Source: Omnitrophica WOR_2 bacterium RIFCSPHIGHO2_02_FULL_50_17 (GTDB lineage: Bacteria; Omnitrophota; Gorgyraeia; Zapsychrales; Zapsychraceae). Taken from it: a stretch of 64,000 bases of DNA. Made by a program: the position numbers and the translations under genes. Below, in pieces: positions 1 to 64,000 of the stretch. The number at the start of each line of letters is the position of its first letter. The stretch's first letter is position 1. The stretch lies in NCBI GenBank assembly GCA_001805645.1, contig MHGQ01000032.1:64267-128266 (forward strand), read 5' to 3'. Below the pieces are notes generated by a model. It worked only from the letters and a program-made list of their open reading frames with translations. It ran no database searches and was not told the origin of the DNA.

Positions 1-1228
1 AGAGCAGTGTCCGCGTGTCATTATCTTTTATTTTTTGATCAATCATTTTCTTCAACTCCTGGAATTCCTCTTCTATCTTCTTGTTAACGCCCTCCCATTC
101 AACCTTCATATGTTGACGCAACTCATCACGCAAGTATTCCCTTTGTTCATCTATAATCTTAATAACATCTGCCATGCTTTCTGTCTTGGCCTTTTCAACA
201 ACTATTGCGAAATTCTGCAAATCTCCCATTCTTTCAACCACCCTGCTGCGATGAGACAAGTTAAAATTCTTCAAAAAAAGAAATGTATTGTCAGCAAACC
301 CCTGATCCTCCTTGGAGTAAAGACGCGCCGTCAATTCCACGGGCTTATCCCCATTCTCTTTAGATAGCACTACAGTATTATATTTTCGAAATTCTCCAAT
401 CACGTTCCTGAATTTCAACATTGATTCCAGCGCATTCTTGTCGGAATATCTGGCCAATCCCGCACCTAAAAGGCCGAGGAATCCAAGAAAAAATATTATT
501 TTACCCAAACGCGGCCAAGGGATGAACCTGAATAAAAACACAAAAAATAACACTGCAAAAGCAAAGATATGCCCCCAAACCCTGGCCCGACCGCCGGCAA
601 AAAAGAAATCAATAGTTAAAAAATTCTTTGGCTCAAAATAAAAGGCAGGTGTATACAAAAGAAGCGCAAGCAACACTAGCTTGAGCCATTCGTTTTTGGG
701 CCTGCGCACAAGTATCAACCCTAAAATAAGATACGGAAAAACGAAATAATTATTAATGCTAATAAAGAATTTTATAATTAACAAGGCCGCCAGCAACCAT
801 ACAACCACTAAACGACCAAATAACTTCCTGTCCCAGAATTCATATCCAATCAAGGCAAATAGCGCATAATAAAAAAGCGCCGCATTACGGAACGCAAGCG
901 GGTTATTCTGATAATCGTGATACCCTTTCAATGCTTTCCATAAAATCCATAAGAAATAAATCAGGATGCCTGCATGCGCCCAAGTGAGGCTCTTTTTCTC
1001 CAGCCTCCACTTGAGAGCAAGCAAAAGAAAACAAACCATCAACAGGATTTCACCAATAAACATGGGGAAATTAAGGAAGGAAGGTCTTAGGTTGAGTTGG
1101 GCGAAAGATTTTGTAAAGATTGAACAAAGCGCACTATACGTCACAATAAGATAAAAACCGACCGTCGAAACAAGCTGGACATTGAAGATGCCCTGAAAGA
1201 AACGAAGTGGTTTTAAGGAACTGCTCAA
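1..1228 (-). CDS. Integral membrane protein with multi-TM N-terminus and a soluble C-terminal domain, possibly O-antigen ligase/polymerase-like; 3' end runs off the window
   Basis: Manual minus-strand translation is open from ~1249 (stop TAA at 1250-1252 in this frame) down to position 1 and reads like a real protein (…VSTVGFYLIVTYSALCSIF…ILLMVCFLLLAL…then hydrophilic …KENGDKPVELTARLYSKEDQGF…). It is absent from the ORF track because there is no in-window stop. A likely TTG start at 1226-1228 overlaps the TGA stop of the upstream GT2 gene. Confidence 0.5.
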   Translation of the reverse strand, partial: MSSSLKPLRFFQGIFNVQLVSTVGFYLIVTYSALCSIFTKSFAQLNLRPSFLNFPMFIGEILLMVCFLLLALKWRLEKKSLTWAHAGILIYFLWILWKALKGYHDYQNNPLAFRNAALFYYALFALIGYEFWDRKLFGRLVVVWLLAALLIIKFFISINNYFVFPYLILGLILVRRPKNEWLKLVLLALLLYTPAFYFEPKNFLTIDFFFAGGRARVWGHIFAFAVLFFVFLFRFIPWPRLGKIIFFLGFLGLLGAGLARYSDKNALESMLKFRNVIGEFRKYNTVVLSKENGDKPVELTARLYSKEDQGFADNTFLFLKNFNLSHRSRVVERMGDLQNFAIVVEKAKTESMADVIKIIDEQREYLRDELRQHMKVEWEGVNKKIEEEFQELKKMIDQKIKDNDTRTLL

Positions 1229-2163
1229 CGTATCTGGCTCCCAATTTGTTTATAGTTTCTTATAATTTTGTGACTCAATCTTCTAACCAGATCCTTGCGC
1301 AACAGAAAGAAATGAACAGCCATAAAAATACTCTTTAAATTAAGCGGGTAAACTCGCGAAGATTTCACAATCTCTTCCTTAAATTGTTTCAATTCGCCAG
1401 AGATCAGATATGCCTGCGCATATCGCAAATGTAAACCGGAAAAAGCCCGCCCGCGGAAAGACTCATCACGCGCATTACGGGTAAAATATTTTTCCAAAAC
1501 TCTAACCTCTTCTGCTTTTGATGCTGATAAATTCTTCAAAATATAATTGTTGGAAACACGGTATTTTGTTAATGGCAATCCTATGTATCCGACTCCATAG
1601 TTTTCGGACAACCTCAGCCACATATCCCAATCTGCCGGGGCAAAAATCCCTTCATCAAACAGGCCTACCCGCTCAAAACACGTCTTTCTGACGACCACGG
1701 TGGAATTGCAGATATAATTTCTAAGCAATAAACGATGTGTAATGTTTCCAAGATGCCGACTTTGGGAGTGAGAATATTCTTCTAAAACCTGCCCCTTTTC
1801 ATCAATAAAATAGGCCGCTGTGTGCACCAACCCATAATTGGGGTGGGAATCGAGATATTCCACGCAAAATTTTATTTTTCCCGGCAAATACAAGTCATCA
1901 CTATCGAGGAAGCCTATATACTCCCCTTGGGCCAGGGTGATGCCGACATTTCGCGCCTTGCATGCACCTTCATTTTTTTTATGAACATACCTTACCCTGC
2001 GGTCTAACCCTTCAAACTTTTTGCGCGTATCATCGGTCGACTCATTATCTATGACAATGATTTCAATATTCTTATATGTCTGTTCCAGAACACTCTGGAC
2101 AGTTTCAAAAACTAATTCAGCTCGATTATGCGTTGTTATAACAACACTGACCAAAGGATTCAC
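1225..2163 (-). CDS. Glycosyltransferase family 2
   Basis: N-terminal VSVVITTHNRAELV…IIVIDNESTDDT…GFLDSDD motifs typical of GT-A fold GT2 enzymes. Confidence 0.85.
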   Translation of the reverse strand: MNPLVSVVITTHNRAELVFETVQSVLEQTYKNIEIIVIDNESTDDTRKKFEGLDRRVRYVHKKNEGACKARNVGITLAQGEYIGFLDSDDLYLPGKIKFCVEYLDSHPNYGLVHTAAYFIDEKGQVLEEYSHSQSRHLGNITHRLLLRNYICNSTVVVRKTCFERVGLFDEGIFAPADWDMWLRLSENYGVGYIGLPLTKYRVSNNYILKNLSASKAEEVRVLEKYFTRNARDESFRGRAFSGLHLRYAQAYLISGELKQFKEEIVKSSRVYPLNLKSIFMAVHFFLLRKDLVRRLSHKIIRNYKQIGSQIR

Positions 2164-2204
2164 AATGATCCATCCTTAAATGAAAAATCCATGACAAGCC
2201 ACGA

Positions 2205-3770
2205 CTATTGGCTCATGGGAACTCCAAAAGACTTTTCTTGGGCGGATGCTTCAAAATCTTCATCTTCATGGCTCCAGAATCTTTCAACGAATTCTGCCTT
2301 TAATTCATTGAAAATCCTGTTGCCCTCTGGAGTATTCTCTTCAGCGCGCTTAATATCCGGCCAACGCGATTTCGGAAACTTTACATACAGATTAAATGTT
2401 CTTAAAAGACCCCTTATCTTCTCCCTCGGGAACTGTGGCATTTCCAGAAGAGAACCGCTCACAAAGATCGAATGAACAACGTCACTTTCTTTAGTGTAAC
2501 CGAGTTCGTTGCAAATGGTCCGCAAAGGAGTCCCGGCAAAAGGAGTGAATGCATAGGCATTACGATCGGCGGAATCGATCTGACGATTCAGTTCAATGGT
2601 ATCGAAAGCCAACTCATAAGTTTCGTGCGGAAAACCCATAACATTATTAACACTAAAAGGGATACCGACATCATTGAGGATCTTAAAATTTCGTATCATT
2701 AATTCATTGGAAACTACCCGTTTTAAAACCCGTTTCCGAAATTCTTCATTCCCATGCTCAACGCCGAAAGAAATACGTGCGCAGCCTAGCTCCTTTAGTT
2801 TTTTGAACCTCTCATAAATCACTGTCTCAACTCTTGTCTGACACCAGAAGGGCAAACCAATATTCTCATACATTTCAGCAAACTCTTCAAATTCTCCCTG
2901 CTTCCAAGAGAAAAAAGTGTCCGCCCAGAAATATAAATATTCGGCCTTCATTTCTTCTTTATAAAAGAGCAATTCCCTACGCATATTTTCAAAAGTCTTC
3001 CTGCGAAGGTAAGACTTTCCTTCTTCTTCCTGGTACAACTTCATCTGGGAGGGGGAATTACAGTAAGTACACGTGTATGGGCATCCACGATGCGTTTCCA
3101 CGGGAAACATTCGCCAAACCCGTCCGCCCATCGGTCTGTAAAATCTGGCTTCCTCAAAAATAGACATATCAATAAGCGGATTAGCATTCATATCAACCAT
3201 ACGCGTATTGTTTACCTTAATTGTCCCATCCTTTCGCTTCACCCAAAGATTAGGTATATCTTCATAAGATTGTCCGCTTTGCAGTCGTTCACACAATGTC
3301 CTAAGCGCATCCTCCCCTTCTCCTTTGCACACAAGGTCAATTTCAGGATAACTCAAAGCCAATTTTGGAGCGAAAGTAGCAAAAACACCCCCCAAAATAG
3401 TTAAAGGTTTATCTTTCCCCAATGTCCTTAAAAGCTTTATTCCCAACAAAAACATATCTTCAGTAGCCGACATCGCCAATAAATCCGGCCCGAATGCTCT
3501 AACCTCATTGTTGAAATCTGTGAAAACATTGGTTGTTTTTATAGTCACCTCGTTAGGCATTTTAAAAGGTCTGGCCATAAGTTTCTCCACTTTCATCTGA
3601 TCCGAATCGGCCTCAGCATGTTCGTCATCAAGTCGCTCATAATATGTCGTATCAAACAATTTAACCGTGAATCCTTGTTGTTTCAAAACTGCCGATAACA
3701 ATCCGATGGCAGGAGGCAACATGTTCATCCCCCTTAAATTTGGGTAAATTAGCATTACTTTAAGTGACAT
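2205..3770 (-). CDS. B12-binding (class B) radical SAM protein
   Basis: N-terminal Rossmann-like cobalamin-binding region (MLIYPNL…GLLSAVLKQQGFTVKLFD) followed by radical SAM CxxxCxxC cluster (HRGCPYTCTYC); 521 aa. Confidence 0.8.
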   Translation of the reverse strand: MSLKVMLIYPNLRGMNMLPPAIGLLSAVLKQQGFTVKLFDTTYYERLDDEHAEADSDQMKVEKLMARPFKMPNEVTIKTTNVFTDFNNEVRAFGPDLLAMSATEDMFLLGIKLLRTLGKDKPLTILGGVFATFAPKLALSYPEIDLVCKGEGEDALRTLCERLQSGQSYEDIPNLWVKRKDGTIKVNNTRMVDMNANPLIDMSIFEEARFYRPMGGRVWRMFPVETHRGCPYTCTYCNSPSQMKLYQEEEGKSYLRRKTFENMRRELLFYKEEMKAEYLYFWADTFFSWKQGEFEEFAEMYENIGLPFWCQTRVETVIYERFKKLKELGCARISFGVEHGNEEFRKRVLKRVVSNELMIRNFKILNDVGIPFSVNNVMGFPHETYELAFDTIELNRQIDSADRNAYAFTPFAGTPLRTICNELGYTKESDVVHSIFVSGSLLEMPQFPREKIRGLLRTFNLYVKFPKSRWPDIKRAEENTPEGNRIFNELKAEFVERFWSHEDEDFEASAQEKSFGVPMSQ

Positions 3771-3809
3771 AATAAGATTTCCTTTATTGAGATTATTTCA
3801 CCGTCCAGG

Positions 3810-3839
3810 ATAATACATGCGCCTAGATGACGAAGTAAA
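3810..3839 (-). promoter_or_regulatory. Possible sigma70-like internal promoter upstream of the radical SAM gene (-35 TTTACT, 18-nt spacer, -10 TATTAT on minus strand); RBS AAGGAA 9 nt before the ATG at 3770
   Basis: Read directly from the minus strand of the 222-bp gap at 3771-3992; weak match to consensus. Confidence 0.25.
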
Positions 3840-3849
3840 GAAAAGTCCT

Positions 3850-3978
3850 AATTCCTGACTATCCACCACTAAAAGTGGTGGCCTTACGCCAGGAATTTCG
3901 GCTTCGCCGATCGGACTTTTCAAAAACATTAATAATTGGTTTAGCCATTTGTCCATCACCACCTGCTTAGCAGGTGGT
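3850..3978. repeat. Structured intergenic element: a nested palindrome (outer stem AATTCCTG/CAGGAATT at 3850-3857/3890-3897 enclosing hairpin CCACCAC-taaaa-GTGGTGG at 3863-3881) plus a second 9-bp GC-rich hairpin CACCACCTGC-tta-GCAGGTGGT at 3957-3978
   Basis: Seen directly in sequence. The CCACC/GGTGG core is used three times. The second hairpin lies 15 nt past the HAD gene stop, but no U-tract follows on the transcribed strand. Confidence 0.4.
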
Positions 3979-3992
3979 TTAATCAGTCTGAA

Positions 3993-4661
3993 TTAATTTT
4001 CTATCGTTGGGATCAATTTCTGTCGCCGCAAGACAACCTCGAGCTCTTTGATATTTCTGATAATCTGCCCTTCGCTTAAACCCGTAAAAGGGTTAGCATC
4101 TCCCTGATATATCCTCCCGACGAAGGTCACCCCTGCTTTCATGGCTCCCTGCTGATCGTTAACTGAATCACCGATAAAGACAACCTGTTCTCTAGCGAGG
4201 TTATTCTGCCGCAAGATCGTGGTAATCAATTCGTCTTTAACTCGTGGGGAACCATAGACTCCCTTGAAAAAAGCATCCAATTTTCTGTCAAGAACCAATG
4301 AACTCATTTCCTCCTGAGGGGTTCCTGAAACAATAAAAAAAAATAATTTATCATGATATTTCTTCAGGAATTCATATGCCCCCTCGACAAAAGGGCATGC
4401 CGCGACTTCCGCATAACAATACTCAGAGAACATTTGTCCCAGCCTTCGGGATTCCTGTTCCGTCAATTCTTTCTTCAGGATATCTTTAAAAATCAATTCA
4501 AACTTTTTATAACGGCTCATCCCGCCGTTGTCGATGTGGATCTTGAGTATTTCATCCAGTTTATCAGGATAATTCTCGAACAGCTTGCGGAATGCCTTCG
4601 TTTTCGCTGCCAGCGATTCGCAGATCACACCGTCAAAATCAAAAATAATCGCTCTTAACAT
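3993..4661 (-). CDS. HAD-superfamily hydrolase (phosphatase / beta-phosphoglucomutase-like)
   Basis: HAD motif I IIFDFDGVICES at the N-terminus; size 222 aa; C-terminal GDSVNDQQGA (motif IV-like). Confidence 0.8.
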   Translation of the reverse strand: MLRAIIFDFDGVICESLAAKTKAFRKLFENYPDKLDEILKIHIDNGGMSRYKKFELIFKDILKKELTEQESRRLGQMFSEYCYAEVAACPFVEGAYEFLKKYHDKLFFFIVSGTPQEEMSSLVLDRKLDAFFKGVYGSPRVKDELITTILRQNNLAREQVVFIGDSVNDQQGAMKAGVTFVGRIYQGDANPFTGLSEGQIIRNIKELEVVLRRQKLIPTIEN

Positions 4662-5530
4662 GGAGAGGTAAATAAAGTCTCCTCGTCATTCTCAATAAAC
4701 ACAGTTTGTCCAATAAGAGGATCGAACTTTTCGATAATTTTGTCCATATTAATACTTTTTATCTCCTCGGGCGATACACATCCCGATAGTTTGAACACCG
4801 TTCCAAGACGCCCAAGCCACAAAGCAATGGGCAAAGGCACCTTCAAAAAGCGAACAGGCCGTTTTTCTCTCAAAAGATTTTCGATGATTGCGCGATAAGA
4901 ATACTTTTTTACCCCCACAACATTTATGGTCTCATCGCGAAAGTCACCACTATTTAGTTTTGACAATAAAATCTCAACTAACGACGATATCGCAACAGGC
5001 TGAACTTTCCCCTGCTGAGGCCCCAACAATGGGAAAAAAGAAAATCTCCCATAAAATGTCCTGATTCTTCTTACAGATGGTGAGCCCCCTCCGATCACAA
5101 GTGGGACGCGAATAATTAAATAATGCAACCTCCGCTTTTTAAGTGATTCTTCACATATCTTCTTTGATCGCGCATATCCTCCCAGGGCATTCTCAAATAA
5201 TACATTCACAGAACTCACGTAGAGAACGGGAACATTCAATGATTCGGCGATATTAAAAATATTCTCGGAACTTCGGATATTGTTTTGCTCAATGCCTAAT
5301 GAACTACCGCGAATATGCGCCGCCAGATGCGCAATAATATCGATCCGCCGGCCTTTTATATCTTCAAGATTGACGGCGCGAAGGTCCTTCTGAATAAGCT
5401 CCTCATTATTATAATCAAGATCCTTTGCCCGATGACGAACGACAGAGATTACTTTATGTGTCTTCTTTAAATGCCGAACCAGTTCCCGCCCGATAAAACC
5501 ATTCCTGCCTGTTACCAGAACCGTGCTCAT
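4655..5530 (-). CDS. NAD-dependent epimerase/dehydratase (extended SDR)
   Basis: VLVTGRNGFIGRELV Rossmann motif. The probable real start MSTVLVTG at 5530 overlaps the upstream stop (ATGA-type overlap); the longer ORF to 5575 is likely an over-extension. Confidence 0.8.
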   Translation of the reverse strand: MSTVLVTGRNGFIGRELVRHLKKTHKVISVVRHRAKDLDYNNEELIQKDLRAVNLEDIKGRRIDIIAHLAAHIRGSSLGIEQNNIRSSENIFNIAESLNVPVLYVSSVNVLFENALGGYARSKKICEESLKKRRLHYLIIRVPLVIGGGSPSVRRIRTFYGRFSFFPLLGPQQGKVQPVAISSLVEILLSKLNSGDFRDETINVVGVKKYSYRAIIENLLREKRPVRFLKVPLPIALWLGRLGTVFKLSGCVSPEEIKSINMDKIIEKFDPLIGQTVFIENDEETLFTSPC

Positions 5531-6864
5531 CAGAAGACCGTCTTTAGCAGCCTGCCGGTATGCTTTAACATCCACTTGGGCCTGAAATAATATTCCACAT
5601 ACGCGTTGCTTGTTATTTTGTCGAGAAAATCTTTAGTAAGCGTATCATGCCCCCAGACAAGGTTGGAATAATTGAACTCTTGCCAATCGAGGCCGAGCAA
5701 TCTGTTTTTATAATCATCGAATATCTTGGTGCCAGGCTGCGGTGTGAAGACATGAAAAGTCGCGAACATGGAATTAAGCTGTTTTGCATACTCGATAGTT
5801 TTATAAACACTTTCCTGCGTCTCATGGGGAAACCCCAAAATGTAATTGGTCTGGACAATCACACCCGATCTTTCTAACACTTTGAGCTTTCTGAAGGCGT
5901 CTTCTTTCTTGATCGGCCTTCTGAGATTTTGTTTAAGCAACTCTTCATCGCTGCTTTCTATTCCAGTGATAATGTAACGTAATCCCGCTTTCGCCATGAG
6001 TCCAAAATCGCTGTCTTCTTTGAACGTATCAAGACGCGCCTCGCAACTCCAGTTTATTTTCAAACCGCTATTAATCAATTTTTCCATGAAAACATGGAAC
6101 TCTTTCCGGTTCTCCCCAAAATTAGGGTCACGAAACATAAAATAATTGATCTGATGTCTATCATGATAATGTTCAAGCATCTTCAGAACATAATCACTGT
6201 CGAAATGCCTTGCCTTGCCATAAAAAGCAGCGTAGGGACAGTAATTGCAGGTCATACTGCAACCCCGGGACTTCTGGATCCCCACGCCCAACTCCTTTGA
6301 AAATGGTCGTCGGGCATAATAGCCGTTACGCATAAACGGCTCCCAATTCAACATAGGAAGAGTGTTTAAATCTTCGGGCCTTTCAGAAACGATAATTTTC
6401 TCGACTGGAAATCCTTCCGAAAGAATTTTCTGGACAGCCAATTCTGAATCTCCTTTAATGATACAATCTGCCTCCCCCGCATAGATCTCAGGCATAGCTG
6501 AGGCAAAAGAACCCACGACGATCACTTTTAAGCGAGGTAAAAGCGTTTTTATCCCGCGAATAAAATTGACTTCATTGTGATAGTCGACCATGCTGCTTAA
6601 AACAATGGCGATATCGGTATCTCTTTCGATGTCCTCAATACGGGCGATGTGGTAAGCTTTTATTCCATGATTGCATGCCATTGCCACTCCAGCCAGTGAC
6701 GCTAAACTAATTGGAGGAGCGATGAAACTATTGGTCAACTGATTGCGCAGAAATGTCGCCCAGAAATTATTACCCAGGGTGATCCTCTTGCCCAATCCTC
6801 CCGCCATTTCTTTGGCGATGTATTCATTCTGGATCGGCTTTACCTCTATTAAAGCGACCTTCAT
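5530..6864 (-). CDS. B12-binding (class B) radical SAM protein
   Basis: CxxxCxxC (SRGCSMTCNYC) after an N-terminal B12-binding-like domain. The likely start MKVALIEV at 6864 is preceded by AGGAG 6 nt upstream. The ORF-track N-terminal extension to 6954 overlaps the IS transposase and is probably not translated. Confidence 0.8.
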   Translation of the reverse strand: MKVALIEVKPIQNEYIAKEMAGGLGKRITLGNNFWATFLRNQLTNSFIAPPISLASLAGVAMACNHGIKAYHIARIEDIERDTDIAIVLSSMVDYHNEVNFIRGIKTLLPRLKVIVVGSFASAMPEIYAGEADCIIKGDSELAVQKILSEGFPVEKIIVSERPEDLNTLPMLNWEPFMRNGYYARRPFSKELGVGIQKSRGCSMTCNYCPYAAFYGKARHFDSDYVLKMLEHYHDRHQINYFMFRDPNFGENRKEFHVFMEKLINSGLKINWSCEARLDTFKEDSDFGLMAKAGLRYIITGIESSDEELLKQNLRRPIKKEDAFRKLKVLERSGVIVQTNYILGFPHETQESVYKTIEYAKQLNSMFATFHVFTPQPGTKIFDDYKNRLLGLDWQEFNYSNLVWGHDTLTKDFLDKITSNAYVEYYFRPKWMLKHTGRLLKTVF

Positions 6865-6879
6865 TATTGCTCCTATGTT

Positions 6880-8290
6880 AAAAGTCACCGATCCTACTCG
6901 GCTGATATTGCTAAGAACAACTGAGCGCCAATTTATAATTCCCGAAGTCTTCAAAGACCCAATTGTTCTTTAGCGTGTTATAAACTATCCCGAGCAATTT
7001 CCTGGCCGTCGCAATGATCGCCTTGCCCGAGCCCTTCTTCGCCTTCAAACTGTCGTAAAAAGCCCTCAAATAAGGGCTGTACCGGATCGCTATTAACGTC
7101 GATTGAACCAGCGCCGTCCGCGCGATCTTGTTACCCATCTTGGTAATGCGCCCCATATGTACCGTTTCATTCGAGGCGTAGATCCTCGGCATAATCCCAA
7201 AATAGCTCGCCAGCGCTTTCTCGTCCCGGAAGTACTTGACATCCCCGATGGCGTTCAAAAGGATCGTCCCGCTCAAGCCGCCGATCCCGGCGATGCTGGT
7301 TACGCCCTCGTAACCTTTCAACGTCCGGCCACGGTCATTGATCTGTCCATCGATCTTCGCGATCGCTTCATTCAGGTGCCGGATCTCGCCCACAATGATC
7401 TCCAGCTCGAACTGATACGACGCGTCCAGCCCTTTCCCTAAAACCTTCTCCAGGCTCTTGTCCGAAGTTAATAACTCCGTCTTCGTGACGATCCCGTTCG
7501 CGTTGAGAATATTATGCACTTTGTTCTTCAACGCGGTCCGCAGCTTCACCAGCTTGTCCCGCGTCCCGATCAACGACCCCAATTGACTTTCGGCTTTTGT
7601 CTTCATCCGAACCTCGGGAATCATGTCCTTGCTTAAAAACCTGGCGATCTTTAACGCGTCCTCGTCATCCATCTTCTTCACCGACTCCGCAATGATCTTA
7701 AACTGGAACGGATTGATCACCCTGATGCGCTTAATTTCGCCCTCGATCGCCCGGACAAAATGTCCCGTATTGCCCGTCGATTCAACCGCCACCTCATCCG
7801 TCTTCTTTAACCCTTTCTTAAAACCTTCCAGCCCTTTGACACTTACGCGATGAGTTTCAAAATCATACTTCTTGTCATTCTCGTAATAACAAACCCGAAA
7901 ACTATTCTTGTGCAAATCTACCCCGATCTTTCTTCTCATTTTCTCCCTCCGCTTTATTTTGGTTTAACCACAGCGGAGTAGAATCTTAGTCGGTGAACAC
8001 CATTCTCCTATCCAGGGTCAATGCCCTATGGTGACCATTCGATCATAGGCACCAGCTAATCTCCTTTACGGGGTCTGTGCCCCAGACAGTGCATCCAGCC
8101 CATGACCTATCTACTCCGAGTAATTCATATTACCCGAAGTTCTTCACCAACGTTCAATCAACTTTTAACGTATCATCTCCTTTTGCTGAACTGCGAACTG
8201 ACCCACCTCAGCCAAGGGAGGGGTTTCCCTGGTCTCTCCAGTTGAAACCTGCGGGGACCTCTCTTGAGGTTTCCGGAGGGCCTCCCAAAA
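6880..8290 (-). mobile_element. IS110-family insertion sequence (boundaries approximate)
   Basis: Contains an IS110-type transposase gene. The segment is visibly GC-richer than its flanks. It has the typical IS110 layout with ~250-350 bp non-coding leader upstream of the transposase and no obvious terminal inverted repeats. Confidence 0.65.
6911..7939 (-). CDS. IS110-family transposase (DEDD N-terminal domain + Transposase_20 C-terminal domain)
   Basis: 342 aa: MRRKIGVDLHKNSFRVCYYE…(DEDD-type N-terminus) and C-terminal …YFGIMPRIYASNETVHMGRITKMGNKIARTALVQSTLIAIRYSPYLRAFYDSLKAKKGSGKAIIATARKLLGIVYNTLKN characteristic of IS110/IS1111 transposases. Confidence 0.85.
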   Translation of the reverse strand: MRRKIGVDLHKNSFRVCYYENDKKYDFETHRVSVKGLEGFKKGLKKTDEVAVESTGNTGHFVRAIEGEIKRIRVINPFQFKIIAESVKKMDDEDALKIARFLSKDMIPEVRMKTKAESQLGSLIGTRDKLVKLRTALKNKVHNILNANGIVTKTELLTSDKSLEKVLGKGLDASYQFELEIIVGEIRHLNEAIAKIDGQINDRGRTLKGYEGVTSIAGIGGLSGTILLNAIGDVKYFRDEKALASYFGIMPRIYASNETVHMGRITKMGNKIARTALVQSTLIAIRYSPYLRAFYDSLKAKKGSGKAIIATARKLLGIVYNTLKNNWVFEDFGNYKLALSCS

Positions 8291-17977: not shown

Positions 17978-18726
17978 ACATGCCGTGAAGACATGTCTTT
18001 CGTGACAGGTAAATTCTTGTTAAGCCAATATTCCACCTGGGGGATTTGCCATTCATAATCCACATCGCACCCGGCTTCCTGTTTTAACGGATAAACCCTC
18101 TTGCCCATCCATCTTTGAGGCAATAACCCCTCATGAATGTTCTGGATACAGGACATTCGGACAATAGACAAAGCCATGTCGGCAAAATATACATCTCCCT
18201 GGGAATCTCTGTCACAATTTATTTTCTTGGGATCACCAAACGCTTCAAAGGGCACAAACGGCTGCAACAGACCTTCCGCGTTGATTCTTCTTGCCCTCAA
18301 AGGGCTCCACATATTGTAACGAGAGACAGAAACAGCGGAGTCATAGAAAGGATTTTCCCGTAAAACCCTGATTCCCTCATCGATCATTGAAGACAGGACG
18401 GTTGGGGCGTTACAATGCAATAACACAATTAATTCCTGGTCCCCGTTTTTCTCCGCGATCCACTTTGCGCCGTGAACAAAAACATCCTCTCCCAGTGCCT
18501 CATTGGTACACAGGTACGCCGGTCTCTCGATAACCGTCACCGCGTGTTTGCGGGCCAATTCCCTGAGATCATCATCGTCTGTGGACATAAAAACTTTATC
18601 CACATATTTAACTTTCAGGGCTGCATCCATAGGATAAAAAGCCATGGGCTTGCCTCTAAAAAGGAAAGTGTTCTTTTTAGGGAAGCCCACACTCCCCTTG
18701 CGTCCAATCAAAAGCGCTGAAATCAT
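17974..18726 (-). CDS. Acylneuraminate cytidylyltransferase-family protein (CMP-nonulosonic acid synthetase-like)
   Basis: N-terminal ALLIGRKGSVGFPKKN (variant of the IxARxGSKxxxxKN cytidylyltransferase motif); 250 aa. Confidence 0.7.
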   Translation of the reverse strand: MISALLIGRKGSVGFPKKNTFLFRGKPMAFYPMDAALKVKYVDKVFMSTDDDDLRELARKHAVTVIERPAYLCTNEALGEDVFVHGAKWIAEKNGDQELIVLLHCNAPTVLSSMIDEGIRVLRENPFYDSAVSVSRYNMWSPLRARRINAEGLLQPFVPFEAFGDPKKINCDRDSQGDVYFADMALSIVRMSCIQNIHEGLLPQRWMGKRVYPLKQEAGCDVDYEWQIPQVEYWLNKNLPVTKDMSSRHV

Positions 18727-20522
18727 GATTTCACCTCTAAAGAATCGAATTTTCGTTCTTTATATTGGGCATCACAATATGATCGATACTTGTTATTTAT
18801 ATTTATCAATTCATCGTGCGTGCCAACACCATTAACACGGCCGTGCTCTAAAACCACAATCTTGTCGACGTGACGGATTGTCGACAAGCGATGCGTCACC
18901 AGAATCGTCGTGAACTCCTGGCTGATTTCGTCTATGGACGCCTGGATCATCTGCTCAGAAACGACGTCGAGCGCGTTTGTGGCTTCATCAAAAATAAGAA
19001 TCTGGGGATGCTTGACGATCGCCCTGGCAATAGCGATTCTTTGCCGCTGCCCCCCCGACAATCTGGTCCCGCGCTCTCCAAGGATAGTTTCATAACCATC
19101 TTCAAAGCGAATGATCGTTTCATGGATCTGGGCTTTTTTAGCCGCGTCGATGACCTCTGCCCTGGAAGCGTCGAGATTGCCATAAAGAATATTATTATAG
19201 ACCGTATCGTTAAAGATAACCGTCTCTTGGTCCACCAATCCGATCATTTTGTGCCAGGAAGCCAAATTAAACTCTTTAAGGTCAATCCCGTTGACGCATA
19301 TTCTGCCGGAATCCGGAACATAGAGATGCAGCAACAGGTTAATAATCGATGATTTTCCGCTACCGGATGCCCCTACGATCGCAACACGCTCACCCTTTTT
19401 TACCAAAAATGAAACGTCCTTGAGAACCTCCCGTCCCGCTTTATAGGAAAAATATAAACTTTCCAGAGTGATGGCGGATTGCAATGCTTCTATCTTTCTA
19501 TTACCCGCCACGATCCTTGGTTTGTCCCTGTCTTCCAGCAGATCAAGGATCGCCTCTGCATTGGCCAGATTAACGCTGAGTTGATTACGGTTAACATTTA
19601 TTTTTGTCAATTTGGGGACCATTTTCATAAGCGCGAAAACATATATGAAAACATAGCTCCCGCTGACATGGTAAACCTCCACAGACAAAAGGATAATAAC
19701 GACGAACAAAAACGGGGCCAAAATGTTATCAAGCAGCGTCATCAATTCTTCATTGACAGTGGCTTTAATCTGAATATTCGAGAATCCTTTAGAAATATCA
19801 GAAAAATTGGCCCTCTCATGTTCTTCGCGGCTAAAGGATTTTATTAACCGGATCCCCTGAAGGCTTTCAACCAGCTTATTAAACTGTCTATTACCTGCCT
19901 CCAGCCATTGATGACCTATGCGTTTGGACCGTTGAATGAAAGCCATTGTCACTAAATATTTGATCAGTGCCACCCCCAGAACGACCAGGGAAATATGCCA
20001 GGAGACCAAAATCATAAAAAAGAGATATGCCGCCACGAGCAATGCGTCCGCCACGAGCTGGACCGCCCTGCCGATGGCGTACCCGACCGTATCAATCCGC
20101 TCTGTCATGATATTAATCAGATCACCTGTCTTGCGATCGGTGTAGTAAGCCAGCGAAGAGCCCATAAGATTCGTAAAACAACGATCACGGATGACCTTAC
20201 GGATCGGGAAAAACAGGTAAGCTGTCAACGTGTTCTGCGTAAAAATCAACAAAAATTGCAAAGTGGTCGATAAAAAGGTAACCGCCAACAAATTAAAAAG
20301 CGTGACTTCTATCCCCAGGAAATTTAAAGCCCGGACCACAACCATTACGGCTTGATTGCCGGCCGGCATATTAGGCCCATTTTGAATATATTCAATAACG
20401 GGGATAAACAAGGAAAGACTTACAAATTCCAGTATTGCGCATAAAAGGATAACGGTGACTAGCCACGCGCTGCGCCATGGATAAATCTTCAAATAATAAA
20501 GTAGTGCTGCGATTTTTCTCAT
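18723..20522 (-). CDS. ABC transporter, fused permease/ATP-binding protein (MsbA/PglK-like exporter)
   Basis: Six-TM N-terminal domain followed by Walker A GASGSGKSS, ABC signature LSGGQRQRIAIARAI, Walker B ILIFDEATNALD. Confidence 0.9.
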   Translation of the reverse strand: MRKIAALLYYLKIYPWRSAWLVTVILLCAILEFVSLSLFIPVIEYIQNGPNMPAGNQAVMVVVRALNFLGIEVTLFNLLAVTFLSTTLQFLLIFTQNTLTAYLFFPIRKVIRDRCFTNLMGSSLAYYTDRKTGDLINIMTERIDTVGYAIGRAVQLVADALLVAAYLFFMILVSWHISLVVLGVALIKYLVTMAFIQRSKRIGHQWLEAGNRQFNKLVESLQGIRLIKSFSREEHERANFSDISKGFSNIQIKATVNEELMTLLDNILAPFLFVVIILLSVEVYHVSGSYVFIYVFALMKMVPKLTKINVNRNQLSVNLANAEAILDLLEDRDKPRIVAGNRKIEALQSAITLESLYFSYKAGREVLKDVSFLVKKGERVAIVGASGSGKSSIINLLLHLYVPDSGRICVNGIDLKEFNLASWHKMIGLVDQETVIFNDTVYNNILYGNLDASRAEVIDAAKKAQIHETIIRFEDGYETILGERGTRLSGGQRQRIAIARAIVKHPQILIFDEATNALDVVSEQMIQASIDEISQEFTTILVTHRLSTIRHVDKIVVLEHGRVNGVGTHDELININNKYRSYCDAQYKERKFDSLEVKS

Positions 20523-21280
20523 TATGCGACCTTTGTGCGTGAATTATTCTTTTGTTGCATGAGAAATTCTGCCGATCGAAAATCTTCAAGAGTATCAATA
20601 TCAATACTAGTTTTTTTATCCATCGAATATGGTAGCGACCTTCGCCCATAAAAATCCTTTTGCTCCACGATCACATCCCTTCGTGTGATATATATAGCGC
20701 CGTTTATGGCAAAGATCTTAGATCCCTTCCTTGTTTTTAAACCTTCCTTCCGCAAAACCATATCGCCAAGAGAACCGTCCCTTTTCAAATACCTTAAATT
20801 ATAAAATAAATGGTGTAACTGCACAACGGACACCACAGAATCGCATCGATGTCTTAAAGCCTTAGTGATCGCCTCATCCAGATGCCGCCACGTTCTCAAT
20901 GGAGATGTTGGCTGCAACAAAATAACATAATCGTATTTTTTCTTCGTTTCACTCTCCATATAAGATAAGGCATGCAAAACAACATCCATACTGTTCGCTT
21001 TATCCGAAGCCAATTTTGGGGGACGCAAAAACGGGACCAGACAATCGTTAACCCGCGCTATCCTCGCAATTTCTTTATCATCCGTGGAACACACCAAATC
21101 AAAATTTTTACAATACCGGGATTTTCTGGCCGCATCAATGGTATATTCAATCAACGGCCTGCCGCCCAATTGCATATGATTCTTTCCCTGAAGTCTCTTC
21201 GAACCGCCCCGGGCCGGGACTATAACCAGAAATTTCAAATAACCTCTAATTCCTCCGCGACTGCGTGCCTTAATACCCAC
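20522..21280 (-). CDS. Acylneuraminate cytidylyltransferase (CMP-nonulosonic acid synthetase)
   Basis: VIVPARGGSKRLQGKN motif and CMP-NeuAc-synthetase-like length and composition. Confidence 0.8.
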   Translation of the reverse strand: MGIKARSRGGIRGYLKFLVIVPARGGSKRLQGKNHMQLGGRPLIEYTIDAARKSRYCKNFDLVCSTDDKEIARIARVNDCLVPFLRPPKLASDKANSMDVVLHALSYMESETKKKYDYVILLQPTSPLRTWRHLDEAITKALRHRCDSVVSVVQLHHLFYNLRYLKRDGSLGDMVLRKEGLKTRKGSKIFAINGAIYITRRDVIVEQKDFYGRRSLPYSMDKKTSIDIDTLEDFRSAEFLMQQKNNSRTKVA

Positions 21281-22452
21281 CGATTATTCTCCTTTTTCCA
21301 AAGGTGCGGAGACCGCGCGTTATCGACAACCTCCCAAAATCTCTCCTCGCTTATGTTCATATATTCCAAAAATTGTTTAAAATACTTCTCAGGGAATTCG
21401 CCGTCATATTTTCGAACTAAAGCAACGCCTTCCTCCCGAGCGATCTTTCCGTTCCTTATTTCTTGGGCCGCGTCATAAGTAGCCCTGCCAATACCGAATT
21501 TGATATAAGTCGTATAAAAATGAAAGGGGATTAAAATATCGTCTATCTCGGTATATTTGGAATAAGTCCCTATCGATCTTTCCGGGGCGGCCTGAAACCC
21601 GGTATGTTCGGACGCATAATAATACATCTCCTGGGGATCCCAGCGCTCATAAAAACCCAGATAATGAACTTGAATGTTACGAGACCTCAAATCATCCGCT
21701 TTAGGCGGAATGTAAGGAGCAAAGTCCTTAAGGCTGAATCCATATTTTTCTATAATATCTCTTACCGCCATGCCCCCCATAACCATTTCCAAAGGGTTAT
21801 CTACGCTAAAAAAAGAATAATCCATTGTGTTCCGGAGATTGTCCCTGATGTCATTACCATATTCAGCCTGATTTTCTCCATACATGACCAAACTGACGCC
21901 GAATTTCAATGCCATCGATGGCCCGATGATCTTCTGCCCATGGATAAACGGCTGAAAAGGATGACACAAATTCTCAAAAGCCAGTCGCGTCAAAAGCCTG
22001 TGCAAATCACCATTGGGAGTGTATAAAATGCTATCGACTCCTCCCGTGCGGGACAAATTGTTGAAGTTTCTCCAACCGACTTCGGTGTAAATATGGGGTG
22101 CCCACGTCACCGCCAAGGGATTCATCTTGTATTTTGTTTTTACACAATGGGTGGTAAATGAACTATCCTTTCCACCGCTGCTAGGCACGATCACATCATA
22201 GGTTCCATCACTCTTGCGATAGCGATCCAGAAATTCAAACAACGCTTCCTGCCTCCTTTGATAATCAATCTCTTTCTTCTGCCGATTATATTGACAGGCG
22301 GAACAAATCCCTTCCTCATTAAATTGAATAGTTTCTTTCTTAAGATTTTTGTTGGTAAATTCAACCGTGGAACCCGGCCTTTGGTTGGATATAACGCACT
22401 CGCGGCAAAATACGACCTTATCCGGTAACCCGTAATACGCCTTATACTCCAT
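21235..22452 (-). CDS. N-acetyl sugar amidotransferase (WbuX/PseA/WbpG-type PP-loop ATPase)
   Basis: PP-loop VPSSGGKDSS; N-terminal Cys pairs (CRECV…CSACQ); family that converts N-acetyl to N-acetimidoyl on sugars. Probable start MEYKAYYG at 22452. Confidence 0.75.
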   Translation of the reverse strand: MEYKAYYGLPDKVVFCRECVISNQRPGSTVEFTNKNLKKETIQFNEEGICSACQYNRQKKEIDYQRRQEALFEFLDRYRKSDGTYDVIVPSSGGKDSSFTTHCVKTKYKMNPLAVTWAPHIYTEVGWRNFNNLSRTGGVDSILYTPNGDLHRLLTRLAFENLCHPFQPFIHGQKIIGPSMALKFGVSLVMYGENQAEYGNDIRDNLRNTMDYSFFSVDNPLEMVMGGMAVRDIIEKYGFSLKDFAPYIPPKADDLRSRNIQVHYLGFYERWDPQEMYYYASEHTGFQAAPERSIGTYSKYTEIDDILIPFHFYTTYIKFGIGRATYDAAQEIRNGKIAREEGVALVRKYDGEFPEKYFKQFLEYMNISEERFWEVVDNARSPHLWKKENNRWVLRHAVAEELEVI

Positions 22453-23410
22453 AAGCCAACTCCTTATAAACTTTCTCACTCTTTCCACCGAGCATATCAT
22501 TCATGTCCACCCGTTTTAGCATCATGTTCCTATACATTATGTCATTTATCGTATTAATCCCCCGAAACATTGTCACTCCAGAAATCATTCCCAAATCCCT
22601 GCATATTTTCCCGATGTTCTCAGTCACGGCCGTGTAACCTCCGTAAGGATAACTAACCGACGATACCCTTTTACCTGTCAGGGAAAAAATAACATCCATG
22701 GAATTCTTTAAATCGTTTCTGATCGCATCTTCACTTAAAATACTCAGTACTTTGTGCTGTTGGGAATGGGTGCCCAAATATCCCCTCTGCGCCAGATCGA
22801 TGATCTGGTCTTGGTCCATGTACAAATCATTGGCGTAAGCAGATTCATCATTCGGATAGGCCATCTGAAACAAATAATTAACGACCCGGACCTGCTGCTC
22901 TTGCGCCAGCTGAAAATTGAGCAGATACTTTAACCTTGCGCTTGAAGGCGAATCCCACGGATATTGCTCCATGAGAACATCTTCTGCAACGGCGGTTCCC
23001 GGCAGATCAAATTTCTCCGTTATAAACCCCCATATTTCATCATCACTCATCATCTTGCGTGCGTAATGGAATTTATGCACAGGCAAAACTTTCTGTTCAA
23101 CAATCGGGTCCGTCACAATATAAAATACCGCCGGAATGCCCTTGCGATCCAAAACGTCCACTCCATGGACATAGGATTCCTTCAACCCATCATCAAAAGT
23201 TACCAAACAGGCCTTGTGCGACAAAAAATCCATGTTCTTCCGACAAATTGCCCTGTGTAAATCCTCAAGAGATATGAATTGGTATCCTTCCCCGGCGATA
23301 AGGTCTAATTGCTTCGAGAATCCCTCAATGGAAATCGCATGGATCCCATTGTCACATTGCTCTGCGCGAATGTAATGATAATTCACAATGACTATGGTTT
23401 TCCCGAACAT
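22442..23410 (-). CDS. Polysaccharide deacetylase family (NodB-homology domain) protein
   Basis: LVTFDDGLKESY (TFDDG motif), later SYPYGGY region. Confidence 0.8.
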   Translation of the reverse strand: MFGKTIVIVNYHYIRAEQCDNGIHAISIEGFSKQLDLIAGEGYQFISLEDLHRAICRKNMDFLSHKACLVTFDDGLKESYVHGVDVLDRKGIPAVFYIVTDPIVEQKVLPVHKFHYARKMMSDDEIWGFITEKFDLPGTAVAEDVLMEQYPWDSPSSARLKYLLNFQLAQEQQVRVVNYLFQMAYPNDESAYANDLYMDQDQIIDLAQRGYLGTHSQQHKVLSILSEDAIRNDLKNSMDVIFSLTGKRVSSVSYPYGGYTAVTENIGKICRDLGMISGVTMFRGINTINDIMYRNMMLKRVDMNDMLGGKSEKVYKELAYGV

Positions 23411-23442
23411 TTGAAGACCCCGTCAATATTATCGATATCATC

Positions 23443-24168
23443 CTACTTTAAACCATTCCCATATTTATTCAAAACTTTTTGTAAAACTTCTTCCGTAAAC
23501 TGATCTTTTCGATAGGTCCGCGAATGCGCGCCCGGCTTCTGCGGCACCGGAACAATCGCCGCTTGATCGTATGCCCTGACAAGCCGGGGAAAATGGTCTA
23601 TAGCCTTACGAATGATTTTATTGGTGATGTCATAATAATTATCCCCAATATCAATATCCGGCTTTATTTGCCCCAGAATCGCCCCCGCATCCACCTGGCC
23701 TGTGGCAATATGAATCGTCACACCTAAATGCCTCAGGTCATCGTTGGCAAAAGGCCAAAACAATGTTGCCGTTCCCTTATAATCGGGAGAAAGCCCCAGA
23801 TGCAGATTAATAATCTTATCAGAATACAGTGCCAGCCATTTGTCATTCAAAATTCCCGTGCCAAACAAAAAAACATATTGGGGATTTTTCTGCTGTATCC
23901 ATCGTATAACCTGTTCGTCATTTATTTGTTTCACGGCAACTTCCATCAAGGGACATTGCGGGAAACCGCCGTAGCTGCCAAAATATTTTCGTTCATATCT
24001 TTCCAGCCGCCGGAAATGCTCCTGGACCAGCAAGCTCTTTTGCTGCTGGAAAGAAAAATAATCGAATTTCGGTTCCGCGACAAGCCCAACGAGCTCAAAA
24101 TTCTCACTTATAACATTGGCAAAATATCGATGTCGCAAGGAATTGCTTGTCAGCACCACCGCCTTCAT
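23443..24168 (-). CDS. Formyltransferase-family protein (Fmt/PurN-like N-domain); candidate sugar N-formyltransferase
   Basis: INLHLGLSPDYKGTATLFWPF resembles the N10-formyl-THF binding HxSLLP…G motif of formyltransferases; 241 aa. Confidence 0.65.
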   Translation of the reverse strand: MKAVVLTSNSLRHRYFANVISENFELVGLVAEPKFDYFSFQQQKSLLVQEHFRRLERYERKYFGSYGGFPQCPLMEVAVKQINDEQVIRWIQQKNPQYVFLFGTGILNDKWLALYSDKIINLHLGLSPDYKGTATLFWPFANDDLRHLGVTIHIATGQVDAGAILGQIKPDIDIGDNYYDITNKIIRKAIDHFPRLVRAYDQAAIVPVPQKPGAHSRTYRKDQFTEEVLQKVLNKYGNGLK

Positions 24169-25634
24169 CGCCTGGCCCCCTCTATGCTAAGACGCAAAAA
24201 TTCTTTGAGAAGATATAGCCCTATGCCGCCGCTTTTCTCAGGATGGAACTGACAACCATACACATTGTCTTTAGCGACGAGCGAACAAAACTCCTGCCCG
24301 CCATAAGAGGTCGTCGCCAAAACATATTCTTCCCGTACAGGCTTTACATAATAAGAATGCACAAAGTAAGCCTCGAAATCATGAATTTTTCCATCAAAGA
24401 GAATATCTTCGGCCCGGCGATTTAAGGCAACTTTATTCCAGCCAACGTGTGGGACCTTAAACGGCTGCTTTAACAGCAAGGGGCCTTCTTCGAATCTTAA
24501 AACCTCGCCCTCGATAATTCCTAAACCTGTGTGTTCCCCAAATTCATAACTTTTTGTCATCAATAACTGCATTCCCAAACAGATCCCCAAAAGAAATTTG
24601 CCTTCGCCGACATAATCAATGATGGCTTGGTCTAAATGAGCCGACCGCAAATTCCTGATACCCTCTTCAAAAGAACCGACGCCCGGCAATATCAGATGTT
24701 TTGCTTTGCCAATTTCCTCTGGGGAACTGATCAGATTGACTTTAACTCCCAATTCTTCAAATGCGTTCTTGATGCTTCGGATGTTCCCCAATCCATAATC
24801 AAGAATGGAGACTTGCTCAACGGCAGTCGCAGACTCACGGACCACATACTGACTGGTGCTATGAATTTTCTCCGGATATCGGCGCCCCAATTCTTTTTTT
24901 ATCTGTTGGACGGTCACAGTGTCGTAATGAAGAAGATTGGCCAACGCGACCCCCTCCAAACGATCATTTGCCAGACATTCCTGAAGGTGTTCGATCCTGC
25001 CCGCCCCTCCCGACGCGGTGACCGGCACCGAAACTGCCGCTGTTGTCGCGTTGATCAAATCCATATCATACCCTGTTTTTGTCCCCTCTTTATCGACAGA
25101 GGTAATAAGAATTTCCCCAACCCCAAAATCCACGGCTTTCTTGGCCCATGCGATCACATCCAATCCCGTTCGTTCGCGTCCGTTATCGATATACGCTTCC
25201 CATTTCCCTTCGGCGATTTTCTTTGCCTCGATGGATAAAACGATCGTTGATGACCCGAATTTTCTGGATGCCTCACGTAAGAACTCGGGGTTTTTAACCG
25301 CCGCCGTATTGATGGCAACTTTGTCGGCTCCGGAACGCAGAATTTTGGTGATATCATCAATAGTCCTTATGCCGCCACCCACCGTTAGCGGGATAGATAT
25401 TCCCTTTTGGGTCGTCTCCTCGATAATATGGGTAAGATTGTTTCGATTGTAAAGACTGGCAACGATATCAATATACAATAATTCATCCGCCCCTTGCTCA
25501 TAATACTTCTTAGCCATGGCAAAAGGATTGCCCACGACCCTGAGGCCTTCGAATTGGATACCCTTGACAACATTGGGCCCTTTAATATCCAGCCGCGGTA
25601 TAATTCTGATTTTTTTCATATCTTCGACTTTCAA
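24165..25634 (-). CDS. Fused imidazole-glycerol-phosphate-synthase-like protein: HisF-like cyclase domain (N) + HisH-like glutamine amidotransferase domain (C) (WbuZ/WbuY-type)
   Basis: N-terminal IIPRLDIKG…TVGGGIRT (HisF barrel); C-terminal ILDYGLGNIRSIKNAFEELG…GICLGMQLL…FHPE (class I GATase Cys-His-Glu). Confidence 0.85.
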   Translation of the reverse strand: MKVEDMKKIRIIPRLDIKGPNVVKGIQFEGLRVVGNPFAMAKKYYEQGADELLYIDIVASLYNRNNLTHIIEETTQKGISIPLTVGGGIRTIDDITKILRSGADKVAINTAAVKNPEFLREASRKFGSSTIVLSIEAKKIAEGKWEAYIDNGRERTGLDVIAWAKKAVDFGVGEILITSVDKEGTKTGYDMDLINATTAAVSVPVTASGGAGRIEHLQECLANDRLEGVALANLLHYDTVTVQQIKKELGRRYPEKIHSTSQYVVRESATAVEQVSILDYGLGNIRSIKNAFEELGVKVNLISSPEEIGKAKHLILPGVGSFEEGIRNLRSAHLDQAIIDYVGEGKFLLGICLGMQLLMTKSYEFGEHTGLGIIEGEVLRFEEGPLLLKQPFKVPHVGWNKVALNRRAEDILFDGKIHDFEAYFVHSYYVKPVREEYVLATTSYGGQEFCSLVAKDNVYGCQFHPEKSGGIGLYLLKEFLRLSIEGARR

Positions 25635-26818
25635 TAAGTCATTTTCTTCTGCAAAAGTTTCAGGTCAATAGGGATAATGGCTAAAACTTCGGCTATTTTC
25701 TTTCCCGCATCGCCGTCCCCATAAGGATTCTCGCAATTCCGGCATTGTTTTCTAAAAACCTCATCATAGATGCATTTTCTTACCGCGTGGTAAATACCAT
25801 CTTCATCATAATCTGCGTCAATCACATTATTGGCGCGCAACCGTCCTTTTTGCCGATTACCTATATTGACGGTCGGACAGCCGAAGGCCGGCGTCTCTTT
25901 GATCCCGCTGGAAGAATTACCCACACAAGCGCCTTTGCCTCCATTGGCACAATGAGCCAAAAATCCGTGATAATTATATCGGCCGAGGCTGGCATAAACC
26001 TGAATGTTTTTCTTCCCTTTCGCATCGACCCTTTTTAGTTTCTCAATGATCAGACTACTACCCGCATCATTATTGGGGAAAGTCATAATGACCTGGACCC
26101 CTTCTTCCGCGAGTCTGGTAAGAGCACTGATGGCTGGATTGATCTGGTCTCCGGCGTCCCCAAATTCGGTCGCGATAGAATGCTGCGTATAAACAATCAA
26201 AGGATTTTTCAGATCTATTTTATATTTCTTGCTTAACTCCTCCGCCTTGGCAAAGTTCCCCTGGGAAATCAGGTCAATGGCCGGGAACCCGACAGTGTGT
26301 ATACGCCAGGGCTCTTCCCCCATTCTGCGGATCCTTTCAGAGGCCTCTTCGTTCGTCGTAAAATGCAAATGAGCAAGCTTTGTCATGGCATGACGCACCG
26401 AATCATCCAGGGCGCCGCCCTCAGTGATGTCTCCTCCCTCAATATGAGCCGTCGGTATTCCCATTTGAGTTCCCGTAACTACGGCCGCAAATCCTTCGAA
26501 CCGATCGGCGTAGACAACGAGAAAATCCGGCCTTAAATCCTTTAAAATGACACTTAAATTGGAAATACCCGAGCCAATGGCTTGCGCGGTCCCAAACAGG
26601 TCGTCACTATCCGTTTGGAGTTTAACCTCACGAAACACCTTAAAGCCGTCAGCCTCAATTTCTTTGACCGTATAACCGAAGTCTTCCTGCAAATGCGCGC
26701 CGGAAACAAGTAAGAAATATTCCAGATCAGAGCGAGCGTCGATGGCCTTGATGATAGGATATTGCAGGCCGTATTCAGCCCGGTTGCCGGTAAAAATAGC
26801 AATTTTACGTTTGGGCAT
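25631..26818 (-). CDS. UDP-N-acetylglucosamine 2-epimerase, hydrolysing type (NeuC/LegG-like)
   Basis: KIAIFTGNRAEYGLQYPII N-terminus and overall NeuC-like composition; probable start MPKRK at 26818. Confidence 0.8.
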   Translation of the reverse strand: MPKRKIAIFTGNRAEYGLQYPIIKAIDARSDLEYFLLVSGAHLQEDFGYTVKEIEADGFKVFREVKLQTDSDDLFGTAQAIGSGISNLSVILKDLRPDFLVVYADRFEGFAAVVTGTQMGIPTAHIEGGDITEGGALDDSVRHAMTKLAHLHFTTNEEASERIRRMGEEPWRIHTVGFPAIDLISQGNFAKAEELSKKYKIDLKNPLIVYTQHSIATEFGDAGDQINPAISALTRLAEEGVQVIMTFPNNDAGSSLIIEKLKRVDAKGKKNIQVYASLGRYNYHGFLAHCANGGKGACVGNSSSGIKETPAFGCPTVNIGNRQKGRLRANNVIDADYDEDGIYHAVRKCIYDEVFRKQCRNCENPYGDGDAGKKIAEVLAIIPIDLKLLQKKMTY

Positions 26819-27797
26819 ACTTGATATCCCCCGATTGCAATAAAGTCTTCCTGATGCCCTCAACAATATCTATGGATGGTTTCCACCGCAATCTTTGATA
26901 CAATCGCTGATTGGACAAGACCAGAACCGATTTCTTACCCGCTTCATTATCGCATTTGACCGCCTCCGGCGGCCAATCTTTCAGCCGGCAAAAAGTTCGC
27001 GCCAACTCTCCAACGGACGTCCCATTTCCCGTCGACAAATTAAAAATTGCGCATCCTTTTTCTTCGCCATAGAGCAAAGACCTTGCAAAAGTTTCAATGA
27101 CATCTTCGATAAATATAAAATCCCTTACCGGTTGCAAATTATGCAAGAACACAGAATTCTTGAACTTCGCCTGATCGAGCATTGTCCCGAATATTGTATT
27201 TTTCTTCGAATCCAGCCCATAAATATTGCTAATCCGAAAAATATCGCAACTTAAGTCGGCAAACCTTGCGTATCCTTTAATGGCCTCTTCCGCCAATACT
27301 TTTGTCAAGGGATATACCCCTTCTGGATTTAAGGCAAATCCTTCTTCAATCGGCTGGTCATATGAGGTGCCATAAACATAAGCCGTTGAAGGATAAATAA
27401 TTCTTCGAATTTTATTTTTAACACAGGCCTCCAGTAAATTAGTTGTCAAAACAACGTTCTGTTCAACGGCGGCCGTTGGGTCGATTTCGCACTGGTTCGC
27501 GTCGCTCATGCCAGCCAAATGAAACACCGCGGCTTTAGGGCGGGGGATCTGCGACAATTGCCTCAAAGCTCGATCGACCACCTTGAGGTCCATCATGTTA
27601 CCATTGATCAGGCAGTCCTTTTCCAGAACCTCTGACGCGCCAGAAACATCCAGCCCTATGACCATGGCTCCAGCTTCCTGCAACCGCTTGGTCAATCTTC
27701 GCCCTATGACCCCTAACGCCCCCGTGACCAGGACTTTATATTCTTTAAGATCAATGCTCAACGATGTCCTCCGGACTAAGTTGGCTATCACGCGCAA
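26805..27797 (-). CDS. NAD-dependent epimerase/dehydratase (extended SDR)
   Basis: KVLVTGALGVIGRRL Rossmann motif, YPLTK (YxxxK). Confidence 0.75.
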   Translation of the reverse strand: MRVIANLVRRTSLSIDLKEYKVLVTGALGVIGRRLTKRLQEAGAMVIGLDVSGASEVLEKDCLINGNMMDLKVVDRALRQLSQIPRPKAAVFHLAGMSDANQCEIDPTAAVEQNVVLTTNLLEACVKNKIRRIIYPSTAYVYGTSYDQPIEEGFALNPEGVYPLTKVLAEEAIKGYARFADLSCDIFRISNIYGLDSKKNTIFGTMLDQAKFKNSVFLHNLQPVRDFIFIEDVIETFARSLLYGEEKGCAIFNLSTGNGTSVGELARTFCRLKDWPPEAVKCDNEAGKKSVLVLSNQRLYQRLRWKPSIDIVEGIRKTLLQSGDIKYAQT

Positions 27798-28791
27798 TGT
27801 TTTTGCTTGCTCTTTTTCCCAAAAGCTTCTTATAATCCTTGGCCAAAAAATGCCCCGTGCCGGGTCTTTTAACCCAAATATTTTCTTTCGTAAAAACTTC
27901 CCGGGCCTTTATATCTCGGAGAGAAACCACCGATGCGTAAGCAAAATCAATGACCGGCTGCTCTTCCTTCAATATATCCTTTTTACCTCCCGTGGCCATA
28001 AAAACTGCCCGAGAGCCTTTAACAAGTTCTGCTAATTCATCAGGCTCGACCGATAAAGACACATCAGGTCCTGGCCATTGGCGGCTAATCGTAAAATGTT
28101 TTTCCAGCGCGCAAGCCCCGAGGGCAACGGCGCCCAAGCAGGTATAAATATTGATAGAGTGATCGCTTAATCCCACCGGCAAATCAAAAGTCTCGCGCAG
28201 TTCGACAATGGCATTTAACCGGACTTTTTCATAAGGGGTGGGATACATCGAAGTGCAATGCATCAACATGAGAGGACATTTATATCGTTGTATAAGCCCC
28301 ACAGACGCTCTTACAGAACCAATATCGTTCATCCCGGTTGAAAGGATGATAGGTTTTCCCATCGCCGCGATATGTTCCAATAACGGCAAATTATTGCATT
28401 CCCCTGAACCGATCTTGAAGGCGGCGATGTCCAGAGCCTCCAGTCGATCGGCCGCCTCCCGGGAGAAGGGCGTACACAGATATATGATCCCTTTTTGTTC
28501 ACAATATTTTTTTAATCGACGCTCTTCTTCTTCGTTTAACTCGCAACGCTTTATAATATCCCATAATCTTTCCTCGGAAATCTTGCCTGGTTTCATGTCC
28601 GTCGGGATCATTTCCGCTTCGGTAATGTGACACTGGAATTTGACACAGTCGGCTTTGGCCGCAACGGCCGCATCCACCAACTGTCTAGCCTTGTCAAAAT
28701 CCCCCTCATGATTGATCCCAACTTCCGCAATAACAAAGGGCGGATGATTTGGTCCTATCATCCGTCCGTTAACATTGATCTCATTAGCCAT
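27751..28791 (-). CDS. N-acetylneuraminate/legionaminate/pseudaminate synthase family (NeuB-like) with C-terminal SAF domain
   Basis: FVIAEVGINHEGDFDKA…DCVKFQ…LSDHS…motifs of NeuB-family PEP-condensing synthases; 346 aa. Confidence 0.85.
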   Translation of the reverse strand: MANEINVNGRMIGPNHPPFVIAEVGINHEGDFDKARQLVDAAVAAKADCVKFQCHITEAEMIPTDMKPGKISEERLWDIIKRCELNEEEERRLKKYCEQKGIIYLCTPFSREAADRLEALDIAAFKIGSGECNNLPLLEHIAAMGKPIILSTGMNDIGSVRASVGLIQRYKCPLMLMHCTSMYPTPYEKVRLNAIVELRETFDLPVGLSDHSINIYTCLGAVALGACALEKHFTISRQWPGPDVSLSVEPDELAELVKGSRAVFMATGGKKDILKEEQPVIDFAYASVVSLRDIKAREVFTKENIWVKRPGTGHFLAKDYKKLLGKRASKNIARDSQLSPEDIVEH

Positions 28792-28805
28792 ATACGTTCT
28801 CCGCG

Positions 28806-30620
28806 TTAATTAGCGTTAATGACTTCCTGGCGAATCGCTTGATACCACTCATTCTTCCAGTTATCCGAAGTACGACAATAATTTATTCTAAATTTATTAA
28901 CAACATTCTGCACCTCGGCAGAAAACCACCACTCCTCAATTCGATTGTGGTTATCATTAATAAAGCGCGCGGCTGAATGCGGTGTTCCATGAAAAACCCC
29001 CACATCCTTGAGTTCTTGGAAAAAAGGCTTGGCGGCTTCACAAATCCCCCAGACATTCTCATCCCAAAATATAACGCTAGGGATATTTAACCCAAGCGAC
29101 TGCAAATAGGTCGTTTGGTTGTTGTCGCAAACGATCAAACGGCTCCCCTTGGCCTCTTCCAAAAATTTTCTTTTTCCGTCTGAATAGCGCAATCCAGGCA
29201 CCGCCTCCTCCAATCGGCTACGGTTGTACCAACCCAGTTCAGCCGGATATAACCGCACCAAAAACATATTTTTTATCTGCTCAGGGAGCGCCAAAAAAAA
29301 CGCGGCTTGATTCTGAATATATGCTTTATATTGGGGTCCCAGTGGGCTGGATTGAAAAATATTGTGGTATCGGGAATGCGTGCTTGCCACAAAAAGGAAC
29401 GTCTGTATTTTAGCGGTGCTCCTGAGCATCTTTTCTCTAGATAAACCCGGTTGCGGCAAAGGGACAATCTGAGGATTATCGAACTGCGTCCAGCCCCATG
29501 ATATAAATTTGTCCACAACTTTAAGTTCCTGATCGAACATTGAATCAATTTCAAAAATCCCGTAGCCCCCGCCGTGCTGCAGGCCGATGATCTTCGCCCC
29601 CTTCTCAGCGGCTTGGGCGATATAAAACGCGGCCCTGGTATCAAACCGCCAATCAACAGCGGCGATGATCACCGAGGGCACCTGCGTGATCCGACCGCAA
29701 ACCTCTTTGCTTAACTTGTCGTATCCCTCAAGAAAAGCGAGCGGAAAATTATATTCTAAAGTATTCAGACAAATTTGCTGAAATTCATCAGCGCCTTTCA
29801 TTCGAAAAAAATGCCTGCGCAAATCGCAGTCAGGTTTTAACATCGGCATTCTTTTTCTAAAAAATAATCTTGTCGGTCGGAAAACGTCAGTTTCATCCAA
29901 CCTCGTTGCCCCCAACAATGATTGGGCGATAGCACAAATCGCCACAGCCCGATTGGACATTCTCCTTGAGGACTTTGATTTTAAAACCGCCAAACTATCA
30001 TTAACAGCTTCCTTAAAATGTCTTTTGAAGGGCAAGGCCTTATTATTCACATCCTCCCAGGGTCTGGAAGGATACTCAAGACCCATCGCCCGTAAAATCT
30101 GAGAATATAACTGCAAATTATAAATATCCAAGTTGCAAAACTCCATAAACTCGGCGTTATCCGTTGGGCAACTATAGCTACTTTCATCCAGAAGGATTGT
30201 TTGGAGCCCCGTTCTTAGATCAAGGGCGCGCTTTAAACAAGCGTATCGATCGTAAAAGATCTGCACATATCGCCACAACCATTCCCCGAGAATAACCTGC
30301 CAATATCGCAACCCGTGGTCGACGCCATGTGTTTTATTTAAGAATTCAACCAGCTGCCTAAACAGGACTTCATAAGCTTCATCGCAATATTTTTTGGCCT
30401 TAAACATTTGCTCGGGATCATTCCATGGATACTCTAAAACATCGCAGGACAAACCTTGCTTCCATTGGCCTCGCTGATCATAGCGAAGGCACCAATCCCC
30501 CAGGAAAAATATAGGCAAAGAGCTGTCCCAAAACTCGCTCAAGGCCGTTGTTCCCAGAAATATTCGCCCATTCTCTGTCATAATATTAAAAAGTTGTGTA
30601 ACGATCTTCGGGCACTTCAA
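28806..30620 (-). CDS. Large uncharacterised protein (604 aa), possibly LIC12162-type putative nonulosonic-acid transferase
   Basis: No canonical motif recognised; the LIC12162-type suggestion rests only on recollection of that family's architecture; low confidence. Confidence 0.3.
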   Translation of the reverse strand: MKCPKIVTQLFNIMTENGRIFLGTTALSEFWDSSLPIFFLGDWCLRYDQRGQWKQGLSCDVLEYPWNDPEQMFKAKKYCDEAYEVLFRQLVEFLNKTHGVDHGLRYWQVILGEWLWRYVQIFYDRYACLKRALDLRTGLQTILLDESSYSCPTDNAEFMEFCNLDIYNLQLYSQILRAMGLEYPSRPWEDVNNKALPFKRHFKEAVNDSLAVLKSKSSRRMSNRAVAICAIAQSLLGATRLDETDVFRPTRLFFRKRMPMLKPDCDLRRHFFRMKGADEFQQICLNTLEYNFPLAFLEGYDKLSKEVCGRITQVPSVIIAAVDWRFDTRAAFYIAQAAEKGAKIIGLQHGGGYGIFEIDSMFDQELKVVDKFISWGWTQFDNPQIVPLPQPGLSREKMLRSTAKIQTFLFVASTHSRYHNIFQSSPLGPQYKAYIQNQAAFFLALPEQIKNMFLVRLYPAELGWYNRSRLEEAVPGLRYSDGKRKFLEEAKGSRLIVCDNNQTTYLQSLGLNIPSVIFWDENVWGICEAAKPFFQELKDVGVFHGTPHSAARFINDNHNRIEEWWFSAEVQNVVNKFRINYCRTSDNWKNEWYQAIRQEVINAN

Positions 30621-32076
30621 GACGCTGAATTGCCCTGGGACCGCCCGAGTACCTTAGTTTGTCTATTTTATTCTCAATAAAATCATCCACATAACGAGCA
30701 TTCCTGCTTAATCTCTGACGCACTTTCTCAATTTGAGCCCCGTCTAAAAAGACATTGAAAAATCTCTCTTCAGGATGACCATATTTCCGCTGAAAGGAGG
30801 TGTCCGATATTAACTTCTCGCAAATGGCCTGCGCCAAAATAGCGTTTCCCTCCGGGCTCAAATGTATTTCATCTAAGAAAAGCGGCAGGCGACGATCCGC
30901 CTCATATTGGATAAAATCTTCCTCCGCATTCAAACAGGATATTATTTTCCCCGCCTCTCGCAGGGTCCGGCTGATTTTCTTCTTGGAAACAGCCTGATAG
31001 TCGGCATACAAAGGTGTTAAACGTGAATTTTCCACATAGAAATCCCGGTTTTTAACAGTATCTTCGATGCTCACTAACCCTGGATAATCAATCGTGTATA
31101 AAAGAACACCCTGGGACTTGGCGCACCGGGCAATATCAATGAGGTTGTCAAACCAGGCGAGGATATATTCGTTTCTCTGCAAGGCCTCCCAGCGGTCAGG
31201 ATTGGTAAATTTCATATTAGGAATAAAAACAAACCCCTTAGAAAACGCCTGCATCGCCATATAGAAACTTAAAATCGCCGTGCTCGACAAAAAACGATTC
31301 GGCGCACAATAAAGATTATGTTCCTCCCGCACATTCCTGGCAACCCGCGGCTTCCATCTTGTCCCTAAAGAAAGGGAGGTATACTCAAACTCTTCGTTCC
31401 AGCCCTGGTGCAACAAAACGATATCAGGATGATAGCTGCAAATTTCCTGTTTGAAACGGAGAAGATCCTGATACGAATACCATCCCTGCACGCCCGCATT
31501 AACGACTTCAACATTGTACCCCTGGGCATCAAGACATTGCTCCAGTTGCGCTGGCCACGCCTCGTGGTCATCATTGCAATCACAAGCAGTAGTGGAGCCG
31601 CCGAGACAAAATATCCTGAGTTTCCCTCGCCGCTGATGGGATAAAAACTCCCCTCCTCTAAACCCAAGTGAATTGACATTAAAATCGACCCTGGCCTCAC
31701 GGTTCCTTTCAATATCGTCAATTCTTCCAGAACCCTTTTGAAAAACAAACTTATCAAAGATCAAAAAATTTGTTTTCTTGGCGAAACAATTTTTCCGGAA
31801 ACAATTTCCATATACGGGATGATCGACAAGAAAATAATTTACCAAAGAATAAATATATTCAGAGCCATACGCCAATCTTAAAATCAGCGACACGGCGAAT
31901 TCAAGCACGACCAAAGGCAACAAACACAAGATAACCAGCATCCAGCCAGGTTGTCTGCCATACATCTGCCCGATGACCAAACTGGCAAAAATCAGCCAGG
32001 CAAGCAAAAAAACGATTATGATTCTCCCATAATCCCTCTGCATGTTCTCTGCAAGTCGTCTGAATATAACTTTCAT
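30586..32076 (-). CDS. Membrane-anchored SGNH/GDSL-family hydrolase (esterase / O-acetyl-modifying enzyme)
   Basis: Two N-terminal TM helices; block I IFCLGGSTTA (GDS-like) and block V DEIHLSPEGN (DxxH). Probable ATG start at 32076, 3 codons into the ORF-track start. Confidence 0.65.
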   Translation of the reverse strand: MKVIFRRLAENMQRDYGRIIIVFLLAWLIFASLVIGQMYGRQPGWMLVILCLLPLVVLEFAVSLILRLAYGSEYIYSLVNYFLVDHPVYGNCFRKNCFAKKTNFLIFDKFVFQKGSGRIDDIERNREARVDFNVNSLGFRGGEFLSHQRRGKLRIFCLGGSTTACDCNDDHEAWPAQLEQCLDAQGYNVEVVNAGVQGWYSYQDLLRFKQEICSYHPDIVLLHQGWNEEFEYTSLSLGTRWKPRVARNVREEHNLYCAPNRFLSSTAILSFYMAMQAFSKGFVFIPNMKFTNPDRWEALQRNEYILAWFDNLIDIARCAKSQGVLLYTIDYPGLVSIEDTVKNRDFYVENSRLTPLYADYQAVSKKKISRTLREAGKIISCLNAEEDFIQYEADRRLPLFLDEIHLSPEGNAILAQAICEKLISDTSFQRKYGHPEERFFNVFLDGAQIEKVRQRLSRNARYVDDFIENKIDKLRYSGGPRAIQRLEVPEDRYTTF

Positions 32077-32241
32077 TTTCCCCAATAACTTTCACGCGCC
32101 AGCTCAAATTTTCTTTTTAATTTATCTATCCCAATACACCTGCAGAAAAATGCCAGAGGGCACAGAAAAAGATAATAAAATCTATTAATGAAAGATTTAA
32201 TTAAAAACCAATAAATTTTTCTATCCATATATTGTTTAGAA

Positions 32242-34056
32242 TCAATCGAGGGCGAATTCCTCGCGCCAATTCTCTTTCTCCGACCATTGCGCCTGTTTTG
32301 TCTTATCTATGACCATGTTCCCTAAAATAAGATAATCCATTTCCGTCCTCATAAAACAACGATAAGCATCCGCGGGCGTACAGACAATGGGTTCACCCCG
32401 AACATTAAATGAGGTATTAATAAGAACCGGACAGCCTGTCTTGCGATAAAAATGTTTCAGCAAAGAATAAAACGGTCCACTGCTTTCTCGGGAGACCGTC
32501 TGGATCCGCGCCGAGTAATCCACGTGAGTCACGGAAGAAATATCGGAACGAACAACGTTAAGCTTGTCGATCCCGAATAACTTTTGTTCATCGTGTGTCA
32601 TGGGCCTTCTTTTATTTTCTTTTACGCCGGCCACCAAGAGCATAAAGGGTGATGGACGACCCAACTCAAACCATTCCTCGGCGCATTCTTCCAATACAGC
32701 CGGAGCGAAAGGACGAAATGATTCCCGATATTTGATCTTAAGGTTCATATTCTTCTGCATATCCGGTAATCTTGGATCTCCTAAAATGCTTCGGGCCCCC
32801 AAGGCCCGTGGTCCGAATTCCATACGACCGGAAAACCATCCCACAACTTTTCCATCTGCCAAGAATTCCGCGGCTTTTTCGCAGATATCCTGCGAACGTT
32901 CATGAGGGATCCGGTAATCGTCCAAAAATTCCCTAATGTCCTCGTCGGTGTATTGGGGGCCAAGATAAGAATGCCTCTGGATAAAACCCGTATCAGAAGT
33001 TACATCTCGGCAATTATTTAAGGTCTTAAACCACGCATAAAAAGCAGCCCCCAAAGCGCCTCCGGCGTCCCCTGCCGCCGGCTGGATCCAAATATCTTCA
33101 AAAATTCTTTCCTTAAGGATTTTCCCATTCGCCACACAATTAAGGGCAACGCCTCCCGCCAGACACAAAAATTTCTCATTGGTTTGCTTACGAATATACC
33201 TGGCCATCCGAAGCAACACCAATTCAGTTACCTCTTGCACGGATCTTGCCAAATCCATATCATCCTGGGTAATCCTTGCCTCCGGAGCCCTTGGCGGGCG
33301 ACTAAACAATTTCTCGAATTTGTCATTAACCATTTTTTCCCCAACCACATAGTCAAAATATTCTATGTTCAATCGGAATGAGCCATCCGCCTTAAGATCG
33401 ATGAGATGTTCCAATATTTTTTGAACATATTTGGGGGCACCATAAGGAGCCAACCCCATCACCTTGTACTCACCTGAATTAATTTTAAATCCCGTAAAAT
33501 AAGTAAAAGCGGCATAAAGAAGCCCCAAAGAATGGGGGAAATTTATCCTTTTATACAACTCAATATTATTGTCGGCGCCGACACCATAAGTTGTCGTTTC
33601 CCACTCTCCTACTCCATCGACCGTAAGGATGGCGGCCCGCTGAAACGGCGAAGGATAAAAAGCCGAAGCAGCATGACTTTGATGGTGCCTGATGAAATCT
33701 ATTCTTCCTTTATAATTCAATTCCTTTTTGATAGTTGAGGAAATCCAAAGTTTGGAGTTTAGTTGTGAAGCCACCACATCCGCGAATAGCCCTCTGCCGG
33801 CAGGCGGAGAAAACAAAAAACTGTCCATGATCCTCTGAAATTTCAAAAATGGCTTCTCGTAATACACGATAATGTCAATATCGCTAACGGTTATCCCCTC
33901 GTTATCCAAGATATATTTAATGGCCATTCTTGGGAAACGGTTATCCTGTTTCTTGCGGGTGAAACGCTCTTCCTGGACAGCAGCGGCAATCTTGCCATCC
34001 GATATCAGGGCGGCGGCACTATCATGATAGAAAGCAGATATTCCCAGTATCTTCAT
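32242..34056 (-). CDS. Carbamoyltransferase (NodU/CmcH/TobZ family)
   Basis: MKILGISAFYHDSAAALISDGKIAAAVQEERFTRKK N-terminus (ASKHA-like) and 604-aa length typical of O-carbamoyltransferases. Confidence 0.85.
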   Translation of the reverse strand: MKILGISAFYHDSAAALISDGKIAAAVQEERFTRKKQDNRFPRMAIKYILDNEGITVSDIDIIVYYEKPFLKFQRIMDSFLFSPPAGRGLFADVVASQLNSKLWISSTIKKELNYKGRIDFIRHHQSHAASAFYPSPFQRAAILTVDGVGEWETTTYGVGADNNIELYKRINFPHSLGLLYAAFTYFTGFKINSGEYKVMGLAPYGAPKYVQKILEHLIDLKADGSFRLNIEYFDYVVGEKMVNDKFEKLFSRPPRAPEARITQDDMDLARSVQEVTELVLLRMARYIRKQTNEKFLCLAGGVALNCVANGKILKERIFEDIWIQPAAGDAGGALGAAFYAWFKTLNNCRDVTSDTGFIQRHSYLGPQYTDEDIREFLDDYRIPHERSQDICEKAAEFLADGKVVGWFSGRMEFGPRALGARSILGDPRLPDMQKNMNLKIKYRESFRPFAPAVLEECAEEWFELGRPSPFMLLVAGVKENKRRPMTHDEQKLFGIDKLNVVRSDISSVTHVDYSARIQTVSRESSGPFYSLLKHFYRKTGCPVLINTSFNVRGEPIVCTPADAYRCFMRTEMDYLILGNMVIDKTKQAQWSEKENWREEFALD

Positions 34057-34059
34057 AAT

Positions 34060-35022
34060 TTAGAAATTTTTAATTGCCTTAAGTTGAATTTGCCCGCTTC
34101 CATATAAAAATCGGGCGAATTTATTATCATACTGTTCATATAAGGGGCTTAAAAATCTTCTTACATTTTTATATCTTGGATATTTCGTTAGTCGCACTAT
34201 ATCCCTAAAACCATTCTTTTGAAGACATTTTATCAGTTCCTCCTCGGAGTCCTCATGATACAAAGGCGCCTGTAATCTGTCTTTAATTGTCAAGACTAGG
34301 TCTTTGTCAAACAACTCAGATACCAAAGCAAGAGATATTTCACTTCCCATCCTATCGCCCTTCTGAGACATAACTGATTGAATCCAGCCAAGGAAATCTT
34401 TGAAAACTTTTTGATCAAGATTATCAATAACCGATCGAAACTCTTTATCTTGTTGGTATTTTAACCTAAGGGAGGTCGTAATCTCACGGATGAGGCCGCC
34501 TTTACCATAGACATCAAAATATAAGGTGCCGCCTTTTTTAGTCACCCTTGCTAATTCCGCTAACCCCTTATAAACATCAACCGTGTGATGTAAAACGCCA
34601 GCACAATGCGTAAAATCGAAATAATTATCAGGAAAATGTATTTTAAAAACATTCCCGATGCTCAATTCATATTTTCTCTTAAACTTTCTAAGATATTTAG
34701 GTGCGGTCTTAACAATTGTTTCATCTAAATCAAAAGCGTATACTTTTTCAGCCCCCAGGGAAAGCATGTTAAAGGTTGCGTTCGCATTGGAACCGCATCC
34801 GGCATCCAGGCAAATTTTTCCTTTAAAAAAATCCGGTTCCACTTTCAGAAAATCAGTGCTGAGCAACGTGGATAATCTTGTAAAAATATAGTTATCGTCC
34901 CCCTGGGCTTTATGAATTTCATGAAAAGTTCTTCTCGTTTTCTTCTCTAAAGCTTTCTTTTGCATATTAAATTCCTTGTTAGATATATTTGCGCAATTTT
35001 GAGAATGGGACCTCAACGACAC
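34060..35022 (-). CDS. Class I SAM-dependent methyltransferase
   Basis: Motif I ICLDAGCGSN; motif II-like YFDFTHCAGVLHH; start may be internal Met (MQKKAL, ~34965). Confidence 0.75.
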   Translation of the reverse strand: MSLRSHSQNCANISNKEFNMQKKALEKKTRRTFHEIHKAQGDDNYIFTRLSTLLSTDFLKVEPDFFKGKICLDAGCGSNANATFNMLSLGAEKVYAFDLDETIVKTAPKYLRKFKRKYELSIGNVFKIHFPDNYFDFTHCAGVLHHTVDVYKGLAELARVTKKGGTLYFDVYGKGGLIREITTSLRLKYQQDKEFRSVIDNLDQKVFKDFLGWIQSVMSQKGDRMGSEISLALVSELFDKDLVLTIKDRLQAPLYHEDSEEELIKCLQKNGFRDIVRLTKYPRYKNVRRFLSPLYEQYDNKFARFLYGSGQIQLKAIKNF

Positions 35023-36079
35023 AATAAGTTACACCGGAAGCCAAGATTGTCATAAAGCTGATTGCCATAAACCCCAGAATAAAGAACGCGTAATTACTCT
35101 GATAAAACGGATAAATTGAACTTAATCTCTCGATCCACACATCATGCCAAAGGAATACCCCATAAGAAAGCGGCCCCAAAACAAGCAGAAATCTCGTCAC
35201 CAATGACGGTTGCCAGTGGTTCGACGCAACGATTTCTGCGGTTTTATGGTTACACCAGGCGATCAAAAATACACTTCCCGCGCCGACCAGTGTTGAAGTC
35301 GGCAGCACCCAGAAATATTTATGCGCCAATTGATAAAGCAAAGAACATACCCCGATAATGCCTAAAGCGATCATCAGCCATGATAGCGGTATTCCCCTTC
35401 GGTCAATGATACTATGCGAAGTCCTCTCCAAAGGGTATATGACAGCCCCCCAAAGGAACGGCCCCAAATTTCCCAATAAAGTACGGTCATCAAAAAACGG
35501 CAACACACCATCGACAGAAGCTCCCGCCAATCGCCAATGGAGGTAAACACTTAAATATTTAAGAACAGGGTCCAGCACCAATAGCCCAAGAAGCATCATC
35601 ATCGGGTTTTGCCGGATTCTAAATTTCTCGATGGCCAAAAATAATAACGGGAAAACAAGATATAGTTGTATAAGCGGACAAATGAACCAGGCCCCGCTAA
35701 CATAACGATATTGAGGATCATATTGTAAAAACAATAACTCCCGGAATGTCTGCGCCGTAAATAATGCATCCTCTCTGTGGAACAAAAACCATATGGAAAA
35801 ATAAGACACATATAATAAAGGAATAATTCGCAATACCCTTCTGAGATAAAAACATTTGATGGATATCCATTGAAGGCGGTAATTCCCCTCATAAAAACTC
35901 TTGCTGATCACGTAGCCGGACAGGCTGAAAAACAACCATACCAGGATTCTGCCGGGGACATTAAGCCGCACCGCTCCCAGGATCGGCGGATACATATGGT
36001 GCCATATCACGCCCAACGCCAAGACACTCCGCAAGATATTAAGACCATCGAATTTAACGTTTCGCTGCCATAAAAACAT
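34979..36079 (-). CDS. Acyltransferase family 3 (membrane O-acyltransferase, OafA/OatA-like)
   Basis: ILRSVLALGVIWHH…YLRRVLRIIPLLYV signature and ~10 TM helices. Confidence 0.8.
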   Translation of the reverse strand: MFLWQRNVKFDGLNILRSVLALGVIWHHMYPPILGAVRLNVPGRILVWLFFSLSGYVISKSFYEGNYRLQWISIKCFYLRRVLRIIPLLYVSYFSIWFLFHREDALFTAQTFRELLFLQYDPQYRYVSGAWFICPLIQLYLVFPLLFLAIEKFRIRQNPMMMLLGLLVLDPVLKYLSVYLHWRLAGASVDGVLPFFDDRTLLGNLGPFLWGAVIYPLERTSHSIIDRRGIPLSWLMIALGIIGVCSLLYQLAHKYFWVLPTSTLVGAGSVFLIAWCNHKTAEIVASNHWQPSLVTRFLLVLGPLSYGVFLWHDVWIERLSSIYPFYQSNYAFFILGFMAISFMTILASGVTYCVVEVPFSKLRKYI

Positions 36080-36098
36080 TATCTGGCGATGCCTCCTG

Positions 36099-37185
36099 TC
36101 ATAACTGACGAATTTCTACCCGTCGCTTTTCCTGAGACGATTGGCGTATGGCTTCCATGGCCCTATGCGTCTTAAGACCGTCCCCAAAAGTGGCTCCGCC
36201 GACCGGGCGACCGTCTCTTATCGAATGAAGAAAATCATCTGCCATCCGCGTAAATGAAGCGCGCCATTCACTGCCGGAAACCCATCCCTCCATCAGCAAT
36301 GGATCCTTGATCGACAAATCGTGCACAGTTGTTGTCTTTCGAAACATCGTCAAATTCTGCTCGCCTTCCAGAAAAAGAGACCCTTTTTCACCATAAATCT
36401 GAATAGATGGCCCTTTCCATCCGATGGCCACACTCGAAACAACGCATGATGCAAAAACCCCGTTCTCAAAACCAAGCTGAAAAGAAGCGATCTCATCGGA
36501 AGTTACCTTGCGAAGCTTGTTACTTTTCAAATCACGGCGCTGGTCGGTAACCGTTTTTAACTCGCCGTTAACCCATTTCACTTCACCAAACCACCAACGC
36601 AACAAATCAATCTGATGAGAACCCATCGTGTAGAGTTGCCCGCCACCTTTTTTGATATCGGACCACCAGTTCCACGGGAGCCCCGGATCGATCCGGTTAG
36701 AGGTACTGTAATCCAGCGTCACATGCAAGATCCGCCCCAAATCCCCGTTCTCCAGGATTTTCTTTACGGCAATCTTCTGAAGCTGAAACCGCATCTGGTG
36801 TCCCACAAGATGGATGACACCGGCTTTTTCGACCGCTTTATACATTTGCACGGCATCCTGCACGTTACAACCGAGCGACTTCTCGCATAACAGATGCTTT
36901 TTTTCTCTTGGCGGCCTCAAAAACAATTTTTTTATGGGTTTCCGGTGGAGTTGCAACGGTAACGGCATCCACGTCCAGCCCCAAAAGCCCCCCGTAGTCG
37001 CTTAGGGCATATGGTACATCAAATTTCTTGGCCAGATTGCTGGTTTTTTCTTTATTCCTTCCACAGATCGCCACCACTTCAGAGCAAGGGTTTGCCTTAA
37101 AAGCCGGGAGATGAACCATCCCCCCATACCTTGTTCCTATAATGCCAATTTTTACAATTTCGGCACTCATAAGACTATTGAACAA
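36099..37185 (-). pseudogene. Gfo/Idh/MocA-family oxidoreductase split by a +1 frameshift in an A7 homopolymer (ORFs 36865..37185 and 36099..36968)
   Basis: The N-terminal ORF has the Rossmann IGIIGTRYGG motif and ends …EAAKRKKAS*; the second ORF continues KKHLLCEKSLG…. The intact paralog at 42219..43370 reads …GKHILCEKPM…. A run of seven A (minus strand, + coords ~36898-36904) sits at the junction, and deleting one A restores a single 361-aa frame. Confidence 0.7.
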
Positions 37186-38260
37186 CTCCCTCCAGCGGCA
37201 TTGTCTTTTTATTATGCGAAACTAAAAGGCGGTTAAAATTTTCGACGTGATCCATATAATTCTTAAACTTTTGTCGTTGTATAAAAAATAATAGTGAAAG
37301 ATATAGCCCCGCCAGTTTCCCACGTCTTGCATGTTTATTCAGAATGGAATTATATTGATTTAAACGACCGTTGGCGGCATCCCTAACAAGACGCAATTCT
37401 TTAATTTCTCTCTGAAAGGAGTTTTTGATTAAATAAAAAGATCTCTGGAGTCCGCCGATTCTCTTGTAAGAATAGGAGAATCTCCGTGCGTTTTCCATGA
37501 GGGCCTTATCGTCAAGTAGATCATAAATGGGGGGGCAACTGGGCCATTTCTTTATGGATATATCTGACAAGTAAAAATTCTTTTGCACTTCCAGGCCCAA
37601 CTTTTTCTTGAATCCATCGCGAAGCGCTTCAAACGAGGCAATAATTTCTTCAAACCGCAAGAAAACATAATCGTTTTCGGATAATTCAGGCAGCAGCCTT
37701 TGCAGGTTTAATAAATTACTAAGAACCGTCCCACGCGATTCGTTGAGGGCAATCTGTTTATTAAAACGTTCATGCAATGAGGCGATATTATCCAGGGGAT
37801 CCCGGACTTGACAGATAAACTTCAGGCTGATCTTCTTGCCTTCGTATCGATAATAATCCAGGATCAGGTCATGAAGAACATCCACATATTTCTGTTTCCA
37901 TGGGCCTTCTTGCGTTGTATATTTTCTGGAGAAATCAAAAATCGGTTTGTCTACATTATCGAAATATATTTCTTCAAATATACGGAAAATCCTTTCTTTC
38001 GTAAGCTCTTCCTTCTCCAGGGTTATCCCATGCGCAGAACATAGCTGTGCGAGAATATCCCAATGAGTGACACTTTCCCCGGCGAACTCTTCAAACGCGT
38101 TGGTATCGGGCGCAATCATGGCTGCGGCTGCTTTGGCCCAGAACTGGTCATGGTTGATCGGCTCAATGGTCCCTTTATTGTGCAAGTCCATCATAATGCT
38201 TCTGATGATGTGAGAGCCTGCACCGGAAGTTGTTAAATAAATAATAAATTTCTTAGACAT
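37175..38260 (-). CDS. Sulfotransferase-family protein (PAPS-dependent)
   Basis: N-terminal IIYLTTSGAGSHIIRS (5'-phosphosulfate-binding P-loop-like) and CQVRDPLDNIASL (RDP 3'-phosphate-binding motif); adjacent to APS kinase. Confidence 0.55.
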   Translation of the reverse strand: MSKKFIIYLTTSGAGSHIIRSIMMDLHNKGTIEPINHDQFWAKAAAAMIAPDTNAFEEFAGESVTHWDILAQLCSAHGITLEKEELTKERIFRIFEEIYFDNVDKPIFDFSRKYTTQEGPWKQKYVDVLHDLILDYYRYEGKKISLKFICQVRDPLDNIASLHERFNKQIALNESRGTVLSNLLNLQRLLPELSENDYVFLRFEEIIASFEALRDGFKKKLGLEVQKNFYLSDISIKKWPSCPPIYDLLDDKALMENARRFSYSYKRIGGLQRSFYLIKNSFQREIKELRLVRDAANGRLNQYNSILNKHARRGKLAGLYLSLLFFIQRQKFKNYMDHVENFNRLLVSHNKKTMPLEGVVQ

Positions 38261-38275
38261 ATTTTTATCCGGACA

Positions 38276-39247
38276 TCATGCTGAATAAATTTGCACAGAA
38301 TCATGATGGCGCAAGAGATTCAACGCTATCGCCGCGGCCTTTGTTTGTGACTCCACTGTAGCCCCGGCAATATGGGGAGAAATAACCACTCTCCCTTGTT
38401 TGTGCAATGCGATCAAAGCTGACTTAAACTGGTTTCCCGTCACCTCTGCGGACAAAACATCCAGCGCCACTTTGATGTCATGGCGCTCCTTTAAAACCTC
38501 CACTAAATCCTCCTCACGAAGAACTTCGCCCCTAGAAGTATTTATGAAACTGGCATTGTGTTTCAATCTTCTCAAAAGGGATTTGTCGATCATGCCGGTA
38601 GTTTTCGGAGTCAAGGCACAACAAATACAAACGATGTCCGACTCAGAAAATATCTGCTCCAGAGGCCGCTGAGGATAATCGGGAAAAGTTACATAAGGGT
38701 CGTAATAAGAAACCTTGGCCTCAAACGCGCTGCACCATTTCGCCAGTCGTTGTCCTATACGCCCCATACCCACCAATCCAACCTGCCGCCCATTTAATTC
38801 TTGCCCCCTTAGCATTTCTTCATTTTCGCGCCAGCGTCCCGCGGCGACTTCTTGTATAACCACATCAGGCCTTCGAAGCGTATTCAATAACAGAAGAAAA
38901 GTAAATTCCGCGCTGGCACTTATCGTATTAAGCCCTTGCCGATCATCCAGCAGAGTATAGACAGCGACGCCTTTTGCCCGACAATCTTCTTTATCGATAT
39001 GGTTACTGGCGGTCGATGGAGTTATAATGACTGATAGTGCCGGAAATAATCCAAATTCTTCAAGGCCGATAACAAAACGCTGGCCCGGATTTACAATCCA
39101 AATGGACAAAAATGAGTCCGGCGTCAATGCGGCACGGTCCCAAATCTCACAGAATTTTGTCGGAATTGCTTTCTGAAATTCTTCCTTCATATCCCCCAAA
39201 AAAGAATAGGGTGCGCTAAAAAGGCAATATTTATCCATATCGGCCAT
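38276..39247 (-). CDS. D-isomer-specific 2-hydroxyacid dehydrogenase family, NAD-binding
   Basis: GRQVGLVGMGRIGQRLAKW NAD-binding motif; C-terminal catalytic region …SRGEV…ISPHIAGAT. Confidence 0.8.
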   Translation of the reverse strand: MADMDKYCLFSAPYSFLGDMKEEFQKAIPTKFCEIWDRAALTPDSFLSIWIVNPGQRFVIGLEEFGLFPALSVIITPSTASNHIDKEDCRAKGVAVYTLLDDRQGLNTISASAEFTFLLLLNTLRRPDVVIQEVAAGRWRENEEMLRGQELNGRQVGLVGMGRIGQRLAKWCSAFEAKVSYYDPYVTFPDYPQRPLEQIFSESDIVCICCALTPKTTGMIDKSLLRRLKHNASFINTSRGEVLREEDLVEVLKERHDIKVALDVLSAEVTGNQFKSALIALHKQGRVVISPHIAGATVESQTKAAAIALNLLRHHDSVQIYSA

Positions 39248-39252
39248 AAAGT

Positions 39253-39819
39253 TTATTTGTTACAGAAATTTATGATTTCACGGGACACCAGATAATCGCA
39301 AATCATGCAAACGCATTTAGGCACATCAAGGCTGTCCGTTCTCAAATGAATTTCCGGGTTCCTGGGTTTTTCGTACGATGCCGTTACGCCGGTAAAATCC
39401 ACAATGTCACCTCGACGGGCTTTCGCATATAACCCCCTATAATCTCTTTCTTCACAAACTTCTACAGGACAATCGACAAAGACTTCAACGAACCTGTCTT
39501 TTTCAAAAAAACCACGCACCTTCTGCCTTTCGGCTTCACAGGGTGAAACTACGGCAACAATAACCATTATGTTATTATGCATCAGAAACCTGGCGACTTC
39601 TCCCACTCTTCGAACGTTCTCCGCCCTGTCTGCGGGGGAAAATCCCAAATCGCTGTTTAATCCTTTTCGGAGTTGGTCCCCATCAAGAATGATCGAGTGG
39701 ATCCCGGACTGCAGTAACTCTTTCCCAAAAGCGCTTGCGATTGTCGACTTTCCGGCTGACGGCAAACCGGTCAACCATATAACCGCACTTTTATGCCCAT
39801 TTAATTTCCTTTTATCCAA
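39253..39819 (-). CDS. cysC: Adenylyl-sulfate kinase (APS kinase, PAPS synthesis)
   Basis: IWLTGLPSAGKSTIA P-loop, ILDGDQLRKGL, FVEVFVDCPVEVCEERD; 188 aa; apparent TTG start. Confidence 0.85.
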   Translation of the reverse strand: MDKRKLNGHKSAVIWLTGLPSAGKSTIASAFGKELLQSGIHSIILDGDQLRKGLNSDLGFSPADRAENVRRVGEVARFLMHNNIMVIVAVVSPCEAERQKVRGFFEKDRFVEVFVDCPVEVCEERDYRGLYAKARRGDIVDFTGVTASYEKPRNPEIHLRTDSLDVPKCVCMICDYLVSREIINFCNK

Positions 39820-39885
39820 TTCACCGATCCCTTCTGTCTTACTACATCTTTCTGTATAAGCCTCTTAATTCTCTGCCCAATTGAG

Positions 39886-40123
39886 TTAGCTGAAGAAATT
39901 CTTCAGGTGTTGCACTAAGCACATGATCCCGGATGACCGATGAGGTCTTATTAAGCGTAAAATGTTTTTCAACAAACTGTGCCCCCCGGCTGACGGCCAG
40001 CAAACATGCCGCAATCCCGTGACAATGATCACTGTAGCCCCGGCAATATGGGGAGAAATAACCACTCTCCCTTGTTTGTGCAACGCGATCAAAGCTGACT
40101 TAAGCCGGTTTCCTGTCACTTCA
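39886..40123 (-). pseudogene. Duplicated 3'-end fragment of the 2-hydroxyacid dehydrogenase gene (second copy of a ~98-bp direct repeat)
   Basis: Fragment ORF encodes …[29 protein letters not shown]…, matching the C-terminus of 38276..39247 (…[29 protein letters not shown]…). Nucleotides 40026-40123 are ~95% identical to 38347-38444, and homology stops sharply at both ends. Confidence 0.7.
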
Positions 40124-41183
40124 AAGACTCTATTTTGTTTCTGAAATCAAGTTCCACCAAATCCGCCTTTTGACAGAGCTGTCCCCAGGTCAAATCATCA
40201 ACATAGATGCCTTCCTGCCGAGACTTCTCGGCATGCCGCTGTTCCGGTTCACCGGGAACAAGGATCTCGGAGATCCCTTTTGCTAACCTGGAAGACTTCA
40301 CATGCCGGCACAAGGAGTCCACCTTCTTTCGAAATTGAGTTAACGGTGTGAAAGCCTCGATGCGTAACGCCAAGAACCAGCAGGCATTCCCATGACGGGT
40401 GGCCTGGGCGTTGGAACATTGGGCGCCAGAAAGAGCGCCGCTCAAGGCATCAATGGCCAAGGATAAGGCAAATCCCTTATGCGCCGAAATCCCACCCAAA
40501 GGCAAGATGGCGCCGCGAGGGTCATGATAAAATTGTTTGGGATCCAGAGCTGAATTCCCCTCGGAATCAATGATCCAGCCTTCCGGGAGACTCTCCTTCT
40601 GATGCAATTTCATTTTCAAAGTTCCTTCCGCAACCATGCTGGTAGACATGTCCAAGAGAAACTCACCTTGCCCGTCCCTGGGAAAAGCGATGGAAATCGG
40701 ATTCGTCGGCAAGCGACGGTCGATGCCGCCAAAGGGTGCCACCACGTGGCTGGTCCCATGCAAATTGGCCATGCCCATCCCCACCATACCCTGTGCTACC
40801 GCTAAAGACGTATACGCACCCAAACGGCCGATGTGATTGCAATTCCGCACCGTTACGCAGGCTACGACTTGAGTCAGGGCTTTCTTCATAGCCAGCTCCA
40901 TGGCAAAACGCGCGATGGGCTGACCGAACCCCCAATGACCGTTGACAACTGCAGAAGAAGGAGTTTCCAACTCCACTGCAATGGACGCACCAGGAACTAT
41001 CTCGCCCTTTTGAATCTTCTCAATGTACCAGGGGGCCCGCAGAACCCCGTGCGAATCATGCCCCAGCAGATTCGACATCACCAAGTGGCTGCTGACTTCC
41101 TGCGCCTCCTGTTCAAACGCTCCATAATTTCTGAAAAGCTCAATAAGATTTTTTTCCAACGTATCCGGGGCTATCCGTATCAT
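40116..41183 (-). CDS. Ldh_2-family (malate/L-lactate/sulfolactate dehydrogenase-type) oxidoreductase
   Basis: LLGHDSHGVLRAPWY motif and overall Ldh_2-like composition; 355 aa. Confidence 0.7.
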   Translation of the reverse strand: MIRIAPDTLEKNLIELFRNYGAFEQEAQEVSSHLVMSNLLGHDSHGVLRAPWYIEKIQKGEIVPGASIAVELETPSSAVVNGHWGFGQPIARFAMELAMKKALTQVVACVTVRNCNHIGRLGAYTSLAVAQGMVGMGMANLHGTSHVVAPFGGIDRRLPTNPISIAFPRDGQGEFLLDMSTSMVAEGTLKMKLHQKESLPEGWIIDSEGNSALDPKQFYHDPRGAILPLGGISAHKGFALSLAIDALSGALSGAQCSNAQATRHGNACWFLALRIEAFTPLTQFRKKVDSLCRHVKSSRLAKGISEILVPGEPEQRHAEKSRQEGIYVDDLTWGQLCQKADLVELDFRNKIESLK

Positions 41184-42259
41184 ATGGCACCTTTCGTTCT
41201 GGGCCGCGCAATGACCAACAAACTGTCTGTCTGCCGCCGTTGGGCAAAGATCTTCCGGTAAATACGGTCAGGAAAATTCCAGACATCAATTGTCCCCTTG
41301 GAGGTTTGCACTTGGGGACGTTTCAAAAAAATCCAGCGCAAATGGTTGGACAGTCCATAAATTTGTACCGGGACAATCTGCCCATCCCAGCCGCACCGTT
41401 CCAAAGCCATCTGCAGCGTTTCCGGTGAGAAATAATTCAAATGCGGGAGTTGATAGAAAAAATCTTCATACCTTGAAGAATGATAAATGGTCAAAAGAGG
41501 ATCCCAAAGATTAGGCAAAAGCATTAACAGAATTCCTGAATCGGAAATCAACTCCCTTAACTTCTTTAAATCCGCTAAGGGATCATGTAAATGTTCCAAA
41601 ACAAACCACATACAGATGACATCAAAAGGATCCATCCCCCCTTGTCCAGACCCGCGTCGCCCGATCAGATTCTGGTGTCCCTCTGCAACCCCATGTCCAG
41701 CGCAAGCCCCAGCGCCGTGACGAGACACGGAAAGATTTCCAATAGGCTCCTGCAGAACCTCAATGCCCAGTTTTTGGCGGACATAAGCGGCAAATGTAGA
41801 ATCCAGCTCCAAGGCGGTACATTTCCTGACATGGGGCTGAACCAGGAATAAGAAGCTGCCCGAGCCACAACCTATTTCCAAAAGAGAAATCTTCTTGCTC
41901 AAATAAGGCTTAACAAGGGCAAAACGGTGCCTGGCCTGTCCCATTCTTGACCGGAAGGTATCTTCCGGATCATGTATCTGCAGTCCCAGTCTTTCCCGGG
42001 GGACATTCCGGTAGTCACCCTTCTGATAGAAATCAACGGTTTCCTGCTGGCCCATCCTTGGCCATAGAAAGACAAAACCACAGCCCTGACAGGACATAAC
42101 ATCGCGCAGAACCCCATAACGCAGACGATTACGAATCCGTTTCTGTTTGTCTCCCAGGCAAAGCGGACATACCGCTTTTTCTTCTTGAGAATTGTTCGCC
42201 GAGCTCTTCACATCAACGCTACTGTTCATCGGGAACCCCCAAGGATAAGCGCACTTCAT
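41180..42259 (-). CDS. Class I SAM-dependent methyltransferase with N-terminal Cys4 zinc-ribbon
   Basis: CPLC…CQGC pairs, motif I LLEIGCGSGSF, motif II-like FDVICMWFVLEHLHDP; an unusually Gly/Ala-rich 35-aa linker between them. Confidence 0.65.
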   Translation of the reverse strand: MKCAYPWGFPMNSSVDVKSSANNSQEEKAVCPLCLGDKQKRIRNRLRYGVLRDVMSCQGCGFVFLWPRMGQQETVDFYQKGDYRNVPRERLGLQIHDPEDTFRSRMGQARHRFALVKPYLSKKISLLEIGCGSGSFLFLVQPHVRKCTALELDSTFAAYVRQKLGIEVLQEPIGNLSVSRHGAGACAGHGVAEGHQNLIGRRGSGQGGMDPFDVICMWFVLEHLHDPLADLKKLRELISDSGILLMLLPNLWDPLLTIYHSSRYEDFFYQLPHLNYFSPETLQMALERCGWDGQIVPVQIYGLSNHLRWIFLKRPQVQTSKGTIDVWNFPDRIYRKIFAQRRQTDSLLVIARPRTKGAI

Positions 42260-43370
42260 CAGTCACCGAAGAACCAGGACTGTCGTCCCTCTGCGAAATG
42301 CCGACCCGGCGTTGGGTTTGATGGGAAATCTTCACCGCCTCTAAGACTTCCTGGATTCTGACCCCATCCCAAAACGTGGAGCCATCACGATAGGGGGTAT
42401 GGACAAAACGTTGCGATTGGATGCATTCAACTAAATGTTCGGCCAACCGAACCAAAGAAGTGCGCCATGGATTCAATCCTACAACCGGTTCTTTCCGCAA
42501 AGAATCAGGCTCAGAAAGATCATGCGAACAACCGTCCTTTACCAAAAACAATTTCTCAAACCCTCTTAGAACCAGAGAACCTTCAGAGCCCGTAATCCGC
42601 ATATCCAATGCAGGCTCATCCGGATCAACGCAGGAGGTCACGATCACCGCTGTCAGGCCGGAACAAAATTCCAAGTCCATAGAAACATACTCATCCGACG
42701 TGACTGCCCGCATCTTATGGGTGCTTGGATCCATCCTTTCTCTCGTGAACGTTGCCAAATGTCCCTGGACTGACCGAATCTCACCAAACCACCACCGCAA
42801 TAAATCAACAAAATGAGAACCTAATGCCAGCAGCTGTCCTCCACCAGCCTTCTCATCAGACCACCAGTCCCAAGGCAAGGATGGATCACAACGCACCGCG
42901 GTAAAATAAGCCAATTGCACATACCTCAGGTTTCCCACGATGCTGTTGCCCAACAGTTTCTTGATCTTTTGACAATTGGGATGAAAACGCATCTGGTGAT
43001 TGATCACCGCCATCGTGCCGGAACCCTGCGATAATTGAAATATCTGACGGGCTTCCTCCACATTCAAGGCCATGGGTTTTTCACACAGGATATGTTTCCC
43101 GGCCTGCAACGCTTGCCCAACCATCCGGCTGTGCAGAAAGGGAGGCACCTCGATACAGACCAAATCGATCTCCGGACAATTCAGCATCTGCTCCAGAGAG
43201 GAGAAAAGATATTTGACCTTGTACTGTTCAGCAATTTTCTTCATTTTCTCTGGAGTTCTGCTCGCCAATGCCAAGACATTCATCCCCTCAGCCACAGAAA
43301 AACAAGGAAGAGTCACCCTGCTCCCAAATCCGCTACCGATGATACCCACTTGTACAGGATGAGGTCTCAT
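42219..43370 (-). CDS. Gfo/Idh/MocA-family oxidoreductase
   Basis: VQVGIIGSGFGSR Rossmann motif, ILCEKPMAL; start MRPHP at 43370 forms ATGA overlap with upstream stop. Confidence 0.8.
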   Translation of the reverse strand: MRPHPVQVGIIGSGFGSRVTLPCFSVAEGMNVLALASRTPEKMKKIAEQYKVKYLFSSLEQMLNCPEIDLVCIEVPPFLHSRMVGQALQAGKHILCEKPMALNVEEARQIFQLSQGSGTMAVINHQMRFHPNCQKIKKLLGNSIVGNLRYVQLAYFTAVRCDPSLPWDWWSDEKAGGGQLLALGSHFVDLLRWWFGEIRSVQGHLATFTRERMDPSTHKMRAVTSDEYVSMDLEFCSGLTAVIVTSCVDPDEPALDMRITGSEGSLVLRGFEKLFLVKDGCSHDLSEPDSLRKEPVVGLNPWRTSLVRLAEHLVECIQSQRFVHTPYRDGSTFWDGVRIQEVLEAVKISHQTQRRVGISQRDDSPGSSVTDEVRLSLGVPDEQ

Positions 43371-44206
43371 CGCAATCGCCCCGTCTTTTCCAGAATCAGA
43401 AAATTCCTCGATATCTGCCTGTTGAGCACTTTTCCAGCCTCCTCCCATGTCATCACAGGACTAATGGTGTTCCGCGGGTATTTCTTCAATAAGATCTCAG
43501 CCACAGCCATATCAATCTCCGCATCAATATTAATTGACCTTTCCGCCGGCATAATATAAGGCCGACTGTCGGAGGTGCCGTAACGGGAGCCTCTCTTCAA
43601 GAGATCACGCTTCATAGCATAAATGGCCCCATTTCGGATGTAGGCGTCCGGCTTCAAGGCCTGACGGTGCGTCTCAGGAATTTCGGGCAAACAGAAATCG
43701 ACGATCTGATCATCCATAATTTTTTTGATGCGGATGGGATGATGATCTTCCAGCTTCGTCACGCCAATGACCGAATCCACCGCCGTCGTCATCAATTTTT
43801 CCAAGGCCGCGTCAATGTCTGCCGACGTTTTCATGGGGTTCGTGCAAAGCAACTCGACCACGTAATCATAAGGAACGCCTTCTTCCTCTTCCGCCCAAGC
43901 CAAGGCGTGCTGATCAGCGGCCAAGGCCGTGGCTGAATCCGTGGCCAGTTCGGCAGGCCGGACAAACGGTGCCTGCGCTCCATACTGAATGGCGGTCCTG
44001 CGGATTTCCTCGCTATCCGAAGAAACAATCAACCGGCTAATCCACCGACTCCTTAAAGCCTCGCAGATCGTATAAGCGATCAAAGGCTTCCCCAAGAGAG
44101 GACGAATATTTTTTTTAATCACGGATTTTGATCCTCCCCGCGCCAGGATGATCCCTAGGACACGCGGATTAGAGGAAGACCCAAACTTTTCTTGTTCGGC
44201 CAACAT
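43367..44206 (-). CDS. Acylneuraminate cytidylyltransferase (CMP-nonulosonic acid synthetase)
   Basis: LGIILARGGSKSVIKKN motif; ~65% identical by eye to the N-terminal domain of 48732..50516. Confidence 0.8.
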   Translation of the reverse strand: MLAEQEKFGSSSNPRVLGIILARGGSKSVIKKNIRPLLGKPLIAYTICEALRSRWISRLIVSSDSEEIRRTAIQYGAQAPFVRPAELATDSATALAADQHALAWAEEEEGVPYDYVVELLCTNPMKTSADIDAALEKLMTTAVDSVIGVTKLEDHHPIRIKKIMDDQIVDFCLPEIPETHRQALKPDAYIRNGAIYAMKRDLLKRGSRYGTSDSRPYIMPAERSINIDAEIDMAVAEILLKKYPRNTISPVMTWEEAGKVLNRQISRNFLILEKTGRLR

Positions 44207-44207
44207 C

Positions 44208-45254
44208 TCACCCCTCCAGCATATCAAGCGTCAATAAGGTATCCTCAGGGATATCCCATTTAGCCCTTTTGCCCAACACATCATTGATGCTGGAAACCGG
44301 CAGTCCGGTCCCGGGGTTTTTAAAATCCAGCATAGATTCCTCAATCCGGGAACCCCCTTTTATGATTCGGGCGGAAACGATCGAAACATGATATTTATTG
44401 CGGGTTACTTGTTCTCTTTCACTGACCCATTTCTCGCCGCTCCCCAGGATTTGCTCGACTTGGCGGATCTGGAGGGCCATCCCCTTCAATTCCGCCGGTT
44501 CCAGTGACAACTTGTGGTCGAATCCCACCATCGTTTTATCCAAAGTGACATGACGCTCCACTACCTTGGCCCCGCGCGCCACGGCCAGCAAAGTTGGCCA
44601 AGCGCCGATCTCATGGCCGGAATACCCCACCGTGACACCATATCGTTCTCGAAGTGTATCTATAATTTTTAAATTGGATTCTTCCGGGGCCTGAGGATAA
44701 GAAGACACGCAGTGCAATAAAACTAAAGGCGCTCCCCAGCTCTTTAATATGTCCACGGCCCGATCCAATTCTTTCAACACACACATGCCGGTGGAAAGAA
44801 TCACCGGCTTCGCGATCTTAGCCAGTTTCTTCAAAAGAGGCAGATTGGTCACACTGTGACTTGCCGTCTTGTAGCCGCAGACATCCAAGGTTTCCAGAAA
44901 ATCAACGGAAGGGATATCGAATGCCGTGCATAGGAAAATCATGCCCCGGGATCGGGCATGGTTAATAATCTGACGGTACTGCCGAGCATCAAACTCCAGA
45001 TGATTGCGGATGTCCCGATATGTCCTGCCGAATTCCGGGAAGCGTGGATCCGGCGCATCCAGAACGTCCTTGATGGCCAGCCCAGCAACATTCCTCTTTT
45101 GGAATTTCACGCAATCCACCCCCGCCTCCTGACAGGCGTCAATCAGGCGCTGGGCCAATTCCACACTCCCGTTGTGATTCAAGCCGATTTCACCAATGAT
45201 AAAGCACGGATGAGATTCTCCAATCCGTCTTTTTTCCAATAGAATATCCTGCAT
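44208..45254 (-). CDS. NeuB-family nonulosonic acid synthase (second copy) with SAF domain
   Basis: CFIIGEIGLNHNGSVELA…DCVKFQKR…GYSGHE motifs. Confidence 0.85.
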   Translation of the reverse strand: MQDILLEKRRIGESHPCFIIGEIGLNHNGSVELAQRLIDACQEAGVDCVKFQKRNVAGLAIKDVLDAPDPRFPEFGRTYRDIRNHLEFDARQYRQIINHARSRGMIFLCTAFDIPSVDFLETLDVCGYKTASHSVTNLPLLKKLAKIAKPVILSTGMCVLKELDRAVDILKSWGAPLVLLHCVSSYPQAPEESNLKIIDTLRERYGVTVGYSGHEIGAWPTLLAVARGAKVVERHVTLDKTMVGFDHKLSLEPAELKGMALQIRQVEQILGSGEKWVSEREQVTRNKYHVSIVSARIIKGGSRIEESMLDFKNPGTGLPVSSINDVLGKRAKWDIPEDTLLTLDMLEG

Positions 45255-45283
45255 AATATATTCTCCTGTCCATAAAAACGTTT

Positions 45284-46684
45284 TTATGGCAAAAACTGTT
45301 TCTTTTCACTCAGACTCAACTCTTTTTCCAGAAAAAATCGGGCGATTTCCTGGAAATAAGGATCGCTGACCTTGATCGTGTATTGTTGATTGGCGATATT
45401 CAAAAGCTCGACCTGATCACCCAGCAACATACCCTTGCGGATAAAACGGCTCGAGGTGATGCATCCTAATCCAATCAATCCCTCATAAACCGGATTCTTT
45501 TCGCTGCGCGGTTTCAGATTCTCACCGATCATTTGATAGCCGCGCTCTCCACAAAACCAAAAAAGCCGAAAATTTTTAAAGGCCGCGATTGTGCTATCCG
45601 ACCCCGTATACACATACTGCTCAATCAGAGCATTGAAGAACCCGTCAGGCCGGAAGGGGAACAAATAATTCACAAACAACACGGCATCCGTAATCGGATT
45701 CTGTTTTTCATATTCAGTCAGGGCAAAATTCAACGTGTTCTCCACACTCTTGCCCCGTGCCAGGAATTTTTCTTCCCGCTTTATGGCCTTAACGCCCTCT
45801 TTTTGAGCAAAGAGAAGAACACTATCGCGTTCACTGATCACGATAACATCCTTAATGTAGGAACACTGGCGCAACTGCTGGATCGTCCGTAACAACAGAT
45901 TCGTTCTGTCTACACACTTGATCTCTCCAATAAGGGGCACAAAAGCTATAATATTCAACTGTCCGGGTTTGAAACTGGCCGGGAGATCACCGCTGAAGTC
46001 CATATGGAGATTCTCCATAATCCTGACCGTCTGTTCGTACCGCTCTTTTTTATTGCTATGGTGGATCCCATGGTAATGGAACACCTCTGCTTCGGGCTCG
46101 TAAACAATCTGATACCCCTCATTGATGACTGTCTGGGCCCAAACACGATCTTCAATGTTCGTTACTTCTTCATCAAAAGGAAGTCTTTCCCACAATGCCC
46201 GTGGAATCATACTGTTGGCATTATGAAAGAATGTGTCCTTGTGCTGAATCCTTTTATCCAACCCAAAAGTGATCAGGAGGTCTCTCTTGTCGATACCCGA
46301 AGAATAGCGCAGGGGGATCTGCCGGCCATAAACCCCCGCAATGTTCCCTTCGTTGGCGGAAAAATTCCGTAACAAATTTTCCAGCCATTTTTCATGTTTA
46401 GGGATACAGTGCGCCGACAGACAGACCGCATATTCACCGTGGGACACCCGGATACCGTTGTTCAAAGCCTGCCCGGGATAATATTTCTCGATTTCCACTA
46501 TTTTAACTGGAAATGTCCTGGCCAGAGCCAGGGTATTATCCGTGCTTTTATTATCAACGACCACCACTTCGACATCCTGAACCGTCTGAGAAAAAACCAT
46601 GCGCAGGCAATGTACAATCCATTGCTCCTCGTTCCTCGTCCGGATGATCACGGACACCCTTGGAAATTTCTTGGGATAGTTCAT
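45284..46684 (-). CDS. GT2 glycosyltransferase fused to a C-terminal cytidylyltransferase-like (NTP-transferase) domain
   Basis: N-terminal RVSVIIRTRNEE…VVVVDNKSTDNT (GT2); C-terminal LNIIAFVPLIGEIKCVD… resembles the nucleotidyltransferase fold. Confidence 0.6.
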   Translation of the reverse strand: MNYPKKFPRVSVIIRTRNEEQWIVHCLRMVFSQTVQDVEVVVVDNKSTDNTLALARTFPVKIVEIEKYYPGQALNNGIRVSHGEYAVCLSAHCIPKHEKWLENLLRNFSANEGNIAGVYGRQIPLRYSSGIDKRDLLITFGLDKRIQHKDTFFHNANSMIPRALWERLPFDEEVTNIEDRVWAQTVINEGYQIVYEPEAEVFHYHGIHHSNKKERYEQTVRIMENLHMDFSGDLPASFKPGQLNIIAFVPLIGEIKCVDRTNLLLRTIQQLRQCSYIKDVIVISERDSVLLFAQKEGVKAIKREEKFLARGKSVENTLNFALTEYEKQNPITDAVLFVNYLFPFRPDGFFNALIEQYVYTGSDSTIAAFKNFRLFWFCGERGYQMIGENLKPRSEKNPVYEGLIGLGCITSSRFIRKGMLLGDQVELLNIANQQYTIKVSDPYFQEIARFFLEKELSLSEKKQFLP

Positions 46685-47682
46685 TTAACGACCCCTCCTT
46701 CAGCCCGGCACGGCAAGGCCCCGGACAACAAACATTCCGCTAACTGCATGCTCACCAGCGCCTCCCTCAAAGTAGCACCGGGAAAACCGATCTTCTTCTT
46801 GTCCAAGCAGGCATCTATAAACATCCTATTCTGAGCGAAAAGACCTGGCTTAAAATCCCGATCCTCCTGACTGATCGGCAGAGCTTGCTGGGTCCCATCA
46901 GAAAAAGTGACCCGGCCTTCTTCCATAGGTTCAATGTCAAGGCGCCATCCGTCCCCAAACAGTCTGACGGCCCAATTCCCAGGAGAATTCCAATTCGACA
47001 GATAATGACCAATCGCCCCCTGTTCAAATCGAATAAGGGCGTGCAGGCAATCCGGATGCAGCGGTTCCTTCCAAGTCTGCTGCATAACATGAAATTCCTT
47101 GATATGCCCTCCCAAAAAGGAGAGCATATCCAAACAATGAATGCCGTTGTTGAAGATCCATCGGCGCAAAACTTCCTGGGGGAACTTTTTCTTGGCCTTG
47201 ATTTCCTCAAACCGTTCAGGAGCCTCGACCACCAAAGACATCAACGGGGACCGCTGACGGATCATCCGGATACCCTCCATAACCGTACTGGAAAAACGTC
47301 TCTGCAGTCCCACCATATGGATCACGCCCTTGAATTCGGCGATCTGAAGAAGTTCTTCGGTTTCTTCCACGGATAAACCCGGCGGTTTTTCAATCAATGA
47401 GGGGATGCCTCTGACCAAACATGATCTCGCCACAGTAAAATTGTCCATGACACTCACACAGATAAAAACCGCATCCAAGGCCTCCTGATCCAGCATTTCT
47501 AAAAAGCTGGAATAGTTCCGCGGAATATTATACTTTCGGCAGACGGCATTCCTTCTTTCTTCGCTCCATTGATTGGCTAAGGCCACCACCTCCACATCAT
47601 TCATCTTGAGCAGGACATCAAGATGAAAACAGGCCATCCGCCCTGCCCCGATGATCCCCACACGGCATTTTGTCTTCATCAA
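46681..47682 (-). CDS. Gfo/Idh/MocA-family oxidoreductase
   Basis: CRVGIIGAGRMACFH Rossmann motif, 333 aa. Confidence 0.8.
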   Translation of the reverse strand: MMKTKCRVGIIGAGRMACFHLDVLLKMNDVEVVALANQWSEERRNAVCRKYNIPRNYSSFLEMLDQEALDAVFICVSVMDNFTVARSCLVRGIPSLIEKPPGLSVEETEELLQIAEFKGVIHMVGLQRRFSSTVMEGIRMIRQRSPLMSLVVEAPERFEEIKAKKKFPQEVLRRWIFNNGIHCLDMLSFLGGHIKEFHVMQQTWKEPLHPDCLHALIRFEQGAIGHYLSNWNSPGNWAVRLFGDGWRLDIEPMEEGRVTFSDGTQQALPISQEDRDFKPGLFAQNRMFIDACLDKKKIGFPGATLREALVSMQLAECLLSGALPCRAEGGVVK

Positions 47683-47710
47683 TTGCTTCTCCTTAAAGTG
47701 TTGCTGTTAC

Positions 47711-48745
47711 CTAAGTAAACTGGTATTCTGTCTGAAAAATTTCTTGATGCAACGGCAATTCAACCGGCTGATTACCATGGCCTTCCGATTGATGGATGGC
47801 AATGGAAACCATAAGACTCCGTAACCCGTCAACGCCACTACAGCTGACGGGTCCTGTGGAAAACAACTCCTCTATCGCCCTACGGCTGCAGTCAATCATA
47901 TCAATATCGCTTCCGGTAAAAGCAATAGGGATTAAAGGCGGCCGGCGCGTGAAAGGCTGGTCGCGGTCCTTGGGGTTGCGGGCAAAAATTTCCCACTTGC
48001 TGTATTTCTCATCAATAAGGACTCGACCAATAGACCCCATGATCTCAATAAAAGAGGGGACCCCGTAATCTTCGCACATATCAAAAAATATCCGGACGCC
48101 TCCTTCCAGCCAGACAAGGCCGTAGGCGCCCGGATCGCGGTACTGCGGGCCCCGGGGATTGGGAGTTCCTGTTCTATCGAGGTAACCCAAGACTCTCACC
48201 GGCTCTTTATCCGTCAGAAACCGCACCAAATCCCAGAAATGCCCGCCATTTGAGGCCAGTTGTCCTCCCGCCATCTCAAAGGTGATATGACGGATTTCCC
48301 CAATAACCCCATCTTCAAGCTGGGCCTTGAGCCGCGCATAGGCAGGAACCCACCGGCGCAGATGATTGATCGCCAAGCGAACACCTTTTCCCCTGCAAGT
48401 TTCTGTCATCCTTTGGGCATCTAATAGCGAGGTTGCCATCGGCTTCTCGCATAAAATTCTTGGGACACCGCACTCGGCCGCGGCCATCGTAATCATGGCA
48501 TGCGATGGGCCGTTGGATGCGATAATCAAAAGATCTAATTTTTCACTCTGGAGCAAATCTTTCCACTGAACATAACTTCGGCGCGGCGCGTACTGCTGGT
48601 TAACCTGATTAATCACCTCAGGCCTCAAATCACACACGGCCGTCAATTCCACATTTTTCAACGTTTTTAGGGCCTCACAGTGACGACGGCCCATGCCTCC
48701 CAATCCTATGACACCGACTTTTTTAAACTCTTCAAACATGCCCAT
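47711..48745 (-). CDS. Gfo/Idh/MocA-family oxidoreductase
   Basis: KKVGVIGLGGMGRRHCEAL Rossmann motif, ILCEKPMATS. Confidence 0.8.
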   Translation of the reverse strand: MGMFEEFKKVGVIGLGGMGRRHCEALKTLKNVELTAVCDLRPEVINQVNQQYAPRRSYVQWKDLLQSEKLDLLIIASNGPSHAMITMAAAECGVPRILCEKPMATSLLDAQRMTETCRGKGVRLAINHLRRWVPAYARLKAQLEDGVIGEIRHITFEMAGGQLASNGGHFWDLVRFLTDKEPVRVLGYLDRTGTPNPRGPQYRDPGAYGLVWLEGGVRIFFDMCEDYGVPSFIEIMGSIGRVLIDEKYSKWEIFARNPKDRDQPFTRRPPLIPIAFTGSDIDMIDCSRRAIEELFSTGPVSCSGVDGLRSLMVSIAIHQSEGHGNQPVELPLHQEIFQTEYQFT

Positions 48746-50516
48746 TCCTTCGCTCTTGTTCTTTATAAGCCTCCTGAGGAACAGTCATTCTCAACGGCTT
48801 GCCGGTAAGAAAATTCAACACTTCTTGGACAGCGCCCATTTCCATCGCCCTTTTACAGTCAACAGATGCGGCGGCCATGTGTGAGGTCAACAAACAATTA
48901 TCCAGTTGCGCCAGCGGCCCATCGTAGGGTTCTTTCTCAAAAACATCCAGGGCGGCGCCGGCGATTTTGCATGATTGCAGCGCTTCAAAAAGATCTTCTT
49001 CACAAATAATGCCTCCTCGCGAAGTATTAACAAGCAAAGCCTCCGGCTTCATCATGCCCAATTCCTTACAGGTTATAAAATATCTTGTTGCTTGCGTAAG
49101 TGGAAGATGCAGGGAAATAATATCGGATTCTCTCAATAACTTTTCCTTATCAACCCACTGAAAATTACGCTCATCTGCCGATATATCACTTTGCCTAAGA
49201 TCGAAGCCCAAAACCCTGGTGCCGAATCCTTGAAGATATTTAACAACTAACTTCCCTATGGAACCGACTCCCATCAATCCCACGGTACAATCTGCCAATC
49301 GTCGGCCAACCTGTCTTTTCCATACGCCCTTATGAAGATCCTGATTGGCTTGAGGGATATGCCGTAACAAAGCGAGCATGCATCCAACAACAAATTCCGC
49401 TACAGCCGGCGCGGGCGCGTGAGGCGTATAAGTCACTTGAATCCCCTTTTCTTTGGCCGCCAATAAATCAATATTGTCCAGCCCAATCCCTGCGCGAGCA
49501 ATCAACCGTAAATAAGGGGCTGCATCTATGACCTTCCTGGTGACAGGGCTTGTCCCTGCCAGCAAAATACCAAAATCTTTAATAAGCTCGATGGTTTCAT
49601 TTTCTGTAGGACGCCTGCCCAGCGGATTTATCGTATAATCCACTTTATTTTTCTTTAGTAATTCAATCGGGGAGTCATCGTAATCACCGAAGGGGACGGT
49701 GGTAATAAGGACCCTTTTCCCCTGTGATCTGGTGGGGATATAACCGGGCGCCTCTGTTTTTCCCAAATCAGCTTCTTGGCTGGCTAACCGTATATAATCC
49801 CGAGGGAACTTCTTCAACAAAATCTCCGCCATATAAAAATCGTTTATAGCGTCGATATTAACCGTTCGTTCCTCGGGCATGATATAGGGGCGGCTATTTT
49901 CTGAACCGATCCTCGTATGAATGCAATCCCTCCTACAGGCATATATGGACCCATTACGAATGTAGGCATCGGGCTTAAGCGCCTGCCGATGAGAACCTGG
50001 AATTTCTTTCAAGCAAAAATCGACAATCCGGTCATCAACAATTTTCTTGATGCGAACGGGATGGTGGTCCTGTAGTTTGGCCACTCCAATAACTGAATCT
50101 GCCCCAGTCTGGACCAATTTCTCAATGCACTGGTCAATGTCTTCGCTTGTCTTCATAGGATTGGTGCACAACATCTCAACGATGTAATCATAGCGTTTCC
50201 CCTCATTTTTTTCGGCCCATTCAACGGCATGCTCCAGGGCGTCGTTAGATGACGCCGTGTCCGTCGCCAGATGAGCCGGCCTCAGAAACGGAGCCTCGGC
50301 CCCGTATTGAATCGCTACCTTTTGGATTTCCAAGTCATCAGTAGAAACAATCAGTCGACTTAATTTTTTGCTTCGCAAGGCCTCACAAATCGTGTAAGCG
50401 ATCAAAGGATGCCCGTCAAGCAAACGGATGTTCTTTCCGGGAATCGCCTTTGATCCGCCACGGGCCAAAATTATCCCGATAATCCGTGGACTGAATTGTT
50501 CTTTGTTTGTTTTCAC
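48732..50516 (-). CDS. Fusion protein: acylneuraminate cytidylyltransferase (N) + D-3-phosphoglycerate/2-hydroxyacid dehydrogenase-like domain (C)
   Basis: N-terminus RIIGIILARGGSKAIPGKN (paralog of 43367..44206); C-terminal half GLMGVGSIGKLVVKYLQGFG…NTSRGGII…SHMAAAS typical of SerA/D-2-HADH. Confidence 0.75.
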   Translation of the reverse strand: MKTNKEQFSPRIIGIILARGGSKAIPGKNIRLLDGHPLIAYTICEALRSKKLSRLIVSTDDLEIQKVAIQYGAEAPFLRPAHLATDTASSNDALEHAVEWAEKNEGKRYDYIVEMLCTNPMKTSEDIDQCIEKLVQTGADSVIGVAKLQDHHPVRIKKIVDDRIVDFCLKEIPGSHRQALKPDAYIRNGSIYACRRDCIHTRIGSENSRPYIMPEERTVNIDAINDFYMAEILLKKFPRDYIRLASQEADLGKTEAPGYIPTRSQGKRVLITTVPFGDYDDSPIELLKKNKVDYTINPLGRRPTENETIELIKDFGILLAGTSPVTRKVIDAAPYLRLIARAGIGLDNIDLLAAKEKGIQVTYTPHAPAPAVAEFVVGCMLALLRHIPQANQDLHKGVWKRQVGRRLADCTVGLMGVGSIGKLVVKYLQGFGTRVLGFDLRQSDISADERNFQWVDKEKLLRESDIISLHLPLTQATRYFITCKELGMMKPEALLVNTSRGGIICEEDLFEALQSCKIAGAALDVFEKEPYDGPLAQLDNCLLTSHMAAASVDCKRAMEMGAVQEVLNFLTGKPLRMTVPQEAYKEQERRNGHV

Positions 50517-50525
50517 TTCAAAATA

Positions 50526-52496
50526 TTATTTTGACACGTTTAATGATTGCCGGATTCTTTGCATGGGGGAAACGTCCAGATTACCCCCATATTCCGGGAA
50601 AATATATTTTTCCAAATAAGCCATAAAATCCCGCTCTGGCAAACTTAACCAGTAATTCATCGTGTCCTTTAATTCCAGCCCATTATGCGCAACAATCCTG
50701 GGAAACTTTTCAAAAAAAGAATTACGATAGGCGTTGCTTGCGTCATAATAAAAAGCGCGCTTCCCGGCCACCAGGGCTTCCACCGTCGGGCTCGCAAAGG
50801 CCATGGAAACCACAAGATGAGCATAGGACACGATAGCATTAGATGAAAAACGAGGGTTTAGAACAATCGCCCTCGGGTGTTTTTTCAAATTTTCATAAAC
50901 CTCGGCAATATCCGTACCTTCCAACCCCATATACTCTTCGTAATTCAAATTCTTGTGTTTTAGAAGAATTCTTAAATCTGGGTAGTGCGGATCGTTGAGC
51001 ATATTAACAAAAGCCTGAAGAAAATCCCGATGCGTTTTCTCCCCGTTGATTGCCTGCAAACTGTTTGTCGTTGTAAAAACGGCCAAGATAATCCCTGCAG
51101 GATTACTGCCCCACCGGTCCAAGATAATCTTATCCATCAATGCCGTTTTTTTGATTTCACGGTACCAAATCGGACCGTAAGCCTCAAAAAAGCGGGACCG
51201 ATTATGGTGTTTCTGAGCCAGCTGAATCAATTGCCGCCCCCAATGGATTTCCCCATCGAATTTCATATAATCCCTTAAAGCCTCACGGCCGGAAAGCTTG
51301 CCATTATTTTCATACATCTGGATTTTGCTGTTACTGTGGTCAAAATACCAGCTCTGGCAGCCGATTGTTCCAAGAAGGATATTACGGAAAATATGCCGAT
51401 ACTGAATATCATGGCAGGCGAAATAGGCCATTGGAAAGTAATGACAGATAAAATTCTGCCACATGAAATAATCCATCCATGCATGAACCACCACTTTCAT
51501 CAAATTTATCGGTGTTGACAGAGATTGCAGAAAAAGCGCGCCTAACCTTTTGAAATTCTGAAGAATTAATATCCTGAGAATAAAATCCACAGAAACTTCC
51601 CTAAACGCAGCCTTATAATACTGCCGGGAAAGCGTATATTTCCGATGACTGATCTCGTTTTCGTAATCCTTGTTCAACTGATTTTCAGCAACAAAAAGCG
51701 TATTGCCAGGATGGAATCTTTCTCCATCCAGAAGCCAATCGGCCTCATGAGTGGCTTGCCCGCGCAAGCCCCAATCATTGTTATATAACCGTATCGCCAG
51801 CTGCATCGATTTGGGGGCACTTTTATGGAAGTTTATTTTCCGTATACGCGATAAAATCCAGGGGACTGTCCCGAGGAGCCCCGCTAAAAATAAAAATTTC
51901 TTCCCAATTTTCTCGAGTTGGCCCGAAAAGGACACCCCAAAACTATCATTCACCTTTTCCGGCAACGTTGTCTTGACGCCGGCCAGACGCATATATTGAT
52001 CCATCTGTTGCCATTGGGAGGAAATTGACAATTGGATCGGCCGCCCCAGACTTTGTAAACTTTGGGCGGCATTAACGACCCTGAAATAATCCGCCAGCCA
52101 CAGAACCAATTGTTTTTTAAATGCCATACAAACATCGGGATCACCGTACAAAGATTCCAGTGGCTTTAACGGAATACGCTCATTTTCCAGCAACCAAGAA
52201 TAAACCTTCTCAACGTTCTCTATGGCCTGGTCTTCCGCCGTGTATCTTTGACAAAAAGAAAAAATATGCCATGTGAATCTCCGGATATTATCGGCGCCTG
52301 CCAATCGGCGAAACCAAAAACTCTTTATTCCGGCAGGAGGAATGTTTATGACGACAATCAATGTCCCCGCCGCGTATATATGGCTCCGCAAGCGCAAATA
52401 ATCCACAAAAGAGGCCAGTTCATCCACCAAAACAATCCTCTGGTAACCGGATTCCATATCTTTTGTTGATAGAATTCTAAAAGACTCGTTTTGCAT
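50526..52496 (-). CDS. Uncharacterised 656-aa protein with GT-B-like C-terminus (…SPTVEALVAGKRAFYYD); candidate (nonulosonic-acid) glycosyl/phospho-sugar transferase
   Basis: No canonical motif; C-terminal pattern and size resemble 11794..13764 and the capsule-synthesis/TagF-like GT-B group; tentative. Confidence 0.35.
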   Translation of the reverse strand: MQNESFRILSTKDMESGYQRIVLVDELASFVDYLRLRSHIYAAGTLIVVINIPPAGIKSFWFRRLAGADNIRRFTWHIFSFCQRYTAEDQAIENVEKVYSWLLENERIPLKPLESLYGDPDVCMAFKKQLVLWLADYFRVVNAAQSLQSLGRPIQLSISSQWQQMDQYMRLAGVKTTLPEKVNDSFGVSFSGQLEKIGKKFLFLAGLLGTVPWILSRIRKINFHKSAPKSMQLAIRLYNNDWGLRGQATHEADWLLDGERFHPGNTLFVAENQLNKDYENEISHRKYTLSRQYYKAAFREVSVDFILRILILQNFKRLGALFLQSLSTPINLMKVVVHAWMDYFMWQNFICHYFPMAYFACHDIQYRHIFRNILLGTIGCQSWYFDHSNSKIQMYENNGKLSGREALRDYMKFDGEIHWGRQLIQLAQKHHNRSRFFEAYGPIWYREIKKTALMDKIILDRWGSNPAGIILAVFTTTNSLQAINGEKTHRDFLQAFVNMLNDPHYPDLRILLKHKNLNYEEYMGLEGTDIAEVYENLKKHPRAIVLNPRFSSNAIVSYAHLVVSMAFASPTVEALVAGKRAFYYDASNAYRNSFFEKFPRIVAHNGLELKDTMNYWLSLPERDFMAYLEKYIFPEYGGNLDVSPMQRIRQSLNVSK

Positions 52497-52503
52497 TGCC
52501 TTC

Positions 52504-53628
52504 CTATAAGACTGTGTTTATCATCGGCTCATCGTGAAATTCCACCAGAATCCGCTTCATAATCTTGCCGAAAGGTGTTTGCTTAAGATGGAGATTATCC
52601 CAAAAATCCTCTGTTGTTAAATCCATTGCCTCGGGCGATGAAAAATCATAGCAGGGGTATCCGAAAGCATTCATAGCTGAAGGAATGGTCTTCCGGAATT
52701 TCTCAAAAAATCCCGCCTGCGGCTGCACACTGGTCAAGGCCGAATAAAAATCTCCCCGAAAAGGCAGCAACACGCCCACGACTTTTATGTTTTTAGTACG
52801 ACAAAATTCCAATAAACCCTTGAAATTGTTCAGGGCGTTAGGATCAATATCAGCTGCGGCCGTGAACCGATACTGATCCCTGGCAAGCCACTGCCTCCAT
52901 TCGGAAATTTCCCTGACATTATCTGCCTTATGGGAATCCGGATAATGAAAACTGCCATCGGATCGAAATCCCCCCTGCGCCATCCGGGCGTTTAATCCTA
53001 TTCCGGTCTCTTGCGGGGCGGGAAACAAATATTCAAACCATGATCCTTTGTCGGCAATGAACATGTCATAACTTTTCGTCCTTTGAGCAACGAACTGATA
53101 CGCGGCGTAGAACCCGGCCAATACAGGGATGCGCTCCAGGGAACTTTTCATCCGGCTTTTCCAGTCCTGTCGGTTGGCCGGATAATTAGGGTTAAACAAC
53201 CACGAATCGATTCCCAGGACAATCCCCCCGGGCATTGCTTCCCGGTCCAGTGATTTTAAGATTTTCAACATCCCAGCGATCTCGCGGCTTGTGGAAGCAT
53301 CGACCCCGGCATTATAAAACTTCGCACCAGCGATATGTTTTTGTTCCATGGGCATAATGCGCGAGGTCCCCAATGCGATTATCTCGGGCTTGCTGGATTG
53401 AACGCCATAAATTTTATAAATGTCCCCCACATTGAAATATCGCGGGGAATAATATAATTCCTCATTCAATTGCTGCCGCCTGACAACATCCTCATAAGGC
53501 AGCGTCTCTCCCAACCTCAAGAAAACAAATTCAAAAACGCTGACACACAACATGAACAATGCAACGGTCACTAACCCAAAGATTTTAACGTTCCGGACCT
53601 CAGAATCGGAAATAGATAAACGGCGCAT
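52504..53628 (-). CDS. Membrane-anchored SGNH-fold protein, DltD/AlgJ/PatB-like partner of the adjacent MBOAT
   Basis: Single N-terminal TM helix, then IIALGTSRIM (GxS block I) and FWDNLHLK (DxxH block V); position immediately downstream of the MBOAT gene. Confidence 0.5.
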   Translation of the reverse strand: MRRLSISDSEVRNVKIFGLVTVALFMLCVSVFEFVFLRLGETLPYEDVVRRQQLNEELYYSPRYFNVGDIYKIYGVQSSKPEIIALGTSRIMPMEQKHIAGAKFYNAGVDASTSREIAGMLKILKSLDREAMPGGIVLGIDSWLFNPNYPANRQDWKSRMKSSLERIPVLAGFYAAYQFVAQRTKSYDMFIADKGSWFEYLFPAPQETGIGLNARMAQGGFRSDGSFHYPDSHKADNVREISEWRQWLARDQYRFTAAADIDPNALNNFKGLLEFCRTKNIKVVGVLLPFRGDFYSALTSVQPQAGFFEKFRKTIPSAMNAFGYPCYDFSSPEAMDLTTEDFWDNLHLKQTPFGKIMKRILVEFHDEPMINTVL

Positions 53629-55009
53629 ATTTCTTAACTCCCAGAAAAATAAGCAAATTTACCATAACCCCATAATAAAATTGTTGGGATAACCCGCGAT
53701 TTGTGTTTATCGATATTGCCGGAGCAAACCCGGGACTTTTTGCCAGCAATGCTACGGCCGCAATAAGAGAAAGTATTTCAATCGCTGAATATGCTTGAAA
53801 TAGAATGCTTAAATCAACCGGACCTGTCAGATGGGTCAGAATATAAACAGCGTCTTTCATAGAATCCGCCCGGAAGAAGACAAAAGATAACGCGATCATG
53901 TTAAAAGTAACAAAGATGCGCCATTTCCTGACCCATCCAGCCGGCACACGCGATCGTTCCCACAGTTCATTTCTCTTTTTTAACGTTAAAATAGATGTCC
54001 CCATATAAGCGCCGTGGATCAAACCAAAAATGACAAACCCCCACGCCGGCCCATGCCAGAGCCCGCATATCGCGAAAGTGATGAGTACGGCCCCGACAAC
54101 TCCCCATGCCCCAAAATTGCGGAACTGGCTTAACAAAGGAGTGAATAAATAATCCCGCAGCCATGCTGAAAACGTTATGTGCCACTTTCGCCAGAATTCC
54201 TGGATATTCGTGGCCAAATAAGGGGCCTGAAAATTCTCGCTTAATTCGATCCCGAATATTTTCCCCAGGCCGCGGGCAATATCGGTATATCCAGAGAAAT
54301 CAAAATAGATCTGAAAAGTAAAAATGTAAGACGCCAACACCAAAACCAGGCCCGAAAAATTTACAACATCGGAGAAAATCTCATTAACAAAAAAAGCCAA
54401 ACGGTCAGCAACAACCATTTTCTTCACCAGACCAACGATTATCAGCTGGACCCCCTCTGCTATTTTATTGTAATTAAAAACATAGCCCCTTTTAAGCTGG
54501 GGGATGAGCTGGCTGGCCCGCTCAATAGGCCCCTGCAACAACTTGGGGAAGAAGCTCAAATATAACAAAAAATATCCCAAATGTTTTTCCGGCTGGATTT
54601 TCTCCAGATAAATATCAAACAAATAAGCAAGGGATTGGAAGATATAAAAAGAAATTCCTATAGGCATAATGACATGTATGGGGCTCAAAGGTTCTTTCAA
54701 GAAATAATTCACATTCATGACAATGAACTCAGCGTATTTGAAATATACCAACGTGGCAACATGCAGAAAGATCGCCCCCCATAAATAATATATTCTCCGT
54801 GATGAGCGCACCGATCTCATCGTGATACCAAAGAAAAAACTTACTAACGAAACAGAAAATAATAACAGCGCGCTCTTAACACCAAAAAAACTATAAAAGA
54901 AATAGGAAGCCGTCAAAAGCACGGTCCGCTTCCACTTGCCAGGAGCGGCTAAAAAGACAAAGAAAGCAGTAATGGCAAAGACAAAATATCCAAATGTATT
55001 AAAAAGCAT
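53600..55009 (-). CDS. MBOAT-family membrane-bound O-acyltransferase (DltB/AlgI/PatA-like)
   Basis: Polytopic; conserved WRKWHITFSAWLRDYLF and GLWHG histidine motifs. Confidence 0.85.
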   Translation of the reverse strand: MLFNTFGYFVFAITAFFVFLAAPGKWKRTVLLTASYFFYSFFGVKSALLLFSVSLVSFFFGITMRSVRSSRRIYYLWGAIFLHVATLVYFKYAEFIVMNVNYFLKEPLSPIHVIMPIGISFYIFQSLAYLFDIYLEKIQPEKHLGYFLLYLSFFPKLLQGPIERASQLIPQLKRGYVFNYNKIAEGVQLIIVGLVKKMVVADRLAFFVNEIFSDVVNFSGLVLVLASYIFTFQIYFDFSGYTDIARGLGKIFGIELSENFQAPYLATNIQEFWRKWHITFSAWLRDYLFTPLLSQFRNFGAWGVVGAVLITFAICGLWHGPAWGFVIFGLIHGAYMGTSILTLKKRNELWERSRVPAGWVRKWRIFVTFNMIALSFVFFRADSMKDAVYILTHLTGPVDLSILFQAYSAIEILSLIAAVALLAKSPGFAPAISINTNRGLSQQFYYGVMVNLLIFLGVKKYAPFIYFRF

Positions 55010-55014
55010 ATATT

Positions 55015-55722
55015 TTAAGACCTCGCTGACATTATCGGCACATTGACTCCGTTGATTTGATTCGATACAAGATATTTGGCCATAGCCGCGATTTCACAAG
55101 GTTTCAACAGCTCTTTGCCCGGCAAAGAATCCTTGATTAAAGCGATATAATGCTCCGGGAGTTCGGACAAGAACGCTGTTTCCGTCATGTGCGGTGATAT
55201 CGCGTTAACATGGATGCCTGTTTTAGTCAGTTCAGCGGCTAGCGCATTGTGAAAACCCCAAAGCGCGTACTTTGCCATGACATAGGGGATCACTTGAGCT
55301 GGCGGGTCCCCCAGTGTTACAGATGACAAAATATTAATAATGTGACCTTTCTTTCTCTTTTTCATGGACCAGGAAAGCGCCTGCGTCAGCTTAAATGCCG
55401 AGCGCACGCCAACATCAATGACTTCCTGGATTTTTTCCCAATCCGTAGCATAAAATTTTTCTAAAATTATTTTTGAGAATGCATTGTTGATAATGACATC
55501 GAATTCAATATCGCTGCACTTGGAAATTAAACCCAAAAGCCCATCCCGGGAAGAGAAATCACACCGCAGTCCTCTGGCGTTGGGGTAATCCTTTTGAAGA
55601 CTACCAGCCTTAGATGCATTATGACAATACGTAAAATAAATAACAGTATCGCTATCAGCCGAGAATGATTTTATGATTTCGCTCCCAATCCCTCCTGATC
55701 CCCCCGAAAGAAAGATATTCAT
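55015..55722 (-). CDS. Short-chain dehydrogenase/reductase (FabG-like 3-oxoacyl-ACP reductase-type)
   Basis: NIFLSGGSGGIGSEI (TGxxxGIG) and YVMAKYAL (YxxxK); probable start MNIFL at 55722. Confidence 0.8.
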   Translation of the reverse strand: MNIFLSGGSGGIGSEIIKSFSADSDTVIYFTYCHNASKAGSLQKDYPNARGLRCDFSSRDGLLGLISKCSDIEFDVIINNAFSKIILEKFYATDWEKIQEVIDVGVRSAFKLTQALSWSMKKRKKGHIINILSSVTLGDPPAQVIPYVMAKYALWGFHNALAAELTKTGIHVNAISPHMTETAFLSELPEHYIALIKDSLPGKELLKPCEIAAMAKYLVSNQINGVNVPIMSARS

Positions 55723-55736
55723 GTTTTCCCCACGAT

Positions 55737-56150
55737 TTATAAAATTCCTACTTGAACCTTTGCTTTCGCGCAAACATATCCCCGCATAAGGTTCATGATA
55801 TTTATCTTAAGCACAAACACCTTAACCGCCTCGCTAACCTGATCGACCCTTGCTTCTATTCTCAGGTAATCCCCCACATAATTGGGTTTTACAAAATCGA
55901 TCTCAAGAGAATGAATAACGACATTCTTGTACGGCAACTCCATGCCGATAAAATTTGAAAGAAAACCCCCTAAAACCGCTCCGTGAACCACTTTCGCATG
56001 GAATCCCTTGGAAACCGCATATTTGTCATCCACATGCAAGGGATTCCGGTCACCGAACAGCTCGCTAAAAATCTCATGGATTTCATCGGTTATCCGATAT
56101 TCTTTAGATATCGTCTGTCCCTGCCGAATTTTCGGGGATTCCACATTCAT
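55737..56150 (-). CDS. MaoC-like (R)-specific hydratase/dehydratase, hot-dog fold
   Basis: FGDRNPLHVDDKYA…HGAVLGG hot-dog/MaoC signature; 137 aa. Confidence 0.75.
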   Translation of the reverse strand: MNVESPKIRQGQTISKEYRITDEIHEIFSELFGDRNPLHVDDKYAVSKGFHAKVVHGAVLGGFLSNFIGMELPYKNVVIHSLEIDFVKPNYVGDYLRIEARVDQVSEAVKVFVLKINIMNLMRGYVCAKAKVQVGIL

Positions 56151-56154
56151 AATA

Positions 56155-56430
56155 TTATCGCCTTATCAGATCCGGTGTTCTTCCGCTCTTTAAAAGTTTC
56201 TCTTCAACAGCATCGGCGAATTGCCCGACATTCTCATAAGTCATGATTTCCCTGGTGGTAAATTTGATATCAAATCTTTTCTCCACAGCAACGATAAGAT
56301 TGATGTGGTTAAGAGAATCCCATCCCGCGATGTCCTTGGCTGTCATTTCCCTAAAGATCCTGATCTGATCATCATCAAAAACTTCACAAAAAATTTTATT
56401 CAATTCTTCTAGGACAGCTGCGTTTGCCAT
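56155..56430 (-). CDS. Acyl carrier protein
   Basis: ~90 aa with DIAGWDSLNHINLIVAVE (phosphopantetheine-Ser DSL motif). Confidence 0.75.
   Translation of the reverse strand: MANAAVLEELNKIFCEVFDDDQIRIFREMTAKDIAGWDSLNHINLIVAVEKRFDIKFTTREIMTYENVGQFADAVEEKLLKSGRTPDLIRR

Positions 56431-64000: not shown

Follow-up and report, generated by a model that had tools for sequence, protein, structure and literature searches.

Does an adenylyl-sulfate (APS) kinase gene that lies inside a bacterial glycan locus serve the sulfation of a sugar made there, and which protein would then transfer the sulfate? The question arises from a gene block of an uncultivated groundwater Omnitrophota bacterium, Omnitrophica WOR_2 bacterium RIFCSPHIGHO2_02_FULL_50_17, within a window of 64,000 nt (contig MHGQ01000032.1, positions 64,267-128,266, assembly GCA_001805645.1); coordinates given below are positions in this window. 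Sulfated and sialic-acid-like glycoconjugates are, according to chemical surveys, common in environmental biofilms, yet few bacterial sulfotransferases are recovered by homology, and the survey authors suspect that the reference sulfotransferases differ from the enzymes involved (PMC10483923, PMC11625862).

The cysC block and its glycan locus

The cysC gene (39253..39819, minus strand) has a TTG start and encodes a protein of 188 aa that scores far above the cut-offs of Pfam PF01583 (E 1.2e-60, 204 bits; cut-off 21.1) and of NCBIfam TIGR00455 (232.4 bits; equivalog cut-off 138.7) and NF003013 (231.9 bits; cut-off 163). Its Walker A P-loop GLPSAGKST (39742-39768) fits GxxxxGK[ST], the substrate/Mg motif LDGDxxR appears as LDGDQLRKGL, and ILDGDQLRKGLNSDLGFS is present. 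Judged by these profiles and motifs, the product is a genuine APS kinase, predicted to make PAPS from APS and ATP, as the first-pass annotation, which quoted its P-loop and length, had recognised.

The gene heads a block on the minus strand in the order cysC, 2-hydroxyacid dehydrogenase, 361-aa protein (ST) and GFO/IDH/MocA oxidoreductase; the first three open reading frames were all found where that annotation had placed them. A single gene thus separates cysC from the ST gene, and the gaps are 5 nt between cysC and the dehydrogenase gene and 15 nt between the latter and the ST gene, a tight packing. The four genes are probably co-transcribed. The intervening gene (38276..39247, minus strand) encodes a D-isomer-specific 2-hydroxyacid dehydrogenase of 323 aa (PF02826, E 3.2e-43; below every NCBIfam equivalog cut-off), a type of enzyme that accompanies the ST family in loci L001, L022-25 and L032. 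The last gene (36099..37185, minus strand) is broken into ORFs 36865-37185 and 36099-36968, each carrying half of the Pfam match, because an A7 run, which reads as T7 at 36898-36904 on the plus strand, has one A too many. The identical run occurs in 10 independent assemblies, so the gene is frameshifted in this population; its counterpart in a sister lineage is intact, with 356 aa, and removal of one A restores the reading frame. The sister lineage, 81-86% identical, carries the same four-gene block, and all four genes are under purifying selection against their orthologues there (dN/dS 0.09-0.12): 0.086 for cysC, 0.114 for the dehydrogenase, 0.101 for the ST gene and, once the frame is restored, 0.116 for the oxidoreductase. 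The linkage of cysC and ST rests on these two closely related lineages.

The nonulosonic-acid glycan locus that encloses the block extends over more than 75 kb, with two NeuB genes, one NeuC above cut-off, four PseF-like cytidylyltransferases and, downstream, a Wzy_C protein. Distant members of the ST family (23-49% identity) likewise adjoin NeuB, CMP-transferase (CTP_transf_3/KdsB-like), GFO and 2-Hacid_dh genes. No ATP sulfurylase (CysDN or Sat) was found in the window. Of its 52 minus-strand ORFs of at least 150 aa, 47 were scanned with Pfam without a match to the enzyme, and three more have precomputed Pfam labels on an identical contig; in a six-frame motif scan of all 52 the only CysD-type matches were PP-loop proteins of other families. 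Both scans bear out the first-pass annotation, which had reported no such gene in the window, and the enzyme is equally absent from about 12.6 kb of flanking contig and from the 10 kb upstream of the block in the sister lineage. Neither CysQ nor a sulfate transporter was found in the window or its flanks. No other sulfotransferase candidate was detected in the window, Pfam scans included, and ST is the only sulfotransferase-fold gene found in the 64 kb.

Fold and PAPS-binding motifs of the 361-aa protein

The ST gene (37175..38260, minus strand) encodes a protein with no direct sequence match in Pfam, NCBIfam or the PDB. None of the Pfam sulfotransferase models (PF00685, PF13469, PF03567 and others) matched it even at E <= 10, and the Pfam confirmation envisaged in the first-pass annotation therefore failed for the protein itself. 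Structure prediction, proposed there as a further check, did return a sulfotransferase fold. The AlphaFold (AF2) model (pLDDT 91.1, pTM 0.89) has a parallel β-sheet with helices, with strands at residues 3-9, 107-109, 144-152 and 198-202, and contains both the strand-loop-helix and the strand-turn-helix of this fold. In a Foldseek search of the PDB, the best 22 matches were all PAPS sulfotransferase-fold enzymes (TPST1/2, the sulfotransferase domains of CurM and olefin synthase, 3rnl, retinol dehydratase and SULT2A1); LGS1 was also among the matches, and nucleotide kinases were about 100-fold weaker.

Sequence profiles lead to the same group. The family profile matches the CurM sulfotransferase domain (hmmsearch, E 2.2e-4), and two homologues pass Pfam thresholds, P0016 with PF00685 (36 bits, above 22) and PF13469 (31.4 bits, above 27) and P0020 with PF13469 (31.1 bits, above 27). 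Comparison of the core family with these Pfam-positive relatives by hhalign gave probabilities of 99.7% (P0016) and 97.3% (P0020). The family is rare: a search of 1.84 billion representative proteins gave 19 relatives at E <= 0.001. Taken together, the modelled fold, the profile-profile comparisons and the 3'-phosphate-binding motif described below indicate that the 361-aa protein is a divergent member of the PAPS-sulfotransferase superfamily, despite the lack of a Pfam match. The locus is thus a concrete example of a sulfotransferase-fold family missed by the Pfam and NCBIfam models tried.

The best structural and profile matches are the CurM and olefin-synthase domains (PDB 4gbm, 4gox), and TPST1/2 (5wrj, 3ap3), which represent the Sulfotransfer_3-like branch. 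Foldseek E values against CurM, olefin synthase and TPST are 1.5e-4 to 5.5e-4, with a target-normalised TM of 0.49-0.58 at only 12-15% identity. Common to the 361-aa protein and CurM/TPST are the strand-loop-helix, the strand-turn-helix with R..P.....S, and a following Arg. They differ in the loop, which is PRSGST or PRSGTT with the catalytic Arg in CurM/TPST but DGAGTH in the family studied here, in some 90 additional C-terminal residues of this family, a helical extension that in the 361-aa protein spans about residues 270-350, and in the acceptor, which is an acyl-ACP or a protein tyrosine for the known group and presumably a sugar for the 361-aa protein.

The first-pass annotation had named both a 5'-PSB and an RDP-type 3'-phosphate-binding (3'-PB) motif. 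Both stretches are real, but only the second has the canonical residues. The 3'-PB motif RDPLDNIAS (37778-37804, R153 to S161) is an exact match to RxxxDxxxS, the consensus for this site in sulfotransferases (PMC11625862); R153, P155, D157 and S161 are invariant in the nine-sequence core family, and the motif aligns with VRHPYSVIES of the CurM domain. The strict conservation of its Arg, Asp and Ser points to PAP(S) binding. The PSB-like loop TTSGAGSH (38210-38233) is glycine-rich and lacks Lys or Arg, whereas a PSB loop normally bears a conserved catalytic Lys/Arg (PMC11625862). Gly13 occupies that position; at least 90% of the 20 family sequences aligned have it, and G13, A14 and G15 do not vary among the nine core sequences, with T-D-G-A-G-T-H as the family consensus. 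The CurM alignment pairs PRSGST with DGAGTH and so sets Gly13 opposite the Arg, although this stretch is weak and non-significant alone; hhalign to P0020 pairs TTDGAGTH with SSKCSGSS. With Gly13 at the catalytic site, sulfotransferase activity of the 361-aa protein is not assured. A basic residue from elsewhere could replace the missing one, for which the conserved R20, R165 and K238 may be considered, and the conserved candidates for a catalytic base are D109, at the end of strand 107-109, H17 and E164.

A candidate sulfation module and its alternatives

Dedicated second PAPS-synthesis systems that supply a sulfotransferase specialised in a secreted or cell-surface product are known from NodPQ/NodH of Sinorhizobium and RaxPQ/RaxST of Xanthomonas, and the Omnitrophota module would follow the same logic. 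Unlike the Omnitrophota block, NodP/NodQ and RaxP/RaxQ include their own ATP sulfurylase. NodH itself has an RxG PSB motif and belongs to PF13469 (PMC11625862). The sulfated-capsule cluster of Vibrio sp. KMM 8419 carries sulfotransferases together with a second set of cysC and cysND, similar loci exist in Cobetia marina, and the authors propose that PAPS-biosynthesis and sulfotransferase genes within a polysaccharide locus are a hallmark of sulfated polysaccharide synthesis (PMC11641403). The Omnitrophota locus shares this combination, but has cysC only, where the Vibrio cluster has cysN, cysD and cysC, and is built on nonulosonic acids in an uncultivated host rather than on Rha/Glc; the Vibrio sulfotransferases are caught by standard annotation, whereas ST is Pfam-negative with a loop devoid of Lys/Arg. 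To call the modification uncommon, as the first-pass annotation did, is fair, although PAPS-supply genes accompanied by sulfotransferases have already been described in capsule loci (PMC11641403): the type of module is known, and it is the enzyme family of the 361-aa protein that was previously unannotated. A non-consensus PSB loop is also found in the mycobacterial trehalose sulfotransferase Stf0, in which Ala and Arg take the places of Gly and Lys (PMC11625862). This bacterial carbohydrate sulfotransferase still retains a basic residue where the present family has none, and was absent from the top 50 Foldseek matches.

We favour, with moderate confidence, the view that cysC and the 361-aa protein belong together as a module dedicated to PAPS-dependent sulfation, possibly with a nonulosonic acid as acceptor. 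CysC would phosphorylate APS, provided by an ATP sulfurylase encoded elsewhere, to PAPS. The 361-aa protein would be a soluble enzyme that diverged within the TPST/CurM-like (Sulfotransfer_3-type) branch; it would bind PAPS through the RxxxDxxxS motif and the glycine-rich strand-loop-helix, and would sulfate a hydroxyl group on a sugar that the glycan locus makes. The likeliest acceptor would be a nonulosonic/ulosonic acid, either as a residue or as the CMP-activated precursor, or else a hydroxyacyl side chain that the two adjacent oxidoreductases would shape. Thus one of the bacterium's sialic-acid-like sugars probably becomes sulfated. The adjacency to a dedicated cysC flags the likely function of the family, and the neighbouring genes suggest nonulosonic/ulosonic acids as its targets. 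That cysC is a local PAPS supply for a sulfated sugar was already the reading of the first-pass annotation; the fold of ST and the context of the cysC homologue both support it, and we hold it to be somewhat better than an even bet. Points that weigh against it are the glycine in the PSB-like loop, the failure of every Pfam sulfotransferase model on the protein, the lack of ATP sulfurylase, CysQ and sulfate-transporter genes in window and flanks, the restriction of the cysC link to two close lineages, and the frameshift in the neighbouring GFO gene.

One alternative is that the 361-aa protein has the fold of a sulfotransferase but another function, binding PAP(S) or a different nucleotide in a regulatory or scaffolding role or catalysing a different transfer, while the PAPS made by CysC goes to another enzyme. 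The glycine at the position of the consensus catalytic Lys/Arg (PMC11625862), the lack of a direct Pfam match and the absence of cysC from the available sequence around other family members would all fit. The invariant 3'-phosphate-binding residues, the strong purifying selection on ST with its tight linkage to cysC in two lineages, and the failure to detect a second sulfotransferase candidate in the window argue against it, as would a substitution by R20, R165 or K238; we regard this alternative as unlikely. It is also conceivable, if rather improbable, that sulfation is a transient activation, in which the sulfated hydroxyl acts as a leaving group, as in CurM, the olefin-synthase sulfotransferase domains, retinol dehydratase and LGS1, and elimination, substitution or reduction by the neighbouring enzymes gives a deoxy, unsaturated or rearranged ulosonic acid and a mature glycan free of sulfate. 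The top sequence-profile matches are indeed the activating domains of CurM and olefin synthase, retinol dehydratase and LGS1 are among the Foldseek matches, and the family accompanies redox enzymes (2-Hacid_dh, GFO/IDH/MocA) in several unrelated loci. The similarity to CurM and olefin synthase is, however, limited to the PAPS-binding core, where TPSTs score equally well; no thioesterase-like or lyase partner was found, and stoichiometric decoration would equally call for a dedicated PAPS supply.

We consider it very improbable that cysC is a housekeeping assimilatory APS kinase brought into the glycan locus by chance through local rearrangement, even though gene remnants from recombination make up the DNA just upstream and neither window nor flanks supply an ATP sulfurylase gene to go with it. 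Block order and spacing are kept across the rearrangement boundary in the sister lineage (L022), no cysH, sulfite reductase or cysDN lies near cysC, and the gene sits by the sole sulfotransferase-fold gene of the window. An assimilatory role of cysC homologues, which could have overturned the first-pass reading, was not seen: the sole close homologue sits in the same four-gene block rather than in an assimilatory operon.

If the sulfation module operates as proposed, it would show that uncultivated Omnitrophota make highly decorated, strongly anionic surface glycans, and with a nonulosonic/ulosonic acceptor the product would be the first of its kind, a sulfated sialic-acid-like sugar, to be described from a bacterium; the literature searched contained no report of a sulfated nonulosonic acid in prokaryotes. 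For such an acceptor, the vertebrate sialic-acid sulfation enzymes, as outlined in PMC9304399, would be a functional analogue, being eukaryotic and likened by function only. A bolder reading, which we regard as less likely than not, is that the 361-aa protein founds a small, hitherto unrecognised prokaryotic sulfotransferase family that lacks the PSB Lys/Arg and acts on nonulosonic/ulosonic acids or their CMP-activated precursors, or that uses sulfate as a leaving group on the way to a new ulosonic-acid variant. Were the family active without the PSB Lys/Arg, the sulfotransferase active site would have to be defined more broadly than is now accepted.

The junction upstream of cysC

In the sister lineage an intact short NeuB-like gene of 227 aa (L022 9295-9978) directly precedes cysC, and translation and tblastn identify its remnant, the last 64 codons, at 39845..40036 (minus strand) of the window. 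Next to it, a repeat search and blastn located a 93-nt stretch (40030..40122, minus strand) that duplicates, at 95% identity, the 3' end of the 2-hydroxyacid dehydrogenase gene (other copy at 38354-38446). This stretch marks the junction of a variable cassette and provides the stop codon of the upstream Ldh_2 gene. The cassette itself, about 6.8 kb (40039..46839, minus strand), lies directly upstream of the block and was delimited by blastn collinearity with L022, which stops at 46839 and restarts at 40039; by Pfam and NCBIfam it carries genes for a GT2 protein, NeuB, a PseF-like cytidylyltransferase, a GFO/IDH/MocA protein, a methyltransferase and Ldh_2. It replaces about 2.1 kb of the sister lineage, and the GT2 proteins encoded at this site in the two lineages are only 20% identical.

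The adenylyl-sulfate kinase gene and its neighbours

The long ORFs of the window all lie on the minus strand. The three that the first-pass annotation had singled out are present as it described them: cysC (39253-39819, minus strand, 188 aa, TTG start), a D-2-hydroxyacid dehydrogenase gene of the 2-Hacid_dh family (2HADH; 38276-39247, minus strand, 323 aa) and the gene for a sulfotransferase-like protein, here called ST (37175-38260, minus strand, 361 aa), with gaps of only 5 nt between cysC and 2HADH and 15 nt between 2HADH and ST. The cysC product is a genuine adenylyl-sulfate (APS) kinase, as had been claimed: it matches PF01583 (E 1.2e-60), scores 232 bits against both TIGR00455 (cut-off 138.7) and NF003013 (cut-off 163), and carries the P-loop GLPSAGKST together with an LDGDxxR motif. 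Its closest relative is the orthologue of a sister lineage (86% identical), followed by ordinary APS kinases of about 55% identity from many phyla. The earlier remark that the window encodes no sulfate adenylyltransferase extends to about 12.6 kb of flanks: neither there nor in the window did an ATP sulfurylase turn up, and the same is true of CysH, CysQ and sulfate transporters. CysD was considered for the SGGKDS motifs near 22179 and 63704 and rejected, since these lie in a PP-loop protein and a diphthamide-synthase-like protein, respectively.

A small family within the sulfotransferase superfamily

Searched directly, the ST protein found no match in Pfam (E <= 10), NCBIfam or the PDB sequences. 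A three-sequence ST profile returned only noise from the PDB, and the ST relative P0020 as a single query matched no PDB sequence. A word-indexed search of 5.8 billion proteins retrieved ST itself, an 81% relative, a 49% relative and nothing else, while exhaustive phmmer of 1.84 billion representatives gave 19 relatives at E <= 0.001; the family is therefore small. Neither the representative genomes of GTDB nor a profile search with a word index yielded further relatives, and the window holds no ST paralogue. The protein has no hydrophobic segment (maximum Kyte-Doolittle 19-mer, 1.0), and a membrane anchor was rejected on that ground.

Three independent lines, namely transitive sequence similarity, profile comparison with the PDB and a structure model, place the ST family in the PAPS-sulfotransferase superfamily. 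The relative P0016 matches the ST query with an E-value of 8e-11 and scores above the gathering cut-offs of both Sulfotransfer_1 and Sulfotransfer_3; P0020 is likewise above the Sulfotransfer_3 gathering cut-off. With hhalign, the nine Pfam-negative sequences of the core family align to P0016 and a further relative, P0017, with 99.7% probability (E 1e-26, 300 columns), and to P0020 with 97.3% probability (E 2.6e-11, 241 columns). A 20-sequence profile searched against the PDB retrieved the sulfotransferase domains of CurM (4gbm, E 2.2e-4) and an olefin synthase (OLS; 4gox, 1.5e-3), then TPST1 (0.06), the alignment centring on the 3'-phosphate-binding strand-turn-helix. An AlphaFold model built from the 20-sequence alignment reached a pLDDT of 91.1 and a pTM of 0.89, and the top 22 Foldseek matches in the PDB all have the sulfotransferase fold (TPST1/2, CurM ST, OLS ST, 3rnl, retinol dehydratase and SULT2A1), with E-values down to 1.5e-4 and a target-normalised TM of up to 0.58; nucleotide kinases first appear at about 1e-2. 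A first model from three sequences was of low confidence (pLDDT 57), and its structural matches were to the same families. The later model also predicts a C-terminal extension, helical and about 90 residues long.

The sequence RDPLDNIAS at ST residues 153-161 is an exact instance of RxxxDxxxS, the 3'-phosphate-binding (3'-PB) consensus for PF00685 (PMC11625862), and R153, P155, D157 and S161 are invariant across the core family. The strand-loop-helix at residues 3-28 contains TTSGAGSH, for which the family consensus is TDGAGTH. A weak alignment to CurM ST sets DGAGTH opposite PRSGST, and Gly13 therefore occupies the position of the conserved catalytic Arg or Lys of the PSB loop. This glycine is invariant in the core family, and at least 90% of the sequences in the wider alignment have it. 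Its presence genuinely conflicts with how the active site is generally defined, and it is our main reason for caution.

Conservation of the block and its likely function

The block is conserved and under selection. In the sister lineage, represented by four independent contigs, the proteins are 81-86% identical and the gene order is short NeuB-like (227 aa), cysC, 2-Hacid_dh, ST and an intact GFO/IDH/MocA oxidoreductase gene (GFO; 356 aa); comparison of the two lineages gives dN/dS values of 0.086 (cysC), 0.114 (2HADH) and 0.101 (ST). In the window, the GFO gene downstream of ST (36099-37185, minus strand) is split by one extra A within an A7 run, which reads as T7 on the plus strand at 36898-36904. 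The same A7 occurs in 10 independent assemblies and there is no other lesion; with one A removed the gene reads through (dN/dS 0.116). The split may reflect an inactivation that became fixed recently, or phase variation, or it may be a lesion rescued by transcriptional or translational slippage.

More distant relatives occur in similar company. The 49% relative ends a series of formyltransferase-like, polysaccharide deacetylase, 2-Hacid_dh and GFO genes, and a 23% relative has a CTP_transf_3 gene on one side and GFO, DegT and NeuB genes on the other. The cluster of a marine 27% relative (L032) comprises GFO, methyltransferase, HpcH-type aldolase, KdsB-type cytidylyltransferase, IMPase-family phosphatase, 2-Hacid_dh, NTP-transferase, epimerases and GT2. 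The remaining relatives have sugar-nucleotide or glycosyltransferase neighbourhoods. In the sequence available around the family members, cysC adjoins ST in the Omnitrophota pair and in no other. Glycan genes thus consistently accompany the family; among them, genes for CMP-activated ulosonic or nonulosonic acids (NulOs) and for oxidoreductases of the 2-Hacid_dh and GFO families recur. The phosphatase of the marine cluster (L032 4517-5296), of the inositol-monophosphatase/CysQ family, could remove the PAP by-product; with the CysQ model it reaches 78.7 bits (cut-off 228.8), and FBPase/IMPase models score better.

The best-supported reading, which we consider probable, is that cysC and ST form a dedicated PAPS-dependent sulfation module. 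This was the proposal of the first-pass annotation, and it has computational support: what the genes encode, the ST fold and its homology, and the linkage and selection of the block are all shown. APS from an unlinked ATP sulfurylase would be converted to PAPS by CysC, and the soluble ST-fold enzyme, presumably using that PAPS and acting without a PSB Lys or Arg, would move the sulfate onto a sugar of the pathway to give a sulfated end product. The acceptor is plausibly a NulO, or else a side chain on which 2HADH and GFO have acted. Gly13 counts in favour of a different account, in which the ST-fold protein is non-catalytic or differently catalytic; against it stand the invariant 3'-PB residues and the low dN/dS of ST, and we regard it as unlikely. 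Transient sulfation as a leaving-group strategy, as in CurM ST, OLS ST or retinol dehydratase, is less probable still; these proteins are among the profile and structural matches, as are TPST1/2 and SULT2A1. We hold it very improbable that cysC is a housekeeping gene lying in the locus by chance.

A sulfation module would follow the logic of NodPQ/NodH and RaxPQ/RaxST, in which PAPS supply is paired with a sulfotransferase. Such pairings are already documented in polysaccharide loci; in Vibrio sp. KMM 8419, for instance, cysC and cysND each occur in a second copy together with sulfotransferases in a polysaccharide locus (PMC11641403). In contrast to the documented loci, the ST family here is rare and Pfam-negative with a non-canonical PSB loop, cysC comes without an ATP sulfurylase of its own, and the setting is a nonulosonic-acid context in a different host phylum. 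The literature searched, with incomplete coverage, yielded no report of a sulfated prokaryotic NulO and no paper naming Omnitrophota together with NulOs.

A variable cassette and the surrounding glycan locus

DNA collinearity with the sister lineage, elsewhere at 76-82% identity, is interrupted between window positions 46839 and 40039. The 6.8-kb cassette at 40039-46839 encodes GT2, NeuB, a PseF-like cytidylyltransferase, GFO, a methyltransferase and Ldh_2; its counterpart in the sister-lineage locus spans about 2.1 kb (L022 7688-9781), and the GT2 proteins of the two are just 20% identical. The G+C content of the cassette is slightly higher (about 0.50, against 0.40-0.46 in the 10 kb downstream, 30-40 kb). 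The putative sulfation block, itself conserved, thus adjoins a cassette that varies in a serotype-like manner. The 296-nt 'intergenic' stretch 5' of cysC consists of gene remnants, spanning 39845-40122: a 93-nt copy of the 2-Hacid_dh 3' end (40030-40122, 95% identical to 38354-38446) is followed by the final 64 codons of the short NeuB-like gene, which in the sister lineage stands directly before cysC. These chimeric remnants are scars of cassette replacement. The idea that Ldh_2 (40116-41183) is a sulfolactate dehydrogenase working with cysC was rejected (231 bits, cut-off 500); against a malate/lactate model it scores 252 bits (cut-off 336). It also sits in the variable cassette, which the sister lineage lacks, and is not part of the block.

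Almost the whole window is one glycan locus of more than 75 kb, which starts at about 62.8 kb beside CobS and the diphthamide-synthase-like gene and extends past position 1 into Wzy_C, GT4 and PMT_2 genes. It encodes two NeuB-type synthases (27751-28791 and 44208-45254), a NeuC-type hydrolysing 2-epimerase (25631-26866; 395 bits, cut-off 236) and four PseF-like cytidylyltransferases (17974-18726, 20522-21280, 43367-44227 and 48732-50516), the synthases and cytidylyltransferases all scoring under NCBIfam equivalog cut-offs. With this set in one locus, the organism may make several different NulOs. The gene at 48732-50516 (minus strand) encodes a 594-aa fusion of the cytidylyltransferase with a complete D-2-hydroxyacid dehydrogenase and is conserved in the sister lineage (L022 4031-5821), which suggests a direct role for 2-hydroxyacid dehydrogenases in the NulO pathway of the locus. 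Scanning the window for Rfam families and tRNAs gave no hits, and promoter and terminator scans did no better than on shuffled sequence.

The locus further contains five GFO/IDH/MocA genes, a carbamoyltransferase, O-acyltransferases, several methyltransferases, radical-SAM enzymes, GT2 enzymes and an ABC exporter. An acylation set of FkbH-like protein, small PP-binding carrier (ACP), MaoC dehydratase, SDR and MBOAT O-acyltransferase (53600-58193 and L026 8181-8874) is followed by a 656-aa protein with PF27878 (PFTS_polysacc) in precomputed annotation and a 374-aa protein without a Pfam match; two 656-aa ORFs were rejected as paralogues, having no similarity. An IS110-family transposase (DEDD_Tnp_IS110 and Transposase_20; 6911-7939, minus strand) also lies within the locus. 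At 21235-22500 and 24165-25634 (minus strand), the 421-aa PP-loop SGGKDS protein (no Pfam match at 1e-3, not CysD) has in its vicinity a HisF-HisH fusion, a gene resembling formyltransferases and one for a polysaccharide deacetylase, and the set resembles one for acetamidino or formyl sugar modification. Finally, two B12-binding radical-SAM enzymes and one radical-SAM/SPASM enzyme (2205-3770, 5530-6954 and 15781-16962, minus strand) hint that the sugars undergo unusual C-methylation or radical chemistry of another kind.

Follow-up and report, generated by a model that had tools for sequence, protein, structure and literature searches.

Capsule and O-antigen loci are mosaic polysaccharide clusters with gene remnants at their module boundaries. 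The locus described here resembles them: its glycan genes form a long run in one orientation, lineages swap whole gene modules within it, truncated genes lie at the seams, and leftovers appear to decay. It differs in that its host is an uncultured Omnitrophica WOR_2 bacterium and in that parts of two different resident genes make up its remnant. A second relevant system is homology-facilitated illegitimate recombination (HFIR), which combines one homologous anchor with joints at 3-10 bp microhomologies (PMC6382021) and is known from naturally transformable bacteria (de Vries & Wackernagel 2002; Prudhomme et al. 2002; Meier & Wackernagel 2003; summarised in PMC6382021). As in HFIR, one end of the foreign DNA here may lie in homologous sequence, with identity to the closest relative decaying within a gene (GFO1), and the other lies at a short GC-containing microhomology (~10 nt, at the junction J2 below), with resident genes deleted. 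The analogy is not exact, because our case is reconstructed from a natural genome rather than observed, and because it includes a 93-nt filler from a resident gene 1.7 kb away and hence two illegitimate joints. In a third system, short-patch double illegitimate recombination or templated insertion (SPDIR; bioRxiv 10.1101/2023.11.22.568220), an ectopic stretch of the same genome is likewise bounded by a pair of illegitimate joints, one or both of which involve microhomology, but our 93-nt patch borders a replacement of 8 kb.

The window is a 64-kb stretch of DNA from the metagenome-assembled genome of this organism, which comes from groundwater. Within it, a 93-nt segment of a D-isomer 2-hydroxyacid dehydrogenase gene (2HADH) recurs next to a truncated gene of another family. 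We consider it probable, at roughly 0.8, that a module swap in a hypervariable cluster for surface glycans (nonulosonic-acid-type) left this repeat behind at one of its junctions. The features on which this reading rests are as follows.

36099-37185, minus strand, GFO/IDH/MocA gene belonging to the old module, disrupted by a +1 frameshift near 36897
38276-39247, minus strand, intact 2HADH, 323 codons, source of the repeat
38354-38446, minus strand, repeat copy 1, codons E268-V298 within the intact 2HADH gene
39253-39819, minus strand, cysC (APS kinase), resident, collinear with the relative L013
39842-40039, minus strand, 3' remnant of NeuB' (SAF-less NeuB family), codons 163-227 plus stop
40030-40039, minus strand, junction J2, GGCTACAGTG, where the 2HADH fragment (..A G A T V) meets the NeuB' remnant (G Y S D..)
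40030-40122, minus strand, repeat copy 2, an orphan 31-codon 2HADH fragment
40116-40122, minus strand, junction J1, where the end of Ldh_2 is joined to 2HADH codon 268
40116-41183, minus strand, dehydrogenase of the Ldh_2 family, with which the imported block ends
40123-48200 (left limit approximate), minus strand, module A: 3' half of GFO1, GFO2, GT2, NeuB+SAF, CTP_transf_3, GFO3, a methyltransferase and Ldh_2

The two copies align on the same strand without gaps over 93 nt, of which 88 are identical (94.6%), with their starts spaced 1676 apart. They are the sole near-identical repeat in the window (self-blastn, E=6e-35). Thus, the direct repeat reported in a preliminary description of this DNA is real, although the limits given there (38347-38444 and 40026-40123, ~98 bp) are a few bases off and slightly long. 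Nor does copy 1 comprise the last ~30 codons of the dehydrogenase gene, as was proposed, since 25 further codons follow it. Other elements of that description are borne out: homology ends abruptly at both edges of the repeat, the 2HADH frame is lost after ...HIAGATV in copy 2, the TGA stop codon of Ldh_2 (40116-40118) lies inside copy 2, and copy 2 is a non-functional remnant. It retains 31 of 323 codons and, like the NeuB' remnant, is truncated relative to full-length orthologs, without a start of its own and with a broken frame.

Comparison with relatives shows which parts of the locus are old. The ancestral order is ...GFO1-GFO2-GT2'-NeuB'(SAF-less)-cysC-2HADH-p361-GFO4..., as kept in the closest relative (L013, 82% nucleotide identity), where GT2'-NeuB'-cysC-2HADH is intact and collinear and there is no repeat. 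The segment GT2'-NeuB'-cysC-2HADH-p361-GFO is intact throughout L013-L016, and its NeuB'-cysC-2HADH-p361 portion is collinear with the window at ~82% nucleotide identity, starting exactly at window position 40039. (The 361-aa protein p361, which adjoins 2HADH, drew no annotation from Pfam, NCBIfam or PDB sequence searches.) The 22-nt spacer between the NeuB' stop codon and cysC is the same in the window and L013. Because L013 has both cysC and 2HADH intact and collinear, these genes are resident rather than an inserted cassette, and because its NeuB'-cysC-2HADH-p361 segment carries no repeat, cysC predates the scar. More distant relatives (L017, L018-L020) have GT2'-NeuB'-2HADH; cysC is absent between NeuB' and 2HADH in L017 and L018, so that it was once added there, but this addition is older than the split between the window and L013 and is unconnected to the repeat.

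What the closest relative lacks is the block upstream. The genes from GT2 through Ldh_2 have no counterpart in it, and GFO2 is only 58% identical at the amino acid level. Nucleotide homology between the window and L013 ends at ~46839 and resumes exactly at 40039. On the left, identity to L013 falls from 80-89% to ~60% near 48200, inside GFO1, and to background within GT2; the left breakpoint of module A is this gradient, with no sharp edge or mapped crossover. The composition of the block also differs, with 49.6% GC versus 43.5-46.4% in the flanks, a GC3 of 59% in Ldh_2 versus 46% in cysC, and steps in GC and GC3 at both block ends. The order GT2-NeuB+SAF-CTP_transf_3-GFO-methyltransferase-Ldh_2 is conserved in two unrelated contigs (L021 and L024). 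By these sequence comparisons module A is evidently foreign to the window's lineage, and the block replaced GT2' and the 5' 70% of NeuB'. Its last gene, Ldh_2, has a full Pfam domain and, at 355 aa, falls within the 337-364 aa range of its homologs. This Omnitrophica glycan cluster is a hybrid of two alternative modules that occur separately in other organisms.

The right end of the block lies in the 296-bp spacer between Ldh_2 and cysC, which is a chimeric pseudogene and not an unexplained intergenic element. Here the preliminary description overlooked two things. One is the NeuB' remnant itself, 65 of 227 codons fused directly to copy 2 in a different frame, which matches Pfam PF03102 (positions 175-232 of 241, E=2.5e-15) and is 89% identical in amino acid sequence to the intact 227-aa NeuB' of L013. 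With the 69-aa remnant as query, a protein search gave no more than three short ORFs, all from poor or short contigs; they offered no informative context but showed that SAF-less NeuB' proteins naturally end at the remnant's endpoint. The other is the microhomology at J2, where the junction lies within ~10 nt, GGCTACAGTG, shared by the 2HADH and NeuB' orthologs; the counterpart in NeuB' orthologs is GGCTATAGTG in L013 and GGCTACAGCG in L017. At J1, Ldh_2 obtains its TGA stop from out-of-frame reading of GTGAC, a 2HADH sequence, and the C terminus and stop codon of Ldh_2 are secondary.

The origin of copy 2 is clear from its substitutions. Both copies share 19 changes relative to the L013 ortholog, and copy 2 therefore derives from the lineage's own 2HADH. 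For the same reason we reject the idea that it arrived with the foreign block; the 2HADH domain of a CTP_transf_3-2HADH fusion gene (48732-50516) is rejected as a source because self-blastn found no nucleotide similarity. The five differences between the copies are all private to copy 2, copy 1 having none; all five are transitions, and all fall in the 39 nt nearest the Ldh_2 side. The adjacent NeuB' remnant, with 10 window-specific versus 16 L013-specific substitutions, shows no excess. Simple neutral decay at equal age is thus insufficient, given the five changes in 93 nt of copy 2.

On the module-swap reading, a foreign, GC-richer block carrying GFO2, GT2, NeuB+SAF, a CMP-sugar transferase, GFO, a methyltransferase and Ldh_2 would have entered the window's lineage. 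Its left side would have recombined within homologous sequence at about mid-GFO1, and its right side would have been joined illegitimately, with loss of GT2' and of NeuB' codons 1-162. The right joint holds a 93-nt piece of the lineage's own 2HADH, the intact copy of which lies 1.7 kb downstream; this piece meets the NeuB' remnant at the 10-nt microhomology (GGCTACAGTG) on one side and supplies the Ldh_2 stop codon on the other. The relic has no function of its own, cysC and 2HADH presumably still being transcribed from upstream.

These observations also bear on the view, favored in the preliminary description, that a 1.6-kb cassette made up of cysC and most of the dehydrogenase gene, inserted or duplicated and flanked by the repeats, came to lie between Ldh_2 and the remaining operon. 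It is true that the copies, spaced 1676 bp apart, enclose cysC and 80% of 2HADH from its 5' end, that the state of L017 and L018 shows cysC to have been an addition once, and that the event may have passed through a 1676-bp tandem duplication. Nevertheless, the collinear NeuB'-cysC-2HADH-p361 of the closest relative, with no repeat, argues against a cassette, as does the fact that the 1.6-kb unit also holds the NeuB' remnant; it is the upstream block that lacks a counterpart there and differs in composition. No relative was found in which Ldh_2 leads directly into a full 2HADH without cysC: Ldh_2 relatives have an acyltransferase or MBOAT gene next. Neither between the copies nor in their vicinity is there an integrase, a transposase or an attC-like structure. 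We therefore regard a cassette as very unlikely, and what stands of that proposal is a recombination or replacement scar inside the operon, the incoming DNA being the ~8-kb upstream block that ends in Ldh_2 rather than the cysC-dehydrogenase unit. Known mobile elements fare no better. A transposon or IS target-site duplication should span 2-15 bp, but the repeat is 93 nt and only the NeuB' remnant, cysC and 2HADH lie between the copies; a search for inverted repeats gave only four weak pairs of 21-24 nt at chance level (71-79% complementary), and the repeat ends carry none of them. An integron-type cassette is rejected by the spacer's folding (z -0.62), its lack of an Rfam match and the absence of an integrase among the ORFs at 28.8-52.5 kb.

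A different kind of doubt concerns whether the spacer is real, and whether it is inert. Copy 2 might have arisen in assembly, by chimeric joining of strain variants or through a wrongly resolved repeat, as the DNA comes from a metagenome-assembled genome, the copies are 5% apart, as strain variants might be, and k=31 assembly contigs break at the repeat. But copy 2 has unique, interpretable sequence on both sides (the Ldh_2 end and the NeuB' remnant), and the J2 microhomology is a biological signature. Moreover, two contigs from other samples, with SNPs of their own, carry copy 2 and both its junctions: ERZ27254836 (1 mismatch in 13.8 kb), which also includes copy 1, and ERZ4903072 (3 mismatches in 7.2 kb). 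A contig from ERZ4903137, 100% identical over 21 kb, likewise carries copy 2 with both junctions but may share the window's source data; JGI contig L007 spans copy 1 only. Because other samples, assembled independently, contain nearly the same sequence, a one-off misassembly does not account for it. A k=31 Logan contig of SRR2090155 ends exactly 30 nt into a 54-nt stretch identical between the copies, which is the expected assembly-graph branch point of a true repeat. An artefact is thus extremely improbable. Somewhat less remote, but still very unlikely, is a functional spacer, encoding a small protein (a 77-aa ORF at 39886-40119) or kept as a regulatory RNA, promoter or terminator for cysC expression. 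The GTG start of this ORF overlaps the Ldh_2 stop in a GTGA that resembles translational coupling, the native 22-nt gap ahead of cysC is kept, and the NeuB' remnant retains an open frame with a low dN/dS of 0.079 versus L013. The last of these is expected of a recent pseudogene compared over a long branch (dS 0.74), however, and the ORF consists of 31 2HADH residues followed by out-of-frame NeuB' sequence, has no family match and was not called by gene callers in any assembly. The spacer has no Rfam match, folds no better than shuffles (z=-0.62) and yielded no promoter or terminator in a minus-strand scan.

How the module swap came about is less clear. We infer that it proceeded by HFIR or by microhomology-mediated joining, and three candidate routes can be considered. 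One is a single event in which filler was templated from 2HADH. In another, microhomology mediated a tandem duplication of 1676 bp, and the first unit was replaced afterwards. In the third, an initial replacement ended in 2HADH, and illegitimate recombination with an intact sibling then occurred as a second step. For the duplication, GGCTA(C/T)AGTG occurs in NeuB' and in 2HADH in the same orientation, 1676 bp apart, as in tandem duplications or deletions between short direct repeats, and J2 is exactly the novel joint expected. But no more than 93 nt remain of the first unit, J1 calls for a second event, and copy 2 seems to differ in age from the NeuB' remnant. A single HFIR event, in which the illegitimate end primed on 2HADH, copied 93 nt in an error-prone manner and template-switched at the 10-nt microhomology to NeuB', is a tentative option that we think doubtful; on this reading the five transitions clustered in the first 39 nt would be copying errors. 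If true, it would be a natural footprint of microhomology-mediated template switching like that in microhomology-mediated break-induced replication (MMBIR) or SPDIR, made during horizontal transfer in an uncultured phylum.

The direction and order of events rest on parsimony because the nearest relatives are only 85% (2HADH) and 70% (Ldh_2) identical, and no intermediate genome was found. A scan of genome contigs with the 2HADH protein gave a single match, 28% identical, hence no close reference genome, and a scan of metagenome contigs with a copy-2-specific 20-mer, for strains with J1 only or other arrangements, gave only an unrelated chance match (L025).

In general, the scar is a product of ordinary genome evolution, unusually well preserved, and represents no new kind of element or mechanism. 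Its value is mainly in annotation hygiene and as a worked example; for the study of horizontal transfer, its worth is a natural junction resolved cleanly, with a 10-nt microhomology, filler that was templated or duplicated, and an ancestral state that is known. The GFO gene at 36099-37185 is intact in the relative L014, and its frameshift in the window suggests that the leftover old module is decaying. Signs of decay in these leftover genes comprise the GFO4 frameshift and a nonsense variant of 2HADH.

The window carries a direct repeat of 93 nt, at 38354-38446 (copy 1) and 40030-40122 (copy 2), whose halves are 88/93 identical without gaps (self-blastn E=6e-35) and lie 1676 bp apart; a repeat search and self-blastn revealed no other near-identical repeat within the 64-kb window. 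The repeat reported in the preliminary description is thus borne out, although its length is 93 rather than ~98 nt and its coordinates were off by a few bases. Every gene in this region is on the minus strand:

38276-39247, minus strand, intact D-isomer 2-hydroxyacid dehydrogenase gene (2HADH), 323 codons (Pfam 2-Hacid_dh_C, E=3e-43)
39253-39819, minus strand, cysC
40116-41183, minus strand, Ldh_2-family gene

Copy 1 forms codons E268-V298 of 2HADH (OGX38706.1, from an Omnitrophica WOR_2 metagenome-assembled genome), short of the gene end and not its last ~30 codons, as had been stated. Copy 2 is located within the 296 bp that separate Ldh_2 from cysC. There, the Ldh_2 end is joined to 2HADH codon 268 (junction J1), and the Ldh_2 stop codon (TGA, 40116-40118) is built from 2HADH sequence, GAAGTGAC shifted one base out of frame, in agreement with the earlier remark that this stop falls within the repeat. 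The Ldh_2 Pfam domain is complete and the gene's length is within the range of its homologs, whose C-terminal tails are not conserved.

The possibility of an assembly artefact is answered by contigs from other samples, located by exact-protein look-up, in which copy 2 and both junctions recur. One from ERZ27254836 (1 mismatch in 13.8 kb) has both copies as well as both junctions, and one from ERZ4903072 (3 mismatches in 7.2 kb) has copy 2 and both junctions. A contig from ERZ4903137 is 100% identical across 21 kb and may share source data with the window; a contig from JGI 3300002529 spans copy 1 only. In SRR2090155, a Logan contig assembled at k=31 ends at window position 40054, 30 nt (k-1) inside the 54-nt stretch over which the two copies are identical, the spot at which a real repeat would branch the assembly graph. 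The structure is thus not a one-off misassembly.

Translation of the spacer in other frames uncovers a feature that had gone unnoticed: directly after copy 2, in a different frame, is a 65-residue stretch matching the C-terminal part of Pfam NeuB (positions 175-232 of 241, E=2.5e-15). The Ldh_2-cysC spacer is thus chimeric, with a 2HADH fragment fused to the 3' remnant of a NeuB-type gene. At their junction (J2), copy 2 reads GCCGGGGCTACAGTG followed by ATCATTGTCACGGG, the equivalent in copy 1 reads GCCGGGGCTACAGTG followed by GAGTCACAAAC, and the NeuB-family genes (NeuB') of two relatives, L013 and L017, read TATTATGGCTATAGTGATCATTGTCACGGG and GGCTACAGCG. A stretch of ~10 nt, GGCTA(C/T)AGTG, occurs in both 2HADH and NeuB' in the same orientation, and comparison of the four sequences places the crossover within it, which makes J2 a classic microhomology joint. 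Two full NeuB genes with a SAF domain are present in the window:

44208-45254, NeuB+SAF gene
27751-28791, NeuB+SAF gene

The remnant is a copy of neither, as full-length NeuB' is only ~30% identical to them in amino acid sequence.

The closest 2HADH relative (P0005, 85% identical) lies on four Logan contigs (L013-L016). Their gene order is PFTS, a CTP_transf_3/2HADH fusion, GFO1, GFO2, a GT2 (GT2', 476 aa), NeuB' (227 aa, no SAF domain), cysC, 2HADH, a gene for a 361-aa protein, an intact GFO and an acyltransferase. In more distant contigs (L017, 66%; L018-L020, 62%), the order is GT2'-NeuB'-2HADH, and cysC and the 361-aa gene are absent. The window is collinear with L013 from 53000 down to ~46839 and again from exactly 40039 downstream, at 82% nucleotide identity. 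Sliding identity is 80-89% down to ~48200, in the middle of GFO1, 51-69% across the remainder of GFO1 and across GFO2, and at background within GT2. Within GFO1 itself (47711-48745 versus L013 5231-6259), identity drops from ~86% to ~61% mid-gene; the exchanged segment therefore has an intragenic left boundary, which makes GFO1 a mosaic.

Amino acid identity of window genes to their L013 counterparts
NeuB' remnant: 89%
cysC: 86%
2HADH: 85%
361-aa protein: 83%
GFO2: 58%

The window's GT2, NeuB+SAF, CTP_transf_3, GFO3, methyltransferase and Ldh_2 genes have no positional counterpart in L013. This block of six or seven genes occurs in the same order in two unrelated contigs, L021 (Ldh_2 70%) and L024 (68%), where the gene after Ldh_2 encodes an acyltransferase or MBOAT protein and 2HADH is absent. 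GC content is 49.6% in the upstream block versus 43.5-46.4% in the flanks, and GC3 is 59% in Ldh_2 versus 46% in cysC. Because of the L013 collinearity, the distribution of the block and the GC contrast, full-length NeuB' is, by parsimony, ancestral and cysC-2HADH are resident genes, and the upstream block is a newcomer that replaced GT2' and NeuB' codons 1-162. The preliminary description had proposed the converse, an inserted or replaced cassette of cysC and most of the dehydrogenase gene, but the order NeuB'-cysC-2HADH-361-aa gene already exists in the L013 relatives.

The SAF-less NeuB' proteins (227-233 aa; L013 8720-9403, L017 9303-10004, L018 4761-5447) always occur in a triad of GT2 (with CTP_transf_3-like matches), NeuB' and 2HADH, the latter two overlapping by 4 nt in L017 and L018. 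Their score of 115 bits is far under the 400 bits that the equivalog cut-offs for NeuB and PseI require.

Copy 2 derives from the resident 2HADH of this lineage and arose long after divergence from L013 (window versus L013 dS = 0.74-1.1), because 19 differences from the L013 ortholog are common to both copies and all 5 inter-copy differences are private to copy 2, copy 1 having the outgroup state at each. The 19 common states rule out import of copy 2 with the block. The private changes, all transitions (3 synonymous, 2 nonsynonymous), are confined to the 39 nt adjoining J1 (40084-40122), whereas the 54 nt on the J2 side have no such change, a clustering with probability (39/93)^5 = 0.013 if changes were uniform, by a post-hoc test. 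The NeuB' remnant has 10 window-specific versus 16 L013-specific nucleotide changes (L017 as outgroup), thus no excess, and its dN/dS of 0.079 is similar to that of cysC (0.087) and 2HADH (0.113). Neutral decay at equal age predicts ~10 extra changes (range 3-24), with which the remnant is mildly inconsistent (an estimate of roughly p 0.01-0.07). The clustering, and the lack of excess change in the remnant, could reflect synthesis that was mutagenic, a pseudogene of greater age, or chance.

The structure is established as the scar of a module replacement by recombination; it does not qualify as a transposon target-site duplication, as an integron cassette or as an assembly artefact. One side of the replacement would lie in (diverged) homology, and the other is illegitimate, at microhomology, and takes in a small fragment of a resident gene close by. 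The scar resembles the gene remnants known from module borders in mosaic capsule and O-antigen loci. Its combination of a probable homologous side with an illegitimate microhomology joint is also like homology-facilitated illegitimate recombination in transformable bacteria, where a homologous anchor accompanies joints at 3-10 bp (PMC6382021). The scar is a further example of an already known type of feature.

Three histories of this replacement fit the data. In a single event, the illegitimate end could have copied 93 nt of 2HADH, by perhaps error-prone synthesis, with a template switch at GGCTACAGTG; ectopic single strands are known to anneal at microhomologies in SPDIR (bioRxiv 10.1101/2023.11.22.568220). 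Alternatively, a microhomology-mediated tandem duplication of 1676 bp, with J2 as the novel joint, could have preceded replacement of the whole stretch from GFO1 to codon 267 in the first of the two 2HADH copies. In the third history, a first replacement in a sibling strain would have ended in 2HADH, and illegitimate recombination with an intact sibling would then have taken place again, at J2. Copy 2 and the NeuB' remnant seem unequally old, which weakly favors the single event or the sibling exchange over the tandem duplication.

Nothing suggests a function for the relic. The spacer has no Rfam family match, shows no folding advantage over shuffled sequence (z=-0.62) and contains no minus-strand promoter or terminator. 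A 77-aa ORF starting from the GTGA overlap, consisting of 2HADH and then out-of-frame NeuB' sequence, has no family match and is absent from every assembly's gene calls.

Other parts of the old module show damage. The GFO/IDH/MocA oxidoreductase gene at 36099-37185, intact in L014 (356 aa), is broken into two ORFs, of 106 and 289 aa, by a +1 frameshift near 36897, an extra base beside an A-run (GAGAAAAAAAGCATC versus GAGGAAAAAACATC in L014), in all population contigs that cover the site. In a co-occurring strain variant (ERZ4903072 k141_2972733, 99.8% identical), a TAT-to-TAG change at 2HADH codon 191 (equivalent to window ~38675) creates a premature stop in the otherwise "intact" gene. Together, these hint at ongoing loss of what is left of the old module. 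The 361-aa protein (37175-38260) matches no Pfam, NCBIfam or PDB sequence. Because it is present or absent together with cysC (APS kinase), both occurring in the window and L013/L014 and neither in L017 or L018, it is a candidate for a PAPS-dependent sulfotransferase from a family not yet described.

More broadly, the window is a giant co-oriented cluster. Across 1-64000, ORFs of 150 aa or longer all lie on the minus strand, save opposite-strand overlapping ORFs that are probably spurious. Many have glycan-biosynthesis functions, among them three NeuB-type genes (counting the remnant), several GFO oxidoreductases, a carbamoyltransferase, methyltransferases, PFTS_polysacc and LIC12162. The CTP_transf_3 gene of the imported block (43617-44155) and the corresponding domain of the resident CTP_transf_3-2HADH fusion (49939-50477) share 68% nucleotide identity over 545 nt and are paralogous cytidylyltransferases in one cluster.

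Follow-up and report, generated by a model that had tools for sequence, protein, structure and literature searches.

A fused cytidylyltransferase and D-2-hydroxyacid dehydrogenase, tentatively assigned to acidic-sugar biosynthesis, in an Omnitrophica WOR_2 bacterium

Results

A genuine two-domain protein

The window, the whole 64,000-nucleotide stretch of DNA analysed here, comes from the uncultivated Omnitrophica WOR_2 bacterium RIFCSPHIGHO2_02_FULL_50_17 and carries a gene island for surface sugars; all genes considered in it lie on the minus strand. Positions 48732-50516 form a single unbroken open reading frame of 594 residues with a GTG start, which matches PF02348 (CTP_transf_3, residues 13-152) and TIGR03584 (PseF, residues 13-235) in its N-terminal half and PF00389/PF02826 (2-Hacid_dh, residues 280-578) in its C-terminal half; the DNA at the domain junction contains neither a stop codon nor a frame change. 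The GenBank product (OGX38735.1) has only 335 residues, starts at an ATC codon corresponding to Ile260 of the longer frame, and comprises the dehydrogenase half alone. Independent ENA assemblies, however, encode a 578-residue two-domain product identical to the fusion at 577 of 578 positions, and 63 two-domain proteins of 540-624 residues from other lineages are among the best 120 database matches. The unbroken frame, the ENA products, and at least 63 homologues with the same architecture rule out an assembly artefact of two adjacent genes; thus, the in-frame fusion proposed in the sequence-only reading is genuine, and the GenBank coding sequence is merely shortened. Both halves are modelled with confidence by AF2 (pLDDT 86.4) and are joined by a linker at approximately residues 246-265 (49722..49781; pLDDT <50 at residues 250-255) that differs in length and sequence between homologues.

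The N-terminal half (residues 1-245; 49782..50516) belongs to a group of CTP_transf_3 domains that we call clade I (PF02348, E = 2e-22). It scored 143.9 bits against the PseF model (cutoff 205.7) and ~49 bits against KdsB models. Its matches in the PDB were NeuA structures (6ifd, 1e-33; 9ftb, 1e-26; 1eyr, 6e-21) and CMAS (1qwj, 3e-19), whereas KdsB/KpsU structures matched at 1.8e-6 or worse, placing the cytidylyltransferase domains on the NeuA/PseF side rather than with KdsB. The motifs ARGGSK..KN, RP..LATDTASS, RQ..P.AYIRNGSIY, and NID are present, and model confidence is mostly >85. Judged by these motifs, this half is a NeuA-type CMP-ulosonic-acid synthetase domain in which all nucleotide-, Mg-, and carboxylate-binding elements are kept.

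The C-terminal half (residues 266-594; 48732..49721; PF02826, 1e-53; PF00389, 7e-24) is a predicted NAD-type D-2-hydroxyacid dehydrogenase of a clade designated AGT(E/S). Among PDB structures it matches most closely 1wwk, a phosphoglycerate dehydrogenase of type IIIH (7.5e-62; Foldseek TMt 0.90), and R500/E529/H546, the GxGxxG motif, and the NAD determinant D439 are invariant in 31 homologues, features that point to a catalytically intact enzyme of type-IIIH SerA descent. Although type-IIIH SerA is its closest relative, the invariant Arg-Ser of SerA, which anchors the 3-phosphate of the substrate (PMC6303947), is replaced by Gly321-Thr322, and the score against the SerA model TIGR01327 was 238 bits compared to a cutoff of 454. 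We therefore rejected phosphoglycerate dehydrogenase as its activity, and the earlier label of a SerA-like or D-3-phosphoglycerate dehydrogenase is misleading.

Two synthases and five cytidylyltransferase-like domains

The expected duplication of the nonulosonic-acid toolkit was found: NeuB is present twice, and four to five domains resemble cytidylyltransferases. Both synthases have PF03102 and SAF domains, and they are 35% identical to each other. NeuB1 (27751..28791; NeuB_NnaB, 383.8 bits) serves a separate Neu/Leg-type module as its synthase; this module also contains NeuC (394.9 bits, above cutoff), a WbuX amidotransferase (351 bits), HisFH, a formyltransferase, a deacetylase, a CTP_transf_3 gene detected by domain search (20522-21280), and an LIC12162 transferase (432.9 bits). 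NeuB2 (44208..45254; PF03102, 5e-76) represents a distinct clade; it scored 314.6 bits against NeuB_NnaB (cutoff 399.65) and 232.8 bits against PseI, and is 51% identical to the NeuB of locus L091 and 59% identical to the NeuB half of P0265, a NeuB2–CTP_transf_3 fusion that ties NeuB2 to clade-I cytidylyltransferases.

The start of a stand-alone clade-I gene (43367..44206, or to 44227; PseF, 132.7 bits) abuts or overlaps the end of NeuB2. As proposed from sequence alone, its product is a close paralogue of the fused N-terminal half (63% identity over 259 residues, E = 3e-116), and it is 60-61% identical to the cytidylyltransferase halves of P0265 and of the group-C fusions described below. A clade-II CTP_transf_3 gene (17974..18726), of the type fused to AGT(E/S)-clade dehydrogenases in group-B proteins, scored 291 bits against CTP253 of locus L003, 129-159 bits against group-B N-terminal halves, and 73 bits against the fused N-terminal half. 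It is the first gene of a cassette that runs to position 1225 and holds an FkbM methyltransferase, an rSAM-SPASM protein, a HisC-like aminotransferase, an SDR (13772-14668), a TIGR04326-like protein (11794-13764), and a HAD phosphatase (3993-4661, from domain search); in look-alikes of this cassette in other genomes, a solo AGTE dehydrogenase is present. The fifth, degenerate domain lacks a P-loop and is fused to a GT2 glycosyltransferase (45284..46684; PF00535, 9e-24). This C-terminal region alone had no significant Pfam match, but its family profile aligned with NeuA-like domains (hhalign probability 99.3%, E = 1.3e-20, 202 columns). The family has >2500 members, and PF12804 or PF02348 is among the precomputed matches of about one-third of 120 listed members; the window protein is 47% identical to the GT2X gene product of cassette L091. 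With the four canonical domains, this brings the total in the window to five.

Genes around the fusion

Immediately upstream of the fusion, across a 9-bp gap, lies a gene for a PFTS-motif polysaccharide biosynthesis protein (50526..52496; TIGR04417, 111.9 bits, cutoff 100), a candidate transferase for the activated product. PFTS genes adjoin the dehydrogenase or fusion in L001, L005, L014, and L047 and lie three genes upstream in L088, and the window protein has a weak profile link (33%) to TagF-like TIGR04326 proteins. Three GFO/Idh/MocA oxidoreductases are encoded nearby: one overlaps the 3' end of the fusion by 14 bp (47711..48745; PF01408, 4e-23), and the others lie at 46681..47682 (1e-20) and 42219..43448 (3e-27). 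A class-I SAM methyltransferase (41180..42259; PF13489, 5e-20) has relatives that recur in loci of the dehydrogenase clade, being the best label for ORFs in L003, L005, L014, L021, L026, and L053.

The separate D-2-hydroxyacid dehydrogenase, Ldh_2, HAD, and FkbH genes listed in the sequence-only reading are all present. The Ldh_2-family protein (40116..41183; PF02615, 4e-102), of the malate/L-lactate/sulfolactate/ureidoglycolate type, scores under every NCBIfam equivalog cutoff. The second D-2-hydroxyacid dehydrogenase (38276..39247; PF02826, 3e-43) belongs to an 'STxxNH' clade, shares its motif and insertions with the C-terminal halves of the group-C fusions, and is the best window match for them (112-192 bits). 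FkbH (56409-58193, from domain search) is part of an FkbH-ACP-MBOAT-DltD-like set that resembles a system of its own for Dlt-type O-acylation. Neither a uronic-acid-forming enzyme nor an HpcH aldolase was found in the window.

Recurrent fusions and conserved neighbourhoods

Related fusions fall into groups joining clade-I CTP_transf_3 to AGT dehydrogenases (A), clade-II CTP_transf_3 to AGT dehydrogenases (B), and clade-I CTP_transf_3 to STxxNH dehydrogenases (C; P0069, P0103, P0076, P0283). Domain order is reversed in P0257, and in P0327 the partner is a LarA-like racemase. By sequence, CTP_transf_3 has thus been fused repeatedly to α-hydroxy-acid enzymes, comprising at least three 2-hydroxyacid dehydrogenase clades, in both orders, plus the racemase; the tree used is a simple neighbour-joining tree without support values. 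In the literature searched, we found no description of a CTP_transf_3–2-hydroxyacid dehydrogenase architecture, in agreement with the earlier impression of novelty, but the architecture is not rare (dozens of metagenomic proteins, several origins), and a functional precedent exists for joining CTP_transf_3 to an NAD(P) oxidoreductase. EpaA, which combines a CTP_transf_3 domain with an aldo-keto reductase, acts with EpaB to 8-epimerise pseudaminic acid (PMC12053666). In this one published analogue, the tailored nonulosonic acid is activated by a cytidylyltransferase that is itself joined to a reductase, the same logic as we propose here.

We compared gene content within 10 kb of AGT(E/S) dehydrogenases (26 loci) and of other homologues (22 loci), in a sample drawn by pattern-based scans and hence not unbiased. 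CTP_transf_3 genes were present in 21 of 26 compared to 1 of 22 loci, GalE-like SDRs in 21 compared to 4, NeuB or HpcH aldolases in 13 compared to 1, and TagF-like transferases in 13 compared to 1. The AGT(E/S) clade is thus almost confined to glycan loci that contain CTP_transf_3 genes. Compact arrangements include CTP-HpcH-DH-SDR-HAD runs (L033, L036), an HpcH-DH-SDR-HAD run on a 4.4-kb contig (L037), and an ABC2-GT2X-NeuB-MT-[CTP–DH] cassette with only one CTP_transf_3 domain. Approximately half of the CTP-containing loci (10 of 21, including all group-B loci read) have neither NeuB nor HpcH within 10 kb, suggesting that the pathway may differ between groups.

Discussion

We tentatively propose, with somewhat less than even confidence, that the fusion is a bifunctional enzyme acting in an acidic-sugar pathway not characterised so far, combining a CMP-ulosonic-acid synthetase with a tailoring or precursor dehydrogenase. 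Comparative genomics suggests that clade-I cytidylyltransferases, including the fused half and its 43367 paralogue, activate a 2-keto-acid sugar made by NeuB2-type synthases, and that an α-hydroxy-carboxylate enzyme (an AGT, STxxNH, or other 2-hydroxyacid dehydrogenase, or a LarA-like racemase) is a recurring part of the pathway; the Ldh_2 protein of the window may be another. The dehydrogenase half would act with NAD(H) on an α-hydroxy-acid centre, not 3-phosphorylated, of the sugar acid or its immediate C3-C6 acid precursor, fixing the oxidation state or the configuration of that centre; the N-terminal half would next join the finished ulosonic acid to CMP, and a neighbouring PFTS/TagF-like or GT2-X transferase would place it onto a glycan. 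A 2-hydroxyacid dehydrogenase requires a free carboxylate beside the reacting carbon, which classical nonulosonic acids offer only at C1/C2, and these positions must remain a keto acid for CMP activation. The substrate must therefore be sought among precursors, aldonic acids, and dicarboxylic sugars of an unknown kind. It might be glycerate/hydroxypyruvate supplied to the synthase, an aldonic acid that is oxidised to an ulosonic acid, or a dicarboxylic ulosaric acid acted on at its distal end.

A rival account, which we regard as unlikely, is that the dehydrogenase oxidises the C2 position of an aldonic acid, derived for example from 6-phosphogluconate or a GFO-oxidised sugar, and so forms a 2-ulosonic acid that the N-terminal half activates directly, yielding a CMP-keto-acid sugar independently of NeuB. 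The dehydrogenase would then yield the very type of substrate that defines CTP_transf_3 enzymes, which would explain fusing consecutive steps; Asp439 fits the oxidative direction, and Arg-to-Gly in the β3-α3 loop gives space for a longer chain. A HAD phosphatase often follows the dehydrogenase, three GFO oxidoreductases stand beside the fusion, and the four canonical CTP_transf_3 domains of the window outnumber its two NeuB proteins. The 10 of 21 loci without NeuB or HpcH also favour this route, although a distant NeuB could escape 10-kb flanks, and the compact single-CTP_transf_3 cassettes (L091, L033, L036) do carry NeuB or HpcH, which would make the dehydrogenase there a redundant keto-acid former. 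Moreover, the LarA-like racemase fused to the same cytidylyltransferase clade cannot form a keto acid, and glycans with CMP-derived hex-2-ulosonic acids were not found in the literature searched. Supply of a building block, an account that we consider slightly less likely still, would instead have HAD and the dehydrogenase convert 3-phosphoglycerate via D-glycerate into hydroxypyruvate or its tautomer tartronate semialdehyde, which NeuB2 (with PEP) or, elsewhere, HpcH aldolases (with pyruvate) would extend to a 3-hydroxy-ulosonic or ulosaric acid for activation by the N-terminal half. From a SerA ancestor, a glycerate dehydrogenase is reached most simply by losing the phosphate anchor alone, the HAD protein resembles phosphoglycolate phosphatase, and HpcH lies directly upstream of the dehydrogenase in many loci, with nearest solved relatives that include a hydroxy-ketoacid aldolase and 2-keto-3-deoxy-sugar-acid aldolases. 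The five-gene CTP-HpcH-DH-SDR-HAD modules require no sugar-nucleotide genes, and in L093 NeuB adjoins a gene of the AP_endonuc_2 family, to which hydroxypyruvate isomerase belongs. This account is wholly inferential, however; the window lacks HpcH and its HAD gene lies at a distance of 45 kb, such small aldehydo-acids are not known as NeuB substrates, and a racemase fusion fits poorly.

The earlier suggestion of a glycerate- or lactate-type C3 unit attached to the sugar survives as one reading, in which the dehydrogenase makes D-lactate or D-glycerate for attachment as an N-/O-acyl or ether group before CMP activation. 2-Hydroxyacid dehydrogenases (LdhD) and LarA are alternative D-lactate suppliers, and both enzyme types occur fused to clade-I domains. 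Several methyltransferases and the FkbH-ACP module are adjacent, and nonulosonic acids bearing glyceroyl or di-O-methylglyceroyl groups are known (SugarBase preprint). We nevertheless judge it distinctly unlikely: none of the compact cassettes pairs the fusion with a ligase, a CoA-transferase, an ATP-grasp enzyme, or any other acyl-activating enzyme, the dehydrogenase is closer to SerA than to LdhD or GhrB, and the FkbH-ACP-MBOAT-DltD-like set appears to be a self-contained extracytoplasmic acylation system missing from the other fusion loci read except the syntenic L001/L002. Quite improbable is a teichoic-acid-like logic paralleling Bcs1/TarIJ (reductase plus cytidylyltransferase) and CpgD, in which a hydroxy acid is linked to CDP or CMP, for example as CDP-glycerate, and TagF-like PFTS/TIGR04326 proteins transfer the phospho-hydroxyacid. 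CDP-glycerate is a real metabolite, the product of CpgD (PMC12275187), but CpgD belongs to COG1213 (LicC-like) rather than CTP_transf_3. TIGR04326 as a family shows homology to TagF-like Glyphos_transf (98.8%, E = 5e-17), and a TIGR04326 gene follows the fusion in L007. In every characterised CTP_transf_3 enzyme known to us, however, a keto-acid sugar attacks CTP through its C2 hydroxyl; the fused half keeps the NeuA sugar-carboxylate motif RQ..NGSIY, and a phospho-hydroxyacid would require the phosphate anchor that is missing from the dehydrogenase. In vertebrates, the C-terminal domain of CMP-sialic acid synthetase is an inactive phosphatase serving tetramerisation, which provides a precedent for a dehydrogenase half that is only a non-catalytic oligomerisation platform, and the dehydrogenase-only GenBank annotation could hint at an assembly or annotation error. 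Both ideas are very improbable and already largely refuted by the matching two-domain gene in independent assemblies, >60 homologues of several independent origins, and the invariance of the catalytic Arg/Glu/His, GxGxxG, and NAD-binding Asp. Returning to the bifunctional enzyme that we favour, the fusion points to an uncharacterised step in the building of acidic surface sugars by many environmental bacteria.

Results

A cytidylyltransferase and a dehydrogenase in one reading frame

The minus-strand ORF at 48732–50516 encodes 594 aa, of which the first part is a CTP_transf_3 domain (PF02348, with the PseF model matching residues 13–235) and residues 280–578 matched PF00389 and PF02826, and the DNA across the domain junction is continuous. 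The ENA assemblies contain a two-domain product of 578 aa that is identical to the fusion at 577 of 578 positions. The GenBank product, OGX38735.1, has 335 aa, begins with an ATC codon at the position of Ile260 in the full-length frame, and leaves out the cytidylyltransferase half entirely; this start marks the shorter form as an annotation truncation rather than a difference in sequence. Looking up the 335-aa product by exact match yielded no contig. The continuous junction, the ENA product, and the GenBank start together rule out an assembly artefact. Two-domain proteins made up 63 of the best 120 matches to the fusion in a collection of 5.8 billion proteins, and ~20 two-domain clusters were present among the top 150 entries of a 50%-identity representative library. 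The uninterrupted frame, the ENA twin, and these matches bear out the in-frame fusion proposed by the sequence-only reading, which had also taken the architecture to be undescribed: literature searches returned no report of a CTP_transf_3 domain fused to a 2-hydroxyacid dehydrogenase (2HADH), nor of the conserved dehydrogenase/SDR/HAD/aldolase/CTP_transf_3/TagF-like gene set, and found nothing relevant on HpcH/cytidylyltransferase clusters or hydroxypyruvate-derived ulosonic acids.

In the AlphaFold model of the fusion, both halves were predicted confidently (mean pLDDT 86.4), with linker residues 250–255 disordered. A PDB fold search gave matches for the dehydrogenase half only and no solved two-domain structure. 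A promoter and terminator scan found no enrichment of such sites in the 38–57 kb region, nor any internal signal where the two domains meet.

The N-terminal half resembles NeuA-type synthetases

The fused N-half scored 80.5 bits against PF02348 (gathering cutoff 22.6) and matched NeuA/CMAS entries in the PDB with E-values from 1e-33 to 3e-19, compared to 1.8e-6 or worse for KpsU/KdsB; its PseF score was 143.9 bits, versus 39–49 bits for KdsB models. The domain therefore sides with NeuA/PseF, as first read, and KdsB membership is ruled out by these scores. KdsB-like enzymes do occur in other loci of the dehydrogenase clade (L005 CTP249, 299 bits). Both the fusion and its stand-alone paralogue at 43367–44206 (132.7 bits) fell below the TIGR03584 PseF equivalog cutoff of 205.7 bits. 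In a residue-by-residue alignment to 6ifd, 9ftb, and 1eyr, the P-loop Arg/Lys, the cytosine motif RP..D..S, the sugar-carboxylate motif RQ..NGxIY (RQ..NGSIY in the fused domain), and the Mg-binding Asp were all present, and every one of them was conserved across the group-A homologues defined below. From these alignments, the fused N-half is predicted to be a NeuA-type CMP-ulosonic-acid synthetase domain.

The C-terminal half has lost the phosphate anchor of SerA enzymes

PF00389 and PF02826 matches, a GxGxxG motif, and an Arg-Glu-His triad place the C-half in the D-isomer-specific 2HADH superfamily. The motif glycines (G416/G418/G421), R500, E529, H546, and the NAD-determining Asp439 were invariant in 31 homologues, and Foldseek gave TMt values of 0.83–0.91 with many 2HADHs. 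The best match was the type-IIIH D-3-phosphoglycerate dehydrogenase (PGDH) 1wwk of P. horikoshii (E 7.5e-62, TMt 0.90), which has the catalytic triad, the NAD-binding Asp, the β4-α4 Arg, and the WxR Arg in common with the C-half but differs in the β3-α3 loop, where its 'VRS' is aligned opposite 'AGT' and the Arg-Ser corresponds to Gly321-Thr322. This Arg-Ser is SERA-invariant and binds phosphate directly (2HADH classification, PMC6303947). G321 was invariant in the 31 homologues, and an 'AGTE' motif occurred in 100 of the best 120 matches. Against the PGDH equivalog TIGR01327, the C-half scored 237.6 bits, about half of the 454-bit cutoff; a Pfam scan found no ACT/ASB regulatory domains in the fusion, and the neighbors in 21 of 26 clade loci were glycan genes rather than serC/serB. 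Because the phosphate-binding Arg-Ser is gone and the TIGR01327 score is so low, the PGDH name does not fit, and the SerA-like/D-3-phosphoglycerate dehydrogenase identity given in the sequence-only reading is misleading. The C-half is instead predicted to be a D-2-hydroxyacid dehydrogenase with intact catalytic residues. Databases name the homologues 'hypothetical' or, widely, 'D-3-phosphoglycerate dehydrogenase', despite the absent Arg-Ser.

Gene neighborhoods of the dehydrogenase clade

We searched for relatives of the dehydrogenase in a single genome of each species (80 loci), scored the β3-α3 motif, labeled neighboring ORFs by similarity to Pfam-annotated references, and counted partners within a 10-kb radius. 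CTP_transf_3 genes lay within this radius at 21/26 loci of the clade with an AGT(E/S) motif, compared to 1/22 for other dehydrogenase homologues; GalE-like extended SDR genes did so at 21/26 compared to 4/22, NeuB or HpcH/HpaI aldolase genes at 13/26 compared to 1/22, and genes for large TagF-like transferases likewise at 13/26 compared to 1/22. The AGT(E/S) proteins form a clade residing in glycan loci. The SDR gene was mostly directly downstream of the dehydrogenase, with UDP-hexose and UDP-uronate 4-epimerases as best PDB matches, and a phosphoglycolate-phosphatase-like HAD gene was frequent as well. Compact CTP_transf_3-HpcH-dehydrogenase-SDR-HAD modules were found in Sulfurimonas and Desulfobacteraceae, and an HpcH-dehydrogenase-SDR-HAD module on an Arcobacter contig. 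The number of cytidylyltransferases per locus matched the number of keto-acid-forming enzymes too inconsistently to serve as evidence.

Recurrent fusions

Alignment and all-against-all comparison distinguished several kinds of fusion. Group A (the window fusion and P0001–P0008) joins a clade-I domain, the canonical NeuA-like type of CTP_transf_3, to an AGT-clade dehydrogenase. Group B, from Anaerolineales, Chloroflexi, and Victivallales, joins the same dehydrogenase clade to a divergent clade-II domain related to the stand-alone gene at 17974 in the window and to CTP253 of locus L003. In group C (P0069, P0103, P0076, and P0283), a clade-I domain is fused to a 2HADH of another clade, whose member in the window is the stand-alone gene 38276–39247; an 'STxxNH' motif and insertions are common to both. 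P0257 has the reversed order, dehydrogenase then cytidylyltransferase; P0327 pairs clade I with a 2-hydroxyacid racemase domain of LarA-like type; and P0265 joins a NeuB2-type synthase (59% identity to NeuB2 at 44208–45254) to a clade-I domain (60% to 43367–44206). A neighbor-joining tree of the dehydrogenase halves, constructed without support values, set groups A and B apart with solo enzymes between them. In locus L093 (JGI 3300045502), a gene at 10001–12007 encoding a clade-I cytidylyltransferase fused to a LarA-like (Lar_N) racemase domain directly follows NeuB, with two genes for UDP-sugar 6-dehydrogenases and one for a xylose-isomerase-like TIM barrel nearby. AGT-type dehydrogenases joined directly to rSAM-SPASM domains were also observed (P0284 and P0296).

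The P0265 fusion and the abutting or overlapping start and stop of NeuB2 and 43367–44206 suggest that NeuB2-type synthases make the product which clade-I domains activate. Loci L091 and L092 carry a cassette of ABC2, GT2X, NeuB, MT, and a fused cytidylyltransferase-dehydrogenase that includes orthologues of the window's GT2X at 45284–46684 (47%), NeuB2 (51%), and 43367–44206 (61%). Together with the group-C-type dehydrogenase at 38276, these orthologies indicate that a split (NeuB2-43367 ... 38276) and a fused (48732–50516) version of one kind of partnership both occur in the window.

The glycan-biosynthesis island

Pfam and NCBIfam scans of ~55 ORFs marked the window as one very large glycan-biosynthesis island, in which all substantial ORFs are closely packed on the minus strand; exact GenBank protein matches (OGX38711/12/16/35) place the window on a 128-kb contig of Omnitrophica WOR_2 bacterium RIFCSPHIGHO2_02_FULL_50_17. 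The stand-alone cytidylyltransferase at 43367–44206 is 63% identical to the fused N-half. PF03102 and SAF domains identified two synthases, NeuB2 (44208–45254, 255.8 bits) and NeuB1 (27751–28791, 265.5 bits), which are 35% identical to each other. Scores against TIGR03569 (cutoff 399.65) and TIGR03586 (cutoff 340.25) were 314.6 and 232.8 for NeuB2 and 383.8 and 254.2 for NeuB1, all below cutoff, and on these scores both are closer to NeuB/LegI-type than to PseI synthases. The same scans found further minus-strand CTP_transf_3 genes at 20522 and 17974. The C-half of GT2X had no Pfam match alone, but its family profile aligned to NeuA-like domains with 99.3% probability and its P-loop is deleted; this degenerate domain may serve CMP-sugar binding rather than synthesis. 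The GT2X family, a GT2 joined to a degenerate CTP_transf_3-like domain, has >2500 full-length members, mostly annotated 'rhamnosyltransferase'. Much of the first inventory of the island thus stood, including the close paralogy of the two cytidylyltransferase copies, the pair of NeuB-family synthases, and the Ldh_2, second 2HADH, HAD, and FkbH genes, and its 'three to five' cytidylyltransferase-like domains became four canonical and one degenerate.

Directly upstream of the fusion lies the polysaccharide biosynthesis protein PFTS (50526–52496), preceded by a minus-strand run of FkbH (56409–58193), a 100-aa carrier protein with a DSL motif (56155–56457), a MaoC-like dehydratase (55737–56150), an SDR (55015–55773), an MBOAT (53600–55009), and a weakly DltD-like protein (52504–53628; PF04914 E 0.007, under the Pfam cutoff). 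This run at 52504–58193, whose gene order is conserved in locus L001, appears to resemble a Dlt-type system with an FkbH glyceryl-ACP loader in place of the DltA loader. Such an arrangement suggests that a polymer is O-acylated outside the cytoplasm with an acyl group derived from glycerate.

PFTS (TIGR04417), the LIC12162 protein (TIGR04331; 28806–30620), and a TIGR04326-like protein (11794–13764) belong to three large Leptospira-type 'O-antigen' families. By hhalign, TIGR04326 was clearly homologous to a TagF-type Glyphos_transf protein (98.8%), and the links were weak for LIC12162 (60%) and PFTS (33%, restricted to 70 C-terminal columns of TIGR04326). A search for PFTS homologues returned only the query itself.

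A separate module at 20522–30620 contains NeuB1, NeuC, a WbuX amidotransferase, a HisF-HisH fusion, a formyltransferase, a polysaccharide deacetylase, its own cytidylyltransferase, and the LIC12162 transferase, a set typical of an acetimidoyl- or formyl-substituted Neu/Leg-type nonulosonic acid. Inside the NeuB2 module are an APS kinase (39253–39819) and a 361-aa ORF (37175–38260) without a family match; no recognizable sulfotransferase was found near the kinase. Sulfotransfer_1 genes are paired with the dehydrogenase in L003, L017, L027, and L089, which hints at sulfated sugars. A GFO/Idh/MocA gene (36099–36968) lacks the N-terminal Rossmann domain and aligns to only residues 86–345 of its 374-aa L001 orthologue, and is thus probably a truncated remnant. 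Two B12-binding radical-SAM enzymes and a radical-SAM/SPASM enzyme are encoded at 2205–3770, 5530–6954, and 15781–16962; the B12-binding pair weakly matched P-/C-methyltransferase families, and these genes may be linked to ulosonic acids with C-methylation or chain extension, which mass spectrometry has recently detected. An IS110-family transposase (6911–7939) lies in the left-hand cassette between epimerase-GT2 and B12-radical-SAM genes, and its insertion may have split an operon that elsewhere includes a solo AGTE dehydrogenase.

Discussion

NeuA forms with extra C-terminal domains are familiar, namely an esterase in E. coli K1 and GBS and a HAD-like domain in vertebrates. The fused N-half aligns end to end with NeuA of V. 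cholerae (6ifd), N. meningitidis (1eyr), and mouse (1qwj) and keeps their motifs, but it has a dehydrogenase at its C-terminus where those forms have an esterase or phosphatase, and it falls under the PseF equivalog cutoff. In the CDP-ribitol synthases Bcs1 and TarI-TarJ, a cytidylyltransferase is joined to a substrate-preparing dehydrogenase/reductase and the product passes to TagF-like transferases; unlike the fusion, these enzymes have an IspD-like cytidylyltransferase, a reductase of another family, an alditol phosphate substrate, and a CDP-diester product. A single analogue has been published, the prophage-borne EpaA of A. baumannii, with an N-terminal CTP_transf_3 domain of ~200–240 aa followed in one polypeptide by an NAD(P)-dependent oxidoreductase of ~300 aa, a proposed dual reductase and cytidylyltransferase role, and a place in a nonulosonic-acid pathway, where together with the SDR EpaB it converts Pse5Ac7Ac to the 8-epimer, 8-epi-Pse (PMC12053666). 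The second domain of EpaA, however, is an aldo-keto reductase whereas that of the fusion is a 2HADH, and EpaA acts at C8 of a classical 5,7-diamino nonulosonic acid, beyond the reach of a carboxylate-dependent 2HADH. The resemblance is one of architecture and function, not of second-domain homology. With bifunctional NeuA-type enzymes and EpaA already known, the pairing of CTP_transf_3 with 2HADH would be the new part.

Repeated fusion of clade-I and clade-II domains to enzymes that share only action on alpha-hydroxy-carboxylates argues for this chemistry as an integral part of the pathway. Alongside the observed domain identities, intact catalytic residues, phosphate-anchor loss, recurrence, and gene context, the best explanation of the fusion is a bifunctional enzyme. 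In the order of steps that we infer, the dehydrogenase half would act at an alpha-hydroxy-acid center to prepare or tailor either the acid sugar itself or the precursor directly before it, the N-half would activate the resulting product with CTP, and the adjacent PFTS or GT2X transferase would use the CMP-activated product.

Several sub-hypotheses concern the chemistry itself. Conversion of an aldonic acid to a 2-ulosonic acid and then to CMP-ulosonate would account for the fusion of consecutive steps and for loci without NeuB or aldolase (10/21), but is redundant in compact cassettes having NeuB or HpcH and leaves no place for a racemase partner. A route in which 3-PG is converted through glycerate to hydroxypyruvate or tartronate semialdehyde, for HpcH or NeuB to use as a building block, would explain the adjacency of HAD and HpcH as well as the SerA ancestry, although HpcH is absent from the window. 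A dicarboxylic ulosaric acid that is oxidized or epimerized at its distal alpha-hydroxy-acid end suits 2HADH, LarA-like, and Ldh_2 enzymes equally, and also the pair of UDP-sugar dehydrogenases next to the LarA fusion, yet no such sugars are known. Supply of a D-hydroxy-acyl side chain goes back to the sequence-only reading, which proposed a C3 hydroxy-acid (glycerate/lactate-type) chemistry attached to the sugar; glyceroyl-nonulosonic acids exist, but an activating enzyme does not co-occur. Formation of a CDP-hydroxyacid for TagF-like phosphotransfer has a precedent in Caulobacter CpgD, a CTP:phosphoglycerate cytidylyltransferase that provides cytidine activation of a C3 hydroxy acid for an envelope glycolipid (PMC12275187). 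CpgD, however, is COG1213/LicC-like, carries no dehydrogenase domain, and acts on a phosphorylated substrate, whereas the fusion is of the wrong enzyme family and its phosphate anchor is missing; CpgD-like synthesis of CDP-glycerate was rejected on this difference in family. A phosphonate pathway, with a PGDH-like phosphonopyruvate reductase and a cytidylyltransferase, was rejected because no PEP mutase was found among the window ORFs.

We regard as unlikely the broader reading that a cassette of NeuB2-type synthase, clade-I cytidylyltransferase, and alpha-hydroxy-acid enzyme (D-2HADHs of several clades, the LarA-like racemase, and possibly Ldh_2) makes an undescribed class of CMP-activated acidic sugar, installed by the putatively TagF-like PFTS, TIGR04326, and LIC12162 proteins. 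Such a sugar could be a dicarboxylic 'ulosaric' acid oxidized or epimerized at its distal alpha-hydroxy-carboxylate end before activation, or else a ulosonic acid. The latter would be formed either by oxidizing an aldonic acid at C2 or from C3 acids of glycolysis (3-PG to glycerate to hydroxypyruvate), bypassing the classical UDP-/GDP-HexNAc route. If this broader reading is true, a widespread pathway would be shared by Omnitrophota, Chloroflexota, Desulfobacterota, Campylobacterota, SAR11, and further lineages.

Nonulosonic acids and related keto-acid sugars have a shaping role in bacterial surfaces, recognition by phages, and evasion of immunity, and almost all known pathways come from pathogens. 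Taken with its relatives, the fusion marks a gene set, conserved across several phyla, of non-PGDH SerA-like dehydrogenase, GalE-like SDR, HAD phosphatase, NeuB/HpcH aldolase, CTP_transf_3, and TagF-like transferases, the dehydrogenase of which is systematically mis-annotated as 'D-3-phosphoglycerate dehydrogenase'. As a tractable soluble target, the fusion could lead to the definition of a new CMP-sugar and to thousands of corrected annotations. The repeated, independent fusions of cytidylyltransferases to alpha-hydroxy-acid enzymes are a strong 'Rosetta-stone' signal, which argues that alpha-hydroxy-acid redox or epimerization would be an integral and so far undescribed step of these pathways.
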